Virus record (IMG/VR): IMGVR_UViG_3300027708_000012
Location: 281,370 to 345,369 of that record
Length of the DNA: 64,000 nt
Strand: one strand, 5' to 3'
The stretch's first letter is position 1; every line of letters starts with the position of its first letter. The notes under the pieces were generated by a model. That model saw only the letters and a list, made by a program, of their open reading frames with translations. It was not told the origin of the DNA and searched no databases. The translations under genes were made by a program, and so were the position numbers. This document shows positions 1 through 64,000 of this stretch, piece after piece.

Positions 1-1621
1 GCTGATAAACAACACTGACAAGACGTTCAGGTGCATAGTCAAATACTAGTACACTTTCCTTCTCACCTTTAGCCCACGGAGTTTTACAACGGAAACAGCC
101 TTGGAAGTAATCGCTAGCACTCTTGTCGTTGTTCATTTGATGCACACTCCACCATTCGGGAATACTAGTTCCTTCAAGGAAACGCCCGCAAGTTAGTGTA
201 ATAGTACCAAGCCCGCCTTCGATAGTGTCACGTTGAATCAAATCTTTAACAGTTTGAATGTCTTTAACACCTTTGCCGCTAGCATTAATAATTCGTCGCT
301 TGCCAAAAAATTGATGTTGTTTCAACATCTTTTCCAATGCGGCAATTGCAGCAACATCGTTTGGCAATACCCAAAGAGTGTGTCGGCTAACTTTGTCTGC
401 AAAACTAATAAAACGTTTTGGTGGTTTCTTGTAAGTTGTCACAGCAAATGACAAAAATTCATTTACAGCCATTGTGTTTTTAAATGTGCCTTGCTCAGTG
501 GCAAATAGTTTAGGAAATGTAAAGCCATCTTCGCCTAAGAGATCTTTAACCTTGTCTGGAACATTAACCATGGCATAGTTAATATCGGCACGATACTTGA
601 ATTGCTTGGCAAGAACTGTATCAGGAGTCAACAATGCTTGTTTACGCAACTGTTGTTCTTCAACATAGTCAAAGTTATAAATTAGATCTTGTTCATAACG
701 TCCACTAAGCACAGTCTTATAAGGTGTACCACTCAATTCAACTTTCTTACTGAATTTTAATTTGTCCCACAATCGTTGTGTGTTGTCAGTAGTGGTTGCA
801 TAATGTTGCTCATCGAATGCTACCAAATCCCAATACACATTAAAGATATCTTTAAGCAGCTTATTAGGATTATCAAAATGTTTGTTAATAAATTGCAAAC
901 TGACAAATACTACATTTACAGGTCGTTCGCACTTTAGCGTTTTAACTCGTTTGTAATCATGATATTGCCAGTCAGCATAGTTAACGTGACTTTCTTCTCC
1001 GTTAGGCAACAACGCACTCCAGCTGTCATTGACACCAACTTTGGCCGTAACTACCAGTACAGTCTTTGCTTTTTGTGCTCGAGCAATTTCATAAGTCATA
1101 AAACATTTGCCAGCCCGCATAATAGCATTGACCAGAATGTCATTTTTAGTTTTAAATTTATCAACAGCCCAGTCAACAATTTTTTGTTGGTAAGGAAATG
1201 CAGGAAAGTCTTCCAAGGCCATAACACCGTGACGAACTTCGTTAATAAGTTGTTTACCAATATTAACTACATTGTCTACACTTTCTTGTTTTGGATCAAA
1301 GAACCATTCAGATGCGGTATTATCGCTAGGTACCCACATACCCATACGTTTTTGTTTTGGGTGTAGCACACTTTGTTCTAGTTGACGGAGTTTACTCAAA
1401 CTTTCGTGCTTGTCGCCCGTTTCACATATATCACTTACATCTTCAACCCAGAGGATTTCGTAAGGATCGGCAGAATTTGCAGCTGTTAGCTGTTCTTTAA
1501 TTCGAATTTCGGCTGCCTCATGAGCACTATTGGCTTTACGTCTAGCAGAGCCATTTTTAACCTGATGCGCTTTTCGATTTAGCTTAGTAGTATACCAATA
1601 CATCACGCTATAATACTGCAT
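1..1621 (-). CDS. SF2 helicase of type III restriction (Res)-like family with probable N-terminal GIY-YIG/T5orf172-like nuclease region; runs off the left edge
   Basis: Not in ORF track. Manual translation from ATG 1621 (GGAG RBS): MQYYSVMYWYTT...SEWFF...NAIMRAGKC (Walker A)...AFDEQH (Walker B)...LSGTPY...TLTCGRFLEGTSIPEW...YFQGCFRCKTPW; open to position 1. Confidence 0.85.
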   Translation of the reverse strand, partial: MQYYSVMYWYTTKLNRKAHQVKNGSARRKANSAHEAAEIRIKEQLTAANSADPYEILWVEDVSDICETGDKHESLSKLRQLEQSVLHPKQKRMGMWVPSDNTASEWFFDPKQESVDNVVNIGKQLINEVRHGVMALEDFPAFPYQQKIVDWAVDKFKTKNDILVNAIMRAGKCFMTYEIARAQKAKTVLVVTAKVGVNDSWSALLPNGEESHVNYADWQYHDYKRVKTLKCERPVNVVFVSLQFINKHFDNPNKLLKDIFNVYWDLVAFDEQHYATTTDNTQRLWDKLKFSKKVELSGTPYKTVLSGRYEQDLIYNFDYVEEQQLRKQALLTPDTVLAKQFKYRADINYAMVNVPDKVKDLLGEDGFTFPKLFATEQGTFKNTMAVNEFLSFAVTTYKKPPKRFISFADKVSRHTLWVLPNDVAAIAALEKMLKQHQFFGKRRIINASGKGVKDIQTVKDLIQRDTIEGGLGTITLTCGRFLEGTSIPEWWSVHQMNNDKSASDYFQGCFRCKTPWAKGEKESVLVFDYAPERLVSVVYQ

Positions 1622-1650
1622 CTTCACTCCAATTTACTGTTAATGTAATT

Positions 1651-1679
1651 ATTATACACTCAATATTTAAACAAGTCAA
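1651..1679 (-). promoter_or_regulatory. sigma70-type promoter for the helicase gene
   Basis: TTGACT-17 nt-TATAAT on minus strand. Confidence 0.75.
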
Positions 1680-1683
1680 CCAT

Positions 1684-1707
1684 AAAGAAACCCGCCGAAG
1701 CGGGTTC
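1684..1707 (-). terminator. Rho-independent terminator after tmRNA
   Basis: GAACCCGC-TTCG-GCGGGTTTCTTT on minus strand. Confidence 0.8.
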
Positions 1708-1716
1708 TACTATTTT

Positions 1717-2080
1717 TGGTGACAAAGCATAGTTGCTTCGCGAGGGCAGTTTTTTAGGCTGCTAATGCAAATTCTGCATCATTGGCAGAAGCCAATGTTA
1801 CTGGAACTTGAAAATACTCGAATGTAGATGTTTTAGCATTTACTTTAATTTGCTTGATTTACAGTCATCGCCTACTGAGTTGCCGTCTTCAATATCTAAC
1901 CCCGTCGAAACCATGGCAGGCCCATCATAAACACACTCAAATCTGAAAGGTGTCGCCTGTGACGCCTTGTGTTTATAACACCACCACTCGGGACTCAAAC
2001 CCGCATGTGTTTATGGTGGACCTGGCGGGAGTCGAACCCGCGTCCGAGATTCCTTCTATCCAAAGGAATTACAACTATTT
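1717..2080 (-). ncRNA. ssrA: Circularly permuted (two-piece) tmRNA
   Basis: Minus strand order: acceptor piece ending GCGGGTTCGACTCCCGCCAGGTCCACCA (CCA at 2014), 90-nt spacer, then 5' piece GGGCCTGCCATGGTTTCGACGGG (1923). Acceptor stem GGGCCTG/CAGGTCC has G3.U70. Tag frame ends ANDAEFALAA* at 1754. Confidence 0.92.
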
Positions 2081-2092
2081 CATTTAACCCAA

Positions 2093-2296
2093 TTACTTGG
2101 GTTGAATATTTGCTGCCTGCAAGCCTTTTTGACCTTGTACCACATCAAATGTCACTGATTGATTCTCTTGCAGAACTTTGAATCCTGATGTTTGAATCGC
2201 TGAGTAGTGTGCGAAAAGATCCTCGCCGCCGCCGTCTGGAGTAATAAACCCAAAACCTTTGGTTTCATTAAACCATTTTACTTTACCTGTTGCCAT
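2093..2296 (-). CDS. cspA: Cold-shock domain protein
   Basis: [21 protein letters not shown]...DLFAHYSAI...GLQAANI; RNP1/RNP2 motifs. Confidence 0.95.
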
Positions 2297-2404
2297 TTAC
2301 TTAATTTCCTGTTAAAACACTATTATAGTGTATTTTATTTATCAGAGCAAACATTTTGGCTAGAAAAACTAAATACTAGTACATTAAACACCGGGAGCGA
2401 ATCG

Positions 2405-2995
2405 ATGGCATTAGTCGACTCAGTATTAAATTTAATTAACAAGCAACCAAAAGATCCCAACGCACCAAAGCCTCTAGTAGGATCACGTAGCGAACGTGAA
2501 GCCAAACTAAAAGACAAAGCAGGTATGGTAATCAGTGTATTTGCACTATTACTTGCTGTCAACAGCTGGTACGGTGGCACACTCAGCAGTAAGGTATTAA
2601 ACAATACCATTGCTTCAAACAATGTATGGGCATTTTATCAAGCTAAAAGTATCAAACAAACTCTAGCAGAACAAAGCCTTGACGATGCTACTTATCGCAA
2701 AGAAACAGAAAAAATGGCTAAATTACAAGCCAAGATCGATCGTTACGAAAGCGATCCTAAAACAGGCGAAGGCAAAAAAGAATTAATGGAAAAGGCACGT
2801 GCGTTAGAAGCAGAGCGTGACGAAGCTAAAAAACGTAGCCCATGGATTGGTTATGCCAGTACAATGTATCAATTGAGTATTGTGGTGTTGTCAGCAAGTA
2901 TTCTTGCTGTTAGCATGAGCATGTTCTGGGGTAGCTTCTTTGTTGCTGGTTTAGGTGTATTGTTGTCAGCACAAGGCGTATACTTATTTTTCTAA
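2405..2995 (+). CDS. DUF4337-like membrane protein
   Basis: Start likely ATG 2405 after GGGAG and TAAATA; TM helices with WAFYQAKSIKQ and YQLSIVVLSASIL motifs. Confidence 0.7.
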   Translation: MALVDSVLNLINKQPKDPNAPKPLVGSRSEREAKLKDKAGMVISVFALLLAVNSWYGGTLSSKVLNNTIASNNVWAFYQAKSIKQTLAEQSLDDATYRKETEKMAKLQAKIDRYESDPKTGEGKKELMEKARALEAERDEAKKRSPWIGYASTMYQLSIVVLSASILAVSMSMFWGSFFVAGLGVLLSAQGVYLFF

Positions 2996-3003
2996 TTTAA
3001 AGA

Positions 3004-3106
3004 ACCCACCTTAGGGCACGTTAGTCGTCACGGTTATAGGCGTCCGAGCAATTGAACTGCACCTCGTTAGTGTGCCGGGAGATAAAGTAACTCCCACTTT
3101 TTTGGG
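3004..3106 (+). ncRNA. Candidate structured RNA ending in a terminator
   Basis: GGCACGTTAG...TTAGTGTGCC stem with G-U pairs, internal hairpins, then GGGAG-ATAAAGTAA-CTCCC-ACTTTTTT. Confidence 0.4.
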
Positions 3107-3116
3107 TAAATATATA

Positions 3117-3821
3117 ATGAATCCAATTATATATACCCTGATAGTAACACATATTACTATCGTCTGTGTTACCCTATTTTTACATAGAGGTCAAGCACAC
3201 AAAGGAATAGAATTCCACCCAATTCTAAGTCATTTTATGCGATTCTGGTTGTGGTTAACAACTGGAATGATTACTCGTCAATGGGTAGCTATACATCGTA
3301 AACATCATGTGTTCAGTGATAAGGAAGGCGATCCGCATAGTCCGCATATATTTGGCATTTGGAATATAGTATTTAAGGGTGTTACATTTTACGCTCGAGA
3401 AGGACGTAACGCTCAAACTATGATGAGTTACGGAAAAGGTACTCCTAATGATTGGATTGAACGTAATTTGTATACCCCATATAATTTCTACGGAATTCTT
3501 TTAATGTTGATTATAGATCTTGTATTATTTGGTCTGTGGGGATTAGTAATATGGGGTATACAAATGGTGTGGATACCTTTTTGGGCAGCAGGAGTTATTA
3601 ACGGAATAGGACATTGGTATGGATATCGTAACGGTACTACAAGGGATGGGAGTCGTAACATTAGTAACATTGGCATACTTATTGGTGGCGAAGAGTTGCA
3701 CAATAATCACCACTTGGATCCAGCGAGTGTTAAACTAAGTCGGCGCTGGTTTGAATTAGATATAGGCTGGATGTGGTTAAGTTTATTTAGATTTTTAAGA
3801 CTAGCTAAACTTACACGTTAA
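3117..3821 (+). CDS. Membrane fatty acid desaturase (delta-9/DesA type)
   Basis: His boxes HRGQAH, HRKHH, HNNHH; GEELHNNHH and WFELDIGW; ATG 3117 directly after TAAATA. Confidence 0.92.
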   Translation: MNPIIYTLIVTHITIVCVTLFLHRGQAHKGIEFHPILSHFMRFWLWLTTGMITRQWVAIHRKHHVFSDKEGDPHSPHIFGIWNIVFKGVTFYAREGRNAQTMMSYGKGTPNDWIERNLYTPYNFYGILLMLIIDLVLFGLWGLVIWGIQMVWIPFWAAGVINGIGHWYGYRNGTTRDGSRNISNIGILIGGEELHNNHHLDPASVKLSRRWFELDIGWMWLSLFRFLRLAKLTR

Positions 3822-3822
3822 C

Positions 3823-4581
3823 TTATAGATTACTTGCGTATTTTGTTGCTGTTGGAGCACGTTTAGCGGCTTGTACTTTGGCATTAGCTGGTCTTTCAAA
3901 CTTGTGTGTCCATGCTCTACTGGCGGCATCTGCACTAGGGTACTCTCGTCCTATATATCTTGCACCGTCTGGCTCGGATAATGCAAAATCAATTTGTCCT
4001 TGCCAGTTATCTTTCCAACTTGGACCTAATTTTTGTTTTAATTGCGCAAATCGAGGACCGTTATGTTGAAATAATCCTCCACTAGGTAAGCCGTTAGAAT
4101 CAATAGTTTCAACTCCTGATCTAAAGCCAGACTCGTGTGCTATGTTAGCCATCATGCCTGCAATCTGTGTTATGCTCATATTCCATTTTTGTTTGCAATG
4201 ACGAGCGATATCCCGCCAAGGAACAGAACCTGCAACTTGTTTAATTTCAACTTTAGGTTTAGCTACTGGCGGCGCCTTTGCTGTTTGTACTGGTGGCAAG
4301 GATTTAGGCTTGGCCGCTGGTGTAGCAACTGCTGTTGCTTTGGCTTTTGCAATATCTGCAGGACCAGTCATTCTTGTGTCAACGCCCGGAGGGCCAAATG
4401 GTGCTCTGCTAGGTATAGATTTTGGATCTAGTTTACCTGATCCTATTTTAGCAATATCGTCTTCTGCTTCTAGTGCATCAGCAAACTGTTGAGCTGGCGA
4501 ATTAGTTTTTGGTGCTAGGCCTTTAGCTTGTAACAGATTGTCTAAATCGTCTTCTTTAATAGTAAATTCGTTTGCTCTCAT
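3823..4581 (-). CDS. Phage tail lysozyme (Phage_lysozyme2-like) domain protein
   Basis: AGMMANIAHESG...GLFQHNGPR...QIDF...FERPA. Confidence 0.8.
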   Translation of the reverse strand: MRANEFTIKEDDLDNLLQAKGLAPKTNSPAQQFADALEAEDDIAKIGSGKLDPKSIPSRAPFGPPGVDTRMTGPADIAKAKATAVATPAAKPKSLPPVQTAKAPPVAKPKVEIKQVAGSVPWRDIARHCKQKWNMSITQIAGMMANIAHESGFRSGVETIDSNGLPSGGLFQHNGPRFAQLKQKLGPSWKDNWQGQIDFALSEPDGARYIGREYPSADAASRAWTHKFERPANAKVQAAKRAPTATKYASNL

Positions 4582-4588
4582 ACACTAT

Positions 4589-5230
4589 TTATCGCTTTCT
4601 TAGTTCGTTGACAAAATCTAACAGTAGCGCATGATGTTTTCCATTGTGGTACTTGCCTTTCATCCAACTATAGCTATTGTACCAAAATTGTTCACTTTCT
4701 GGATGAGCGCCAATCAGTCCTATACGTCCTTTTATTATAGCCATAGGGTCGTCGTTAGCATACTTGGCAATAGTATCATAATACCCTGTACCAGTAAAGG
4801 CACAGCCATCGTACCAAAACATGTTCATTGGGGTTCCTAGCCATTCTATTTTTATGTTTTTAGCATGCGGGCGGCGAGTATCTGTATTAGGTTGTTTTAG
4901 ATACTGTACAGCATCTATATCGCCTAGTAAATTAAAATAATGTTTGCCAGCCCAATACGCCCCCATGCATATACCAAGATAATAACCACCATTAGCTATA
5001 AACTGCTTAATACGAGCACCGTTATACTTAAACGCACGATTGAAGCTACTAGCATCACCGAAGCCGCCAGGAACTGCTACAATATCTACGCCATCAAAGA
5101 AGTTGTCTTCTAATTCGTTGATGCCAAAGATTTTAAAATTATAAAAGGCACTAAGTGCCTTTATAATACCATTTCCACTCTGCACTGAACACTTAGGATC
5201 GTACAAGAATAGTGCAATTGTAGGTTTCAT
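4589..5230 (-). CDS. BPL_N / class I glutamine amidotransferase-like protein
   Basis: VPGG, YLGICMGAY, HPE motifs; start ATG 5230 overlaps upstream stop. Confidence 0.8.
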   Translation of the reverse strand: MKPTIALFLYDPKCSVQSGNGIIKALSAFYNFKIFGINELEDNFFDGVDIVAVPGGFGDASSFNRAFKYNGARIKQFIANGGYYLGICMGAYWAGKHYFNLLGDIDAVQYLKQPNTDTRRPHAKNIKIEWLGTPMNMFWYDGCAFTGTGYYDTIAKYANDDPMAIIKGRIGLIGAHPESEQFWYNSYSWMKGKYHNGKHHALLLDFVNELRKR

Positions 5231-5355
5231 TTGAATAGTGTATGTTCTGCGTTGATCCACATGATTAACAGTATTAACCATAATACTCTTAATACGTTGT
5301 CAAAAATTCGTTCGTACCAATCTAATAATGTTTTAGTTTCTTTTTGTTGTGTCAT
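5227..5355 (-). CDS. Small membrane protein (42 aa)
   Basis: MTQQKETKTLLDWYERIFDNVLRVLWLILLIMWINAEHTLFK*, ATGA overlap with next gene. Confidence 0.55.
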   Translation of the reverse strand: MTQQKETKTLLDWYERIFDNVLRVLWLILLIMWINAEHTLFK

Positions 5356-5473
5356 TTTTTACTTCTATTTGTTGTACTTCTGGCTCAATATATTTGTCCC
5401 AGACTTTCTGTCCCGAGTTCCAACCAAATACTGTACAAAATCCAATAGCAACATAAGTTAGAATAAATCCCAT
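5333..5473 (-). CDS. Small membrane protein (46 aa)
   Basis: MGFILTYVAIGFCTVFGWNSGQKVWDKYIEPEV...; AAAGGA RBS and upstream TAAATA. Confidence 0.55.
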   Translation of the reverse strand: MGFILTYVAIGFCTVFGWNSGQKVWDKYIEPEVQQIEVKNDTTKRN

Positions 5474-5515
5474 GTCTGTGTCCTTTCATTAACTACTACT
5501 ATTTAGCCGGGCCGT

Positions 5516-5538
5516 AAAAATAGGAACCAAAGTTCCTA
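5516..5538 (-). terminator. Rho-independent terminator
   Basis: TAGGAAC-TTTG-GTTCCTA-TTTTTT on minus strand. Confidence 0.7.
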
Positions 5539-5618
5539 CTGTGGATTACGGATTCCCACGACACCTTATCTTGTGCCCGATTTAAAAATGCTTCCGAAAA
5601 AATTACGGAAGCTGCTTA

Positions 5619-6263
5619 TTACTTCCCCAATAGGCTATCAACCTTTGCTTCAGCAATGTCTAAACGAGCTTCGATAGCATCTAATGCTGGATCTGCTGGA
5701 ACTGCAACTGCTTCAACAACTTGTTGAACTACTTCTGGAGCAACTTCTTCACCTGTTGCGGCTGCAATAACTTCAGCAACTGCGTCAGCGGCAGCTTGTG
5801 CTACTTCTGGAGCTGGCGTTGGCATGTCAGCAACTGCGGCGATGATAGCGGCTGTGATTGCCACTGGATCAACTACAACTTCTGGCTCTGCTACAACAAC
5901 TGCCATAACTGCGGCTGAAACAATATCAGCAACTTCTGAGTGCTCAACTGGTTCTGCTTCGTACTGTGCTGTAACAACATCAGCAACTATGTCAGCGGCT
6001 TCTGCATGATCGGCACTTGGAGATAGTGCAACTACTTCTTCAACTTCAAAAGGTGCATCATTTGCTACGGCAGCAATGATAGCATCAATGTGAGCTTCTG
6101 TTTTTTCGGCAATTAAGTGATCAACTTGAACTTCAACTAGAGACAATCGTGCGTCTAGTTCTTCGATGCTTGTGGCATTGTCTGTATTAACTGATGTACC
6201 AGTTAGTGTTGCTAACTTGGCTTCTACGGAAACTAATCTTGCGGCTAAATCTTCTAATCTCAT
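5619..6263 (-). CDS. Acidic Ala/Val/Glu-rich protein with three short coiled-coil repeats
   Basis: LxARLxxxE(A/V)(K/Q)(L/V)xxL three times; AAGGAG RBS. Confidence 0.75.
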   Translation of the reverse strand: MRLEDLAARLVSVEAKLATLTGTSVNTDNATSIEELDARLSLVEVQVDHLIAEKTEAHIDAIIAAVANDAPFEVEEVVALSPSADHAEAADIVADVVTAQYEAEPVEHSEVADIVSAAVMAVVVAEPEVVVDPVAITAAIIAAVADMPTPAPEVAQAAADAVAEVIAAATGEEVAPEVVQQVVEAVAVPADPALDAIEARLDIAEAKVDSLLGK

Positions 6264-6346
6264 GTGATGCTCCTTAAGGGTTATGAGTGTGTACCACTAC
6301 GGCACACATCTATTTAAGTGATAACCGATTACAGCAGTATTACAAG

Positions 6347-7057
6347 TTAACTCCAATATCGATTATGGTATAAACTATCCCAGTAGGCTTTGTTATTGCG
6401 ATTGATAAAATTCTTAACAAGGTACTTGCCCATGCCAAGGTATCCCATCTTTTTAAATCTACGCGAGTCTTGCCCAAGGTGGTGGCGAACAATCCTAAAC
6501 TTCCTAGGATTGTATTTTTTAGATAAAAAGTAATCTTCACTTGTTAATAAGTTCTCAGGAAACCCGCCGTACTCTTCAAACTTATCTCTGCGTGTGAGCA
6601 TAAACGCACCGACCGCAAATGGACTAAAGAATTTTAGCGTATGGTTAATTAAATTAAATGCTGTGAATCCAATCTTTGCCCTAATATCCTTATCATAGCA
6701 TTTGATATTCAATCCAATAAGGTCTAGTTTTTTACGTTCAATTAATCTAACAGCATCACGAATAACAGTGGGTTTAAAAAATCGTACATCAGCATCAATG
6801 AATAAGATATAAGGTGTAGTGACTAGTCTAGCACCATTGTTTTTAGCAATACTAACAGGGCCGCCATCGATAATTTCTACATTTAAGTTACCCTTCATCA
6901 ATTGAATAACTTCACGTGTATTGTCCGTTGAACAGTCTGCAATGATGATTCTAGTGCTACCTATCATTTGATTGCGTAGGTGTGTTAATAGATAGGGAAT
7001 ATAGTTTTCCTCATTCTTACAAGGAATTACAATAGTAATCTTATCGCTGAATATCAT
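6347..7057 (-). CDS. Glycosyltransferase family 2
   Basis: TIVIPCKNEE, IIADCSTDNT, LFIDADV, SEDYFLS motifs. Confidence 0.9.
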   Translation of the reverse strand: MIFSDKITIVIPCKNEENYIPYLLTHLRNQMIGSTRIIIADCSTDNTREVIQLMKGNLNVEIIDGGPVSIAKNNGARLVTTPYILFIDADVRFFKPTVIRDAVRLIERKKLDLIGLNIKCYDKDIRAKIGFTAFNLINHTLKFFSPFAVGAFMLTRRDKFEEYGGFPENLLTSEDYFLSKKYNPRKFRIVRHHLGQDSRRFKKMGYLGMGKYLVKNFINRNNKAYWDSLYHNRYWS

Positions 7058-7224
7058 TGTTTCTTGCATTCGCCTACTACCTTAAAACTTTTAAACTTTA
7101 GTTGCCACTTCAATGTGCTTAGGACTTGCTCGCAAGTCTTTTGATCGTGGAATGTTAGTTCTACTTTTCCTGGCTGATCCGTCGGATCGTTTACGTGTAT
7201 CGCTATTAGGATCAATAACCACAT
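7054..7224 (-). CDS. Small exported protein (56 aa)
   Basis: MWLLILIAIHVNDPTDQPGKVELTFHDQKTCEQ...GECKKQ*; AGGAG RBS; ATGA overlap with GT2. Confidence 0.6.
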   Translation of the reverse strand: MWLLILIAIHVNDPTDQPGKVELTFHDQKTCEQVLSTLKWQLKFKSFKVVGECKKQ

Positions 7225-7978
7225 TGTCTTTCTCCTGTGTCCATGTAACTATCTCCCAAGTACCGTTATGATGTTCTACTAGGGCTGTACAACTTTCAAC
7301 CCAATCGCCATCATTCATATAAACAACATCATCTATGTTTTTAATTTCAGCATGATGTATGTGCCCGCATATAACACCATCAAAGCCACGCTTTTTACAA
7401 TATCCAGCAAGGTTCTTTTCAAAGTGGAACATAAAGTCCACAGCTTTCTTTACTCGCTTCTTAAGGTACTGACTAAGGCTAAAGTACCCAAAACCAAAGC
7501 GATGGCGTAGCCAATTGAACTTGCTATTAATCGATAAAATGACATCATATGCTTTGTCTCCTAAAAATGCTATCCACGGTGCTAGTCTAGTAATGCCATC
7601 AAACAAGTCACCGTGTGTAACTAAGTAATGATTGCCGTCAGCACCTATGTGTTCTATTTGATTGTGTATCTCAACGAGTCCAAAACTGAATCCATAAGGA
7701 ATCATTGGTCTTAAAAATTCGTCGTGATTTCCTGCAATATAAACGACACGAGTACCACGTTTAGCATGACCGAGAACACGACGCACCACATTAGTGTGGC
7801 TCTGTTTCCATCTCCATTTATTTTGTTGGATTCGCCAGGCATCAATTATATCTCCTACAAGGTATAGGGTATCACAAGAGTTGTGTTTAAGAAAGTTGTT
7901 TAACTTATCTGCTTGACAATCCCTTGTGCCTAAATGCACATCACTAATGAAAATGCTACGATAAGTTTTGGTTTCCAT
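7091..7978 (-). CDS. Metallophosphoesterase, PlcP/LpxH-like phospholipase C
   Basis: FISDVHLG, LVGDIID, GNHDEFLR, HGDLFD, GHIHH, GDWVESCTALVE motifs. Confidence 0.88.
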   Translation of the reverse strand: METKTYRSIFISDVHLGTRDCQADKLNNFLKHNSCDTLYLVGDIIDAWRIQQNKWRWKQSHTNVVRRVLGHAKRGTRVVYIAGNHDEFLRPMIPYGFSFGLVEIHNQIEHIGADGNHYLVTHGDLFDGITRLAPWIAFLGDKAYDVILSINSKFNWLRHRFGFGYFSLSQYLKKRVKKAVDFMFHFEKNLAGYCKKRGFDGVICGHIHHAEIKNIDDVVYMNDGDWVESCTALVEHHNGTWEIVTWTQEKDNVVIDPNSDTRKRSDGSARKSRTNIPRSKDLRASPKHIEVATKV

Positions 7979-8022
7979 ACCATTATTTATCGTAGCATTA
8001 TGTATGCAATATTACAAGAGCG

Positions 8023-8181
8023 TTACACTTGTACTACTGTCCACTTGTGTGTGAATGGTTTGCCTTCGGCCTTGTGTTTCAAGATTTTGGCGAACTCTTT
8101 CAAGCGAAGTTCGTATTGTTTCTCGGCATCGTGGTCGACGCAAGCCTTGTACAGTTTAGCTATTAGCTTTTTCTGTTTCAT
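8023..8181 (-). CDS. Small hypothetical protein (52 aa)
   Basis: [30 protein letters not shown]...; GGAGG RBS. Confidence 0.6.
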
Positions 8182-8201
8182 GGTTGTGTCCTCCTTGATA
8201 G

Positions 8202-8801
8202 TTATTTATTCGCTAACGGATTATCAACCGCTTGTTTAATCTTGTTATCAACTTCTGCTCTTAACGCACGAATCTCAGCTTGTTGTTCTTTTTGATTCTT
8301 AACCAACTCGCGATTGATATCTTTTAGTGTAGCATCAACATCACGCTTGATTTCTTTCACAGTGCCATCGACATCGCGCTTAATTTCCTTCATTCCTGAA
8401 TCTGTTAGTCGTTGATCTGTTTTACTTGAACGCTCAACATTTTCAACAACAGCTTCTAGTCTGCGAACATCGCCTTTAAGATCGTTCTTGATGTTGTTGG
8501 TATACTCGGTCATCTTGCTAGTATTGGCATCCAACACTTCCATCTTTTTATAGATTTCAGCAAGATCAGGTGTAACATATTCCGCAATCTTTTTCTTCAT
8601 CCCCATGTAGTCTTTATACACCTCAAAGCACCCATAAAGCCCGCCCAATAATGATGACGCTAGGGTGAATGCTACCATAAGTTTGGCTGGTGTGAATTCA
8701 TAACCACCAATACTGATAACAGTATCTTTGCTGGCATACTTTTTTACAGCCGCTTCAGCTTCGTCTATTTTTGCATTGACGTCTTTAATTTCTTCTGTCA
8801 T
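8202..8801 (-). CDS. Single-TM coiled-coil protein
   Basis: One hydrophobic helix then heptad repeats ending DNPLANK. Confidence 0.8.
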
Positions 8802-8802
8802 T

Positions 8803-10893
8803 TTACTCTCCTTGCTTATATTGCATGTCTACCATTCTTTTATGTAGGCTATCGCTACTCATTTGTCGCAGTACTTGTACGTTGTCTATGACTTTTTGGC
8901 CTTTATAAACTTCTTTAGGTTCATAAAAAGCCGTATCTCTTAATACAAACGAATATGCTTCAAATCCTCTTGGTTGTGTAGCCATTGATGCAAGATCAAC
9001 ACCTGCGGCTAGATCGTTTGGTTGTACATTTCTATTAACTGTACTTGTCTGTGACTGTATATTTTCTTGCATTAACTCAAAACGCTGTTGCATCATCATT
9101 TCTGACAATGGATTGCCAGCCTTACCCATGCCGCCAAAACTAGCAACTTGCATTGGTGGTGTTTCTACTTCCATAATACGTTCTTGTAATCGTGGCTGAT
9201 ATACAGGTGCGGTTTGTGTAGGTGCTGGACTTATACTAGATAAATTTAATGACCCTAGTGGATTGTAGGCAAACGGATTTCGACTAACTGTTAATCCTGT
9301 ACCACTACTGGCTTGTTGTTGGGATTCTGTTGCTGCAGGTGCTGTAGGTTTTAACATAGCTACTGATGTTGACTGTGTTTCTTGTTGTGCTTGTTGCGGT
9401 GGTGTATATGCAGCTTGTTGAATCTGTACAACACTTCCATTAGATTGTTGTTGTACTTCTTGTTGTACTTCTTGTTGTACTTGTTGTACTACACGACTAG
9501 TCTGTTGCTGTTGCGTAGTAGTCTGTTGCTGTTGTTGCGTATTTTGACTTGTTTGAATTGCGGTCTGCTGGCTAGCTTGTGTATTTTGACTGGAGAACTG
9601 TGCGGCTGCTGTGGCACTGTTAGCACTCATATCTTGATTCATACTGATTGCAAGATTACTAGCGGCTTGTGAACTTTGTTGGGTATTTTCAAATGCTTTG
9701 GCAGCATTTTGTACGGCTGATTGTTGTATTGCTTGTTCTTTGGCCTGTGCTGATTTGACCACACTCATTGCTAATTTGCTAGGGCCACCTCCGCTGGTTG
9801 CAGAGCCTGCTTGTTGTGGGCCTGCCTGACTTGGTCCAGCACTTGGTGGAGGTGCAGATTGTGCTACTTGAGGAGGACCGCCGGCTGGTTGAGGTTGTGT
9901 TGGTGCAGGCCCAGCTTGTTGCGGGCTAGGCTGTGCCGGATTATCTTGTGCTACCGCAGGATTTTGATTTGGATCTTGCCCCGGTTGCTGAGTTGGTAGT
10001 CCTTGTTGTGCAGGTGCTTGCTGTGCAGGTTGTTGTGCTTGCTGTTGTGGACTTGCTTGAGCTAATGCAGGTGCCGCATCGGCTACAGCAGGGGGTGCCG
10101 CCGCTGGTGCAGGTGATGTATAGTTCATTGCAGGTACAAATGAAGTAGCACTTGCATTTGAAACTGTAGATCCTAGTATAGAATTTTTAACAGTAGCTAA
10201 AGCGTATCCTGGGCAAGTAGGACTTGATAATGGGTCGTTTATACACGGATCGGGCTTTACTGTATATTTCAAGCTAAAATTAACATTAATAATTTCTGGA
10301 CCATAATTGCCAGCCCAATAATTATTGTCTCGGCCTACAAAGCCTACCTGTGCATTACTAAAGCTAGTTGCTGGTACAGGACTAGAAAAAGTTTCACTGA
10401 AGTTAAAGTTAGTCCAGTTATATTTCCTATTTGTTTGACTAGTATAATCATAGTTTGCTGCTAGTCCTCCACCGCTATTATAGAACTTAACATACGCACC
10501 TAAATAATCTTGACGTCCATCATCCCAGCCGTTGCCGTTCTTAGCAGTAAACCCGAAATTAAATCCTCCAAGTTGTACACCACTTCCGCCTATAGACAAT
10601 GCCTTGTTTATACTGACAATTTGATTTAAGTCTGTAGTGCCGTATGAATAGTTAATAACACCATCTGGTCTTATACTTGGTTTAGGACCACAGTTACCAG
10701 CCTGACCGGCCTGGAAGCACAGTGTATTAACATAGACACCGTTGTTCCAAATGCTAGTCGTATCTGTAGGCGCAGTACCGTTATTAATTAAATTACCGGT
10801 AGTAGCGTCTACTTGAGCATTAGTGGAAGCCGAATATACGATAAGCAATAACGCCCAGTATACTACCGATACCAACTTTCTTATAAGTGTCAT
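8803..10893 (-). CDS. Exported protein with beta-sandwich domain and Gln/Pro-rich linker
   Basis: Signal-peptide-like N-terminus; DPCINDPLSSPTCPGY motif; long Q/P/A/S low-complexity region. Confidence 0.8.
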   Translation of the reverse strand: MTLIRKLVSVVYWALLLIVYSASTNAQVDATTGNLINNGTAPTDTTSIWNNGVYVNTLCFQAGQAGNCGPKPSIRPDGVINYSYGTTDLNQIVSINKALSIGGSGVQLGGFNFGFTAKNGNGWDDGRQDYLGAYVKFYNSGGGLAANYDYTSQTNRKYNWTNFNFSETFSSPVPATSFSNAQVGFVGRDNNYWAGNYGPEIINVNFSLKYTVKPDPCINDPLSSPTCPGYALATVKNSILGSTVSNASATSFVPAMNYTSPAPAAAPPAVADAAPALAQASPQQQAQQPAQQAPAQQGLPTQQPGQDPNQNPAVAQDNPAQPSPQQAGPAPTQPQPAGGPPQVAQSAPPPSAGPSQAGPQQAGSATSGGGPSKLAMSVVKSAQAKEQAIQQSAVQNAAKAFENTQQSSQAASNLAISMNQDMSANSATAAAQFSSQNTQASQQTAIQTSQNTQQQQQTTTQQQQTSRVVQQVQQEVQQEVQQQSNGSVVQIQQAAYTPPQQAQQETQSTSVAMLKPTAPAATESQQQASSGTGLTVSRNPFAYNPLGSLNLSSISPAPTQTAPVYQPRLQERIMEVETPPMQVASFGGMGKAGNPLSEMMMQQRFELMQENIQSQTSTVNRNVQPNDLAAGVDLASMATQPRGFEAYSFVLRDTAFYEPKEVYKGQKVIDNVQVLRQMSSDSLHKRMVDMQYKQGE

Positions 10894-12187
10894 CTTCACT
10901 CACCTCTGTTTCTTTTGGTAATTTTTCTGGATTTGATTCCCACTCTACTTTAGCTTGGGCTCCAATCTTACCTTCGTACGGGCATGGTGTGCCTGCTGCC
11001 ATCATAGCATCAAATACACGACGATCTTGACACATAGTAGCAACTGCGGCAACTTTCATCCCCATGTCGTATAATGTCTTGCTTAATTTTAATCGTTCAC
11101 AATTCATATCACGAACTGTGCCGCCTGAACTAACACCAAAGATTTGTGTTTGTACTGAACCGCTTGTGCCTGTTGTACATAGGTCAGCATTACCACCTGA
11201 CATCATTGCTGGTGCAACGGCTGTTGGTGGAGGTTGAATAACACGCTGAGTAATATCACTTGTATTAACATTGTTATTTGTCATTGAACCACTGTTAATA
11301 TTCTGATTAACGTTATTATTTGCATTAGTACTTGTACTAGCATTAGTATTATTATTGTTATTGGTCATTGTACCGTTATTGGTATTCTGATTAATATTAG
11401 TCATCGTTCCTGTGTTAATATTGTTATTAGTATTGCTAGTAGTAGCTGTTGTAGTGTTGATATTACGATTGGTCATATCACCTGTATTAACATTATTATT
11501 TGTGTTAACACTGGTACTCGTATTAACATTGTTGTTATTGTTAGTCATTGTACCATACTGGTAGTTAGTATTGGTGCTTGTACTAGTGTTAACATTGTTG
11601 TTATTGTTAGTATTAACACTAGTGCTAGAACTAACATTATTATTGTTATAAGTCATTGTACCTGAATTAATGTTATTATTGGTGTTGACATTATTGCTAG
11701 TACTTGCGCTGACATTGTTGTTATTGTACGTCATTGTACCAGTATTAATATTGTTATTGGTGTTAACATTATTGCTAGTACTGGTACTTGTATTGACATT
11801 GTTGTTATTGTTAGTCATTGTACCTGTATTAACATTATTATTATTAAATGTCTGAGTACCGCTATTAACGTTATTGTTGTTATTAGTGTAGGTTACTGCG
11901 CCACTCATAACGTTGTTATTGTTATTATTGTTGGTCATAGTACCACTATTAACGTTATTGTTGTTATTAGTGTTAGTTGTACCGCCACTTAGCACAGTAT
12001 TATTATTTGTAGTTGTAGTACCGCTATTAACATTATTTGTGTTAATTGTACTTGTGCTAACGCTTGTACTATTAGTATCTACGAGACTTTTAGAATCGTA
12101 GCCGCCTTGGTTAATCACAGTTTGAGGTAGCACGGTGGTGCTTGATAGTACCAACATTAATGCTGGCATTATATTTTTAATACGCAT
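10820..12187 (-). CDS. Exported Asn/Thr-repeat protein with Cys-containing C-terminal domain and TM anchor
   Basis: Signal-like N-terminus; repeats NNNNVN(S/T)GTMT; PPPTAVAP...CERLKLSKTL...GTPCP; C-terminal hydrophobic helix. Confidence 0.85.
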   Translation of the reverse strand: MRIKNIMPALMLVLSSTTVLPQTVINQGGYDSKSLVDTNSTSVSTSTINTNNVNSGTTTTNNNTVLSGGTTNTNNNNNVNSGTMTNNNNNNNVMSGAVTYTNNNNNVNSGTQTFNNNNVNTGTMTNNNNNVNTSTSTSNNVNTNNNINTGTMTYNNNNVSASTSNNVNTNNNINSGTMTYNNNNVSSSTSVNTNNNNNVNTSTSTNTNYQYGTMTNNNNNVNTSTSVNTNNNVNTGDMTNRNINTTTATTSNTNNNINTGTMTNINQNTNNGTMTNNNNNTNASTSTNANNNVNQNINSGSMTNNNVNTSDITQRVIQPPPTAVAPAMMSGGNADLCTTGTSGSVQTQIFGVSSGGTVRDMNCERLKLSKTLYDMGMKVAAVATMCQDRRVFDAMMAAGTPCPYEGKIGAQAKVEWESNPEKLPKETEVSEDDTYKKVGIGSILGVIAYRIFGFH

Positions 12188-12247
12188 GGCTTCGCTCCAA
12201 ATTGCATTAGTATTTAAGTGAGCAATTGTACGAGTAATACTACTGTA

Positions 12248-12934
12248 TTATTTTTTGAATTCTATTATTGCGGATTTTACCAAGCTATCAATACTGTTTA
12301 TTAATGGGATTTCTTGATATTGTTTTTCTCTGACAACTAATGGTATTTCTGTACAGCCTAAAACCACAGCTTGCGCACCTTTTTCAATTAACGATTTAAC
12401 CACAGTCATCAGCATGCCATGTGCTAATATAGGCTTGTTTGCTTTGATCAAATCTATTCCAGGCTGAACATAGTCTTCCATTTCTTTGCTAGTTGGTGTT
12501 ATGCAAGTCCATCCTAATTTGGACAAATGATTGTTATATAAGCCTAGTTGCATTGTAGCCCTAGTTCCCATTACACCAATAGTACCAGTTATGTTTTGAG
12601 CTCGTAATTCATCTGCTACACTATCTACAATATGCGTAATTGGCACACCTAGTGCTGTTAATCTGTCATACCAAAAATGTGCTGTATTGCAAGGAATTAC
12701 AATGTGATCGCAATCTGCATTTTTTAAACCTTGTATCCCACGTTTAAGTTTTTCCCAAGGCAAATCGTCTTTGTTGAGTAAACTTGTACTACGATCTGGA
12801 ACTGTAGGATCACTCCATAGTATTACTGGAATATGTTCTTGATCGCAGGTTGCTGGAGTTTGTTCAGTTAGGCGTACTAGGAATTCTGCACTGGCCGCTG
12901 GCCCCATTCCACCAAGTACACCTAGGCGTTTCAT
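12248..12934 (-). CDS. Aspartate/glutamate racemase
   Basis: GVLGGMGP, IPCNTAH, LGCTEIPL; both catalytic Cys present. Confidence 0.92.
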   Translation of the reverse strand: MKRLGVLGGMGPAASAEFLVRLTEQTPATCDQEHIPVILWSDPTVPDRSTSLLNKDDLPWEKLKRGIQGLKNADCDHIVIPCNTAHFWYDRLTALGVPITHIVDSVADELRAQNITGTIGVMGTRATMQLGLYNNHLSKLGWTCITPTSKEMEDYVQPGIDLIKANKPILAHGMLMTVVKSLIEKGAQAVVLGCTEIPLVVREKQYQEIPLINSIDSLVKSAIIEFKK

Positions 12935-13536
12935 TTTTTATTGTATAGTAAACTGGATGCCACTATCATAACAGTCTGTGCCATCTCAATATCTGAAGGT
13001 TTTTCCTTCCATCCGACACTAATTTGCCCGATAAACAAACCTGGTTCTGCTGGAACACTTATGCGACACATGTAGTTTACACCAGATGCTTTATAAGTAA
13101 ATCCAATATAGCTTTGAGGTCTGTTATAGTCTGCACAGGGAATTTTGCCTGACATTAGACCAATAACATCTTCATTGTTATTTAGATTTTTCGTTAACAG
13201 GCCAACATCTGCACCGTCGTGAGTTTTATCATGGCCGCCACTACGACTGGTTAAGTAAGTTAATTTTCTAGTGTTAAGCACAGTATTAACTTCAAACAAT
13301 GCTACTAGTTCTGCATCTGTATTTTTCAGTATAAAGTTTGCGGCTTCTTCATACTTGCCATTCATTTTGGGTAGTGCTTGTTGAGCACGATAACTGGCCA
13401 TAAAGTTATCTTTTTCGCTGTATACGATCCAGCCTCCAAAAGTAAGGAGGCATAGAAACACAACCGTAAATAGGCGAAAAGGACTTTCGCCTATGAACTT
13501 CAATAGTTCAAGCAGGAACTCTTTCAGCTTGTCCAT
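12931..13536 (-). CDS. Single-TM protein with periplasmic GAF-like domain (T4 holin T-like)
   Basis: N-terminal TM, two Cys, YMCRISVP...FIGQISVGW resembles holin T C-terminal domain. Confidence 0.5.
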   Translation of the reverse strand: MDKLKEFLLELLKFIGESPFRLFTVVFLCLLTFGGWIVYSEKDNFMASYRAQQALPKMNGKYEEAANFILKNTDAELVALFEVNTVLNTRKLTYLTSRSGGHDKTHDGADVGLLTKNLNNNEDVIGLMSGKIPCADYNRPQSYIGFTYKASGVNYMCRISVPAEPGLFIGQISVGWKEKPSDIEMAQTVMIVASSLLYNKK

Positions 13537-14788
13537 GGTCCACGTCTGCTACAAATGCTGTTACACCCATATTACCAATAACATGGCTGGCTGTGCGAAT
13601 CATATCCATTAGAGGATCAACAGCAATAAACAAGACCAATACTGCTTCGCTTGGTAGTTTTAACAAGTCACAAACAACTGCCACTGTAGCCACTGTTAGA
13701 ATACCTGTAGTACCTGCACTTGCTAGTCCTGCTAAAATGCTACCAAGCAATATAACAATCAATCCACTGGCACCTAATGATAAATCATAAATGCCAGCAA
13801 TAAACGCTGTGGCAATGGCATAGTAAACAATACTTCCAATACGGTTAACAGTAAAGCTCAAGGGAGTAGTTAGTTCTACGGCATCTTTATTATAGCCTAG
13901 TTTAACTAAAGCTTCTTGGCTGTAAGGAATACAAGCTAGGCTTGAACGACTACTAACAGCAATCATAAATGTTTCTTGTATGCCATGCATTGTGTCTATA
14001 ATACTCTTGCGAGATTTCCAGGCAATATATGCTGTAGCAATAGCAACAATAATAAATCCGCCCACAGTCTGCTGAATAATAAAATCAACCATAGTACCAA
14101 AAATGCCTACGCCTACCTTGGCTACTTGTGTTGATATCATGGCAAATAGTGCAATTGGTAAGAAGTAGTTTAAGAACTTGAAAATACTAATACTGGCCTG
14201 TTGGACACTTTTGAAGATATCAATCATAACTTCTTGTCCCACAGACTTTATGTTGCCCAGGGCAATACCGAAGATTAAACAGAAAATAACAATCTTAAGA
14301 CTTTCACCAGATTCTAAACTTTGAAAGATATTTTCTGGAATAAACTTCTGTATCATTGCACCAGCACTTGGCTTAGGTACAACTAGCATTGGCTCTTTTA
14401 GTGTAATTGACATTTCGGTCCCTTGGTCTTTGTTGTTGACCAATGCACCAAGTTGTACTTTCTTTTCGGGAGTCATTTCGCTGCCAGTTAATACTGTCGA
14501 ACCAACGCCAACGACAGAAGCCATGAACATACTAACAACAAAGCCAATGACAATCTTTTTAATCATCGACTGGCTACCTTCTTTCTGTAGCAGTCCAACT
14601 ACACCAACTAGAATAGTGGCAAATAAGAAAGGTAATACAACAACCTTTAATAAACTGATGTAGATACTACCAATAGATTCTAATGCCATAACTTCGTGAG
14701 GCAAATATACCCCGCCAGCTACAGCCAACAGAATACTGCCTAAAATAGTCCAAGGACTAGCTAAAAATTTCTTTATATCGATTTTCAT
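13508..14788 (-). CDS. Dicarboxylate/amino acid:cation symporter (DAACS/GltP family)
   Basis: About 9 TM; IPENIF, SSRSSLA, AVDPLMDMIRTASHVIGN motifs. Confidence 0.9.
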   Translation of the reverse strand: MKIDIKKFLASPWTILGSILLAVAGGVYLPHEVMALESIGSIYISLLKVVVLPFLFATILVGVVGLLQKEGSQSMIKKIVIGFVVSMFMASVVGVGSTVLTGSEMTPEKKVQLGALVNNKDQGTEMSITLKEPMLVVPKPSAGAMIQKFIPENIFQSLESGESLKIVIFCLIFGIALGNIKSVGQEVMIDIFKSVQQASISIFKFLNYFLPIALFAMISTQVAKVGVGIFGTMVDFIIQQTVGGFIIVAIATAYIAWKSRKSIIDTMHGIQETFMIAVSSRSSLACIPYSQEALVKLGYNKDAVELTTPLSFTVNRIGSIVYYAIATAFIAGIYDLSLGASGLIVILLGSILAGLASAGTTGILTVATVAVVCDLLKLPSEAVLVLFIAVDPLMDMIRTASHVIGNMGVTAFVADVDHGQAERVPA

Positions 14789-15606
14789 TTGTTTTCCTTG
14801 TATCTATTCATTAATTTTTTAACATCGATGTCACGGTATTCACTGGAAATGACAAAGTTAGCAATGCCTAATAATTGTAAGCAATTGGGTCTAACAGCCA
14901 CGCCAATTTGATCTACGCTGTCACTAATTGTGATTGTTTTTGTAGTCAAGGCCGCTTCAGGTTTTTCAAAACTAATTTTCTTAATTTCAAACTCGTCACG
15001 ATAAGCGGCATTAATTTTACCACTTGTAACATTTGCTATGACCACGCCCCAGTCATCTTCTGGTAAGAATGTAGCTTTGGGAAAGTTGATACGAGCATAA
15101 GTGTCGTAGCTGGAGTTACGTATAAAACTAATCTTACCATTGAAGTCTCGAATAACTTCATAAGGTTCACGTCCTTTAGTATTCTGACTTAACCAAAGAC
15201 GATTGATAATTATGCTTTGTTTTAGTGTTACATAAGGAGCACTGAATCTCAATGCTTGTAGTCGAGGTCCGGTAATACTTAATTTGCTAATAGCAATGTC
15301 AGCACGACCATCGCGAACTTGTTCTGCCACTTCAGCAAAGCTGGCAGCATCTCTACGGAATTCTACTGGCACGCCTAGTTGTTTGCCAATGCTACGAGCA
15401 ATGTCAACATCTAGTCCGTGTAGGTTATCGTCCTTACCACTAAAGAATGGAGGACTGTCTTTGCCGTTCATGGCCACCACTAATTTGCCTGCTTTTTTAA
15501 TAGCGGCAATGTCAGTGGGCAAAGGAACTTTAGAGTCGGGCATTTGTGCATAGCTAGGAAGTATAGCTAACACGCTGAATGTTAAGGATATTAGTAAGTT
15601 TTTCAT
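14785..15606 (-). CDS. Amino-acid substrate-binding protein (SBP family 3)
   Basis: Signal peptide; PPFF...GLDVDIARSIG..LGV; GRADIAIS..SIT.PR...FSAPY. Confidence 0.9.
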   Translation of the reverse strand: MKNLLISLTFSVLAILPSYAQMPDSKVPLPTDIAAIKKAGKLVVAMNGKDSPPFFSGKDDNLHGLDVDIARSIGKQLGVPVEFRRDAASFAEVAEQVRDGRADIAISKLSITGPRLQALRFSAPYVTLKQSIIINRLWLSQNTKGREPYEVIRDFNGKISFIRNSSYDTYARINFPKATFLPEDDWGVVIANVTSGKINAAYRDEFEIKKISFEKPEAALTTKTITISDSVDQIGVAVRPNCLQLLGIANFVISSEYRDIDVKKLMNRYKENK

Positions 15607-15701
15607 AGCAGTATTTATACTATGAAAATAAATTAAACTATCGTATTATTACAGTGATATTACTATAGTTTAAGGGTGTTGGAAAATTGACACCTTAGAA
15701 A

Positions 15702-17573
15702 TTAACGTGCTTTTTCAATTTTAGGAGATTTTGCCACAGCAAGGTATGCAGGAGTTGCACTTTGCTGATCATCGTTAAAGTGGAATCCGCCAGAAACTCT
15801 AACAGATGCTTCGCCTTTGCCCATCATTTTGTCAGCCAAGTCGTCACCGTTTTGAATAATGCTGTAATCTAGCGTTTCTGTATTCAAGAACATGATAGCT
15901 TCTACACCGTCTGCACGGTTATAACTAGCATAGGCCAATTTGGTGTATGCTTCCATCATGGCAGGTACTATAATTGTGCCGTCTTCCATAATTGCATTGC
16001 CTATCAGTTCTTCTGCGTCTACGCCAGGAAAAGCAATTTTTCCATCTGGTGTTAATTTTGGAGACTGTTTACCCTTGCCGGCATTTATCATAACTGGTTC
16101 AGCAACGTCGTCCAAATTGGTTATAAGTTTTGATATGGTACTATAAAACAAATCATATGTTTTGTTATAATCGCTATAGATCAAAACTTCATCATTTAAA
16201 CGTCCTAACATTTTATAAGACCAATTGTAATTACAAGCCTCTTTAAATCTGCCATTGGTCTTGTTGTACGTATTAGGTGAGTAATTTTCTTTGGTCATTA
16301 CTTCTTGTTCGCCGTCTTTTCTTGTTCTAATACCTAATTCTGTTCCAGAAGGGAGTTTTTTGGCTGGTGCAGTTCTGATAATCTTTGTGATTTTTTCAGT
16401 CCAGGTGGGCCATGCAGCTGGTCCTTTGAGAATCTTCTTGCTGTTCAGTCTACCGCCGGACGTTGCACCTGCTTTGATTTCCAAGTTGGTGCCAGCTACA
16501 ATCAAATCGCCACCGTGCTGTGCTTTTTGTGCAGGACTACCCATCATACTCAATGCCATTTCGCCCGGCCCGATAGCACCACTAGATTTACCAGGGCTCC
16601 ATGAGAACACTCCGTAGCTGGAGAACAAGTCCAGCATGTCTTCAAAGTTGGTATTAACATGCTGTTTTACATTTCCCACATCTTGCGATATCAACGACTC
16701 CATGTCAATAACTTGGCCGTTATAACAGGCATCTAAAAATTCCACAATACGTGCTCTGTTAAGTTCTTTATTTTGACTCAACATACGCATAATCATGCCA
16801 AAGAAGGCTTGTTTGAATACTGCGGCAAAGTTCTTTGCGTTATCATGTACTTTCTTTTCTGCTTTGGTCAGCGACTTGTATGTGCCCTCATCGATAGCAG
16901 TATAGCCTTGTACTTTATTTGCTAGGGCTTCGAGTTTGTCAAATATACTATTAGTAATCTCTTCAGCTTTTTGTTGCCATACACCTTCTAGTTTGTTAAA
17001 TTCATTACTAACTTTTTTCTTTTTAGCCACTGCCACTGCCAGTTGAGCCACATCTAAGGTTTGATCTAATTTAATCAATCCTTGCACTTCTAACTCTCTA
17101 ATTGCCGCTAAAATAACAGCTTCTCTACTAGGCGATACAATTTTAGTCGCAGCTTCAGTTAATTCAATGTCAGGCTCTAAATTGTTAATAAGTTTGATAA
17201 CTAATTCTTTAGTAGGTTCCCAGTCAGGCAAAGCATTGGCATCTGCTATTAATCTTTTTAATTTGCTAGTAACAACATTTGCAATAATTGGAACATTTTT
17301 AATTGTTGCCGGTTGCTGTTGTCTAGGTGCAGGCTGTGCTATTGGCTGCTGTTGTGCTGGTTGAATAGGTGCCGGAACTGGCTGTTGTGCAGGTTCAGCT
17401 GGTTGTTGTTCTGGAGCAGGTTCAGCTGGTTGTTGTTCTGGAGCAGGTTCGACAGGCGGCTGTTCTGGAGCAGGTTCGACAGGCGGCTGTTGCCCGGGAA
17501 AAGCGGAAAGACGTTTTTCGTCCTCTTCTGGAGTTGTAGGGGCAAATTCTTTTAAAATATCTAGTACACGCAT
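15702..17573 (-). CDS. Probable virion-internal protein with PD-(D/E)XK nuclease domain
   Basis: MRVLDILKE N-terminus, PQ repeats, GPGEMAL...GDL...LEIKAG motif. Confidence 0.65.
   Translation of the reverse strand: MRVLDILKEFAPTTPEEDEKRLSAFPGQQPPVEPAPEQPPVEPAPEQQPAEPAPEQQPAEPAQQPVPAPIQPAQQQPIAQPAPRQQQPATIKNVPIIANVVTSKLKRLIADANALPDWEPTKELVIKLINNLEPDIELTEAATKIVSPSREAVILAAIRELEVQGLIKLDQTLDVAQLAVAVAKKKKVSNEFNKLEGVWQQKAEEITNSIFDKLEALANKVQGYTAIDEGTYKSLTKAEKKVHDNAKNFAAVFKQAFFGMIMRMLSQNKELNRARIVEFLDACYNGQVIDMESLISQDVGNVKQHVNTNFEDMLDLFSSYGVFSWSPGKSSGAIGPGEMALSMMGSPAQKAQHGGDLIVAGTNLEIKAGATSGGRLNSKKILKGPAAWPTWTEKITKIIRTAPAKKLPSGTELGIRTRKDGEQEVMTKENYSPNTYNKTNGRFKEACNYNWSYKMLGRLNDEVLIYSDYNKTYDLFYSTISKLITNLDDVAEPVMINAGKGKQSPKLTPDGKIAFPGVDAEELIGNAIMEDGTIIVPAMMEAYTKLAYASYNRADGVEAIMFLNTETLDYSIIQNGDDLADKMMGKGEASVRVSGGFHFNDDQQSATPAYLAVAKSPKIEKAR
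17385..17495 (-). repeat. 27-bp tandem repeat in coding region (EQPPVEPAP / EQQPAEPAP)
   Basis: TGTTCTGGAGCAGGTTC recurs at 27-nt period on the plus strand. Confidence 0.8.
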
Positions 17574-17584
17574 AGTACTAATAT

Positions 17585-18265
17585 TTATGCTATTTCAGGG
17601 AACAAGCAATCCTGTATGAAAACCTGTACATCCTCTTCACTAAGCCCTAAGCTAACCATAACTTTAGGAGTATGTGGGTTTTTCTTCTGATTCTCACAAT
17701 AGTAATTCTGAGCGTCAGTAGTATTAGGATGTGTACGTTCGGTTTCTTTTACTGTGGCCAAATAGTGTGTTAGATTCTTACGGGCCATGGCAAGTATTTG
17801 CTCTAGTTCTGCTTCATCGCTGACATTTCCCGCGGCCACCATAGAACCTGTAAAAATACGCTCTGCCCAATCTGGTAACTTGCGAGTTTTATTCCACTCT
17901 AGACGACGAGCTTCTTCAGCAAACCAATCAATCATCGGATGTTCGCTGTCGCCTGCAGGACTAAAATCATGGAAACAGCCTGTGATTTTATTTTTACCAG
18001 CTACAACATCAAATCCAAAGATAGGTGCAGGGTTATCTGTATGCGGGAAAATACAGCAATGCATCATCCATAGACCTTTAGTCTCGCGGGCATCAACTAC
18101 ATCAATATGAGCCCTACGATAAGCACTACTTGTCCAAACTTTGTTTACCCAACCTGGTTGATTAAAACGTTCCATACCAGGCTCTTGAATAATACTACCA
18201 GTTGCATACAACTGACTTTCAAAGTATTCTTCAATTTTAATTAGTGTGTCCCAGACATTACTCAT
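17585..18265 (-). CDS. Ferredoxin-dependent bilin reductase (PcyA/PcyX-like)
   Basis: RRAHIDVVD, MMHCCIFP, PIFGFDVVAG, DFSP, RKLPDWA, QNYYCENQKKNPHT motifs. Confidence 0.88.
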   Translation of the reverse strand: MSNVWDTLIKIEEYFESQLYATGSIIQEPGMERFNQPGWVNKVWTSSAYRRAHIDVVDARETKGLWMMHCCIFPHTDNPAPIFGFDVVAGKNKITGCFHDFSPAGDSEHPMIDWFAEEARRLEWNKTRKLPDWAERIFTGSMVAAGNVSDEAELEQILAMARKNLTHYLATVKETERTHPNTTDAQNYYCENQKKNPHTPKVMVSLGLSEEDVQVFIQDCLFPEIA

Positions 18266-18806
18266 CTTTATACTCGACAATTTCCATCATTTGTTGGAAG
18301 AACCTTGTGGCGAAATCAAAACATACTTTAGCTTCGTCTGCCATGTCGTCGCTTATACGTTCTCTAATAGCTGCCTTAAGTGCTTCAGGATCTTCAAATT
18401 GGTACATGGTGCCCGACCCAGGAACACGTTTGGCAATCATCTGTCCACCAGCTAGATCACCCATGTGTCGCACATATAAGTGCGCCATTAGTTTTTTTGG
18501 ATTATCTCTGATACTCATGATATAATCCATATATTCTTGGACTATAGGAAGTAGTTCTGCATCGTCCTCATCTGTCCATAGTTCTTTATAGTCCGCATTA
18601 ATTTTTGGTGCTCTGCGAATATCAGGCATGCCGGCCAGCATACCGGTTGCCATAGCACACACTTCTAGTATCTCATATTGCGGATGTTGATTTTTTAAAT
18701 AAGTTGCATACAGTTTAGGATTTATTGTGCCTGAAAACAAAATTTTTACAAATTCCTGTCTTTCAGCATTGGTATGCGCTTCTTTAGTTAAATCTCGTAA
18801 GCTCAT
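18258..18806 (-). CDS. hemO: Heme oxygenase
   Basis: LRDLTKEAHTNAE; AHLYVRHMGDLAGGQMI; EAKVCF. Confidence 0.92.
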   Translation of the reverse strand: MSLRDLTKEAHTNAERQEFVKILFSGTINPKLYATYLKNQHPQYEILEVCAMATGMLAGMPDIRRAPKINADYKELWTDEDDAELLPIVQEYMDYIMSIRDNPKKLMAHLYVRHMGDLAGGQMIAKRVPGSGTMYQFEDPEALKAAIRERISDDMADEAKVCFDFATRFFQQMMEIVEYKDE

Positions 18807-19105
18807 TCTTCCTCCAATTTAATTTGGAGAGGAAAATTATTTTCTCTAGCTGTAGATGTTGTTTCTACGGCCTTAGCCTCGGCAATTTCAAAACTATAAA
18901 TTCCCGCTACTCCACTTCCAGTCTCGTGAATTTGAAGCATAATGTCTCTGGCCGAATCAGTTGAATGCCTAAAGATATTGGATAAAATTGATATCACAAA
19001 CTCCATCGGGGTTACATCGTCATTAAGTATAATGACCTTCCAACGTTTTGGTTCACTGATTACTACTTTAATTTTCTCGTCAATTGCGATATCTGTACTT
19101 GACAT
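18803..19105 (-). CDS. clpS: ATP-dependent Clp protease adaptor ClpS
   Basis: WKVIILNDDVTPMEFVI...MLQIHETGSGVAGIYSFEIAEAK...FPLQIKLE. Confidence 0.95.
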   Translation of the reverse strand: MSSTDIAIDEKIKVVISEPKRWKVIILNDDVTPMEFVISILSNIFRHSTDSARDIMLQIHETGSGVAGIYSFEIAEAKAVETTSTARENNFPLQIKLEEE

Positions 19106-19117
19106 TGTGTTCTCTTT

Positions 19118-19142
19118 AAAAAAGGGGGAGTTGCCTCCCCCG
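19118..19142 (-). terminator. Terminator after hsp20
   Basis: GGGGGAG-GCAA-CTCCCCC-TTTTT on minus strand. Confidence 0.75.
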
Positions 19143-19147
19143 GTTGA

Positions 19148-19579
19148 TTATTTAACTGTAATGATACGTGGCTTCAGTGATTCTGGTACAATACGTTCAA
19201 TCCTAATGATTAACATACCGTCCTTTACTTCAGCGTCTTTGATTTCCATGTACTCAGCAAGAGTCCATGTCTGTTCAAAGTTACGGCTAGCAAGACCTCG
19301 ATGTAAATACTCTTTGTCTTCTGCTGAAATATCAGTTTGCATACCGCGAACAACTAATTGATCTTGGTCTACTTCAACTGTAATTTGATCTTTGCTGAAA
19401 CCTGCTACAGCTACTTCAATTGCATAATCTGTGTCACTATATTTTACAATATTATGTGGCGGATAATTATTTGATTGTTGCTGTAATCTTTGATTAAAGA
19501 TTTGATCAAATCCAACTAAAGCTCTACTTAGTTGTGCAAAGTCCGCTGGACTCACTGTTTTTAATTGCATTGTTGCCAT
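19148..19579 (-). CDS. Small heat-shock protein Hsp20/IbpA
   Basis: YPPHNI, IEVAVAGF, YLHRGLASRNF, DGMLII, VPE motifs. Confidence 0.95.
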   Translation of the reverse strand: MATMQLKTVSPADFAQLSRALVGFDQIFNQRLQQQSNNYPPHNIVKYSDTDYAIEVAVAGFSKDQITVEVDQDQLVVRGMQTDISAEDKEYLHRGLASRNFEQTWTLAEYMEIKDAEVKDGMLIIRIERIVPESLKPRIITVK

Positions 19580-19584
19580 TTTTT

Positions 19585-19635
19585 ATCTCCTTATATTAAG
19601 CAAGAATGTATGGGGCCCCATAATGGGCACCCCAT
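19585..19635 (-). promoter_or_regulatory. ROSE-like RNA thermometer in hsp20 leader
   Basis: UCUUGCU-UAAUAUA-AGGAGA hairpin with bulged G opposite the SD, preceded by GC-rich hairpin. Confidence 0.7.
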
Positions 19636-19647
19636 GTTTGTATTATA

Positions 19648-21555
19648 TTACTTTTTGTCAGTAGGGTCAACCTCTGTGAAAGCCGCATTAACTGACTGGC
19701 CTTCTTCAGGTTGTACTGGTGCTGATTGCGCTGCACTTTCTGCAGCTTGCTTCTTGGCCATAACTGGACCTGCTGCCTCAAAAAATGTTTCAACTGATTT
19801 TTGAATAACATCTTTGTCGTCCCCTGCGCAAGCAGTTTCTACTGCTTTAACAGCATCGTCAAACTTAGTCTTTTCTTCTTCAGTCAATTGATCTTTGTAT
19901 GTATCATAGTCTTTCTTGATACTGTGTGTAGTACCTTCAGCATTGTTACGTGCTGTGATTAATTCTGCTTGTTTCTTATCTGCTTCGGCATTTTCCTCAG
20001 CTTCTTGAACCATGCGTTTGATCTCAGCTTCTGTCAATCCGCTATCTGACTTGATAGTGATTTTGTTTTCTTTGCCGGTCTTTTTATCCCTGGCACTTAC
20101 ATTTAAAATACCGTTTGCATCGATATCTAATGTAACTTCAATCTGTGGCATGCCACGTGGTGCAGGATCAATACCTTCCAAGTTAAACTCGCCAAGCGAT
20201 TTATTGTACTTGAATAAGTCACGTTCGCCCTGAGCAACCTTAATAGTTACTGCTGGCTGATTGTCATCTGCTGTACTAAATGTTTGGCTATGTTTGGTCG
20301 GGATAGTTGTGTTTTTAGCAATCAGCTTGGTAAACACACCGCCCATTGTTTCAATACCTAGTGTCAATGGAGTAACGTCCAACAACAATACGTCTGTCTT
20401 GTCGCCAGCTAGAACAGCGCCTTGTACTGCGGCACCAGCGGCAACTGCTTCGTCTGGGTTAACGTCTTTACGTGGAGCCTTACCAAACAGTTTCTCAACT
20501 GCTTCTTGTACTTTAGGCATACGTGTTTGACCACCAACTAGAATAACTTCGTCGATGTCTGCGGCGCTAACTTTAGCATCTGCCATAGCAACTTTACATG
20601 GCTCAATTGAACGCTGGATCAGTCCGTCTACCATTGCTTCAAACTTAGCACGGCTGATAGTTACATTCATGTGCTTAGGACCGTTTGCATCTGCTGTAAT
20701 GTAAGGCAAGTTAACACTTGTACTTGCGGCTGTAGATAATTCAATCTTGGCTTTTTCAGCAGACTCTTTCAAACGTTGTAATGCAAGAACGTCTTGCTTC
20801 AAATCAACTCCGTTGTCTTTCTTGAACTCGTCTACCAAATAGTCCATGATAGCTTGGTCAAAGTCTTCACCGCCTAGGAATGTATCGCCGTTTGTTGACA
20901 ATACTTCAATTTGCTTGTCGCCATCAATGTTAGCGATTTCAATGATTGAAATATCAAATGTACCACCACCCAAGTCATAGACTGCAATCTTGCGATCTTT
21001 CTTGTCTGCTTTGTCAACACCATAAGCCAATGCGGCCGCTGTCGGCTCGTTGATAATACGTAGAACTTCTAAGCCTGCAATACGTCCGGCATCTTTAGTA
21101 GCTTGACGCTGGCTATCGTTGAAGTAAGCTGGAACTGTAATAACAGCTTGGGTCACTGTTGTACCTAAATAGTCTTCAGCAGTTTTTTTCATTTTGCGAA
21201 GTACTTCAGCTGATACTTGCTGTGGTGCAAGTTTTTCGCCGTTTGCTTCGATCCAAGCATCACCGTTGTCTGCTTTAATAATGCTGTAGGGCATCAAGTC
21301 AATATCTTTTTGCACAGCAGCTTCGTCAAACTTGCGACCAATAAGGCGCTTGCTGGCGTAAATTGTATTTTTTGGGTTTGTGACTGCTTGTCGTTTTGCT
21401 GTTGCACCAACTAGGATTTCGTCCTTTGTATATGCAATGATTGATGGTGTTGTTCTTGCGCCTTCGCTATTTTCAATAACTTTTGCTACTCCATTTTCTA
21501 GGATAGCTACGCAACTGTTTGTTGTACCTAAATCGATACCGATGATTTTACTCAT
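19648..21555 (-). CDS. dnaK: Chaperone DnaK (Hsp70)
   Basis: [35 protein letters not shown]; full length 635 aa. Confidence 0.98.
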
Positions 21556-21559
21556 AATT

Positions 21560-21630
21560 TTCTCCTTTAATTAAGCGAGTAATGCGGGCACCATGCCCTT
21601 GTACTAAACCCTTACGGCGTTTCAGCACGT
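21560..21630 (-). promoter_or_regulatory. ROSE-like RNA thermometer in dnaK leader
   Basis: CUCGCU-UAAUUAA-AGGAG hairpin plus two upstream hairpins, downstream of TAAATA at about 21634-21639. Confidence 0.65.
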
Positions 21631-21645
21631 AATTATTTATGTCTG

Positions 21646-21927
21646 TCAAACAGTTTCTTTGAAAATATTTGACCAGATTTTTAGTTTTTCTCGCTTGGCT
21701 TCTGCCGCTTGTTCAATGTTGGTCCAGCTAACTACATCTAGTTCTTGCAGGATTTCAATCATAGCATACAAGTCGCCCAATTCTTCTTCCAAGTGTTCCC
21801 TATTAGTTTTGGGTTTACCTGGCTTAAGATTGTCTAGGCCAAAGCGACTAATCTTACTTACCGCTTGAATAACTTCTGCACATTCTTCTTGGAGAATGTC
21901 CATTACTTCTTTAGTTTGTGAATCCAT
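21646..21927 (-). CDS. MazG-like NTP pyrophosphohydrolase
   Basis: LQEECAEVIQA...LEEELGDL. Confidence 0.85.
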   Translation of the reverse strand: MDSQTKEVMDILQEECAEVIQAVSKISRFGLDNLKPGKPKTNREHLEEELGDLYAMIEILQELDVVSWTNIEQAAEAKREKLKIWSNIFKETV

Positions 21928-21929
21928 AA

Positions 21930-22514
21930 TTACCTCTGATTTGCAAACGGAGCAATATAAGTACCTCCGCTAGTTGTACTTGTTCTTAGTGTGTTATAGA
22001 CATTTTGAATGCCTACCGCCTGGTTCCACGCATCCTCTAAAGCATGGTGGGCCGTTACCGGTGGACGTTGTGGGTTGATTCCTAAATCAAACGCTGTACG
22101 CACATCACGCACTTCCCAAAATTTCCAAGGAATAGCTCTATTGATTTTACGGAATACATGTTCACAAATGATAATATCAAAACAACTGCCATTTGACCAT
22201 ACACGTTTAGCACCCCAGCAAAATTTATAAAGACGAGCAAATGCTTCTTCAATATCAATTCTATCTTCGGGGTCAAAGGCAGCTTCCTGTGCCTCTTTGC
22301 TTTGATTAGCCCACCAAGCGATTGTGTCATCGTTAGTGGTCAATCCAATCCTATCACAACTATCTAAATCTACTTTACAGTAAAAACTATCCATATCTGG
22401 TTCTTTTAATTCGGAACCAAACGGATCAAATTTTACTGCTCCTATTGTTAAAATTGAAGCATCTGGAGTAGTATTAAGTGTCTCCAAATCTATCATTATA
22501 TCTGTTTTAGCCAT
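21930..22514 (-). CDS. DEDDh 3'-5' exonuclease (DexA/RNase AS-like)
   Basis: MIDLETL, WSNGSCFD, RDVRT, HHALEDA. Confidence 0.88.
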   Translation of the reverse strand: MAKTDIMIDLETLNTTPDASILTIGAVKFDPFGSELKEPDMDSFYCKVDLDSCDRIGLTTNDDTIAWWANQSKEAQEAAFDPEDRIDIEEAFARLYKFCWGAKRVWSNGSCFDIIICEHVFRKINRAIPWKFWEVRDVRTAFDLGINPQRPPVTAHHALEDAWNQAVGIQNVYNTLRTSTTSGGTYIAPFANQR

Positions 22515-22541
22515 TAAGTTCTTTCTTTATTGTGAACTTAT

Positions 22542-22570
22542 ATTATAACAGATTTACTATATAATGTCAA
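22542..22570 (-). promoter_or_regulatory. Consensus sigma70 promoter
   Basis: TTGACA-17 nt-TATAAT. Confidence 0.8.
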
Positions 22571-22800
22571 TAGAGTTTTGGTGGAAGTTGTTGATCACGT
22601 AGTTTTTTATTCCAACGACTTTTGGCTGCACCCTTTTTACGTTTGCGTTCAGTCGTTGGTTTTTCGTAAAACTCTTTGGCACGTAAAGCATCTAGTGTAC
22701 CTGCTTCTTCAACCTTACGTTTAAATCTTCGAAGAGAAACGTTGATATTTTCCCCGTCTTTGACAGTAATACCAGTTCCCTTACTCTTCTTGTGAATCAT
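22567..22800 (-). CDS. rpsU: Ribosomal protein bS21
   Basis: [44 protein letters not shown]. Confidence 0.92.
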
Positions 22801-23203
22801 TATCGTTTTCCTCGTCTTCGTCTTGGTTCTCCAATTGTTCAACAATCAAATCAAGATTATAAATTCGATTTTTACTAATTAGACCGTATGGAGTTATTTC
22901 GTCGCTAGTTATGTAGCTTGCATTAGGTTGGGCAATAATAAAAGTAACAAATTTTTGTGTAATGCTGTCACAGTTATCCACATCTACTATTACACAATCT
23001 GCTTGTTGGCATATACTTAAAAGCCAACCAATATCATTATCATCAGTGTCATAGATAAAAACATTTAAATCATCGATGCTTTTACTTAAAATTGTTTGAA
23101 ATTGTTCTTTAACTGATGTACTAGGTTTAATTAGTAGATAACTCAAGTTCATATTAAACAGTTTATCAGGAGGCGTTATTAATGTTATTTTTCCTAAGTT
23201 CAT
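22781..23203 (-). CDS. Hypothetical phage protein
   Basis: [13 protein letters not shown]...; acidic tail; overlaps neighbours. Confidence 0.75.
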
Positions 23204-23513
23204 ATATCTTTTCTGCAAAATAGTCTAGTTCTTCCGTGGGGTAATCGTTAAATTTCGTAGTACCAGTTTTTATATCATTTATAAACTTAACTAACTCGGG
23301 TTCTGTTTTAGAATCAAATATTAAATTGTTAAATTTATTTTCACTATATTCTATATACAATCTGTCTATTGTTTTAAATGGATCTGTGCGACTAGTATTT
23401 TTTATACGTTGCCAAAAACTTTTTGGATCTTTTTGCTCTTCGTTCTGAACATATGTTATTCTTTGTTCTTCACTTGGATTTTCCCCGTTTGATCCTTGAT
23501 CATATATGTCTTT
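23166..23513 (-). other. -1 frame extension of 23456..24604 reached via slippery site (115 codons)
   Basis: Open -1 frame KDIYDQGS...YVQNEEQ...FWQRIK...LYIEYSENKF...NNAS* starting at A_AAA_AAG. Confidence 0.65.
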
Positions 23514-24604
23514 TTTTTTGATTCTTCTTCGACTTTTGTTTCTTCGCCGTTACTATTAATATATGTTTCACCAACAGCTAAACGTTCTTCAATTGTAGAC
23601 TCTTCTAGTTTAACTTCTTCAACTACGATTGGTGTTTGATCTAATTCACTAATTACAACTGTTGAATCTGCCGTTGTAGTATTATTTGGTACTTCAAATT
23701 CTGGACCAGTTTGTATCCACTCACCACCAGGTTCTCGGACACCTTCAAAGTCTGTTTTAGTTTCTTTAGATTCCTCTACTACAATTGGAGCATTGAAAGC
23801 TTCAGTTAATTCATCTGCTTGATCATCAATCCATGTTTTTTCTTTTTGTTCTCTAGCCCAACCAAATGTCATTTGTGCGGCCAATAGCATGATAACTGCC
23901 AGCGGATCAAAGACAACAACAATTAAAATGATGATCCAAGTTACAGCACGTTCGAGCATCGACTCGTCTGGTGCTCGATCGTAGATAAATGCCGCGATAT
24001 ACTTAATTGGGCCAACTTCGGCTTCGACCTTGCGTACTTCTGCACGTATTGGGGCCGCTTCGTCGTTAAGACTTGCAATAAGTTTCTGTTGGGCTTCAAT
24101 ATCTTTGGCAAGCGCAATGCGGTCTTTCTGTTGACTCTTACGTACAGCGTTGGCTTTGTCCGCACCTTTTTCATCTGTTGAGCGACCCATAATTTGGTCC
24201 ACCGCTTCATCCATCTGTTTAAGTTGCTTCCTGTCAGCTTCGATATTCTCTTTGGCTGTTTTGATTTTCTCATCATATATCGCTATCTTACTTCCAACAT
24301 CACCACTTACTAGTGTTTGATCATTGTGTGCTTTAGAGAGGAATCCGAAGATACCCATTGATGTAATTAACATTAACACAACTACAGCAATGGTCATGTA
24401 ATACTTCATGAAACGTGGAACACGTTCCCAATTTGCTTTTAACCAAGAGGCACAAACAAGTTTACCTACTTCCAGGGCAGAGCCCATGATAATAATCGGA
24501 ATAGCGGCAGCAGAAAAAATAGCGGTGAGACCTACTACGGAATAGTAAATCGCCACCGCTGAGATTGTTAATCCTGTAAGCAGAAGCAAATAAGCTAATA
24601 TCAT
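23456..24604 (-). CDS. Membrane protein with coiled coil (4 TM) and acidic tail
   Basis: LEVGKLV, TSMGIFGFLSKAH, VEAEVGPIKYIA, VFDPLAVIMLLAAQ. Confidence 0.85.
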   Translation of the reverse strand: MILAYLLLLTGLTISAVAIYYSVVGLTAIFSAAAIPIIIMGSALEVGKLVCASWLKANWERVPRFMKYYMTIAVVVLMLITSMGIFGFLSKAHNDQTLVSGDVGSKIAIYDEKIKTAKENIEADRKQLKQMDEAVDQIMGRSTDEKGADKANAVRKSQQKDRIALAKDIEAQQKLIASLNDEAAPIRAEVRKVEAEVGPIKYIAAFIYDRAPDESMLERAVTWIIILIVVVFDPLAVIMLLAAQMTFGWAREQKEKTWIDDQADELTEAFNAPIVVEESKETKTDFEGVREPGGEWIQTGPEFEVPNNTTTADSTVVISELDQTPIVVEEVKLEESTIEERLAVGETYINSNGEETKVEEESKKKTYMIKDQTGKIQVKNKE

Positions 24605-24607
24605 TGA

Positions 24608-25216
24608 TTATGCATTAATAACTGTAGTTGTATCAATTAATGTTACAGTAACTTTACCAAGTAAAGTGGATTGTGTAACATTGGCGTTTGCTGTAACAGC
24701 TTGGTCCGTACCTTCACCAGTAGTTGGATTATAAACACGACCCATTTCTGTAGTACCGTTATACAAGCCAAATGCAACTGCGTTTCTAATCACTTTAGCA
24801 GTTGTGTCCATAGCAACATTGGCGGCATCGTTGCCCACTGTTTCAGCACCAATTTTAGCACCAGTCAATGGGATAAATGAATCTCTATCATACTTAACTG
24901 TAAAAGTTAATGAAGTTGCTTGTGCATCTGCATTAGCTTCAGTAATAGTAACATCTAAAACTTGGCAATCTGCTAGTCCAGACAATTGATTGATTACTTG
25001 TTTAAAACGCAAATTACCACGAGCACGACTCATTGCATGAGCTGTTGTGCTAGGTAAGCTACCTGCAGGGAAAAAGTCCCATGCATTTGGTGTGCATCCG
25101 CCATCTGCATGATTAATATCTGTAGTTGGGAACGCTGTTGAATTAGTCATATCAATTGCAACACGGTAAAAGTTTGGCTGTAATTGGTTTGTATCTTGTT
25201 GAAATCCTGATGGCAT
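24608..25216 (-). CDS. Hypothetical protein, probably virion structural
   Basis: AAGGAG RBS and TAAATA promoter; T/A/N-rich composition. Confidence 0.75.
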   Translation of the reverse strand: MPSGFQQDTNQLQPNFYRVAIDMTNSTAFPTTDINHADGGCTPNAWDFFPAGSLPSTTAHAMSRARGNLRFKQVINQLSGLADCQVLDVTITEANADAQATSLTFTVKYDRDSFIPLTGAKIGAETVGNDAANVAMDTTAKVIRNAVAFGLYNGTTEMGRVYNPTTGEGTDQAVTANANVTQSTLLGKVTVTLIDTTTVINA

Positions 25217-25296
25217 TATTATGCTCCTTAATTATCTAGTATTTATCGCAGTAAGCCTAATGTATTATTCTACACTAGACTATGCGCTAAATCAAG

Positions 25297-25638
25297 TTAT
25301 TTGAATACAATTAATGCTAACATTGCAGCTTGTACAAAGAACCCTAATCCGATGGTTACAATGTTTAACAAGTCCTTTTGTATAGTAGCTTTTAGAAAAA
25401 AGCAGAACAATCCAGCCCAGCTAAAAAGCACCATGTCCACAGGGGGCATTTTTTCAGTTAGCCCTGTTAGAACAGCTAGTTCTGTAGGGATTGTTGCCAA
25501 ATGCAACAAAATTACAGCAACCCAGCCCATTGTTTCTGCACTTACATGGGGGGCATGTGTTTTGACATTTTCTACCCACAAGTTCAAATCAAAAAAGTTT
25601 TGTACACCTGTTTTAATTTTTTCTACAATTGCGTTCAT
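25297..25638 (-). CDS. Small multi-TM membrane protein
   Basis: Three hydrophobic segments. Confidence 0.75.
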   Translation of the reverse strand: MNAIVEKIKTGVQNFFDLNLWVENVKTHAPHVSAETMGWVAVILLHLATIPTELAVLTGLTEKMPPVDMVLFSWAGLFCFFLKATIQKDLLNIVTIGLGFFVQAAMLALIVFK

Positions 25639-25647
25639 TTTTAATCC

Positions 25648-26178
25648 TTAATTATAAAATATATGTCGACCAATTTTTGCCACGGGTTTTTTATTCCAAC
25701 CTGGATTTATATAATCTCCGTGAAAGTAAAGTGCTTTCTTTAAATCGGGAAGTCTAAATCCTTCTAACAACACCTTTTTGGCTACTTCCATACTTTCTGT
25801 ATAAATTGGACCGTTCATAGGTTTTTTGGCGCTTGGGCCTTCGCAATACCAACTGAACTGGCAAAGTACTTTTTCATATACTATATTTTTTTGGTAAACT
25901 ACCTTGCAGATATCTCCGGGAAATTGTCCGCTTTCTGCACGGTTAATTGTTACTTGAGCCACTGCTACTTTACCTTCAAAAGGTTCGTACCCGGCTTCAT
26001 GATAGATATTACGAGCTAGACAATCTAATTGAGCTTGTCTCATTTGTGCTGTAATTGGACTCGCTGTTTCTCGAGCTTCTTCTAAATGCTGAAATTTCAG
26101 CAAAACTACGTGTTGGACTGTAAGTCCGATTGCTAGTATAACTAGTAAGTTTACTGCTAATTTGATAATCCGTATCAT
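25648..26178 (-). CDS. Cell wall hydrolase (SleB/Hydrolase_2)
   Basis: CLARNIYHEAGYE..GKVAVAQVTINR..FPGDICKVVYQ..CQFSW..IGRHIFY; AAGGAG RBS before ATG 26178. Confidence 0.92.
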   Translation of the reverse strand: MIRIIKLAVNLLVILAIGLTVQHVVLLKFQHLEEARETASPITAQMRQAQLDCLARNIYHEAGYEPFEGKVAVAQVTINRAESGQFPGDICKVVYQKNIVYEKVLCQFSWYCEGPSAKKPMNGPIYTESMEVAKKVLLEGFRLPDLKKALYFHGDYINPGWNKKPVAKIGRHIFYN

Positions 26179-26346
26179 TTTTTTCTCCTTTACGGTGGAT
26201 GAGGTATCGCTACTACCATCATTGATTATTGCTTGGCTGTGTTTGTTTCTCCTTTTAGTAGCCTTGCCCTCTAAATCTTTAGTGGACAATATATAGTTAT
26301 CCTCTGCTGACAACGGTAAACAACTATTATTATTGTCGACCATGCT

Positions 26347-26742
26347 TTAACGCCTCATACGAGCGATATCAACTGCTTCCTCATCGCTAAAAATTGGCAC
26401 GGCATTGCTTTTGTGCATGGTTGCAATACCTTTTACCTTGGTTCCTGTATAAACTTTTGGTGCAGACAAAGTAGCATTACCGCCGGTGTCTACACTTTTG
26501 AGATGAGATGTAGTATCACGACCTTCGGGAATTTTCAAACTATAATGCCCACTCAAACTGGGTGCTTTCAAAGCACGAGTACGTTTCTTTTCTTCTGCCT
26601 CGATGCCCCATTTCTTTTGGAGCTCTTTCCAAGATTCGTCCAATTCTCTAGCCTTTCGTGCGTGTTCTGCCGATGCGAATTTCTGTTTGCCCTTCTTCTT
26701 GCCATTAAGGCTAAGACTAGGGTGATGCAAATGCATACTCAA
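26347..26742 (-). CDS. Conserved T4-like phage hypothetical protein
   Basis: YTGTKVKGIATMHKSNAVPIF...ARMRR; sigma70 promoter upstream. Confidence 0.75.
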   Translation of the reverse strand: MSMHLHHPSLSLNGKKKGKQKFASAEHARKARELDESWKELQKKWGIEAEEKKRTRALKAPSLSGHYSLKIPEGRDTTSHLKSVDTGGNATLSAPKVYTGTKVKGIATMHKSNAVPIFSDEEAVDIARMRR

Positions 26743-26773
26743 AATATTCTCCAAAAGTTATAACAATACTAGT

Positions 26774-26802
26774 ATTATACTAGATTATACTATTACTGTC
26801 AA
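26774..26802 (-). promoter_or_regulatory. Consensus sigma70 promoter
   Basis: TTGACA-17 nt-TATAAT. Confidence 0.8.
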
Positions 26803-26808
26803 ACAGGT

Positions 26809-27135
26809 TTATACTCGAAAACTTTCACCGCAACCGCAACGGTCACGTTCATTTGGATTGATAAAATCAAATCCTTCATTGAGTCCATTGCGGACCCAGT
26901 CCATTGTTAGTCCGTTTAAGTAGACAAATGACTTTTCATCTACTAATACTACAAAATCATTTTGAGCAAAGTTGATTACTCCAACTTCATGTTCGTAGCT
27001 GTCTACATATTCTAGAACATATGCTAATCCGCTACATCCAGTGGTTCTAACACCTATGCGTATTCCAACGCCTTTACCACGACGTTCTAAAGTTTGTTTA
27101 ATTTTTTTACTTGCCGTGTTGGTTATATTAATCAT
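26809..27135 (-). CDS. iscA: Fe-S cluster assembly A-type carrier
   Basis: TTGCSGLAY; F.FINPNERDRCGCGESF. Confidence 0.95.
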   Translation of the reverse strand: MINITNTASKKIKQTLERRGKGVGIRIGVRTTGCSGLAYVLEYVDSYEHEVGVINFAQNDFVVLVDEKSFVYLNGLTMDWVRNGLNEGFDFINPNERDRCGCGESFRV

Positions 27136-28273
27136 TTATTAAATTATTTAATCTTGGATATAAATCTAAGTTTCCTAAATTTAATTTTAAATTCCAATAT
27201 TCCCACATTGCATATTGAATTTCAAATGCAGGGACACTTGGATCAATAATTTTTAATAACTCTCTAAACTTAGGATCTTCTGCTTTTGATAATATATGAT
27301 TGTATGCCGATAGTCTAGCATGTTTCCAAAATGCAGTATTATATTTGTTTGAACTAAAATAATGCAATAAAATTATTGTTTCAATTTCTGAAACTAGTTG
27401 GAGGAAATAATTATTAACCGCCTCAACCGGGACATTATTATTCCATTGATCATAGGCAAGTTGCTGAACTTTAGTAGAAAGCCATAATGGAGTAGTTTCC
27501 ATAGGTTCTAAAAACATACTTGCACTACCATTGTATACTATTCGTTTAGTAAAATTTTCTTTACGAAAGTAATTTTTCCAAGAAAATGTGCCAGTGTTCT
27601 CGCTAGGTATTAATTGGTATTCTTCAAAGACATTAACAACATCGTCTTTGATGTCATCGACATTATTAATATCTGTATTATATACATACCCAACAGCACA
27701 CCTGTTTTGCAACGGTACACAAAACACCCACCCGTATGGTCTAGCAATAGTCAGTGTTTCATTAAACTTAGGGTAATCCCAGTAACACTGAGTTATATAA
27801 GCGCCGTTTACTGGGATTGAACTAGTAGTCGAATAATCATCAAAATTTGTTGGCCTGCCTGAACAATCAATTACAAAGTCAGAATCTATATCTTCATTTG
27901 CAATATTTTTATCAATAAGTTTTATTCTTGGATTAGTCGATGCATAGTTAACTATATATTCTTGTAGTTTAACAGCATTAAAATGATATCCTACAGCAGG
28001 TGGTGCAAAATAATTTAAAATAGGTTTTTCTGAAAACCCAATTTTTTTAACACCTGTTTTAAAAGTACCATCTATTAAATGCAAATCACTATGTGTAAAT
28101 CCAAATAAATCGTGAAGCTGTTGTGTAAATCCAACAAAGCCGCCTTCACCTACTGGTTGCGGCTTTATATTGCTGTCAAAGTACCAGTCTATTTCCCAAT
28201 CGGTGTATTTTAGAAAATGTCCCACATTCATGCAACCTGCGGTGCCTTTTCCAACTATGGCTAATTTTTTCAT
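27128..28273 (-). CDS. Flavin-dependent tryptophan-halogenase-like protein
   Basis: GKGTAG, VGEG, TFKTGV, IDCSG, GWVFCVPLQNR, FLEPME motifs. Confidence 0.8.
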   Translation of the reverse strand: MKKLAIVGKGTAGCMNVGHFLKYTDWEIDWYFDSNIKPQPVGEGGFVGFTQQLHDLFGFTHSDLHLIDGTFKTGVKKIGFSEKPILNYFAPPAVGYHFNAVKLQEYIVNYASTNPRIKLIDKNIANEDIDSDFVIDCSGRPTNFDDYSTTSSIPVNGAYITQCYWDYPKFNETLTIARPYGWVFCVPLQNRCAVGYVYNTDINNVDDIKDDVVNVFEEYQLIPSENTGTFSWKNYFRKENFTKRIVYNGSASMFLEPMETTPLWLSTKVQQLAYDQWNNNVPVEAVNNYFLQLVSEIETIILLHYFSSNKYNTAFWKHARLSAYNHILSKAEDPKFRELLKIIDPSVPAFEIQYAMWEYWNLKLNLGNLDLYPRLNNLIND

Positions 28274-28650
28274 TTGTGTTTTTCTTTATAGTCTGCTATT
28301 GCAGCTTTGATAGCATCTTCTGCTAGAATTGAACAATGTATCTTTACAGGCGGGAGTGCAAGCTCTTCTGCGATCTGGGAGTTTTTAAGGTTAACAGCAT
28401 CATTAATATGCATACCCTTAACCCACTCTGTAACCAACGACGAACTGGCGATTGCTGAACCGCATCCATATGTCTTGAAACGAGCATCTCTAATAATACC
28501 ATCTTTGTCTACCTTTATTTGTAGTTTCATTACATCACCGCAGGCTGGTGCTCCAACCATTCCAGTTCCTATACCATCTTCATCTTTGGCAAAAGAACCT
28601 ACATTTCGGGGATTTTCGTAATGATCTATTACCTTGTCTGAATATGCCAT
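28270..28650 (-). CDS. iscU: Fe-S scaffold protein
   Basis: YSDKVIDHYENPRNVG; APACGDVM; GCGSAIASSS; LPPVKIHCS. Confidence 0.97.
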   Translation of the reverse strand: MAYSDKVIDHYENPRNVGSFAKDEDGIGTGMVGAPACGDVMKLQIKVDKDGIIRDARFKTYGCGSAIASSSLVTEWVKGMHINDAVNLKNSQIAEELALPPVKIHCSILAEDAIKAAIADYKEKHK

Positions 28651-28655
28651 TGTAA

Positions 28656-30290
28656 TTAACCTTTTGTTATTAATTTATTTACCTCGGGGAGATAAAGGTA
28701 TTTAATTCCTGATCTCCTCAAAGTGCTTAATGCATCATCAATTGTTTCTACTAAGGGTTCTCCTCCTAAATTAAAACTAGTATTAAATAAAATTGGAACA
28801 CCAGTTTGATTATTAAACTCAGTTATCAAATTATAAAAATGAAAATTTTGTTCAATATTAATTGTTTGTACTCGACACGTATTATCCACATGTACAATGC
28901 TTGGTATTTGATTTTTCTTATTTTCTAAAACATTCACAGCATACATCATAAATGGACTGTTAGACGTGTTACGCATATCAAACCATTCGTGTACATGCTC
29001 TTCTAATACAGTTCCGGCAAACGGCCTGTACCATTCTCTTCCTTTTACACGATTAACAATGTCTTTACCTTGTTGTACTCTAGGGTCGAACAAAATACTA
29101 CGATTGCCTAATGCACGAGGTCCAGCTTCTGAACCTCCTTGAAATATAGCTACTATATTTTCAGAAACTAATAGATTAACAATGTCCGAGTAACTAACTG
29201 TTTGCTCAGTTTCATTTGATTCTAATTTATAATTGTAACTAGGAGTTGGACCTAGACAAAAAGATAATTGTTTATTTGGAGTCGTATTATTAGTAGTACT
29301 ATAATAAGCCAGTTTAGCTATACCTATACTTTGCCCCCCATCGTGCGCAGGAGGGTCTATGAATACATTAACGTCTTTAGGAATGTGTTTTAAATATTCA
29401 TAATTAGCTACACAATTTAATGCATAGCCGCCTGATATTACTAAATTTTTAGAATTGGATAATTTAAGTGCGGTTAAAATTAAATCAGTGGCTACTGATT
29501 GAGTAGATTGCTGTACAGCATAACAAAGATTGGCCGCATCATATTGTTCTACTTCGTCAAGGAATGGCGCAGCATACATTGCTGTATTAGGCCTAAACAA
29601 CTGTTTGTTAGGTGTTTTTTTACCGTTAACAGTTACATATATTTGTGGAATAGTTTCATCGTTCTTTCCGTACGAACTTAATCCCATTGCCTTGCCGCAC
29701 TCTAAATTTGTATGCCCTAAAGCAATACTTAGTGCAGAGTATATACTGGCAATACCTTGCTCATTAGCAAAGACTTTTTCTTCGTGAAACTTAGTAAGTT
29801 GATTATAGTTATTTCCAAACTTTTTATATATAGATGTAAATGTTTTTGGAAATTTTGCTAGATATATGCTTTCAACTTCGTATCCGGCTTTGCCAGCTTG
29901 GTCTAATTCGATATATTTTCCAGCAGCATCTATAACTACACATACCGCTTGGTCAAAACCAGAACTATAAAATCCACTGGTTGCATGATATAGATGATGC
30001 TCACCATTATTAAACACTTGCCTGTGATTGTCAATTAATCCAAGTTTTAAGGCAAATTTAATAAACGGGCCTGCTTCATTTGTAGTATCTGATGACCCTA
30101 CAGATATGGCTAGACAATCTACTTTATTCGTGTATTCAAGAACTTTAAGTAGTCCTAAGAATGGACTATCGTCGTATTTTTTTCGACTTAGTCTTTCTTC
30201 TTCTACATAAAAAACAATATTACCATTTTTAAGTAAACAAGTAGATGCGTTATGCCCTGTACTTATACCTACAATCCAGTTGTCACGCAT
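28656..30290 (-). CDS. Carbamoyltransferase (NodU/CmcH/TobZ family)
   Basis: EEERLSRKK, HHLYHA, GPRALGNRSIL, KGREWYRPFA, NTSFNLGGEP. Confidence 0.92.
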   Translation of the reverse strand: MRDNWIVGISTGHNASTCLLKNGNIVFYVEEERLSRKKYDDSPFLGLLKVLEYTNKVDCLAISVGSSDTTNEAGPFIKFALKLGLIDNHRQVFNNGEHHLYHATSGFYSSGFDQAVCVVIDAAGKYIELDQAGKAGYEVESIYLAKFPKTFTSIYKKFGNNYNQLTKFHEEKVFANEQGIASIYSALSIALGHTNLECGKAMGLSSYGKNDETIPQIYVTVNGKKTPNKQLFRPNTAMYAAPFLDEVEQYDAANLCYAVQQSTQSVATDLILTALKLSNSKNLVISGGYALNCVANYEYLKHIPKDVNVFIDPPAHDGGQSIGIAKLAYYSTTNNTTPNKQLSFCLGPTPSYNYKLESNETEQTVSYSDIVNLLVSENIVAIFQGGSEAGPRALGNRSILFDPRVQQGKDIVNRVKGREWYRPFAGTVLEEHVHEWFDMRNTSNSPFMMYAVNVLENKKNQIPSIVHVDNTCRVQTINIEQNFHFYNLITEFNNQTGVPILFNTSFNLGGEPLVETIDDALSTLRRSGIKYLYLPEVNKLITKG

Positions 30291-30303
30291 TTACTCGCTC
30301 ATA

Positions 30304-30615
30304 TTAATTTGGTACTGCTACGATTTTTCTAGTATTAGTTTGTGGATCGATCATTTCTTCCCAATGATATCCTAATGGCGGTGTTTGCACATAGGGTTGA
30401 GGTTGTTGTATAATTACAGGCGGTTGTTGAACAACAACTTGCTGATTGGCACGATTAATTTCGTAACCAATTACTCCACCAATAATTAACGGTGCAACCC
30501 AATTACCGCCACTGTAATAACCACCACCACGATAGTAACCACCATGATGGTGCCATTGTGCGTTAGCCGACCCTACTACTGCCAATAATGACAAAGCTAA
30601 AATTAACTTTTTCAT
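30304..30615 (-). CDS. Small exported Gly/Pro-rich protein
   Basis: Signal peptide; GGYY repeats; VVVQQPPV. Confidence 0.75.
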   Translation of the reverse strand: MKKLILALSLLAVVGSANAQWHHHGGYYRGGGYYSGGNWVAPLIIGGVIGYEINRANQQVVVQQPPVIIQQPQPYVQTPPLGYHWEEMIDPQTNTRKIVAVPN

Positions 30616-30671
30616 AATATACTCCTTTAAGCGTATACTAATATAACGCCTTAGGCTAATATTTAGTTGAC

Positions 30672-30866
30672 TTACTTTGGTTCTTTACGTGCGTTTTTAA
30701 CTGCGGTAACATCGTTACGAGTTTCTTTACACAATTTTGCCAAATCTTGGCAAGCCTTACGAACACGAGTGCCAGCTGCGCCGACTTCTTTATCATAAAA
30801 CTTTTCGAAGTCTGCTTCCATTGCTTCTACGATTGCTGTAAATTCTGCGTATTTGTTTTGAGCCAT
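30672..30866 (-). CDS. Hc1 (histone H1-like) N-terminal domain protein
   Basis: DFEKFYDKEVGAAGTRVRKACQDLAKLCKETR. Confidence 0.75.
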   Translation of the reverse strand: MAQNKYAEFTAIVEAMEADFEKFYDKEVGAAGTRVRKACQDLAKLCKETRNDVTAVKNARKEPK

Positions 30867-30936
30867 TTTAATAATCCTTTATATTAAGTACGAATACTTA
30901 TGCTGTAGTATACAGCAAATTAAAATAAATGTCTAG

Positions 30937-31242
30937 TTAATTGGCAAACACGTTGCCGGATCCGGATGTTATTGCGCCGCCGTCTGTTGAGTCGCCTACT
31001 CTGGCAACACCAACTCCTCCCACAAACACAGTTCCGGATCCGGCGTTAATTGCAGCCGCATGTTGCGCTGAACAATTACGGCCACCATATCTATGGGTAA
31101 CTGTAGGATTCCCTACACATTCAATAGGAATTCCATTTGCAAAAACTTTGGCGCCTGCACCGGTTGGTCCTGTGATAGTCGTGGTACCATCACAACCATG
31201 TCCGGTTGTTGTTGGGTCACCTTGTCTTGCTATAGCTGGCAT
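30937..31242 (-). CDS. PAAR-repeat spike tip protein (gp5.4-like)
   Basis: PAIARQGD, VFANGIP, GSGTVFVGG..VARVGD, GSGNVFAN. Confidence 0.9.
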   Translation of the reverse strand: MPAIARQGDPTTTGHGCDGTTTITGPTGAGAKVFANGIPIECVGNPTVTHRYGGRNCSAQHAAAINAGSGTVFVGGVGVARVGDSTDGGAITSGSGNVFAN

Positions 31243-31250
31243 ACAAATAT

Positions 31251-31541
31251 TTATGCTAGGGCAATTCCCGTAGTGGACTCAATAAATTGATCAGCAAATT
31301 GTTTGTCAGTTGGCTCTGCTACTGTTACTGTTGATTTTTGTAATTTAATTTCTTTATCAGGACTTACCGTAAACAAGTATGGCATTAGTCCTGGTCCTTT
31401 TGGGCCCATTCCGATAACCTGTGGATTTTTTAATTTATAATGTAACGGACCGTCTTCTACTAACTTGGCAACCAGCTCTTCGCCACTTGTTAGTTTGAGT
31501 GTAACTACTTCGCCTTCTGCGAAACCTTTTGAAATAAACAT
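31251..31541 (-). CDS. Small Sm-like fold phage protein
   Basis: VVTLKLTSGEELVAKL...TTGIALA. Confidence 0.7.
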   Translation of the reverse strand: MFISKGFAEGEVVTLKLTSGEELVAKLVEDGPLHYKLKNPQVIGMGPKGPGLMPYLFTVSPDKEIKLQKSTVTVAEPTDKQFADQFIESTTGIALA

Positions 31542-31542
31542 A

Positions 31543-31770
31543 TTATACCTTTTCGAAATGTTTTTTGAGTTCTGTAAACCCGCCAATGTAATTATCGTCT
31601 AAAAATATTTGTGGCACAGTCCTGGCATCAGGTACAGCTTCTAATAATTCTTCTTTAGTATAACCGTCGCCAATTTTACGTTCGTCAATTTGATAACCCT
31701 TAGCTTGCAATAGCTTATATGCTTGATCGCAGTAAGGGCAATGATATTTAGACCACATTGTTGCTTTCAT
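31543..31770 (-). CDS. Glutaredoxin
   Basis: CPYC, TVPQIF, IGGFTEL. Confidence 0.95.
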   Translation of the reverse strand: MKATMWSKYHCPYCDQAYKLLQAKGYQIDERKIGDGYTKEELLEAVPDARTVPQIFLDDNYIGGFTELKKHFEKV

Positions 31771-31779
31771 TCTATTTCC

Positions 31780-32880
31780 TTATAGTGCCGGTAATGCATC
31801 ATAATCCAACGTTTCGCTCATAATGCCAATAACATAATTAGTTGATTCGTTTTCTTGTAATGCTGTTTGTTTTTTACTTGTATCAGTATGTTTATTAAAC
31901 CATGGGATTGGAGTTGACTTTGGTGCAATTTGTTGATATTTAATACCAATGTCCTTTAATGCACCCACTGCTGTATAGTCTACAAAGTCTTTTAAGATAT
32001 TGGCATTTAAACCAATAACAGGACCTTTCTTAAACAAATAGTCTGCCCATTCTTTTTCTTCACGAATAACGTCCATATACATAGAATAGACTTCTTGTTC
32101 GCACTCTTGTTTGGCTTCAGCAAATCTACTATCTTCCTTGACCACTTGATTAATCAAATAGGCGGTCCAACCTTTGTGTAATAGTTCGTCTTGCAAGATC
32201 AAACTAATAATATTGCCGTTACCCATAAAGATTTTATTCTCTACCATTGCTAGACTTGTAGCAAAGCTAACCATAAAACGGAAGGCTTCTAGTGCGTAAC
32301 TGGCATTTAGTGCTAACCAGATAGCTCTAATATGTAATTTTTCACCAACATCTTCACCAAGCTCTTTATGACAATTAATTACGTGCAATTGGTCATAATA
32401 ATTGCCTACACTTGAGGCCATACTGATAATCTCTTGTGTGTCGTGGATAGTGTTGAATACATCCTTAGGAACATTGTAGATATTACGAATGATATGGCTA
32501 TAACTCTTTGAGTGAATGTTTGTTTCAAAGAATCCCCAGTTGTACATTAGTGCTTCTACTTCTGGCAAACTACAGACTGGAGTAAACACTTGTGTAGGGC
32601 CGCGACCTTGCAAACTGTCCAGTGCTGTTTGTCGTAGCAAGTTACTGGTAAAGATATGTTTGACAGCATCGCTGGCATCTTTAAAATCGTTAGCATCTTT
32701 GGTCAAACTAATTTCTTCTGGTTGCCAAAAGAAACCACGTGCTGTAGCTTCAAAGTCTGCAATCTTTTTATACTTGACTTCCTCAAATCTTTGAATGGTA
32801 ACAGGACCTGCTGGGTCTAAGAACATCTTGCGATTAAGATAGTCTGTCTTTGTTTTTAAATTATATTGTTCTTTACTCAT
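31780..32880 (-). CDS. nrdB: Ribonucleotide reductase class Ia beta subunit
   Basis: FFWQPEEI, LDSLQGRGP, ETNIHSKSY, LEAFRF, DELLH. Confidence 0.95.
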   Translation of the reverse strand: MSKEQYNLKTKTDYLNRKMFLDPAGPVTIQRFEEVKYKKIADFEATARGFFWQPEEISLTKDANDFKDASDAVKHIFTSNLLRQTALDSLQGRGPTQVFTPVCSLPEVEALMYNWGFFETNIHSKSYSHIIRNIYNVPKDVFNTIHDTQEIISMASSVGNYYDQLHVINCHKELGEDVGEKLHIRAIWLALNASYALEAFRFMVSFATSLAMVENKIFMGNGNIISLILQDELLHKGWTAYLINQVVKEDSRFAEAKQECEQEVYSMYMDVIREEKEWADYLFKKGPVIGLNANILKDFVDYTAVGALKDIGIKYQQIAPKSTPIPWFNKHTDTSKKQTALQENESTNYVIGIMSETLDYDALPAL

Positions 32881-35198
32881 AGCTTACATGCCTCGCAATC
32901 TTCTTCGTTGTCAAAATCAATAGCTTCTAACATGGTAGGTGCTTCTTCGGCATCTGCTTTACTACCTTGTTTGTTAATCAAACTATAGTAGAATGTTTTC
33001 AATCCCCACACCTGTGCCTGCATTAAATTTTTAGCAATCAATGTAGTTGGCACTTTACGACCTTCAAAGTGCGCTGGGTTATAGAATGTATTAGTACTAA
33101 TTGATTGATCAACATAGGCGGCGAGAACAGAAGCTGTTTTCAAATACCCGTCGCAATCTTTCTGATCCCACATCAACTGATACTTATTTTTAAGTTTATG
33201 GTATTCAGGAACAACTTGTATAAATGATCCTGCTTTTGATTCTTTAACACTGATCAAACTCATGGGCAACTCAATTCCATTAGTGCTGTTTATAACAACA
33301 CTACTGCTTTCGACTGGGGCGATGGCCATTAGTGTAGCATTGCGTACTCCGTACTGTTTCATATTAGTACGTAGCGTTTCCCAATCAAGTTCTGGGGCAA
33401 AGTTTGCTAGTTCATTAACACCTTCTGCTCGTAATTCCCAAGGGAATATGCCTTGACCGTATCGTGTGTGTGAGCTATGCTGACAAGGACCACGCTCTCG
33501 GGCCAAATCAACTGTTGCTTCTGTCAAGTAATAGGCTTGATGCTCCATCCAACTCTTAACATCCTGTAGTGCATCTTTCTCACCATACTTAAATCCACGT
33601 TTGGCGTGCCAGTAGGCTAGATTAGTAACACCAATACCCAGTGGACTAATTTCGTCGTTACTTAATTTGCTCTGGATTGAAAGAAAATCTTGATAATCTA
33701 AAATATTGCACAGGCTACGCTGTAAGATACGGCAAGCTCGGCGCATGTCTTCTGGATTACGGAAGGCTCCCCAGTTGATTGATCCTAGTGTACATAACGC
33801 TATGCGGCCTTCAGCGTCATCCAGACGTTTGAAAGATTTTGTAGGTAATAGGATTTCACAACACAAATTGCTTTGGTAGATAGTGTGATACTCTGGGTCA
33901 AACGGACCCTGGTTCATTACATTGTCAATGAACACTAGATAGATACGTCCTGTATCAGTACGCTCTTTCAATATGCCCGACTTGAATACTTCTTCAGCGG
34001 ACATAGTTTTTGTACGCAGGTCTTTGCGTTTTTCATATTTTACATATAGCTCTTCAAATAGTGCTGTGTTACTATAAAAAGCTTCGTACAAGTCAGGTAC
34101 TTCGTTAGGATCAAAGAATGTTATAGTCTCTTTGTTCTTAAATCGTCTCCAGAAAAATTTAGATAACACAACTCCGTAGTCCATGTGTCTAACTCGAGTT
34201 TCCTCTGTGCCTTGGTTGTTTTTAAGAACAATAAGGTCATCAAACTGATGATGCCAGATTGGATAGAACACAGTAGCACTAGCATTACGAATACCACCTT
34301 GACTACAACTACGCAAGTCACCGAACCATTTCTTTAAGAAAGGGATCATACCAGTATGCATGATTTCGCCACCGCGAATTGGGGAGCCCAATGGGCGAAG
34401 TCGACCGATTTCCAATCCAATCCCCGCACGTTTACTGGCATACTTTGCCATCATTTCACCACTAGCAAATATACTATCGAGGTCATCATCGCTACGTATG
34501 AGAACACAAGAACTAAACTGCTTAGTAGGAGTGCCAAGTCCGGCCAGCACAGGAGTAGCAAGAGTAAACAAACCATCAGAAGCCGCATTGTAATACTCCT
34601 TTATATAACGCATCCTTGCGCTGTTTGGTTCTTCACGATGAAAGACAGTAGCGGCCGCAACCATATATCTAATCTGTGGAGTTTCATAAGTTTCTTTTGT
34701 AGCACGATTACGTACTAGATATTTTTCAATTAGTTGTTCAATAGCTGCGTAACTGTATTGCTCGTCCTTTTCGTGATCGAGCATTGCATCCATTTTGTTC
34801 CAGTCTTCTTCGCTATACCACTCTAGCAGTTCTTTAGAGTACAGACCAATTTTAACATTTTTTTGTACAATAGAAAAAAGGCTTGGAGGTTTGTATGAAC
34901 CGTAAACATCTTTACGCAACATTGACAAACGCTGTTTACCTGCAACATATTGATAGTTTGTATGTCCAATATCAGGATTTGATTCTACGTCTATCAAATC
35001 AACAACAGCACGTAATGTAATCTCGTCAATTTCTTTTGTTGTGATACCATCGTAAAAGTGCGGCTGACTTTTGATCTCAATCATACTCTGACTGACGTCA
35101 GCTATTCCCTTGCATACTTTGGCAATTTGAGCTTGCCATTTTTCTACAGCTAGCAACTCTGTAGTTCCATTTCTTTTTATTACCGTTATGTTGTTCAT
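32877..35198 (-). CDS. nrdA: Ribonucleotide reductase class Ia alpha subunit
   Basis: ATP cone, QFSSCVLI, SNLCCEI, LCTLG, C-terminal CEACKL. Confidence 0.97.
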   Translation of the reverse strand: MNNITVIKRNGTTELLAVEKWQAQIAKVCKGIADVSQSMIEIKSQPHFYDGITTKEIDEITLRAVVDLIDVESNPDIGHTNYQYVAGKQRLSMLRKDVYGSYKPPSLFSIVQKNVKIGLYSKELLEWYSEEDWNKMDAMLDHEKDEQYSYAAIEQLIEKYLVRNRATKETYETPQIRYMVAAATVFHREEPNSARMRYIKEYYNAASDGLFTLATPVLAGLGTPTKQFSSCVLIRSDDDLDSIFASGEMMAKYASKRAGIGLEIGRLRPLGSPIRGGEIMHTGMIPFLKKWFGDLRSCSQGGIRNASATVFYPIWHHQFDDLIVLKNNQGTEETRVRHMDYGVVLSKFFWRRFKNKETITFFDPNEVPDLYEAFYSNTALFEELYVKYEKRKDLRTKTMSAEEVFKSGILKERTDTGRIYLVFIDNVMNQGPFDPEYHTIYQSNLCCEILLPTKSFKRLDDAEGRIALCTLGSINWGAFRNPEDMRRACRILQRSLCNILDYQDFLSIQSKLSNDEISPLGIGVTNLAYWHAKRGFKYGEKDALQDVKSWMEHQAYYLTEATVDLARERGPCQHSSHTRYGQGIFPWELRAEGVNELANFAPELDWETLRTNMKQYGVRNATLMAIAPVESSSVVINSTNGIELPMSLISVKESKAGSFIQVVPEYHKLKNKYQLMWDQKDCDGYLKTASVLAAYVDQSISTNTFYNPAHFEGRKVPTTLIAKNLMQAQVWGLKTFYYSLINKQGSKADAEEAPTMLEAIDFDNEEDCEACKL

Positions 35199-35407
35199 TT
35201 CTTCGCTTTAAATTTGGTTATGCTTTATTATATACTTAATATTGATTAGGAAGTATTTAGTGATGTGAAACACTCGAAGAAATCTATTCGCAGTCAACGA
35301 TTTAAGCGTGATTTTTAATAAATTGTTTTATTAAATATTATTATCACAGGCATGAACTAAATTATATACGCATTTATTAGCGTTGTCTATATAATTTGAA
35401 AGTTAAC

Positions 35408-37129
35408 TTAATTGGTATATACCGTTGCCGAATATGAGTAGTTAAGTTTGCCTTGGTCATTTTGTAACGTATTGGTGTAATAGATTGCAACACTGGCAAT
35501 TACTTGACCTACAGCGCCAGTGTACACGTTGCCGCGAGCATCCAAAAATTTTCCATAAAATGCTAATTTTGTAGATACACCAAGCGCAGTATCAACTCCT
35601 GCAAAATCATATTCATCACTTAGTTGCAAATACTTTTGATTAATATCTGTTGATAAGTGTATAGAACCTGTTCTGGTAAAGTTTCCTGTTGTTATACTCT
35701 TATACACATAATTAATTTTATACGATGCGCTACCAGTTACAATTCCATATGCATCAGTAGAGATTGGTAATCTAAATGCTAATACATTGTTTTGCTGTCC
35801 GAGATCTAGTTGTTCTACACCAAATGAACTATAAGAAACATTACCCGAGACAACAGGAATATATCGAGTGGTTAAATTGAAATTTGATAAATTGGCGCTA
35901 CGGTCACTTTGATTGTTTTCAACGCTATTATTTGTATTTTTAAAATAAATTTGTGGGTATATTGCAAATGCGTTTCCTGCATTGTTATTTCCAACATCGT
36001 ATAATTTACAATTAATAACAGTATTGTATGTACCTCTTTCTATGTATACAGCTTGTTGTTTTACTTTATAAAATTTTACACTAGAAATTGTTGTTTGTCT
36101 TGGACCAAATTGTTCTCCAGTGCTACTACCGTCTGATCCTACGCCAAATGCAAATCCTTGCAATGCGTCATTAACTAAACAATCTTCAAAAGTATTGTTA
36201 AGTATATCTTGTTTGGCTAGTACCGCTGTAGTAACATTTAAAAATTGAATATTTTTAAATATATTATTAAGACATGTAACCACATTGCTCAATGCATTCA
36301 TTGACATGCCAATGTTTGTACTGTTATATGTTGTATAGTTTGATGTATTACCGGATATTTTTATATTTTCAAAACTACTATCTCTTACAGCATCTAGTTG
36401 CATTCCTGAATTTACACCAGAAGGTAAACTTATTGTGATATCGTTAAGTTTAATATTTCTAGGTTGATTTGTAGATTGAGAACTGGAAATTACACTTGCT
36501 ACAGATATTGTAGTAGTATCATTTACAAATCGAAACGCTGATAAAGTATTTCCTGTCGCTGGGAGAAATTTAATAATTGTTTTATCGATTCCCGACCCAA
36601 CAATTGTTGCAAAACTTGGAATGTATACAGGTCTAGTAATTAAATAAGTTCCCGGTAGGATCATTAAAGTTAATCTTGACAAGATTCCGCTACTAGTAGT
36701 AGAATGAGCTAAATTGCTTGGATTTAAAAATAACTGATAGATAGCATTTTGTAACGCATCTGTATCGTCAGTTATGCCATCGCCTATCATTCCAAAATCA
36801 GCACTTGTAATCTGATCGTCTAGCCTTGTTTGAACTGATCTAAATATTGGGCTACTTGCGTCAGCACCAGTGATTATTGTAGAATCACCTTGTTTATAAG
36901 AATATTGTGTTAACGCTAATAAGTTACCCTCTGCCTTTAAATCATTTAAAGTTAAGAGGCGAGTATTTCCAACAGCTGGCGCACCTTCTGCAACACTACC
37001 GTTGCCAATGTATAATTCTTGAGTGTCTACAGCCCATGCCATTTCTCCGCTGGCTAGCTGTGGAATTCCAGTACCCTGTTTGGCCTGGCCGCGTCGTATT
37101 TGAATTCTTGCAATTTGAAAAACAGCCAT
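35408..37129 (-). CDS. Virion structural protein with Mtd-N-like head and pectate-lyase-like beta-helix
   Basis: RIQIRRG..PQLASGEMAWAVDTQELYIGNG; DFGMIGDGITDDTDALQNAI. Confidence 0.8.
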   Translation of the reverse strand: MAVFQIARIQIRRGQAKQGTGIPQLASGEMAWAVDTQELYIGNGSVAEGAPAVGNTRLLTLNDLKAEGNLLALTQYSYKQGDSTIITGADASSPIFRSVQTRLDDQITSADFGMIGDGITDDTDALQNAIYQLFLNPSNLAHSTTSSGILSRLTLMILPGTYLITRPVYIPSFATIVGSGIDKTIIKFLPATGNTLSAFRFVNDTTTISVASVISSSQSTNQPRNIKLNDITISLPSGVNSGMQLDAVRDSSFENIKISGNTSNYTTYNSTNIGMSMNALSNVVTCLNNIFKNIQFLNVTTAVLAKQDILNNTFEDCLVNDALQGFAFGVGSDGSSTGEQFGPRQTTISSVKFYKVKQQAVYIERGTYNTVINCKLYDVGNNNAGNAFAIYPQIYFKNTNNSVENNQSDRSANLSNFNLTTRYIPVVSGNVSYSSFGVEQLDLGQQNNVLAFRLPISTDAYGIVTGSASYKINYVYKSITTGNFTRTGSIHLSTDINQKYLQLSDEYDFAGVDTALGVSTKLAFYGKFLDARGNVYTGAVGQVIASVAIYYTNTLQNDQGKLNYSYSATVYTN

Positions 37130-37155
37130 GAAAATATCCTCTTATCGAATATTTA

Positions 37156-37872
37156 TCAGTTCTGTTTGTAGTACTGCTCCACACGTTGCCACCATTGATC
37201 TTCCCAGTAGCTAAAATCCTCAGGTTTTAGGATAAATTCCTGGTAAGCAGGTTCTCCCCATACCATAGGCGTAATTTCTGGCGGTTTTACACACATTAAT
37301 ACAACACCTTTACGTATGTTTGTACCATATATTTTATTATGTGCCAGTGCATAAGCTGTTAGCTGTAAGTAGTACCCAGTAATCCACTCTAGTTTTTTAG
37401 GTTTATTAGTTTGCTTGTAATCTAGAATAGACTCTTCATTCATGTGTAGACCGCAACCGTCAGAAGTTCCTGCATATAAACCCGGATAGTATAAGGGTAC
37501 TTCAACACCCCATACTTCGTTTACATTTACCAACCCTTGTTCAATAACATGTTTAGCCATTTTGTGACTTTGTACACTATAAGGGTTTGAGCCAGGATCT
37601 CTTAATATGCCGTCTTTAACATAGTCCTCAAGATACTTGTGCATTCGTGTTCCACGATTAGCAGCTTCTGTAGTAATCTCTTGTGCTTTCTTTTCACCCA
37701 CAGCACGTCTCCATGCTTGGAGTGCGGCTTTTTCTTCTTCGGGTTTAGTTTTGTCTAGGATGGTAGTAACGCTAGGAACTTTACTACCATCTGGTGTCGC
37801 ATATAAGCGTTTGCCTTCTACACTTTCTCTACTAATAGAGGTGTAGGAATATCGTTCGTTGAGTAAAGTCAT
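37156..37872 (-). CDS. PD-(D/E)XK exonuclease (Cas4/lambda-exo-like)
   Basis: PSVTTIL, RGTRMH, YAGTSD, DYK, YYLQLTAYA. Confidence 0.88.
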   Translation of the reverse strand: MTLLNERYSYTSISRESVEGKRLYATPDGSKVPSVTTILDKTKPEEEKAALQAWRRAVGEKKAQEITTEAANRGTRMHKYLEDYVKDGILRDPGSNPYSVQSHKMAKHVIEQGLVNVNEVWGVEVPLYYPGLYAGTSDGCGLHMNEESILDYKQTNKPKKLEWITGYYLQLTAYALAHNKIYGTNIRKGVVLMCVKPPEITPMVWGEPAYQEFILKPEDFSYWEDQWWQRVEQYYKQN

Positions 37873-37877
37873 TCGTC

Positions 37878-37906
37878 ATTATACAACAACACAAGACTCG
37901 AGTCAA
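37878..37906 (-). promoter_or_regulatory. sigma70 promoter giving an apparently leaderless exonuclease mRNA
   Basis: TTGACT-17 nt-TATAAT, ATG 5 nt downstream. Confidence 0.7.
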
Positions 37907-37907
37907 A

Positions 37908-38261
37908 TTATTTGAGTTTATCAGAAACAGCGTTCATTGCTGACTGATGAATTTTATTTGGTTTAGGTTTGCCTTGCTCGGGTTCGAGTTCTTCGCCTTT
38001 GGTGTTAATAACAACACCCTGGCCGTCAAAACGAGCAACTAGTTTTTTAATAACAGGATCACTTTCCCAACGTGCGGCAAATCTATCATAATCGATATCT
38101 GGTGCGCCGTAGTTTTGTCCTGCTTGATTAAGTGCGTCCCAAGTCATAGGAGCGTCGATATGAGAATCACTGTCTGCACCTTGGTTGTTGGCGCTAGATT
38201 GTAGAGCCCTTAATGTTAAAATTAAGGGGTCTACGCTTTCTCTAATAGATTGAATTACTTT
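37908..38261 (-). other. -1 frame extension of 38255..39235 reached via slippery site (117 codons); includes ORF 37908..38147
   Basis: Open frame KVIQSIRESVDPLILTLRAL...APMTWDALN...DKLK* beginning at A_AAA_AAG. Confidence 0.65.
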
Positions 38262-39235
38262 TTTTTTGAGTTGAGTAGCATGCCTAGTCGACGACTGTAG
38301 TCAACACTTTCACGCTTTTCGCGGCCTGATACGCCTTCAGGGCCTGCGCCCATGTCAGCTTCGGGAGGCACTTCTGGACCTGCACCCATTGGTGCACCGC
38401 CTGCTGGAGATGCGCCAGGTAATGCTGGACCTGCACCCATTGCAGGTGCTTCTCCGCCTGAAATTAATGCCAATGCGCCTGATAAACCACCGCGGCTTGT
38501 TTCTAATGCCGCATAGATTGCTTCAAGAGCTGGCTTTACTTGTTCGGTATATTGTTGAGCAACATCGCTGCCCATTGCTTCTCTTATAGAGTCTGTTAAT
38601 TCTAAAAGCTGTTCTGCTTTCATGGCCGCTACATCTTCTAGCCAACCAGTAACACGGTCAACCATATCTTTAGTTGCCATGATAACTTCAGCTTTGTCTT
38701 CTTCGCCTTCTGCTAGATATACAATATAATTTGCTGCGTTTTCTGATAAATCATAACGTAATGTTAATTCAGCTGATAATTCTTCTTCGTCGCTTTCGCC
38801 TAATTCTACTCGCTTGATTGCGCTGTTGATCCAACTTTCTGGAACGCTGTGTTCCATGGCCTTTTCTTTTATTTTTTCAGCCTTTAGCTTTTTACGCATT
38901 TCAGCTTTTTGCTCTGCCTTTTCGTCAACGCTTTCTTCCATGCATTCGCAAGGATCTTTGTGGCAATCGCTGCACTTGCCTTCTTCACGTTCCATGATTT
39001 CTGTATTGATACAGTCTAGCATTACGCGAGTCTTTTGATAGTCAGGGCTTTCATTGATGCTATCATAGCTTTCGCTAACTTCAAACTGGCTTAACTTTGT
39101 GCGAAGTTTGTTACGTGCATCTTCTAATTGCACATCGCTAAATTGTTCTAGATTAAGTTTGTAGCCAAATTGCTTTGCTAAACTTTCGTTTAGTTTTTTA
39201 GCTGTCACTGGCTTTGATAATTCTCTTAGTTGCAT
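38255..39235 (-). CDS. Acidic coiled-coil protein, probable prohead core/scaffold
   Basis: Helical, Glu-rich, several (L/I)xE sites; ends NSKKK*. Confidence 0.7.
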   Translation of the reverse strand: MQLRELSKPVTAKKLNESLAKQFGYKLNLEQFSDVQLEDARNKLRTKLSQFEVSESYDSINESPDYQKTRVMLDCINTEIMEREEGKCSDCHKDPCECMEESVDEKAEQKAEMRKKLKAEKIKEKAMEHSVPESWINSAIKRVELGESDEEELSAELTLRYDLSENAANYIVYLAEGEEDKAEVIMATKDMVDRVTGWLEDVAAMKAEQLLELTDSIREAMGSDVAQQYTEQVKPALEAIYAALETSRGGLSGALALISGGEAPAMGAGPALPGASPAGGAPMGAGPEVPPEADMGAGPEGVSGREKRESVDYSRRLGMLLNSKKK

Positions 39236-39266
39236 GGTGGTATCCCTAAACTGTTCTTACTACTAT

Positions 39267-39722
39267 TTATACAAAACTGTACTTAAACATCTTGGAAATA
39301 GCGGCTTGATAATAGTTACTCTTATCTTCGCTATACTCTAACTTGTTTAATAAAATACAAAATCTTTCAAAATCTTTAGTTGTTTTTATGTTCTTTTTGT
39401 AAACTTGTAAATCGCTGTAACTAGCCCAATATTTGTTATCTAAATGTTTGATTTCAAAGAATTTAGTTAAATTTACATTTGAATATGCTTTAGCGGCCAT
39501 TAGCGCACATGTCTTTAGATAATAATCTTCTAACAAATAATTGCTACCTAAATTGTACAATCCCCAACCATTGTCAGTTTTTCTTATTACATACTTAGAT
39601 AGTACTACACTACCGTCTGGTTGAATAGCTATAGGTAATGTTTTTTTAAAGTCTTCCTCAAAGTGAGCTGCAAGTTCTTTAATTGCCTTTGATTGCGGTT
39701 TAAATTTCTTTGTTTTCTTCAT
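39267..39722 (-). CDS. Hypothetical phage protein
   Basis: Long ORF overlapping upstream gene. Confidence 0.7.
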   Translation of the reverse strand: MKKTKKFKPQSKAIKELAAHFEEDFKKTLPIAIQPDGSVVLSKYVIRKTDNGWGLYNLGSNYLLEDYYLKTCALMAAKAYSNVNLTKFFEIKHLDNKYWASYSDLQVYKKNIKTTKDFERFCILLNKLEYSEDKSNYYQAAISKMFKYSFV

Positions 39723-39912
39723 TTGCAACTACCGTAGGATCCTTATGGCCAATTTTAGTTATCAAAGATTTTCTAATCATGGCCTGAACTCTGACTTGCT
39801 CATGTTCGGTAAGGCTACTAATTTTGACTGGATTTTTAAGTTTCTTAAGAAGCTCAATTTCTTCGTTAGTTACCCAGATTTCAAAACTAGATATTAATTC
39901 GTTAATTTTCAT
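39700..39912 (-). CDS. Hypothetical phage protein
   Basis: MKINELIS...; ATGA overlap. Confidence 0.7.
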   Translation of the reverse strand: MKINELISSFEIWVTNEEIELLKKLKNPVKISSLTEHEQVRVQAMIRKSLITKIGHKDPTVVANEENKEI

Positions 39913-40517
39913 TTTAAACCGGCAATAGTTAGCCACTTGTATAATTCATCGTTTTCACTTAGAGGGCTCATTGTGCCTTTATGTGTGCGTTGTGAACGCT
40001 CATAACCTTTATCACGTACTTGGTTTATAAATCGATCAGTTGCATCTCCACCAACAGGATGATTTCCACTTGCAATAGTATCGTGGTGTGTTTCATCCAT
40101 ATCGTTCTCGCCGTGGAATTCACGACTTAACCTATCTGCATGACTATCTAAATCATGTGGGTGAACTTTGCCATGTAGGAAATTACGTGCTTTATGGTGT
40201 ACCGTTTTATAGTCACCACTATCATCGTCAAACGGTGCATACTCACTGTTCATCCAGCTGTCTAGGCTAATATCATGCTGTCCTTCCGCTTCATATTCTT
40301 CGCTGGTAGTTTGAATGTTAACTTGTTCGCCGGATGTTACTTTAGGTATTTCAACTGTTGGTTTGCCATCTGCACCAGTTTTAATTTGATCTGCATCGAC
40401 ATTTACAGGGTTTCCGTCCGCACCTTTGATAGTTACATTACCACCTGGTTCAACTTTGTCAACAGTGCCAGTTTGAATTGGGCCGTCTTCTTTCATTAAA
40501 ATGTCTTTAATCTTCAT
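39909..40517 (-). CDS. Hypothetical, probable head-internal protein
   Basis: MKIKDILMKE...; ends LTIAGLK. Confidence 0.7.
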   Translation of the reverse strand: MKIKDILMKEDGPIQTGTVDKVEPGGNVTIKGADGNPVNVDADQIKTGADGKPTVEIPKVTSGEQVNIQTTSEEYEAEGQHDISLDSWMNSEYAPFDDDSGDYKTVHHKARNFLHGKVHPHDLDSHADRLSREFHGENDMDETHHDTIASGNHPVGGDATDRFINQVRDKGYERSQRTHKGTMSPLSENDELYKWLTIAGLK

Positions 40518-41202
40518 TATTTTCTCCAAGGCTTAGTTTAGCACTTTCTAGTTTAGTTATGTATTTACGCAATTTGTCAATAGATCCTCTAGCTCTGAGT
40601 AGCTTAAAAGCTAGGTTTTCTACACTCTGTTCGCCACCTGTTTCAAGACCTGCTTTGCGTAGACGTTTTAGTTCGTCCATTACACTACGACATTGTTCAA
40701 TATTGTTGCTACGCATAGCAAAGTTAATCTTGCCAGCATAGTTTCGCGCCTTGGCTCGTATATCTTTAGGATCAGTAGTAGGTTCAGTATGCTCGGGCTC
40801 GGTTAACCACTTGTCATCTAGCACACTGTATATTCCTGCACTATGATGCGGCTGGTCAGCAAGTTGTACGTATAGTTCAACTGGAATATTTGAGATTGCC
40901 AAGTTATGTTCGTTATTATATAGATTCTTTTTGGCTGTAAACAATTCATCATTACCGTTAGTTTTACTTACTACTAAATGTAAGTCTATATCACTGTAGT
41001 CGCTATAATTGTAACCAGCACTTGATCCGCTAAGAGTTACGTCTTTTAAATGTAGTATCGGAACATTGAGGTACAGGGCAAAATGACGAGCTATTTTTAA
41101 TAGCTGTAAACGTACATCTTTGCGTAGTTGATTATTATCCCACAGCTTTGGGTTAAGCTCGTGATGATGTGGATTTGGATCAATGAATTCTTGAAAGTTC
41201 AT
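40507..41202 (-). CDS. Pol-beta superfamily nucleotidyltransferase
   Basis: LSGSSAGYNYSDYSDIDLHLV (hG[S]x9-13DhD) and VELYV. Confidence 0.75.
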   Translation of the reverse strand: MNFQEFIDPNPHHHELNPKLWDNNQLRKDVRLQLLKIARHFALYLNVPILHLKDVTLSGSSAGYNYSDYSDIDLHLVVSKTNGNDELFTAKKNLYNNEHNLAISNIPVELYVQLADQPHHSAGIYSVLDDKWLTEPEHTEPTTDPKDIRAKARNYAGKINFAMRSNNIEQCRSVMDELKRLRKAGLETGGEQSVENLAFKLLRARGSIDKLRKYITKLESAKLSLGENNED

Positions 41203-41218
41203 TCTGTATTTAACAGAA

Positions 41219-41620
41219 TTACAAGCCTAAGAACTTTAATATGTGTGGAAAGTTAACAGCGTTGATCCAGCCAGTGCCTGCGGCAAATGCTAGTCCTACC
41301 ATGGCATACATTGTATACTTGTTTTTAACTTTCTCTAATTCGCCAATTTTGCCAGCTAGTTCGTTGTGCTGTGCAGACTGTTGCTCATTTAGGTGATTGG
41401 CATGCTCATAGTATCTTTCAGCATTGCTACGATACTCATCAGTCATTTTGTTTAACTGTGCTAGTACTGTATCGCGAGTCTGATCTAGACATTCGTGCAT
41501 GTCTTTGACATCGCCCTTGAGATCGTCAATTTTTTCTTCAATTGCATGAATTTTTGTTTCAACTACAGCTACCCGCTCGGGTAACATAGCTATTTGTGCT
41601 ACAGCTTCTTTTGTGGCCAT
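41219..41620 (-). CDS. Coiled-coil protein with C-terminal TM
   Basis: ERVAVVETK..., hydrophobic C-terminus. Confidence 0.7.
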   Translation of the reverse strand: MATKEAVAQIAMLPERVAVVETKIHAIEEKIDDLKGDVKDMHECLDQTRDTVLAQLNKMTDEYRSNAERYYEHANHLNEQQSAQHNELAGKIGELEKVKNKYTMYAMVGLAFAAGTGWINAVNFPHILKFLGL

Positions 41621-41740
41621 CTCCGGGCTCTCCAATGTTATAAGTCTTGCGCTCGCTCCGAGCTGGGCCTATTCTATAATTGGTTGTGATTTAAAGTGCC
41701 TAGATAATGATATTTTGCCTACAACTTTATTTAGTTCAGA

Positions 41741-42130
41741 TTACTTTTTAAAAAACACTATGTTTTTACCAGGATCTTGAGTATTGAACACAGCATACCT
41801 CTGATCCATTAGCTCATCCAATCCGCTGATGTAGGGTACTAGATGAAAATCTTGTTTTAAACAGCCCACGGCATCTCCATCTGATTCGTATAAACTGTCT
41901 CTGTCTGTGGTAAAGTCAAACCGCCAAAGACGGATAAGTTCATCTGTGTCAAATCCTGCCAAGTTACCTTTGGTTTCTACAACTACAGGAGTTTGAGTGT
42001 AAGTAACATTAGCACGAATACCCAGGGTCTGTAAAACAGTTTGAAAGTTTTGTTCTTTCCAACGCTCAATGTCAGTTGTGGGTCTTTTAGTGTGTGTGAT
42101 ATCCACCAGTGTGTACAGTTTATAGTTCAT
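41741..42130 (-). CDS. Conserved phage hypothetical protein
   Basis: YTLVDIT...QNFQTVLQTLGIRAN...W.FDF...VPYISGLDE. Confidence 0.75.
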   Translation of the reverse strand: MNYKLYTLVDITHTKRPTTDIERWKEQNFQTVLQTLGIRANVTYTQTPVVVETKGNLAGFDTDELIRLWRFDFTTDRDSLYESDGDAVGCLKQDFHLVPYISGLDELMDQRYAVFNTQDPGKNIVFFKK

Positions 42131-42366
42131 TGCTTCAACAACTTTCGAGTTAAATCAATAACATCCTGTACTGTAGTAATATGTTCGTGACTGTCAGCTG
42201 GATAAACAACATTAAACCTATCTTCCAATACAATCAGCAATTCCAGTGCATCCAGACTTTCAACTCCTAGGTCGTCCTTGAGATGTTTATCTACAGTAAC
42301 TGATTCAGATTTCAATCTTAGCTCGTCGGCTAATATATTGATGACTTGTTGTGTAATATCTTTCAT
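42127..42366 (-). CDS. acpP: Acyl carrier protein
   Basis: DDLGVESLDALELLIVLEDRF...ITTVQDVID; attachment Ser present. Confidence 0.85.
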   Translation of the reverse strand: MKDITQQVINILADELRLKSESVTVDKHLKDDLGVESLDALELLIVLEDRFNVVYPADSHEHITTVQDVIDLTRKLLKQ

Positions 42367-43142
42367 GTTTTTCTATAATTTAGTAAAAGTGAATCGTCGT
42401 GGTCGTTGGGGTGAAAATCTTTTTTATAATAATCAAAATATCGGTTGGTATTTTCTCTAATCATGCCATTTTTAGCAAACAAAAATTGCCAAGCATCCTT
42501 TACAGTGGACCATTTGAAAAGTTGTCGATCTGCATGTAAAAATTGAATTGTTGTTTTACCAACTGACCACCAATATAATATTGTAGCAAATACCATGACC
42601 CATTGTCTAGTAGTTTCTTTACCACTTATGCTACGCCATAGGTCAAAACACACAGATTTGTGTTCTACTTCTTCTACACTGTGCCAGCGCCATATGTGTT
42701 CAAAATGTGGATGCATGCGTTTCATAAAAGTGCGTTTGCGTAAATTATAACCACCTGTCAATGCTGTAATGTGTTCCAAGCCAACAGTAATTGCTAAATT
42801 AGTTTCTGGGCTAAACTTTTTTTGTAACCAGTTCATTCTGTTGAGGTGTTCCTGTGCAGCCTGTTTGGCTGGTAAGCCTTGTTGTTGTAACCATTCATTA
42901 TATTGTTTATGAGCGTAGCCGTGCCAATTTTCTTGTTTGATAAATTCATTTAGTTGAGATGTTAATTCAGAACTGGTCACAGAATCCCTAAACGGTCTAG
43001 TACTATCAATAAAGTATTTTTCACCTTCAGGGAAGATAGCACTCATGGCATTGAGGAAATGAGTGCGAAATGGGTTATTATCGCACCAGTAGCGTGGCAG
43101 GTCTTGTGACCAATCTTGTTTTAATTGATAGCTTTGGAACAT
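42363..43142 (-). CDS. Ferritin-like di-metal protein (annotated family: predicted metal-dependent hydrolase)
   Basis: FPEGEKYFI, QENWH..H, LEHITA, WHSVEEVEHKSVCFD, FHPNDHD. Confidence 0.85.
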   Translation of the reverse strand: MFQSYQLKQDWSQDLPRYWCDNNPFRTHFLNAMSAIFPEGEKYFIDSTRPFRDSVTSSELTSQLNEFIKQENWHGYAHKQYNEWLQQQGLPAKQAAQEHLNRMNWLQKKFSPETNLAITVGLEHITALTGGYNLRKRTFMKRMHPHFEHIWRWHSVEEVEHKSVCFDLWRSISGKETTRQWVMVFATILYWWSVGKTTIQFLHADRQLFKWSTVKDAWQFLFAKNGMIRENTNRYFDYYKKDFHPNDHDDSLLLNYRKT

Positions 43143-43157
43143 ACAATATTTATAGAT

Positions 43158-43183
43158 AAAAAAAGGACCTTGCGGTCCTTTTT
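43158..43183. terminator. Terminator (bidirectional-looking)
   Basis: AAAAAAGGACC-TTGC-GGTCCTTTTT. Confidence 0.8.
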
Positions 43184-43197
43184 ATTTATGGAACTGT

Positions 43198-44742
43198 TTA
43201 AGCCCCTGAGTATCCGCCGTGGTATGGATTGTACAAATACTTGTTAGGCGCACCTAATAGTGCTGTACTATTGCTCCATGCATTAGTACTATTATTTGGA
43301 TTATACACTTGACTAGTTTTAGCCTGTGTTGTAATCCAAGTTTTAACTTGTGTAGGTGTTGCTGTGGGGTTGCCTTGCAAGTATAAAGCAGCTACGCCAG
43401 TAACTTGCGGAGTTGCCATACTAGTACCGGCAATTTTGCAAGCCTTGAATGTTGTTTGTTGTTGTGTGCCAAACACATACTGGAATGGACTAAAACTACT
43501 TTGATTGCTAGTACTACTTGTAATGTCAGTGCCTGGACTGATAATATTGCAACCTGGACCGCGCTCGCTGTAGTAGGCCAGTTGCTCTAAGTAACTACTT
43601 CCATTTTTAACAGTTGCACTATCGCTAGCACTTACACGGATTGTACCACTAGGACTTCCGCCTCTATGATAATATATAGGAGTGTTGGCTGGAGCAATAG
43701 CACCTGAAAAACTATGTGTATAATAGTTGTTGTAATCTGCGCCACCACTCACATCAATTTTATGACCATAGTTGCCAGCTGCTGCTATGTAGACAATACC
43801 AGCTGTTTGACCTTGAGCAATGCGTGTTTCAGTTGCTGGATCGCTAATGCAATGTTCAAACCCTACCATTCCTTTGCTGGGCAAATACTGTGTACCGCTA
43901 GCGTAATTGGTAGTTGTGCCTTCATAAACAATCTTATTGATAGTTTTTTGATTTGGACGATTTGCATTATCGCTGTAATACCAAACATATCCCCAACTCA
44001 TGTTAACAATAGTTGGACGATGATTGCCTGTGGCTATTTTTCTTAAATGCCAAGCACGGAGAATATCAAATGCTGCATAAGTATCAAAACTCTTAGTACC
44101 ACCTGGTGAATTGTCAAATATGCGCAGACTATAGATGTAAGCACCTTTTGCGGCACCGTAGGTTGTGCCAGCGGCTATGCCAGCCACATGTGTACCATGT
44201 TCGCCTTCACCGTAATTGCTGTAATCATAGTAACCAACTGGCATAGTGCCCGATAGTCCAGCTTCTGTGTACCAATTGATTTCTTTTAGTCTTGAACCAA
44301 ACTCTGGATGTCCTGATTGCACACCATCATCCATGATAACAATGTCAACACCAGTACCGTCACGAGAGGCTGCATAAGTTGTGCCCACTGTGCTTTCAGT
44401 AGTGTTAAGTGTTGCTCGGCGCAAGCCCCAATTTACATTATACAAGTCTGGATTAGTAGCACGACGGGAAAAATTGCCAGCTGTGTTATTATAAGCACGG
44501 GGAGTTTCTGTTACATCTGATACAGTATGTGGACGAGCAGCACTGGCAGGTAATTTATAGTGTATGTGTGCCACACGAGGATCAGTTGCTAGTTTGGCAG
44601 CTTCCTCGTCGGTCAACATGTAATGGTAAGTAAGTTCGTTTAAAGGAACTAGATCTGCAATTTCAGTGCCATTGGCCACTAGTTCAGCATGCAAACTATC
44701 TATATCTGCTTCGCTATGTGCGACAATGACACATTCTTTCAT
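43198..44742 (-). CDS. Subtilisin-like S8 serine protease
   Basis: IMDDG, HGTHVAG, AAAGN, GTSMATPQV; N-terminal propeptide-like region. Confidence 0.92.
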   Translation of the reverse strand: MKECVIVAHSEADIDSLHAELVANGTEIADLVPLNELTYHYMLTDEEAAKLATDPRVAHIHYKLPASAARPHTVSDVTETPRAYNNTAGNFSRRATNPDLYNVNWGLRRATLNTTESTVGTTYAASRDGTGVDIVIMDDGVQSGHPEFGSRLKEINWYTEAGLSGTMPVGYYDYSNYGEGEHGTHVAGIAAGTTYGAAKGAYIYSLRIFDNSPGGTKSFDTYAAFDILRAWHLRKIATGNHRPTIVNMSWGYVWYYSDNANRPNQKTINKIVYEGTTTNYASGTQYLPSKGMVGFEHCISDPATETRIAQGQTAGIVYIAAAGNYGHKIDVSGGADYNNYYTHSFSGAIAPANTPIYYHRGGSPSGTIRVSASDSATVKNGSSYLEQLAYYSERGPGCNIISPGTDITSSTSNQSSFSPFQYVFGTQQQTTFKACKIAGTSMATPQVTGVAALYLQGNPTATPTQVKTWITTQAKTSQVYNPNNSTNAWSNSTALLGAPNKYLYNPYHGGYSGA

Positions 44743-44936
44743 TATTTTTTTCCGTGGCGTGCTTCTACTTTAGCCTGTGTTTCTGCACTCATGGGTTTTA
44801 CTTTGACAAGCTGTTTGCCTTCCAAACCCATTTCTGATCGGATAGCTGCAGATTTTTCTTTCATTGAGTCTATTTTGGCCTGAGCGTTAGCACGGACCAG
44901 TGTAACTTTGCTTGGTGAAAATTGTGTGTTAGCCAT
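44742..44936 (-). CDS. Small basic protein
   Basis: MANTQFSPSKV...; AAGGA RBS; stop overlaps protease start. Confidence 0.65.
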   Translation of the reverse strand: MANTQFSPSKVTLVRANAQAKIDSMKEKSAAIRSEMGLEGKQLVKVKPMSAETQAKVEARHGKK

Positions 44937-44946
44937 TATTTTTCCT

Positions 44947-45735
44947 TTATAAGCTATTTGGATTAGCAAGACTCCAACCTGGGTCTCCTGCTAGTGGGCC
45001 TGGAAGGAATCCCCAACCTAAGTCTTGGCATTCCGCTATACTCCAGCCGTCGCCGTTGCCGCCCCAACCGCCTAGAGCTTCCATAGCATCGTATAATGCA
45101 CTGGCCAAGTCTGTTGGAATAGAATTCTCGTCAGCATCGTGTCCTTGTTCTGGCTCATCATAACCTTGCTCGTCATAGTCGCTAGTAGTGAGTTCATCGC
45201 TGATGGCAAATACAAAGTTACCAAAGTTATTTGTATAAGCCTCATGATCATAGTATGTTGGTGCTCCAAGATAGTACACTTCAGCTACTTTTTGTATAGC
45301 ACGAACTATGTATGAATAAAAACTATCTGCATCGTTGAATCCAGCACGGATAATATTTCCGCCAGTCACAGGCTCGCCGTCTTGAAACCAATCAACAGTT
45401 ACGCTGCTTGTTGTAGCGGCCACAACAGTAAACTCACCGTTGTATCGATAATAGTCCATGTCGTAAACATAGATAGTATCGCCAACTGCATAAGGAGCTT
45501 GAGCTTGTTCAGCAAACTCATAAGTTACTTGTCGACCATCAGCTGTACCGCCTGTGACTGCAATATTATCTTGATCGAAATAATAGTTATTAGAATATAA
45601 ATTATAATAGATACTAAAAGTAAAAAACTTTAATTTTCTAGTACCAAACAAACTGCTTGGTGCGGCTCGTTGTGTGTTAACAGCAACTTCTCTTGCGTTG
45701 CTGGGATTGTATAAATTACCTGCGTATTGTGGCAT
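44947..45735 (-). CDS. Paralog 5 of tandem FGTR-family putative virion proteins, with inserted beta domain
   Basis: PSSLFGTRKLKFF...SYIVRAIQKVAEVYYLG. Confidence 0.8.
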   Translation of the reverse strand: MPQYAGNLYNPSNAREVAVNTQRAAPSSLFGTRKLKFFTFSIYYNLYSNNYYFDQDNIAVTGGTADGRQVTYEFAEQAQAPYAVGDTIYVYDMDYYRYNGEFTVVAATTSSVTVDWFQDGEPVTGGNIIRAGFNDADSFYSYIVRAIQKVAEVYYLGAPTYYDHEAYTNNFGNFVFAISDELTTSDYDEQGYDEPEQGHDADENSIPTDLASALYDAMEALGGWGGNGDGWSIAECQDLGWGFLPGPLAGDPGWSLANPNSL

Positions 45736-45744
45736 GATTGATCC

Positions 45745-46629
45745 TTAAAAAGTTAAACCAAAACTAGGGTTTAGTCGCCATATGTATAGGCTGCTAGTAG
45801 AAAGTTCATTGTCTGTTAATACTTTTGCCACAGCTTGTACAAAGTTATACGGATAGTTACAGCTTTGAATTCTGCCGTCGCCGCAATAGCATAATGAATC
45901 TCCAGCTACACCCGAAAAGTCAACATCACCAAAGAATCCGTTACCTTCTGGAAGGAATGGTTCAGCATCATCTGCTACGGCAAATGTAAAACAGTCATAA
46001 CCAAGATCAACATACACATAACCGATTGAGGTACCGCCATCATACACTGTGGTAGTAGCTGTGCTGTTAAACTTCACATAAGTTGTTGTACATTCTGTAA
46101 CAAAGTGTTGGTCATAAAGATTGCAATTGTAACCATTTCCAACATCGGCCACACGCACTGGATCACCAACATTGAATGGCGGCGTTGGTTGTTCTACAAA
46201 TTCTAGTTTGGCAATGGTGCCGTCGCCTGTAGCTCTAGAAACATATATATTCTCACTAAAATATGTTGGCTTAAAAGCATACCAAGGACTTGCTTGATTC
46301 AATGGGCTGGTTGCTGAGTTTTGTGGTTCGCCCACATAGAACAATTCTGCTCCTCCGCCACCGCCTCCGCGGATATCGCCGTTGCCTTCTGTAGGAGCAT
46401 CAATACCCCCTATCATACCACCTTGCTGAATAGCACGAACCATTTGATAGTACAAACTGTTGCTGTCTTGCCAGTTAGCGGCAAGGCCGTAGTCTTGTTC
46501 TATATGTAAACTGTAAAATGCTAGTTTTCTTGTACCGAAGTTTGAACTTGCGGCTGTTCTGCGGTAGTTAAGGGCGGTTATGTTGTTACTGCTACCTTGT
46601 GTGATTTGATCACCTGCATATTTTGGCAT
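45745..46629 (-). CDS. Paralog 4 of tandem FGTR family, with inserted beta domain
   Basis: Start MPKYAG at 46629; LNYRR..SNFGTRKLAF...MVRAIQ...AELFYVG. Confidence 0.8.
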   Translation of the reverse strand: MPKYAGDQITQGSSNNITALNYRRTAASSNFGTRKLAFYSLHIEQDYGLAANWQDSNSLYYQMVRAIQQGGMIGGIDAPTEGNGDIRGGGGGGAELFYVGEPQNSATSPLNQASPWYAFKPTYFSENIYVSRATGDGTIAKLEFVEQPTPPFNVGDPVRVADVGNGYNCNLYDQHFVTECTTTYVKFNSTATTTVYDGGTSIGYVYVDLGYDCFTFAVADDAEPFLPEGNGFFGDVDFSGVAGDSLCYCGDGRIQSCNYPYNFVQAVAKVLTDNELSTSSLYIWRLNPSFGLTF

Positions 46630-46718
46630 TAATTTCTCCCGAATGCGTTTCAAGTATTTATGTGTTCCAGTCAACAAAAAAGGATCCTCAGATCCTTTAG
46701 TGTTCAGTCCCGTAAGGA

Positions 46719-47276
46719 TTAAGAATTGTAAAATGCTTTCAAGTTTGGATCTGGGTTGATGGGTGAATTCTCAACATATTCAAACTTGGTGTAGTACTCT
46801 TGGTAGTCAGAATCAGTAGTCCAACCATAGTCGCCGCTGACTGCTGGATTTTCTCCCAAGCCGCCCAGCAAGTACACTTCTTGCACACTAATGTCATCAC
46901 CATCCACACCAGCTAGAGCTTCTCTTAGAGCATCTTGTAGTGTGGTGGCTTTGGCATTGTAGCCGCTGCCTGGATTGCTTTCGTCCAACGCAAGATTGTT
47001 GCCGTCGTTGAATGTGTCTTCAAACACGCCCACTGTGATACGACCATGATTGTAACCCACATGTGGAGCACCAATGATGGCAATTTCAGCACGAGTTTGA
47101 ATGGTGTCGATCACTGTGTTCAGTGTTGACATAACAATATCGCTAGAGTTTGACTGGGCACTGAAGCGAATTTGTCCAATGTTGAACCATACTACTTTGC
47201 GTGAGCCAAAACGGCTGTATGGCACTTGTTGTGTGCGGTAATTGGCCGCTACACTTGTTCCGATTAATGATGGCAT
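46719..47276 (-). CDS. Paralog 3 of tandem FGTR family
   Basis: VAANYR..SRFGSRKVVWF...TIQTRAEIAIIG. Confidence 0.8.
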   Translation of the reverse strand: MPSLIGTSVAANYRTQQVPYSRFGSRKVVWFNIGQIRFSAQSNSSDIVMSTLNTVIDTIQTRAEIAIIGAPHVGYNHGRITVGVFEDTFNDGNNLALDESNPGSGYNAKATTLQDALREALAGVDGDDISVQEVYLLGGLGENPAVSGDYGWTTDSDYQEYYTKFEYVENSPINPDPNLKAFYNS

Positions 47277-47364
47277 AATAATCTCCTGTATATGCTGTTT
47301 ATATAGTATTTAGTTCAGCCAACAAAAAAGGATCCTAAGATCCTTTTTGTAGAAGCTATACTGA

Positions 47365-47889
47365 TTAATCAGTGAATAGTTCGTTTTCGTATGAGCTTTC
47401 GCCTTGATAGCTATAAGAACCATCAATTTGAATACTTTGTGGGTTAACATAGTTGATAGCACGGTTCCACTCAGCAAATCCGTTGCCGTATAATACAGCA
47501 AGATCTACGTCAGCATTGTCAACACCTAAACTGGCGTTTACTGATTGACCTAATGTACGAGCAAACGCATTTGCATATGCATAATCTTCGTCACGATTTG
47601 GATCGCTGATGTTACCGTCATTCATTGTGTCAGCATAAACACCAATCATAAATGCGCCATCACTTGGGCTACCAATAATTACTACTTCTGCTTGAGCTTG
47701 GATACCACGAACTGCCTTGGCAAAATTGCTGTTTGGCGCATTAGCGTTGAGTGCAAGATCAACACCGTTAACGTGTACTTTCAAGAATTGGATTTGTCTT
47801 GTAGCTAGGCGTGTTGTTGGTGCAACACGTAGATAGTTAGCTACCACTGTTGGATTGTTTGCGATTTGATCGCCGTTGTATTGTCCCAT
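47365..47889 (-). CDS. Paralog 2 of tandem FGTR family
   Basis: VVANYLR..TRLATRQIQF...AVRGIQAQAEVVIIG. Confidence 0.8.
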   Translation of the reverse strand: MGQYNGDQIANNPTVVANYLRVAPTTRLATRQIQFLKVHVNGVDLALNANAPNSNFAKAVRGIQAQAEVVIIGSPSDGAFMIGVYADTMNDGNISDPNRDEDYAYANAFARTLGQSVNASLGVDNADVDLAVLYGNGFAEWNRAINYVNPQSIQIDGSYSYQGESSYENELFTD

Positions 47890-47997
47890 ATTGTTCTCCT
47901 AATAGGTAATCACGCTCTGTGATTGTTGTATTGTATTTATACCAGCCAACAAAAAAGGGCTACAAGAGCCCTAGTTTGCTTCCCATCCCTTTGAGAA

Positions 47998-48576
47998 TTA
48001 ATACTCGTAACCTGGTTGTACAAGTGCTGTACCAATTGGGAATGTTGGCTGTACTGTAACACCGCTATCACCAGTTGCATCGATAACTGCCTGTTGAATT
48101 GTACGGGCATTGCCATTGGCCATGCTAGCGTGTTGCTCATCAGCGTTCATGCTGCCTGCTGTGTCAACATAGATACCTACGATAAACTTGGCTTTTTGGT
48201 TGGTACCAGCTGAGCCTGTAAAAGCAACTTTACCAACAAAGCAAACTTCAGCTGCCAATTGAACGCCGCTTACTGCTTTGTAAATTGCACTGTTTGTTTT
48301 GAAGATTTCACTTTCTGGAATTACAACATTGCCAGAAGCATCCATGATTTCGTATGTTTCACCAGTTCCGCCTGTATTGTTGTTATCGCTAACATCAACA
48401 TAGCCTTCTGCGGTGTTTGTATTTGTTGATAGGTTCTCAACAGCTAAGAAAGCAATTTGGCGTGTGCCAAAATTGCTGAATGGGCTCATTGCACGACGAT
48501 AGTTGGCTGCAACACCTGTAGCTGCTGTGCCGCCGTCTCCGGCTTGTCCGATTAAATTACCTGAATACTGTGCCAT
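47998..48576 (-). CDS. Paralog 1 of tandem FGTR family
   Basis: VAANYRR..SNFGTRQIAF...AVSGVQLAAEVCFVG. Confidence 0.8.
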   Translation of the reverse strand: MAQYSGNLIGQAGDGGTAATGVAANYRRAMSPFSNFGTRQIAFLAVENLSTNTNTAEGYVDVSDNNNTGGTGETYEIMDASGNVVIPESEIFKTNSAIYKAVSGVQLAAEVCFVGKVAFTGSAGTNQKAKFIVGIYVDTAGSMNADEQHASMANGNARTIQQAVIDATGDSGVTVQPTFPIGTALVQPGYEY

Positions 48577-48663
48577 AATTGTTCTCCTCTATATGGTATC
48601 AACCACGCTCTGTGGTCTTGGTAATGTATTTAGCTCGAAGGCCAAAATGTCCAGAGTATAGCG

Positions 48664-48921
48664 TTATATTTGATTCTTAGATTCTTGAATACGTTTGATT
48701 CCACGTTTAAACTTATTGATATCATTGGCTTTAATACTGTTGATAAAACGGCGTTCAAGTTCTGCGGCTGTTTCAATATCGTAGTTTTCACGTATCATGT
48801 CTAATAAGTTAATAGCACTTTGTATAATATTGGAACCACGGCTTTCGATGACAAGTTCAGTGTCCCGACTAAGTCCAATATCGTTTAATTCTTGTAATAT
48901 ACTACGGGTGCTTTTACGCAT
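48664..48921 (-). CDS. Conserved phage hypothetical protein
   Basis: MRKSTRSILQEL...IESRGSNIIQSAINL...ELERRFINSIK. Confidence 0.75.
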   Translation of the reverse strand: MRKSTRSILQELNDIGLSRDTELVIESRGSNIIQSAINLLDMIRENYDIETAAELERRFINSIKANDINKFKRGIKRIQESKNQI

Positions 48922-48984
48922 TATTGTTCTCTTTATACGTTATTTATTTGATTATACAGTCTAATTATCATTAGATCAATAAGG

Positions 48985-49013
48985 TTGATAAATGTTGCGG
49001 TGCAATGTATAAT
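48985..49013 (+). promoter_or_regulatory. sigma70 promoter with palindromic TTGC-N3-GCAA (PhaR-like) operator in the spacer
   Basis: TTGATA-aatgTTGCggtGCAAtg-TATAAT. Confidence 0.6.
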
Positions 49014-49083
49014 GACATAAATACTCAGTAGAAACACTGATAACGTTTTTACTGATTTACACACACCAAAGGAAAAACACAAA

Positions 49084-49239
49084 ATGTTAAAATCTATCAA
49101 AACGCTCTTACAAAGAGTATTACATCAACCAACAGGCATCGAAGCCTTTATCGCAAGTAAAAATCCTCAAAATTGTGCAGATGTTGAGCATTGGATGCGA
49201 GTATACACTCAACGCAATGGAGGTCAATATGGCTTCTAA
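49084..49239 (+). CDS. Small protein, DUF3563-like (51 aa)
   Basis: MLKSIKTLLQRV...IEAFIASKNPQNCADVEHWMRVY; AAAGGA RBS. Confidence 0.65.
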   Translation: MLKSIKTLLQRVLHQPTGIEAFIASKNPQNCADVEHWMRVYTQRNGGQYGF

Positions 49240-49330
49240 ATTCAAACAATTTTTAAACAATATGATTGATGCTTGGATTGAAGCACGTCGTATGCAAGCC
49301 GATGCTTATATTAAAAGCAGGGGGCTATAA
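49229..49330 (+). CDS. Micro-protein (33 aa)
   Basis: MASKFKQFLNNMIDAWIEARRMQADAYIKSRGL*; GGAGG RBS. Confidence 0.65.
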   Translation: MASKFKQFLNNMIDAWIEARRMQADAYIKSRGL

Positions 49331-49431
49331 TGAAAGAGTTTGCTAAAAAATGGGAAGAACGCGAGTACGGCCCTAAACTGGCAATGGCTGCTATTACAGC
49401 TATGATCGTTTATTTGGTAGTAGCACAATGA
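49330..49431 (+). CDS. Micro membrane protein (33 aa)
   Basis: MKEFAKKWEEREYGPKLAMAAITAMIVYLVVAQ*; TAATG overlap. Confidence 0.6.
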   Translation: MKEFAKKWEEREYGPKLAMAAITAMIVYLVVAQ

Positions 49432-49505
49432 CCTACTGGTGGCCCGTAAGTGACGAGGAATGGGAACGTCTAAATTTTCCAGAAAAATTCCAGGAAAACA
49501 AATGA
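49428..49505 (+). CDS. Micro-protein (25 aa)
   Basis: MTYWWPVSDEEWERLNFPEKFQENK*; ATGA overlap. Confidence 0.55.
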   Translation: MTYWWPVSDEEWERLNFPEKFQENK

Positions 49506-49603
49506 ACTTCATTGACACACTATTAATGTTGCTGCGTTGGAAACAAGATGGCTGGGATGTACATCCTATAAATCTTGACTCTGAGTTTAGCGGCTGGTTC
49601 TAA
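49502..49603 (+). CDS. Micro-protein (33 aa)
   Basis: MNFIDTLLMLLRWKQDGWDVHPINLDSEFSGWF*; ATGA overlap, AGGA RBS. Confidence 0.6.
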   Translation: MNFIDTLLMLLRWKQDGWDVHPINLDSEFSGWF

Positions 49604-49618
49604 CCAATAAATACTGGC

Positions 49619-50194
49619 ATGAAACTAGTGTATATACACGGCGCCAATGCCACCAGCGAAAGCTTCAACTATATCAAGAGTAAACTTGGTACGGGAATAG
49701 ACATTGACTACGACAGCCGCAATGGGTTTGAAAACAACCTAAAAGACATGCAGGCTGTGTTGCAAGATCATAAAGATCTAGTATTCGTTGCACACAGTTT
49801 GGGCGGTATATACGCATTGCATTTGGCCAATACTATGCCAGCCGCAATTAAGGGTGCTGTAACATTAAGCACTCCGTATGGTGGCGCTGAAGTAGCAGAT
49901 TATGCTCAATACTTTTTGCCATTCAGCAGACTGATGCGTGACATTGGTCCTAGCTCGTGGGTAATGAAGCAGGCGAGCCGTATCAAGATACAGCATCCGT
50001 GGACTAACATTGTTACTGTGAAAGGGCAAAGTCCTTTTATGCATGAGCCCAACGATGGTGTGGTGACCATTGCCAGTCAAAAGCATCATGCAGATATGGA
50101 ATTAGTAGAAGTGGATTGTAATCACTATGAAGTTGTGCTCAGTGACGTGGTTGTTAAACTTATTAAAGAAAGAGTAAACAAGTTTAAGAAATAA
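49619..50194 (+). CDS. Alpha/beta hydrolase (lipase/esterase)
   Basis: YIHGAN, AHSLGG nucleophile elbow, NDGVV, NH. Confidence 0.9.
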   Translation: MKLVYIHGANATSESFNYIKSKLGTGIDIDYDSRNGFENNLKDMQAVLQDHKDLVFVAHSLGGIYALHLANTMPAAIKGAVTLSTPYGGAEVADYAQYFLPFSRLMRDIGPSSWVMKQASRIKIQHPWTNIVTVKGQSPFMHEPNDGVVTIASQKHHADMELVEVDCNHYEVVLSDVVVKLIKERVNKFKK

Positions 50195-50290
50195 GTCATT
50201 CAGCTTTACACACAGTTTTGTATACTGTATAATAAATACATAGACAGCAATAATGCTGTTATACACAAACATACACACAAGGAGAAAAAT

Positions 50291-50506
50291 ATGTTTACAT
50301 TTGAATCAATCATCGACACCGTTACAGGTGCTCAAACTAGGTTTGTAGAAACTTATGTTACAGACAAGAAAGTTAAAGCTGAAGTTACTAAGCTAATTGA
50401 AGCACAAGCCGCTTTCACAAAAACCACCTATACTAACACATTGGAACTTGCTCAATCAGCAGTTAAGAATTTCAACGAATTAGTTTACTCTAAGAAAGGT
50501 GCTTAA
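50291..50506 (+). CDS. Small amphipathic helical protein, phasin-like
   Basis: IIDTVTGAQTRFVETYV...LIEAQAAFTK; AAGGAG RBS; promoter TTTACA-17-TATAAT at 50205-50233. Confidence 0.55.
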   Translation: MFTFESIIDTVTGAQTRFVETYVTDKKVKAEVTKLIEAQAAFTKTTYTNTLELAQSAVKNFNELVYSKKGA

Positions 50507-50507
50507 T

Positions 50508-50774
50508 ATGTCATTCGAAACACCAAAACTACCAGAAGTTAAATTCAGCAAGAACGGCTACGAAATCCGCACAGACGTGTTGTCCATGGCTAAAGATGCT
50601 GTTATGGAAGAATACCATAGCAAGTTCAAGGGCTGGGAAATGTCAGTTGCTCGTGATGAGAAGACTGGACAAGTTGTAACCCGAGTAGATATGCCAGAGT
50701 TTCCAGGTCTAGACAAGATCATGGAAGCCGCTGAAAAGTTCTATGGTTTCGTCAATACCGGAACCAAGAAATAA
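50508..50774 (+). CDS. Conserved phage hypothetical protein
   Basis: KNGYEIRTDVLSMAK...FPGLDKIMEAAEKFYGFV. Confidence 0.75.
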   Translation: MSFETPKLPEVKFSKNGYEIRTDVLSMAKDAVMEEYHSKFKGWEMSVARDEKTGQVVTRVDMPEFPGLDKIMEAAEKFYGFVNTGTKK

Positions 50775-50810
50775 GCATAGCTTGTTCGCAAGGTAAGCGT
50801 TACTTCCAAG

Positions 50811-50840
50811 CAAAAAGGACCTTAAAGGTCCTTTTTCTTT
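50811..50840. terminator. Bidirectional terminator between convergent genes
   Basis: AAAAAGGACC-TTAAA-GGTCCTTTTT. Confidence 0.8.
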
Positions 50841-50852
50841 GAGCACACTATT

Positions 50853-53204
50853 TTAAGGAGCAGGCCCGTTAGTGAACGTGTAAGTTCCAGATCCTTGTAA
50901 GATAGTTTGATCAATTGAAACAGTGAATTGGCTGTCGTTTACAATGTTTGTGATACTGGTCACTGTGGCCACATCTGATATGCCAGGTCCCGACACATAC
51001 CAACCTGCCATTTGATCTGGAGGAACAGTCGGACCCATGCCACCAAATCCTATACTAATATAGATATTGGAAGATGCTTGTCCAGCTGTAAAGTTACTGA
51101 CAAACGAGTAAGTTGTTGCCGGTGTTGGATTGAACAGTCCGGCTTGTTGTGCTGTATATAACTGTGTAACTTCACTGTTACTTAAAGCTCTACTGTAGTA
51201 GATAAAGTTGTACCAAGTACTTTCTAGAAAAGCACCTGTGCCTAACTCTCCCTCGACCAATGCACCCAAGATCATGTTAGTACCTGCATCAGTTGCAGGA
51301 AACCCGTTAGCTCCTCTTGGTGCTCCCACGTTGGCCCATGCAGTTCCGTTCACAAATATATCAATGCTACCCGTGTTTGCAATGTTGTCCAGTTTCATTC
51401 TAATGGTAAAGAAAGATGGACCATATGTGTGCCAGCCAGATCCAGTCATGTCTATGGCGGCTGTTCCAGTTCCTGGAGAAGTAATCTCAATGTGTGTGGC
51501 ATCAGTCCAATAGGCTCTCAACCCTGCATAAGCACCACTTTGACTACAGTCAAAGATACCTTGTGGGAATGTGCCTGTGGGATTCAATCTGGCTGTAAAG
51601 GCCAAGGTAAAATCGCCAGGCGTCATGTGTATTGGAGTTTGAATATAGCTGGTAGATCCGTCACCTGAATAACCAATTGTACCATTACCGCCAAGAGAAT
51701 AAGTGGCTAGATGATAAAATTTGGCCCATGAGTAACCGCTGGCTTCTGGCCATATGATCGGGTCACCACCAAACTGTCCGGCACCTGGCGCATTCCATCT
51801 TCCCACGATGTTGCCTGTTGGCACACTGGCTGGAGGTGGTGGAGGTGGTGGAGGTGGAACATGTGCAGATATTGTTGTTGTTCCTGTAACTCCATCTTGG
51901 TACGCTGAGACTGTGCCCGATTCCACAGCATTGGCAGGAATAGTTACTAAACCAGTAGAGTCGATGCTGAGGTATTCAGTATCAATGCTCCAACTTGCTG
52001 AATAAGTAAGATCTTGGTTTGAACTGTCATCATAGTAACCTGTGGCCGACATCTGTACACTGTTAGTGATGCTGGAATCAATGTCTTGATTGGCAGGACT
52101 GACATCTATACTCATTAGGGTAGGATTGAACGGAGGTGGAGGTGGTGGTGGCGGAGGAGGTGGTGTTTGGCTGGTGTCGTTTACAGTAACCGTAAATGAG
52201 GTCACCTGCGTACCCCCATATTGGCCGTAATTGCCAGTATACAAATACACACCATACTGTTGCGGATTTGCTATAGCAGTTGTGTTATCTGCTGATATAG
52301 TGATCTCAAACGATGCTGCGTTGGAGTTGATTGTAACTGTGCCAGAGCCGCCAGTAAATCTTCCACTAGTGCCTGCGTTGAAGTTGTCCGCAGTTTGCCA
52401 ATACAATGTGGTGCCATCTGCAACACTTGTTGTAGAGACATTGAATGTTAATGGTACACCTTCGTCTACACTGCTAACTGAGCCTGCTGTATCTAGAGAG
52501 TAAGTTGGAGCTGGAGGCAGAGCATATAAACTGGCTTGACTGTTGTACTGACTAACAATTTGTGATAGATTCAAAGCTGACTCTTGGTACCGTATTTGGA
52601 AAATAGTACCGTGCAACTTGTCGCCCGTGCTGCCGTATCGTGCTCCAATCCACAAGGGATTGGACCAACCTGTGTTGGCAAATGCTAGTGTACCTGATGC
52701 CGCCTGTGCACCATTGCGATAAATCACTAGGCTGGGGCCGTGATAGACAAAGTCCCACCACGCACGGCCAGCAACAGTGCCTGTATAGCTGATGCTGCCA
52801 TAGTCTAGGAATATGCCAGCTGATAGGCCTGAGCCATCGGGTGCCACGTAGCTAAAGATGCTGGTGTTGACACCGCCACTGTATAGGCTGTTCCAGCTGG
52901 GCGTTACAGGCTCAAAGTCTGCGGCAAAGCTCAGAGTAAATGTAGCGTTGGTATTTGTTATATCTTGTATTTCAATATAGCCGTCACCCGTCAGTTGCAC
53001 CCCACCGCCATAGCTGGCATCATAGTACCAAGTGCCCACTATGGCCGCAACAACACCAGAGTTGGAGTCTGCCCAGCTGCCGTAGCCATTGTTGGGCGGG
53101 TTGATCAAGGTGAACACAGTGGGTGGTGGAGGAGGTGGGGGTGGGGGCGGTGGACTGCCCGCAGAATAAGTAGTGGCCGTTATGGCAAATAGTGCGCCCG
53201 ACAT
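50853..53204 (-). CDS. Multidomain adhesin-like virion protein (two LamG/ConA-like and Ig-like domains, poly-Pro linkers)
   Basis: LVIYRNG..LWIGAR..; IFVNG..FIYYSRALSNSEV; SVDEG; three Pro runs. Confidence 0.8.
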   Translation of the reverse strand: MSGALFAITATTYSAGSPPPPPPPPPPPTVFTLINPPNNGYGSWADSNSGVVAAIVGTWYYDASYGGGVQLTGDGYIEIQDITNTNATFTLSFAADFEPVTPSWNSLYSGGVNTSIFSYVAPDGSGLSAGIFLDYGSISYTGTVAGRAWWDFVYHGPSLVIYRNGAQAASGTLAFANTGWSNPLWIGARYGSTGDKLHGTIFQIRYQESALNLSQIVSQYNSQASLYALPPAPTYSLDTAGSVSSVDEGVPLTFNVSTTSVADGTTLYWQTADNFNAGTSGRFTGGSGTVTINSNAASFEITISADNTTAIANPQQYGVYLYTGNYGQYGGTQVTSFTVTVNDTSQTPPPPPPPPPPPFNPTLMSIDVSPANQDIDSSITNSVQMSATGYYDDSSNQDLTYSASWSIDTEYLSIDSTGLVTIPANAVESGTVSAYQDGVTGTTTISAHVPPPPPPPPPASVPTGNIVGRWNAPGAGQFGGDPIIWPEASGYSWAKFYHLATYSLGGNGTIGYSGDGSTSYIQTPIHMTPGDFTLAFTARLNPTGTFPQGIFDCSQSGAYAGLRAYWTDATHIEITSPGTGTAAIDMTGSGWHTYGPSFFTIRMKLDNIANTGSIDIFVNGTAWANVGAPRGANGFPATDAGTNMILGALVEGELGTGAFLESTWYNFIYYSRALSNSEVTQLYTAQQAGLFNPTPATTYSFVSNFTAGQASSNIYISIGFGGMGPTVPPDQMAGWYVSGPGISDVATVTSITNIVNDSQFTVSIDQTILQGSGTYTFTNGPAP

Positions 53205-53205
53205 A

Positions 53206-54330
53206 TTATGCTAGCCCCACGCCTGAAAGCATCCAAGTGGTTGGAGCGATTTTGAGCAGGGTAACCATGCCACGAGGGTTGAGCGCAAATGAGTTTCCAC
53301 CACTGAAGATTGTGGTGCCAGTGCCTGCCTGTATCACTGAGTCACTGTCAACGTCTTCAATGCTAATAGTGGCTGTTGTGGCACCGTCTGTAACCAACAT
53401 GATGGTGGCACCTATGGGAAAAGCCACTGTGGAGTTGGCAGGAATCACAACATCTTGATCGCCACCTGTGATGTACACGTGATGTCCTTGATCTGCATAG
53501 CCCAAGGTGCAGGGCTCAGTGCTCATGACCACTTGCGGCAGGCCTAGATAACCCATGGTGTCACTCTGTGTGAGTTCATTGGGATCGGGCATTGTGACAT
53601 TGCTGTCAGTACTGAATGTCCAGCTGACTGGAGGATTAACTCCCACACCCGCATGAGTATTTTCATTGAATCCAATGTACAAGCCTTCATCGTTGTTCAA
53701 GTACATGGTGTGTCTAAGCACAGTGTTGCTGTGGAAATTGGCGGTGGTCAAGGTACGGTTGGCCCAATCCAACTCAACTCCACCGTGCGTACCCCCAATT
53801 CCGCCCACGCCGTCAGCTATGATTGTGGGATAAGTGTCAGTGGCCCTAATCCAAGGATGAACCTGGTAGCCACTGGGCAAGGTCAAAGTTTGATGTGTGT
53901 CAAACTCCCAACTGCTGCTGCCATTGTTGCCCCCGTGATTGCCATTGGGATAGTTGCTGATGTGTGTGCCATATTCATCTGTGTACACCCAGTTGAATGC
54001 GGTATTGTCCAAGCCCGTGTCCATGGCCTCAGCGGTTATGTCACTCACACTGTCAGTCCAAAACAACTGACTGAAGTAGTTGCTGCCAAATGAGGCGCCC
54101 ACATGGTCGTTGCCCGTAATGGCCACAATGTTACTGGCATCTATGGTGCCACCGTGCGTGAGTCCCAGGCTACCTCCGCCCACTACAAGTCCGCCTGCTG
54201 TTGATCCGTCTGATACTCTTAAACTGCCGCTAGCAGTGTCCCAAAATATAGTGCCTGGTAAGCCCACATATGTGTCTGCGTTGCCCAGGTCTGTTGTAGC
54301 AATGATTCTGCTTAATTGATTAGTTGGCAT
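53206..54330 (-). CDS. Tail fibre-associated structural protein
   Basis: GTIFWD..SLRVSDGSTAGG; VVIPANSTVAFPIGATI; TLLKIAPTTWMLSG. Confidence 0.75.
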   Translation of the reverse strand: MPTNQLSRIIATTDLGNADTYVGLPGTIFWDTASGSLRVSDGSTAGGLVVGGGSLGLTHGGTIDASNIVAITGNDHVGASFGSNYFSQLFWTDSVSDITAEAMDTGLDNTAFNWVYTDEYGTHISNYPNGNHGGNNGSSSWEFDTHQTLTLPSGYQVHPWIRATDTYPTIIADGVGGIGGTHGGVELDWANRTLTTANFHSNTVLRHTMYLNNDEGLYIGFNENTHAGVGVNPPVSWTFSTDSNVTMPDPNELTQSDTMGYLGLPQVVMSTEPCTLGYADQGHHVYITGGDQDVVIPANSTVAFPIGATIMLVTDGATTATISIEDVDSDSVIQAGTGTTIFSGGNSFALNPRGMVTLLKIAPTTWMLSGVGLA

Positions 54331-54454
54331 TGAAATGTCCTCAAAATGTTTATTATCAGTATTTAGCTCAAAATATGTCAACTAATGTCTGGGCTATGGC
54401 GTTATATATATGTAGGGATAGAAATTCTTACATAACCTAAAAGGAAACTTTAAA

Positions 54455-54682
54455 ATGAAAACTATCGCAACTCTAATCGCAACTTTGTTCGCCGCAACAG
54501 CTTTTGCCGCTGATGCACCTAAGACAGCTGAAACTAAGCCAGCTACAGCTCCTGCTGTTACAGCTTCACCTGCTCCAAACAAGACTGAGCACAAGAAAGC
54601 CGAGGCTACTAAAAGCGAAGCAGCCAAGCCTGCTGCGAAAGTCGAGCCAAAAGCTGAAGTTAAAGCCCCAGCAGCTAAGTAA
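54455..54682 (+). CDS. Small exported Ala/Lys/Pro-rich protein
   Basis: MKTIATLIATLFAATAFA signal; AAAGGA RBS. Confidence 0.75.
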   Translation: MKTIATLIATLFAATAFAADAPKTAETKPATAPAVTASPAPNKTEHKKAEATKSEAAKPAAKVEPKAEVKAPAAK

Positions 54683-54856
54683 TGTTGAAATAGACGACAA
54701 TGATGACCTCATAATAGACGATGAGGTCTCATTTGGTCGTAATAGACGAGCTGATGAATTTGGTAAGGTAGTTCACGAAGATGACGATGTTCCTCTAAGT
54801 GACTATGTTATGAATAGATTAGCTCAAGCTAGAGAATTAGCAATGGCTGCATATAG

Positions 54857-54890
54857 AAAAGCCCAGGCATAAGCTGGGCTTTTTTGTTGG
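54857..54890. terminator. Terminator
   Basis: AAAAGCCCAG-GCATAAG-CTGGGCTTTTTT. Confidence 0.75.
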
Positions 54891-54893
54891 CGA

Positions 54894-55514
54894 TTATGCG
54901 TTGTAGTCTTGGAATGGATGGTCTGAACCGTTAGGAGTTTGTCCTGTATCGCCTACACAAGTACCTTGGAACATCCAAACACCTACGCCATCAAAATCAA
55001 TGGCTTTAACTTTAACATAACTTCCGGTCTTGGCATGATGTTGTCCAAGAAAAAGATCGCAAGCTGTGCTAGTTTGTGATGTAGCTGTGTGCAGTTTGCC
55101 TGTGGTGGCATTATCTACACCCACAAAAATCGATCCACGGAACACATCTGTGGTGCCGGTAACACCAGTGTAATAACTCTGTATATGCACTTGTCCGGCG
55201 TCCACTACAAAATAGAACTCAAACTCAACGCCAAGCATATTCTCTGTCATTTGTGGTAATCTCAAAACTAATACGCCGCCAGTAATACGCAACAACTTGT
55301 TGGCATCATTGGCCACGGTCAGCTGATTGATACCAGTTGAGAATGCATCTCCAATGCCGCTTGTGCCACCGCTGACCGTTTTGCCGCCGGCCGTGCCTGA
55401 ATAAGTTCTAAGTGCAGTTGCTGCCGGATCAAACCAAACATCTCCAGGATGGCCAATATGTGTTGATGCAACTGAAGCGATGTCTTTGAAGTGTAGTTTA
55501 CGAGTGTTTGACAT
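54894..55514 (-). CDS. Virion structural protein
   Basis: Beta-rich; N-terminus like neighbouring fibre genes; AGGA RBS. Confidence 0.7.
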   Translation of the reverse strand: MSNTRKLHFKDIASVASTHIGHPGDVWFDPAATALRTYSGTAGGKTVSGGTSGIGDAFSTGINQLTVANDANKLLRITGGVLVLRLPQMTENMLGVEFEFYFVVDAGQVHIQSYYTGVTGTTDVFRGSIFVGVDNATTGKLHTATSQTSTACDLFLGQHHAKTGSYVKVKAIDFDGVGVWMFQGTCVGDTGQTPNGSDHPFQDYNA

Positions 55515-55534
55515 GATATTTCCTGTTTTTTTAT

Positions 55535-55945
55535 TTATTCTATTGAGTCTTTATCAAAGTAAGTAGGATTACGCTTGCCCCAATTACGCATGATCACAGC
55601 CGCACGGGCATTGGCTTCATTTTCCTGCGGTGATCCGGTGGAGCCAGCATCGTCGTCTTCTAGCTCGTTCTTCAAGTCTTGACTATAATGTACAAGTTCG
55701 TGTGCCAGTGTACGGCATACATCCATAATGTGACGATTCTTTACTGTGATAGTGATATGCTCGCCGCCTGGTTGATAACCGCCAAAACTCTTGTGCTGTA
55801 AGCTACGAGCATTGTCAAAACGAAAATCAAACTTTGGCAAAGTCTTTAATCCCAAGTCTTCTGCGGCAAAGCGCACAAAATCATGTAGGATATCAAAAGT
55901 ATCTCGTTTGTTTAGGCTTTCTGTGAGTAGTTCTTTAATCTTCAT
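55535..55945 (-). CDS. HEXXH metallopeptidase-like protein
   Basis: RTLAHELVHYSQ...ENEANARA; MKIKELLTE N-terminus. Confidence 0.8.
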   Translation of the reverse strand: MKIKELLTESLNKRDTFDILHDFVRFAAEDLGLKTLPKFDFRFDNARSLQHKSFGGYQPGGEHITITVKNRHIMDVCRTLAHELVHYSQDLKNELEDDDAGSTGSPQENEANARAAVIMRNWGKRNPTYFDKDSIE

Positions 55946-55963
55946 ACTATACTTATCTCGCAA

Positions 55964-58273
55964 TCAAGATCCCATAATGAGTATACTGGCCCAGAGATCA
56001 AAACTGGCACTTGTTGGACTAGTACCGCCTGCACCACCTGTACTACTGATAGTGCCATCTGCGGCAATAGTAACTCCAGTACCTGCTTTGACACCGCCCA
56101 ATCGTGATGAAGTAGCTATGGGCAAAGAGTATGGAGTAAATGTGAATACGCCTGCACTGTAACTTAGACTTTCCGTACCCGGACTATTGGTTGAAATGCT
56201 TAGACTGCCAGTTGTGATATAAGCTGCATCGTTGGTAAATGTGCTCACATTGGTAGGTGCACCAGTTAATTTGCTGTATGCCAGACTGGTTAGCCAAGTG
56301 GGATTGGCGTAACTTCCAGTGGTATAAACTCCGTTGGTAACTGTGCCAGCATTGCCTGTGGTATCTTGATTGAGTGTTGGAATGTCTGATGCCACTAGCA
56401 GTCGGAAAGTAGGAGCACCAGATGTACTGTTTGGAGCTGCTAGAACATACTTGGCTGTTTTGCTAGCATATGGATTCTGTGTGTCACCATAACCAGTTGC
56501 TAGTGCAATAGTAACAGCACTGGATCCATCAAAACTTGATCCACTTAATCCAGTACCAATTGTAAGTGAATTAGTAGTACTGGCCTTGATAGTTTTCCCA
56601 GTGTCACCCAATGTCAGTGTCACACCATTAAGTTGAATAGTAGTGTTGACTAGATATGAATTAGCAATAGCTGTTCCATTCCAAGTGCCACTGGTAATTG
56701 TACCCACGCTGGTTAAACTTGAACCAGTTACAGCACTTCCCAATGCTGTTGAACTTAATACATCTGTGCCGTTTATCTTATATGTCTTGCCACTTGCTAG
56801 GTCAACGTTTTCACTTGATGTCCAAGCAGTTGTACTCAACACCCAGTTTAATGTCTTGTCAGTTGTGCCATGTAAGGTAATGCCGCCGCCGTTGGCACTG
56901 GCATCGCTGGCTGTGGCTGGACTTACAGGTTTGGCTAATTCAATATTCTTATCGGCAAATGTGCTTGTGGTAGCATTAATAGTTTCTGTAGTGCCGTTTA
57001 CAGTCAAGTTACCACTGACTATCAAATTTCCGTTAGTTGTAGTATCTACCCCAGTTGCACCAATACTGGTCAAACTGGTCAACGCGGTAACACTGGCTGT
57101 AATATAACTGCTTAGGTCAGGCGGAGTATACTTGAACTTGCCTGTTGTATTACTATATGCTACACTACCACTACCGCTTGCGGAACCCGGAGTATCCATA
57201 CTCAAACTTGTGAGTGTTATATAATTATAACCACTCAGCGTTGAACTTGTTACATAGCTGCTCAATGTGCTTGATAAACTAGTACTAGTTACATAACTAC
57301 TTAGTGTACTAGTTAGGCTGGTACTTGTTACATAACTACTCAATGTGCTTGATAAACTTGAACTTGTTACATAGCTACTCAGTGTGCTAGTTAGACTAGT
57401 GCTAGTTACATATGAACTTAGATCTGGCGGAGTGTAGGTAAACACACCAGTTGTATTGTTATAACTTATTGCACCTGTACCACTTGCGGAATTTGGAGTA
57501 CCAGTGCTTAATGATCCATATACTAGATAATCAGTACCAGCAGTTGCTGTTGATATGACACCACTGGTACCTTTTAATAATCCTGTTAGCGTGCCAATAG
57601 CTACTGTACCGTCACTTGCAATGCTTAATGCTGTTGCTGGAGAACTTGCGCCGGCTTTAAATGTTATTGAACTTGCACTTACTGTATAAGGAACATATCC
57701 TGAGATAGTGTTATTAAGAGCATCATTAGCAATTCCATACGCATTGCTACCAGTACCAAAGCCAAATACAGCACCAGTTGTTCCATTCGCAATCTTTAAT
57801 GTATAGTTAGTGCCGCCAGATGTATCTGTAATTGTCTGACCAGTTGTACTTGGTGAAATATAATCAGTACCAGCAGTGGCCTCTGATATAGCTGTACCGT
57901 TGCCTTTTAACAAACCAGTTACTGTAGTCTGTATTGTGATAGCTGGTGTAGTGGTACTGGTTGCTACTGTTCCAGCAAACCCGTTGGTGCTTACAACACT
58001 TACGCTGGTAACTGTGCCGCTACTAGTTACACCACTTGTAACCCATATCAAGTTGCCGTATGAATCTAAAGATAGTATTTGTCCAGTAGTTCCGCCAGAA
58101 GGAAACGGTTGAAGAGCTACAACGCTTTCTGTTGATGCTACGGATTTTTTAAGATATATTCGCCCGTCATAGGTGTTTAAGGCTATTTCACCTAGTGCTA
58201 AGTCTGTAGTCGCTGGTACTTTACCTGCAACCGCACTTCGTTTAAACTTAACGACGTTTGCCGCTGTGGCCAT
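55964..58273 (-). CDS. Tail fibre protein
   Basis: KRSAVAGKVP..LALGEIALNTYDGRIY; GNLTVNGT; S/T/G-rich. Confidence 0.85.
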   Translation of the reverse strand: MATAANVVKFKRSAVAGKVPATTDLALGEIALNTYDGRIYLKKSVASTESVVALQPFPSGGTTGQILSLDSYGNLIWVTSGVTSSGTVTSVSVVSTNGFAGTVATSTTTPAITIQTTVTGLLKGNGTAISEATAGTDYISPSTTGQTITDTSGGTNYTLKIANGTTGAVFGFGTGSNAYGIANDALNNTISGYVPYTVSASSITFKAGASSPATALSIASDGTVAIGTLTGLLKGTSGVISTATAGTDYLVYGSLSTGTPNSASGTGAISYNNTTGVFTYTPPDLSSYVTSTSLTSTLSSYVTSSSLSSTLSSYVTSTSLTSTLSSYVTSTSLSSTLSSYVTSSTLSGYNYITLTSLSMDTPGSASGSGSVAYSNTTGKFKYTPPDLSSYITASVTALTSLTSIGATGVDTTTNGNLIVSGNLTVNGTTETINATTSTFADKNIELAKPVSPATASDASANGGGITLHGTTDKTLNWVLSTTAWTSSENVDLASGKTYKINGTDVLSSTALGSAVTGSSLTSVGTITSGTWNGTAIANSYLVNTTIQLNGVTLTLGDTGKTIKASTTNSLTIGTGLSGSSFDGSSAVTIALATGYGDTQNPYASKTAKYVLAAPNSTSGAPTFRLLVASDIPTLNQDTTGNAGTVTNGVYTTGSYANPTWLTSLAYSKLTGAPTNVSTFTNDAAYITTGSLSISTNSPGTESLSYSAGVFTFTPYSLPIATSSRLGGVKAGTGVTIAADGTISSTGGAGGTSPTSASFDLWASILIMGS
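57235..57420 (-). repeat. 39-bp tandem repeat (LSSYVTSTSLTST) about 5 copies
   Basis: Seen in translation and as recurring GTTACATA on plus strand. Confidence 0.8.
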
Positions 58274-58344
58274 GTGGCATCCTTTTTAATCCGCTATCAA
58301 GCGAGGAAAACTGAGTGAGTATATACCCACTCAGTATTTATATG

Positions 58345-61300
58345 TTAATAGGATCCACCGTCCAAGTCCGCCCAAACAGGAACACCGTTTTGTAACTGCA
58401 ACGTTTGTCCGTTAGTACCGGCTGCTAGTACGGTCAGTGCTGACAATGAAGAACCAGTGCTTCCAGCATACAACAAATCGCCTTTGCTGTAGCCGCCAAC
58501 TCCAGTGCCGCCGTATTGTGCGGTAATTACTGTAGCATTCCAAGTACCCAATGTAACTGTGCCAAGCCCTGTAATTCCCGTGTCAGTTAATGCAGCCCAA
58601 GTAGGTGCACCTGCGCTGTTCATGGTCAACAATGAAGTTGCTGACGGTTTTGTTAGTTTTGATAGTGTATCGCTAGCACTGGAATATAACAAATCACCAG
58701 TGGCATAAGAAGTTAACCCAGTACCACCTCGAGTGGTTGCAATAGTACTAGCACTCCAAGTACCAGTAGTAACAGTTCCAAGTGTGGTGATTGTGTTTTG
58801 TCCAACATAGCTTGCACTGATATCAATGCTGTCAGCATTTACTGTAATTCTGTTGCTGGTTCCAACAATGTCAAGTACACCACTAGTGTATGTTAAACCA
58901 GCACCTGCTACTGTGCTGGCCAGTTGTACATTATCTCCAGATATTTCAATACCGTTGGCAACATTTACATCTAGTGTGTTGCCAGTCTTACTTAATCCTG
59001 CGCCTGCGGTAATCTGTCCAGCACCGCTGAACTGCACAAACGATAAGCTCGTTGTACCTAATGTAATAGTACCGTCTGTAGTTAATACCCATCCGCTGTC
59101 AGCGTTAGTTGTACCTTCTTCAACAAAGGTAAACATTCCGCTAGTAACTTCTACTCCTGGAGCATTATCGCAATCTTCTGCACGGGTCCACGGGCCGCTG
59201 GCAACAACATAAATGCCGTTGTTTTCACCGGTTGATTGATTCTTAACTAAAACACGATTGCCAACTGCTAGAGCAACATCGTCAATTGTTTGTGTGTTAG
59301 TCAGTGTAATGTTGGCAGTTGTTGCCGCACGTACAGATGCCTTAACATCTAATCCTGAACGAGTAGCATCAACATATGCTTTAGTGGCCGCATCTTGTGC
59401 GCCGGTTGGATCAGATAAGTTAGTAATTCTAGAACTGCTTGCATTAATGGTACCAGTGCCGTTTGGGTCAAATACAATGTCCCCGTTTGTGTCAGTACTG
59501 CTAACTGTATTACCAGTTATGCGAATGTTGTTGACATCAATTTGAGTCAGACCAGCTAGTGTAGTACTAGTTGAACCTAAACTAATATCAGTTGTACCAA
59601 CTGTTACTTTACTGTTTACTAACTGTGTGTTGGTAACGCCACCAGATTTGATAGTTACATCGCCACTGCTTACTGAGAAGCTGGCTGTGTTAAATGTAGC
59701 AACACCTTTTTGTGATGATGTTGCATTACTTGCTGTGACTGTTACAGTACTGCCTGTAGCACTTGTTACAATACCCTGTGCGCTTGTACCAGCAATGGTA
59801 AATGCATTAGTAGCTGGAGTTGCTGAACCAGTATCACCGCTGATAGATTGTGCAACGTCGGTTTTTAACGCAACGTCGCCGCCAGTTACAACAAATCCGC
59901 TAGTATTAAATGTAGAAACACCTTTTATGCTTGATGTAGCTGTGGCCACACTGATTGCTATTTGATTGTCTGTTACTGCTGTGCTGATTGCACCGCTACC
60001 TGCAAATGTTAGTGTATCACTACCTAGCGCAACACCATCAGTTCCTGTGTCGCCTGCAATGTTAAGTGTAGTGCTTATAGATGCAGTTGTTACTGCTGTA
60101 ACCAAACCTTTGCCATTTACTGTGACTACTGGAATTAATGTTGTGGAACCAAATGTTCCAACATCGGTGTTTACAGTGTCTAAGGTAACTGTAATGGTTG
60201 TGTCACCCAAGTTGGTCATCGTAGAGTAACCGTCTACATCACCAGCGATAGTAATAACAGGGTCGTTTACATTAAAATCTAGTACGCCGTTTCCCGCGCC
60301 ATTATCTGTGTAGGTTACGCTAATACCACTTTCGGTATTAGAACTAACCATTGCTCCAACAATGTCTTCAATACGTTCCACATTGACTGTAACAGCACCA
60401 GTAGTTACTGTAAAGTCTGTTGAGTCAAAACTAGCAACACCTTTTACACTTGATGTGGCTGTTGCTACGCTGATGGCCACTTGATTATCTGTTACTGCTG
60501 TGCTGATTGCACCATTACCTGCAAATGTTAATGTATCACTACCCAAAGAAACTGAGTCTGTTCCTGTGCCGCCAGCAATACTAAGACTAGTGCTTATTGA
60601 CGCAGTTGTTACTGATGTAACTAGACCTTTGCCATTTACTGTGACTACTGGTATTGCTGTGGTACTACCAAATGTTCCAACTGTGGTATTAACTGTTTTT
60701 AAAGTAAAATCTAATGTGCCTGCGGGATCGTCGTATGTTGCTAATAGGTCAGTTTCTGTTCCAGAAACCATTGCACCAACAATGTCTTGTATTCTTTCTT
60801 CTTTGACTGTAACAGCGCCGCTTGCAACCGTAAAGTCAGTTGAGTCAAAACTTGCCAAACCTTTGGTGCTTGCTGTAGCGTCTGCAACAGCAACGGTCAC
60901 TGTGTTATCTGTAACAGCAACAGTGATTGGTGATGTGGCACCCGCAAATGTTAAGGTGTCACCTACTAAAGTAACAGTGTCAGTACCTGTGCTACCTGCA
61001 ATAGATAAAGTTGGAGATAACCAACTTGTTGTGCCATCTGTGTTGGCTGTAAGTACATGTCCAGTTGTTGCTGTTCTTACAGCAGGCAATGTAAAACTAT
61101 TACTGCTTGTATTGATCTGTACTTTACCAGTACCGTTGGCAGATAATATTACATTTAAGTCGCCACTAGTGGTGCTTAGAGTATTACCATTTAACGATAG
61201 ATCATCAACTAATAGTTCGTCTAGTTTTTTATTAGCATCGACGATTAAAGCTGAGCTGGCTGTTAGTACACCACGCTCGTGGTCCAGCATGTCCGTAAAA

Positions 61301-61506
61301 TACTTACCACCAATAACAATAACATCATTAGCATTGCCGGTAACACCAACACCGTTTGCACCAATGAATAATCTGTCGCCACCGTTGCTAGTAGGGTTCC
61401 CGCTAGCAGTTAAATAGCTATAGGCTAACTCGCCCAGTTTTAACGATGCTGGTGCACCACTCGTGCCCGATCGTTTAATCTTTATAATATTTGCATCATT
61501 AGCCAT
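58345..61506 (-). CDS. Long tail fibre protein with internal repeats
   Basis: IKIKRS..LKLGELAYS; DPTGAQDAATKAYVD; RVLVKNQ..NGIY; repeated GTFGSTT.IPVVTVNGKGLVT modules. Confidence 0.88.
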   Translation of the reverse strand: MANDANIIKIKRSGTSGAPASLKLGELAYSYLTASGNPTSNGGDRLFIGANGVGVTGNANDVIVIGGKYFTDMLDHERGVLTASSALIVDANKKLDELLVDDLSLNGNTLSTTSGDLNVILSANGTGKVQINTSSNSFTLPAVRTATTGHVLTANTDGTTSWLSPTLSIAGSTGTDTVTLVGDTLTFAGATSPITVAVTDNTVTVAVADATASTKGLASFDSTDFTVASGAVTVKEERIQDIVGAMVSGTETDLLATYDDPAGTLDFTLKTVNTTVGTFGSTTAIPVVTVNGKGLVTSVTTASISTSLSIAGGTGTDSVSLGSDTLTFAGNGAISTAVTDNQVAISVATATSSVKGVASFDSTDFTVTTGAVTVNVERIEDIVGAMVSSNTESGISVTYTDNGAGNGVLDFNVNDPVITIAGDVDGYSTMTNLGDTTITVTLDTVNTDVGTFGSTTLIPVVTVNGKGLVTAVTTASISTTLNIAGDTGTDGVALGSDTLTFAGSGAISTAVTDNQIAISVATATSSIKGVSTFNTSGFVVTGGDVALKTDVAQSISGDTGSATPATNAFTIAGTSAQGIVTSATGSTVTVTASNATSSQKGVATFNTASFSVSSGDVTIKSGGVTNTQLVNSKVTVGTTDISLGSTSTTLAGLTQIDVNNIRITGNTVSSTDTNGDIVFDPNGTGTINASSSRITNLSDPTGAQDAATKAYVDATRSGLDVKASVRAATTANITLTNTQTIDDVALAVGNRVLVKNQSTGENNGIYVVASGPWTRAEDCDNAPGVEVTSGMFTFVEEGTTNADSGWVLTTDGTITLGTTSLSFVQFSGAGQITAGAGLSKTGNTLDVNVANGIEISGDNVQLASTVAGAGLTYTSGVLDIVGTSNRITVNADSIDISASYVGQNTITTLGTVTTGTWSASTIATTRGGTGLTSYATGDLLYSSASDTLSKLTKPSATSLLTMNSAGAPTWAALTDTGITGLGTVTLGTWNATVITAQYGGTGVGGYSKGDLLYAGSTGSSLSALTVLAAGTNGQTLQLQNGVPVWADLDGGSY

Positions 61507-61523
61507 TTAAACCGCTCCGTTTT

Positions 61524-62435
61524 TTAAAAAAATCCGCCATCCATTTCGTCGGATCTTAAGTTGTTTACTGTATCCCATCTTTCACTGCTGGCATTATAAA
61601 TTAGCAATGCGCCGTCATTTAATGCCGCTCCGCCAGCTGTTGAATTCACATTAGAAATATCTGTTACTGTATTTATTCCAGCACCTTTTGGAACGCTGAT
61701 TGTACCATCTACAGCAACATTCACATGGGTCACAGCTGGATCGCCAGTTTTTACCACACCAAGTCTATCTGACTTAGCTTTAAGTCCTGGATCGCCTGGA
61801 TCGCCTTTAGGTCCAGTATTTCCTGGCTCACCTTGATCGCCCTTTTGTCCTGGAACACCTTGGTCACCTTGAGCAGCAAAAAGCGCCCAGAAACTTGTTT
61901 CTGTTGTTGGTACTTTGTTGGCACTTGATTGTAAGGCTGCATATGAGTTTCCTCGATAAAAAACCACATCGTTAGTGCGATAAAATGCATTGGCACTCCA
62001 TGTTCCCTTTTCAACAAATCCTGGTCCAGAAGGGCCTGGCGGGCCTGGCGGGCCTGCATCGCCTTTTGCGCCTGCTACTGTAGTAACAGCACTAACCCAT
62101 GCTCCGCCGTATCTTACGTATAAATTACCATCATTTGTATCGTACCACAGGTCGCCATCTTGTAAATTTGTAGTAGGCGGAGTTGGGCCAGCTTGACTGT
62201 AATCTGGAACACTAATAGTACCATCTGGGCCAATTGTTACGCCTGCTCCGGCTTTAACGCCGCCAATTTGGCCGGTGCTGGGTGGAGTCAACACATATGT
62301 ACTAGTTCCAGACATCGGAGGATTACCAATAAATCCTTTACCCAGCCATTTTACTCCATCCCATTTATAGGTAATATTGTTGTCGCCTATATAGGTTTGT
62401 CCTATGTAAGGACTTGGAGGAAAATTAAGTATCAT
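61524..62435 (-). CDS. Collagen-like fibre protein
   Basis: Gly-X-Y runs; GDLWYDT; carbohydrate-binding-like WSANAFY..DVVFY.G. Confidence 0.85.
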   Translation of the reverse strand: MILNFPPSPYIGQTYIGDNNITYKWDGVKWLGKGFIGNPPMSGTSTYVLTPPSTGQIGGVKAGAGVTIGPDGTISVPDYSQAGPTPPTTNLQDGDLWYDTNDGNLYVRYGGAWVSAVTTVAGAKGDAGPPGPPGPSGPGFVEKGTWSANAFYRTNDVVFYRGNSYAALQSSANKVPTTETSFWALFAAQGDQGVPGQKGDQGEPGNTGPKGDPGDPGLKAKSDRLGVVKTGDPAVTHVNVAVDGTISVPKGAGINTVTDISNVNSTAGGAALNDGALLIYNASSERWDTVNNLRSDEMDGGFF

Positions 62436-62450
62436 TCAAGTTCCTTTTAA

Positions 62451-62957
62451 TTAGAATCCCGGGCCAGCTGGGTTATAGTACAACAATCCTGTGAAGTCAT
62501 CTGTCTTGGCGGTTGAGCTGTTGCTCCAGTAAAATGTATATTCACCGCCAGCCACTCTATTACCCCATTGTATGCGTAAGGGATAAGACTGTCCACCAGT
62601 TAGTGATATAGGCGCACTGGTTTTTGGGGTTTCTCCCTCAAACTCGCGTATATCGTAATTACTGTTAGTATATGTTGAAATAGCTTTGTTACCTATCCAG
62701 AAGTAACATGCATCGTCGACATTTGAGTAAAATGTATAGCTGTCTGTAACTTTTGGTCTGAAATACCCTATGATTTGTCTGCTAAGTGGATATACGCCTG
62801 TGCCAAAACTAGTTAAATTATATCTACCAGTTGACGACGTTGGTGTTCGACTAGTAAACCAAGTACTATCGCCATTAAAATATCCACTATAGGTTGAAAG
62901 ATATAATCCAGTACCAGATGTGGCTAGATGTGTTCTATGAAAATTTGCTCTAGGCAT
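62451..62957 (-). CDS. PA14/GLEYA carbohydrate-binding domain protein
   Basis: GYFRPKVTDSYTFYSNVDDACYFWIG..YPLRIQWGN. Confidence 0.85.
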   Translation of the reverse strand: MPRANFHRTHLATSGTGLYLSTYSGYFNGDSTWFTSRTPTSSTGRYNLTSFGTGVYPLSRQIIGYFRPKVTDSYTFYSNVDDACYFWIGNKAISTYTNSNYDIREFEGETPKTSAPISLTGGQSYPLRIQWGNRVAGGEYTFYWSNSSTAKTDDFTGLLYYNPAGPGF

Positions 62958-64000
62958 TAGACAAATCCTGTTACCAAACTTGCGTAGTACACACTACCAG
63001 TGTAGGTAATGGTCAACATGTCAATGGAATCAACTGCGGTGCTTAGAGTTTTAAGTCCACCAGCAAACTTCATAGTACTAGTTAATGTGTAACTGCCACT
63101 GCCGCCTTGTGTAAGAATTAGCGTTACAGTTTGTCCAGTTTGTGGACTAGCAAATTCATTTATTGTAATGCTTCCAGTTAGTGTGACGTTTTGTATAGCA
63201 CCATTGGCCGCGTCTGGAGTAAATGTACTAGCAAACGTAGCATCATAAACTGTATCGCGAACATCTTTAACTAGTAAAGTAGGAGTAGAAATCACACCAT
63301 CAACGTTTAAACTCCTAGTAATACCAACACCACCCGCGATTATTAAGGCGCCCGTTGTACTAGAAGTTGATTGGGTATTGTTCGATACTGTTACAGCACC
63401 ACTGAATGTAGGAGCATCGTCAAATACAAGTTTACCAGTACCTGTAGCACCTGTTGAAGTAACACCTTCTACTGTGATGTGTCCGCTAAATGTTGGCGCA
63501 TTATCAAATACAAGTTTACCAGTACCTGTAGCACCTGTAGTGGTTACTCCTTCTATTGTTGGGTGTCCGCTAAATGTTGGCGCATTATCAAATACAAGTT
63601 TACCAGTACCTGTAGCACCTGTAGTGGTTACTCCTTCTATTGTTGGATGCCCACTAATAGTTAAGTTACCACTTGCAATCTCGGCAACTTTAACAGTGTT
63701 AGAATAAAACTGTATCTGTCCGTCACCTGCACTAAACATACCAGTATCAAGTCCGCCATCGCCTGTAAAGCTGTAGCCAGTAGTTCCATAGCTTCCTGCA
63801 CTGGCTAAGAACATCTTAGACGATAGCGTACCATCAGTGCCATTAAACAACCATTGCTTTGCGCTGCCTGCAGAAGTTGTCCCTGCTAATAGTTTAATGT
63901 TTCCACCTGTACTTTGAGCAAACAATACCAATGCTGTAGCAGAAAGTTCTTTAATGACAGCTTCAGTATAACTGTTTGTGGGTAATGATAATTCGCCATC
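62957..64000 (-). CDS. Tail fibre protein, 5' end outside window
   Basis: Frame stays open from 64000 to 63931; STSSTTGALIIAGGVGI; C-terminal TLILTQGGSGS..IDMLTI domain. Confidence 0.85.
   Translation of the reverse strand, partial: DGELSLPTNSYTEAVIKELSATALVLFAQSTGGNIKLLAGTTSAGSAKQWLFNGTDGTLSSKMFLASAGSYGTTGYSFTGDGGLDTGMFSAGDGQIQFYSNTVKVAEIASGNLTISGHPTIEGVTTTGATGTGKLVFDNAPTFSGHPTIEGVTTTGATGTGKLVFDNAPTFSGHITVEGVTSTGATGTGKLVFDDAPTFSGAVTVSNNTQSTSSTTGALIIAGGVGITRSLNVDGVISTPTLLVKDVRDTVYDATFASTFTPDAANGAIQNVTLTGSITINEFASPQTGQTVTLILTQGGSGSYTLTSTMKFAGGLKTLSTAVDSIDMLTITYTGSVYYASLVTGFV
63400..63655 (-). repeat. 81-bp tandem repeat x3 (SGHPTIEGVTTTGATGTGKLVFDNAPTF)
   Basis: CAAATACAAGTTTACCAGTACCTGTAGCACCTGT recurs three times. 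Confidence 0.9.

What the first reader, a model, noticed from the sequence alone, without database searches (positions are those of the whole stretch)
49084..49603. Chain of five translationally coupled micro-ORFs invisible to the ORF track
Seen: 51, 33, 33, 25 and 33 aa ORFs, each start overlapping the previous stop (TAATG or ATGA) or ORF end, three with clear SD; Trp-rich short motifs. The gapless tiling argues they are real. Inference: early host-takeover or anti-defence peptides.
Basis: seen in the sequence. Interest (0 to 1): 0.65.

Follow-up and report, generated by a model that had tools for sequence, protein, structure and literature searches.

The report
Five real coupled phage micro-genes
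The five tiny overlapping reading frames are genuine, evolutionarily conserved genes for 25 to 51-residue proteins in an uncultured 345-kb phage. They belong to a shuffling kit of micro-proteins that many uncultured phages share; one 20-residue member is too short for gene finders, and what they do is still unknown.

Summary
ORFs at 49084-49239, 49229-49330, 49330-49431, 49428-49505 and 49502-49603 (+) tile without gaps. No other 600-nt stretch of the 345-kb genome, and none of 3000 shuffles, holds a chain of four or more.

All five are real genes. Each belongs to a peptide family that recurs in related IMG/VR phage contigs. Pooled dN/dS in the annotated frame is 0.15-0.50, against about 0.9-1.8 in shifted frames. 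The stop/start overlaps are kept across relatives.

- ORF4 (25 aa) belongs to a roughly 20-aa family with core WWPV[ST]DEEWE.LN[YF]P. It occurs in at least 120 viral contigs, usually overlapping the stop of a phage small heat-shock gene.
- ORF1, ORF2 and ORF4 relatives occur in the same order behind such a gene in a 168-kb contig.
- Natural fusions (E+D, TM peptide+E, P91+E) link the members.

The "early host-takeover / anti-defence" reading is not supported. Nearly all relatives carry a T4-type late promoter motif (ATAAATAC) upstream, and the island sits among virion genes. The window also has a near-consensus sigma-70 promoter.

No Pfam, PHROG, NCBIfam, PDB or fold match gives a function. 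My best guess is late-made, stoichiometrically coupled, partly membrane-anchored binding peptides. No RNA evidence could be obtained.

The parts
48664..48921 (-). Divergent neighbour: 85-aa virion structural protein gene. It is the left anchor of the cassette in relatives.
   Evidence: phrog_11854 'virion structural protein', E 2e-15. The synteny vsp(-)|gap|hydrolase(+) is kept in 75 of the 80 fetched relatives.
48985..49013 (+). Sigma-70-like promoter TTGATA-17-TATAAT (11 of 12), with the palindrome TTGCggtGCAA in its spacer.
   Evidence: Comparable hexamers scoring 10 of 12 or better occur in about a third of the 42 distinct relatives. A palindromic GC-rich spacer block is visible in many relatives.
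49017..49024 (+). T4-type late-promoter motif ATAAATAC.
   Evidence: [CA]TAAATA[CAT] lies at the same place in nearly all of the 42 distinct relatives. ATAAATA is the most enriched upstream 7-mer in the genome: 37 of 149 upstream regions against 1.5 expected. It stands before large and virion genes. A gp55-like ORF is present in the genome.
49025..49054 (+). Conserved leader block TCAGTAGAAAC and inverted repeat (49026-49035 / 49045-49054) at the predicted 5' end of the transcript.
   Evidence: The block AGTAGAAAC is nearly invariant across relatives. RNAalifold found no covarying consensus structure, so conservation is at sequence level.
49084..49239 (+). ORF1, 51 aa. Family A, a short subtype with motif LE.FI.SKNP....DVE.W.R.Y. 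Predicted three-helix protein.
   Evidence: Family A is present in every related cassette. dN/dS is 0.26 against 1.07 and 1.42 in shifted frames. There are 2756 clusters in the 5.8-billion protein set, all unnamed. AF2 gives pLDDT 79. SD is AAGGA.
49229..49330 (+). ORF2, 33 aa. Family B', a cationic amphipathic helix with motif K.F....I.AW.EAR.
   Evidence: B' dN/dS is 0.37. The window-type subset gives 0.50 against 0.87 and 1.02. hhalign to family B gives 92% probability over the N-terminal 21 columns. B' also follows sHSP genes in other phages. SD is GGAGGT.
49330..49431 (+). ORF3, 33 aa. Family C, a tail-anchored hydrophobic peptide ending ...IVYLV.AQ.
   Evidence: Four distinct peptides occur in 11 loci. 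dN/dS is 0.37 against 0.91 and 1.01. Both differences from L004 are synonymous. The maximal 15-residue hydropathy is 2.55. Unrelated TM peptides occupy the same slot in relatives.
49428..49505 (+). ORF4, 25 aa. Family D, an acidic Trp-rich micro-protein with core WWPV[ST]DEEWE.LN[YF]P.
   Evidence: The back-translated core is found in at least 120 IMG/VR contigs and only 2 MAG contigs in 596 Gb of prokaryote genomes. There are 85 distinct peptides of 18-33 aa, and the start overlaps or abuts the upstream stop in 105 of 118 loci. Flank codons outside the search pattern give pN 0.24 and pS 0.99. In loci anchored on sHSP, D follows the sHSP in 51 of 77.
49502..49603 (+). ORF5, 33 aa. Family E, with motif ..LLRW...GW[ED]VHP....EF.GW[FI].
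   Evidence: 17 distinct peptides. dN/dS is 0.15 against 1.10 and 1.70. Against L004, 10 of 12 changed codons are synonymous. 21 clusters are found among 1.84 billion representatives, nearly all 29-73 aa. Natural fusions to D, to a TM peptide and to P91 exist.
49619..50194 (+). 191-aa alpha/beta hydrolase (nucleophile elbow AHSLGG), last gene of the first transcription unit. It has no SD, and ATAAATA sits at 49607-49613, 5 nt before the ATG.
   Evidence: Pfam Abhydrolase_6, E 5e-7. Weak esterase/lipase PHROG hits. 223 relatives in IMG/VR at up to 100% identity. It is absent from some cassettes (L086-L088). SD scan.
50205..50259 (+). Second promoter region of the island: TTTACA-17-TATAAT overlapping ATAAATAC (50232-50239), then hairpin 50244-50259.
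   Evidence: It has the same dual architecture as the region in front of ORF1.
50291..50774 (+). P71 (50291-50506) and P91 (ATG at 50508, to 50774). These are conserved small proteins that travel with the micro-genes in other phages.
   Evidence: Homologues flank A, B and D in many loci. A natural P91-E chimera exists (P0136). No family hit. The AF2 model of P91 is unreliable, pLDDT 55.
50812..50836 (.). Bidirectional hairpin terminator (AAAAAGGACC-TTAAA-GGTCCTTTTT). It closes the + strand island and the convergent 783-aa gene.
   Evidence: Read from the sequence. The simple terminator scan did not report it.

Best explanation
The five ORFs are bona fide protein-coding micro-genes. Together with an alpha/beta hydrolase, they form the first transcription unit of a small + strand island inside the late virion-gene block of an uncultured T4-like jumbo phage.

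Shown:
- Each ORF belongs to its own peptide family (A, B', C, D, E) that recurs in related phage contigs, evolves under purifying selection, and keeps stop/start overlap with its neighbour.
- The families behave as independent modules that are gained, lost, reordered and even fused.
- The core order A then B' then D also occurs directly behind phage small-heat-shock genes in other phages.

Inferred:
- The unit is transcribed mainly from a gp55-type late promoter (ATAAATAC). In this phage it is probably also transcribed from an overlapping sigma-70 promoter.
- It is translated by termination-reinitiation, so that the peptides are made in fixed proportions.

Most likely mode of action (inference, weakest step): the products act as short binding peptides rather than enzymes.
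- One is anchored in the membrane (ORF3, whose slot is filled by unrelated TM peptides in relatives).
- Two are helical (ORF1, ORF2).
- Two are Trp-rich acidic motif peptides (ORF4, ORF5) that dock on a common partner at or near the membrane late in infection.

The partner is unknown.
For: Coding status:
- Pooled dN/dS is 0.26 (A), 0.37 and 0.50 (B'), 0.37 (C) and 0.15 (E) in the annotated frame, against 0.87-1.8 in shifted frames.
- D flank codons give pN 0.24 and pS 0.99, against 0.32-0.37 and 0.26 when shifted.
- Window against L004: ORF3 has 2 of 2 and ORF5 has 10 of 12 changed codons synonymous.

Coupling:
- 57 junctions across the related cassettes, including every A-to-B junction outside the window's short-A subtype, are 4-nt ATGA overlaps.
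- The D start overlaps or abuts the upstream stop in 105 of 118 loci.
- The chain is unique in the genome and absent from shuffles.

Modularity:
- 41 distinct gap sequences hold 2-5 micro-genes.
- L211 has the order A-B'-X-B/E-D-hydrolase-P91.
- L273 has the order sHSP-A-B'-D.
- Fusions are E+D (P0140), TM+E (P0138, P0139) and P91+E (P0136).

Timing:
- The late motif is conserved in nearly all relatives, is enriched 25-fold upstream of genes, and sits mostly on a different gene set from the sigma-70 sites.
- A gp55 homologue is present, E 1.5e-6.
- The surrounding genes are virion and tail genes.

Membrane:
- ORF3 hydropathy is 2.55.
- Three unrelated TM peptide types occupy the same slot.
- An A-family member has an N-terminal hydrophobic segment (L124).

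Not a leader peptide: in sHSP contexts D is followed by a hairpin terminator plus a new promoter.
Against: - There is no direct evidence of transcription or translation.
- ORF4 differs from its closest relative L004 by four changes, all non-synonymous. ORF3 and ORF4 have no good SD.
- The D family was first retrieved with a pattern that fixes its core, so core conservation in that set is circular. Only the flanks and the sHSP-anchored set are unbiased.
- Codon alignments were built from protein alignments, which slightly favours the annotated frame.
- The late-promoter assignment is by analogy with T4 and by enrichment, not by mapped 5' ends.
- Complex prediction of ORF1 with ORF2 gave no verdict.
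- No structural or profile hit supports any specific partner or the membrane-complex idea.
- The hydrolase is missing from some cassettes, so a joint function with it is not obligatory.
Confidence: 0.6

Rival explanations
1. Early host-takeover or anti-defence peptides. Host RNA polymerase transcribes the cassette at the start of infection, and the peptides disable host functions or defence systems.
For: - The window has a near-consensus sigma-70 promoter 70 nt upstream of ORF1. About a third of relatives have a site scoring 10 of 12 or better.
- The phage uses many perfect sigma-70 promoters elsewhere: 66 against about 19 expected.
- The modules show presence/absence polymorphism typical of accessory loci.
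Against: - The element conserved in nearly all relatives is the late-type motif, not the sigma-70 hexamers.
- The island lies among virion genes, far from the dense early-promoter arrays at 0-8 kb and 148-320 kb.
- Families A and B are core genes under purifying selection, not diversifying.
- There is no similarity to any known counter-defence protein.
Confidence: 0.15
2. Regulatory leader or arrest peptides. The act of translating the micro-ORFs, not their products, sets expression of the downstream hydrolase, as with TnaC, SecM or uORFs.
For: - The hydrolase has no SD and starts 15 nt after the ORF5 stop, so its translation probably depends on upstream ribosomes.
- ORF4 has the conserved Trp/Pro pattern and the length typical of arrest peptides.
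Against: - The same families occur without any hydrolase (L086-L088; sHSP contexts).
- D is most often the last gene of its operon, followed by a terminator hairpin and a new promoter.
- Five different conserved peptides are more than a leader needs.
- Fusions between modules argue for functional polypeptides.
Confidence: 0.08
3. A lysis or envelope module. The small membrane and amphipathic peptides act as holin-, antiholin- or disruptin-like factors together with the esterase, to breach the host envelope at the end of infection.
For: - Late-type promoter.
- A TM-peptide slot.
- Cationic amphipathic ORF2, net charge +3.
- An alpha/beta hydrolase with weak esterase/lipase hits follows directly.
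Against: - No muralytic enzyme is adjacent.
- The hydrolase is optional.
- Only one of the five peptides is hydrophobic, and D and E are acidic.
- The commonest partner of D is a cytosolic small heat-shock protein.
- There is no holin or spanin family hit.
Confidence: 0.12
4. Not genes: chance ORFs in a spacer, or fragments of one decayed larger gene.
For: - All are under 60 aa.
- Blastn finds almost no nucleotide conservation of the region in relatives whose hydrolase is 88-94% identical.
- ORF4 against L004 shows only non-synonymous changes.
Against: - Frame-specific purifying selection is seen in all five families.
- Each family occurs independently in other contexts and orders.
- The chain is unique against the genome and against shuffles.
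- Starts and stops are preserved across deep divergence.
Confidence: 0.03

Closest known systems
Runs of small overlapping genes of unknown function in T4-type phages (for example T4 a-gt.2 to a-gt.5 and 55.1 to 55.8, seen), and phage small proteins in general (review PMC11323111)
   Same: Tiled, co-oriented, often overlapping small genes in a T4-like genome. They are accessory and variable between relatives, and are mostly uncharacterised.
   Different: - These are much shorter (25-51 aa; family D is typically 18-25 aa).
- They sit behind a late-type promoter inside the virion block.
- The families have no PHROG, Pfam or NCBIfam model and no match in cultured phage genomes.
- The modules recombine at sub-gene level, giving natural fusions.
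Pfam DUF3563 (PF12086), roughly 60-aa bacterial proteins of unknown function
   Same: Similar size. A typical family-A member aligns over nearly the whole model and carries an LER-containing first helix. An ESM-Atlas look-alike cluster of ORF1 is labelled DUF3563.
   Different: The score is 15.5 bits against a cut-off of 26.9. Window ORF1 gets no hit and has LQRV in place of LERL. No relative of family A exists in 185,579 prokaryote species genomes. This is a lead, not membership.
Nascent-chain arrest or leader peptides (TnaC, SecM, MifM; from general knowledge)
   Same: Length of about 20-25 codons. The invariant residues are Trp and Pro. Translation is tied to a neighbouring gene.
   Different: D is coupled to the gene upstream of it and is usually followed by a terminator. 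It also occurs fused to other peptide modules. No stalling has been tested.
Small membrane proteins of phage lysis cassettes (holins, antiholins, spanins, disruptin; from general knowledge)
   Same: Late expression, a single TM segment (ORF3), and a gene for a hydrolytic enzyme next door.
   Different: No family match. The enzyme is an alpha/beta hydrolase, not a muralytic enzyme, and it is optional. Four of the five peptides are not membrane-spanning.

Membership tests
Protein-coding gene under selection (all five ORFs) | Excess of synonymous over non-synonymous change in the annotated frame only | tested here: met
   dN/dS is A 0.26, B' 0.37 and 0.50, C 0.37, E 0.15. Shifted frames give 0.87-1.8. 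D flanks give pN 0.24 and pS 0.99.
Protein-coding gene under selection (all five ORFs) | Direct evidence of transcription and translation | not testable with these tools
Translationally coupled operon | Stop/start overlap or abutment kept across relatives | tested here: met
   Window junctions are -11, -1, -4 and -4 nt. 57 junctions in the relatives are ATGA overlaps. D overlaps or abuts its upstream gene in 105 of 118 loci and in all 51 D-bearing sHSP-anchored loci.
T4-type late (gp55-dependent) transcription unit | TATAAATA-like motif at a fixed distance upstream, shared with virion genes | tested here: met
   ATAAATAC lies at 49017-49024. The motif is present in nearly all of the 42 distinct relatives, is enriched 25-fold upstream of genes, and stands before large and virion genes.
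T4-type late (gp55-dependent) transcription unit | Phage encodes a gp55-like late sigma factor | tested here: met
   T4 gp55 against the genome: E 1.5e-6, 31% identity over residues 23-115, in a 287-aa open frame. The match is weak but specific.
T4-type late (gp55-dependent) transcription unit | Transcripts start at the motif late in infection | not testable with these tools
   No RNA data could be obtained.
Pfam DUF3563 (ORF1 / family A) | Score at or above the gathering threshold of PF12086 (26.9 bits) | tested here: not met
   15.5 bits for a typical member. There is no hit for window ORF1 and none in the genome at E up to 10.
TPR-like helical hairpin (family B) | Score above the Pfam TPR thresholds | tested here: not met
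   Best hit is TPR_4 at 17.1 bits against a cut-off of 27. Window ORF2 (B') has no hit.
Holin / lysis cassette | TM small protein adjacent to a muralytic enzyme, with a family match to holins or spanins | tested here: not met
   ORF3 is hydrophobic. The neighbour is an alpha/beta hydrolase, and no holin or spanin PHROG or Pfam hit was found.
Leader / arrest peptide | Lies upstream of, and controls, the regulated gene through a structure in the spacer | tested here: not met
   In 50 distinct sHSP-type loci, D is followed by a terminator-like hairpin with a new -35/-10 (mean z -3.9). In the window it overlaps the ORF5 start with no spacer.
Known anti-defence proteins | Homology to a described counter-defence family | tested here: inconclusive
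   There are no hits in PHROGs, Pfam or NCBIfam. No dedicated anti-defence library was available, and such proteins are often orphans.

The most novel reading that the evidence does not exclude
The A-B'-D set, with C and E, is a mobile kit of micro-proteins that phages attach to their own chaperone system. The roughly 20-aa D peptide is made in one-to-one coupling with a phage small heat-shock protein in most genomes that carry it. It would bind that chaperone, or its DnaK/ClpS partners (this phage also encodes both), through its invariant WPV...DEEWE motif. For example, it could mimic the I-x-I tail that fits the alpha-crystallin groove, and so retune host proteostasis late in infection. That would make it one of the shortest conserved functional proteins known in viruses. 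It is invisible to standard gene callers.
Probability: 0.1. Interest if true: 0.8.

Novelty: new member of a known kind. Interest (0 to 1): 0.6.

Why it matters
Gene callers discard ORFs under about 30 codons, and annotators distrust those under 60. Here five such ORFs in a row prove to be conserved genes.

The locus gives a clean test bed for several questions:
- how very short proteins evolve (independent modules, non-homologous replacement in one slot, natural fusions);
- how translational coupling holds them in fixed proportions;
- what they add to phage chaperone genes and late functions.

It also shows that comparative tiling analysis can recover micro-genes that ORF tracks miss.

Tried and rejected
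- **Cultured phages.** Nucleotide and protein searches of GenBank phages with the region, a 310-aa neighbouring gene (window 45745-46677), ORF4 and P91 found nothing useful. Only a subtilisin-like protease elsewhere in the window matched, in T4-like cyanophages.
- **Family scans.** Pfam, PHROGs and NCBIfam on the five ORFs gave no hit. On typical relatives they gave only sub-threshold DUF3563, TPR-like and membrane-peptide hints.
- **Prokaryote genomes.** Family A has no relative in them.
- **Paralogues.** A search inside the genome found none.
- **Complex prediction, ORF1 with ORF2.** Score 0.02, no verdict. This is neither for nor against binding.
- **Structure of ORF1.** AF2 gives a three-helix model at pLDDT 79, but the atlas and PDB fold searches and the PDB profile search gave only chance-level rows.
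- **Structure of P91.** AF2 gave pLDDT 55, too poor to search.
- **ESM Atlas look-alikes.** ORF1 gave leads only (best 0.89, one DUF3563-labelled cluster). ORF5 gave nothing.
- **Rfam.** No hit on the island.
- **Leader RNA.** RNAalifold found no consensus structure.
- **Degenerate late-motif regex.** My first version was mis-specified and uninformative. It was replaced by an unbiased 7-mer enrichment.
- **Window against L004.** An ungapped comparison was mis-registered by an indel and was redone ORF by ORF.
- **Rejected: one frameshifted gene.** The five ORFs are in different frames, each has its own ATG, and each family occurs alone elsewhere.
- **Rejected: the antisense 70-aa ORF (49306-49518) as the real gene.** Substitutions fall on third positions of the + strand frames, and families C and D occur apart in other genomes.
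- **Not used.** The metagenome-contig scan was not run, because the viral collection gave enough.
Full report
**What the window is.** The window is the last 64 kb of a 345,369-bp IMG/VR virus record, estimated 94% complete. Most genes run on the - strand. From about 35 kb to the end of the window they are virion, tail-spike and tail-fibre-like genes. The finding lies in a short + strand island (49084-50774). On the left is a divergent 85-aa virion structural protein gene (48664-48921, phrog_11854). On the right is a convergent 783-aa gene.

**Check of the observation.** The five ORFs exist exactly as described.

| ORF | Coordinates | Length | Junction with previous ORF |
|---|---|---|---|
| ORF1 | 49084-49239 | 51 aa | first in chain |
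| ORF2 | 49229-49330 | 33 aa | 11-nt overlap |
| ORF3 | 49330-49431 | 33 aa | TAATG |
| ORF4 | 49428-49505 | 25 aa | ATGA |
| ORF5 | 49502-49603 | 33 aa | ATGA |

Three have a clear Shine-Dalgarno site: ORF1 AAGGA, ORF2 GGAGGT, ORF5 AGGA. ORF3 has only a G-run and ORF4 has none. ORF4 and ORF5 each hold three Trp. A chain of five tiled small ORFs occurs nowhere else in the genome, where the maximum is three. No chain of four or more appeared in 3000 shuffled windows.

**Relatives.** I used the downstream 191-aa alpha/beta hydrolase (49619-50194; Pfam Abhydrolase_6, E 5e-7) as an anchor.
- The search for related loci found 223 relatives in IMG/VR and fetched 80, at 88-100% amino-acid identity.
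- The synteny virion gene(-) | gap | hydrolase(+) is kept in 75 of them, with a gap of 426-697 nt. The window has the longest gap.
- Blastn finds almost none of the micro-ORF DNA in these relatives, apart from ORF5 in about half.
- Yet every gap holds its own tiled chain of 2-5 small ORFs, and these fall into recurrent peptide families.

The families are:
- **A**, about 58 aa. Window ORF1 is a short subtype.
- **B**, about 39 aa, or **B'**, 28-33 aa. Window ORF2 is B'. hhalign of B' against B gives 92% probability over the N-terminal 21 columns.
- **A slot for single-pass hydrophobic peptides**, with at least three unrelated types. Window ORF3 is type C.
- **D**, which includes window ORF4.
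- **E**, which includes window ORF5.

More distant relatives were reached through ORF1. One of them is a 340-kb contig. They carry A-B-TM-D with no hydrolase.

**Are they coding?** Pooled pairwise Nei-Gojobori estimates on distinct sequences are shown below.

| Family | dN/dS, annotated frame | dN/dS, shifted frames |
|---|---|---|
| A | 0.26 | 1.07, 1.42 |
| B | 0.34 | 0.99, 1.83 |
| B' | 0.37 | 0.92, 1.79 |
| B', window-type subset | 0.50 | 0.87, 1.02 |
| C | 0.37 | 0.91, 1.01 |
| E | 0.15 | 1.10, 1.70 |

Against the closest variant, L004:
- ORF3 has two differences, both synonymous.
- ORF5 has twelve changed codons, ten of them synonymous.
- ORF4 has four differences, all replacements. This is the one discordant datum.

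The exact peptides of ORF1, 2, 3 and 5 already sit in public gene-call sets. ORF4 does not.

**ORF4 and family D.** I back-translated the core of ORF4 into a degenerate DNA pattern.
- It hit only two contigs in 596 Gb of prokaryote genomes. Both are MAG contigs that look like phage.
- It hit nothing in cultured phages.
- In 118 loci the ORF is always tiny: 85 distinct peptides of 18-33 aa, mode 21. Its start overlaps or abuts the stop of the upstream gene in 105 of them.
- The pattern fixes the core, so I scored only the codons outside it. These give pN 0.24 and pS 0.99 in frame, against 0.32-0.37 and 0.26 when shifted.

In a second sample I anchored on the upstream partner rather than on D. 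There, 51 of 77 loci carry D overlapping the stop of an IbpA-like small heat-shock gene, with only Asp/Glu swaps in the core. Other loci carry B' or A in that place. One 168-kb contig reads sHSP, A, B', D. That is the order of window ORF1, ORF2 and ORF4. After D, these loci have a terminator-like hairpin whose loop holds a -35 box, followed by a -10 box (mean z -3.9 over 50 distinct spacers). So D ends an operon and does not lead one.

**Family E and natural fusions.** A profile of E was scored against 1.84 billion representative proteins. It found 21 clusters, nearly all of 29-73 aa. E is therefore a stand-alone micro-protein, not a domain of a known larger one. Among the hits are natural fusions:
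- the N-half of E joined to D (P0140);
- a C-slot TM peptide joined to the C-half of E (P0138, P0139);
- the N-part of P91 joined to the C-half of E (P0136).

These chimeras, and the constant company of P71 and P91 homologues, tie the modules together functionally.

**Regulation.**
- The window has a near-consensus sigma-70 promoter at 48985-49013.
- What is conserved in nearly all of the 42 distinct relatives is [CA]TAAATAC, followed by the leader block TCAGTAGAAAC, about 45-55 nt before the ATG of family A.
- ATAAATA is by far the most enriched 7-mer upstream of genes in this genome: 37 of 149 upstream regions against 1.5 expected.
- That motif stands before large and virion genes, and mostly on a different gene set from the sigma-70-like sites.
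- The sigma-70-like sites cluster at 0-8 kb and 148-320 kb of the genome.
- The genome encodes a homologue of the T4 late sigma gp55, E 1.5e-6.

I therefore read the motif as a T4-type late promoter. That is an inference. The same dual arrangement precedes P71. The hydrolase has no SD and has ATAAATA five bases before its ATG. A hairpin at 50812-50836 ends the island.

**Function.** Nothing in Pfam, PHROGs, NCBIfam, PDB sequences, fold libraries or Rfam identifies any of the five.
- The only lead is a sub-threshold likeness of family A to DUF3563, echoed by one Atlas cluster. It fails the family threshold. Family A has no relative in prokaryote genomes.
- ORF1 models as three helices at pLDDT 79.
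- ORF3 is a tail-anchored hydrophobic peptide.
- ORF2 is cationic and helical in character.
- ORF4 and ORF5 are acidic and Trp-rich.

The best-supported account is that these are late-made, translationally coupled micro-proteins acting as binding peptides. One is anchored in the membrane. The partner is not yet known. The recurrent link of A, B' and D with phage small heat-shock genes suggests proteostasis as one candidate. So does the presence of DnaK, sHSP and ClpS genes in this same window. The adjacent esterase-like hydrolase suggests the envelope as another.

**Comparison with what is known.** The kind is known: phage small proteins, often in tiled runs in T4-type genomes (review PMC11323111). 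The families are not. No library model, no cultured-phage match and no paper holding the motifs was found. A recently described lineage of aquatic jumbo phages with DnaK and HSP20 genes and Bacteroidota hosts (PMC12619734) may be related. I did not test that.

**Limits.**
- The complex prediction gave no verdict.
- Timing rests on motif analogy.
- I did not verify that these contigs come from freshwater. The only hint is the MAG names.

Noticed in passing
window 18803-21555 (- strand): A proteostasis cluster in the phage: DnaK (19648-21555, 635 aa), an IbpA-like small heat-shock protein (19148-19579; Pfam HSP20, 57.7 bits), and a ClpS-like 100-aa adaptor (18803-19105; ClpS by eye only, from its sequence motifs).
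   Followed up: partly
loci L089-L208 and L214-L293 (other IMG/VR phages): In other phages, of roughly T4 size (contigs up to 168 kb), the space between an sHSP gene and a 65-80-aa gene with motif YYTYSNW is a variable spot. It holds none, one, two or three of the micro-genes A, B' and D, and ends in a hairpin whose loop carries a -35 box followed by a -10 box.
   Followed up: partly
proteins P0136, P0138, P0139, P0140: Natural chimeras between the micro-protein modules: P91 N-part + E C-half, TM peptide + E C-half, and E N-half + D. The joins fall at the shared short motif GWE(VHP), which suggests recombination at sub-gene level.
   Followed up: partly
window 49604-49621: The hydrolase gene has no Shine-Dalgarno site and has AATAAATAC ending 5 nt before its ATG. 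This 15-nt stretch is conserved in relatives whatever micro-gene precedes it. It could mean reinitiation after the last micro-ORF, or a leaderless late transcript.
   Followed up: no
window 48991-49007 and the same place in relatives: A short GC-rich palindrome (TTGCggtGCAA here; TGCGgtCGCA in many relatives) sits in the spacer of the sigma-70-like promoter, just upstream of the late motif. It looks like an operator for an unknown regulator.
   Followed up: no
window 49025-49035 and relatives: The leader block TCAGTAGAAAC directly after the late motif is nearly invariant across relatives whose coding DNA has diverged beyond blastn detection. No covarying structure was found, so it may be a protein-binding or initial-transcript element.
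   Followed up: partly
genome G000 1-8 kb and 148-320 kb (outside and partly inside the window): There are 66 sigma-70-like sites of at least 11 of 12, against about 19 expected. Many are perfect TTGACA-17-TATAAT, with a dense + strand array in the first 8 kb before small genes. This looks like the early region.
   Followed up: partly
genome G000 about 105.2-105.5 kb (locus L213): A 287-aa ORF with a weak but specific match to T4 gp55 late sigma factor (E 1.5e-6). Together with TATAAATA-like motifs before virion genes, it points to T4-type late transcription in a 345-kb phage.
   Followed up: partly
window 48664-48921 against 49619-50194 in loci L002-L081: The 85-aa virion protein left of the cassette varies from 52 to 100% identity among relatives. 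The hydrolase stays at 88-100%. The two flanks of the cassette therefore have very different evolutionary rates or histories.
   Followed up: no
window 28656-35198 (- strand): Auxiliary metabolic genes just upstream of the virion block: a Nol-like carbamoyltransferase (28656-30290) and class Ia ribonucleotide reductase small and large subunits (31780-35198).
   Followed up: no
window 43198-44742 (- strand): A 514-aa subtilisin-like protease. Its only matches among cultured phages are T4-like cyanophages (25-31% identity), where it lies next to baseplate genes.
   Followed up: no
loci L210 and L211: The only two prokaryote-genome hits to the D motif are short MAG contigs labelled Polynucleobacter and Crocinitomicaceae. 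L211 carries a full A-B'-X-B/E-D-hydrolase-P91 cassette, so it is probably a phage contig binned with a possible host.
   Followed up: partly
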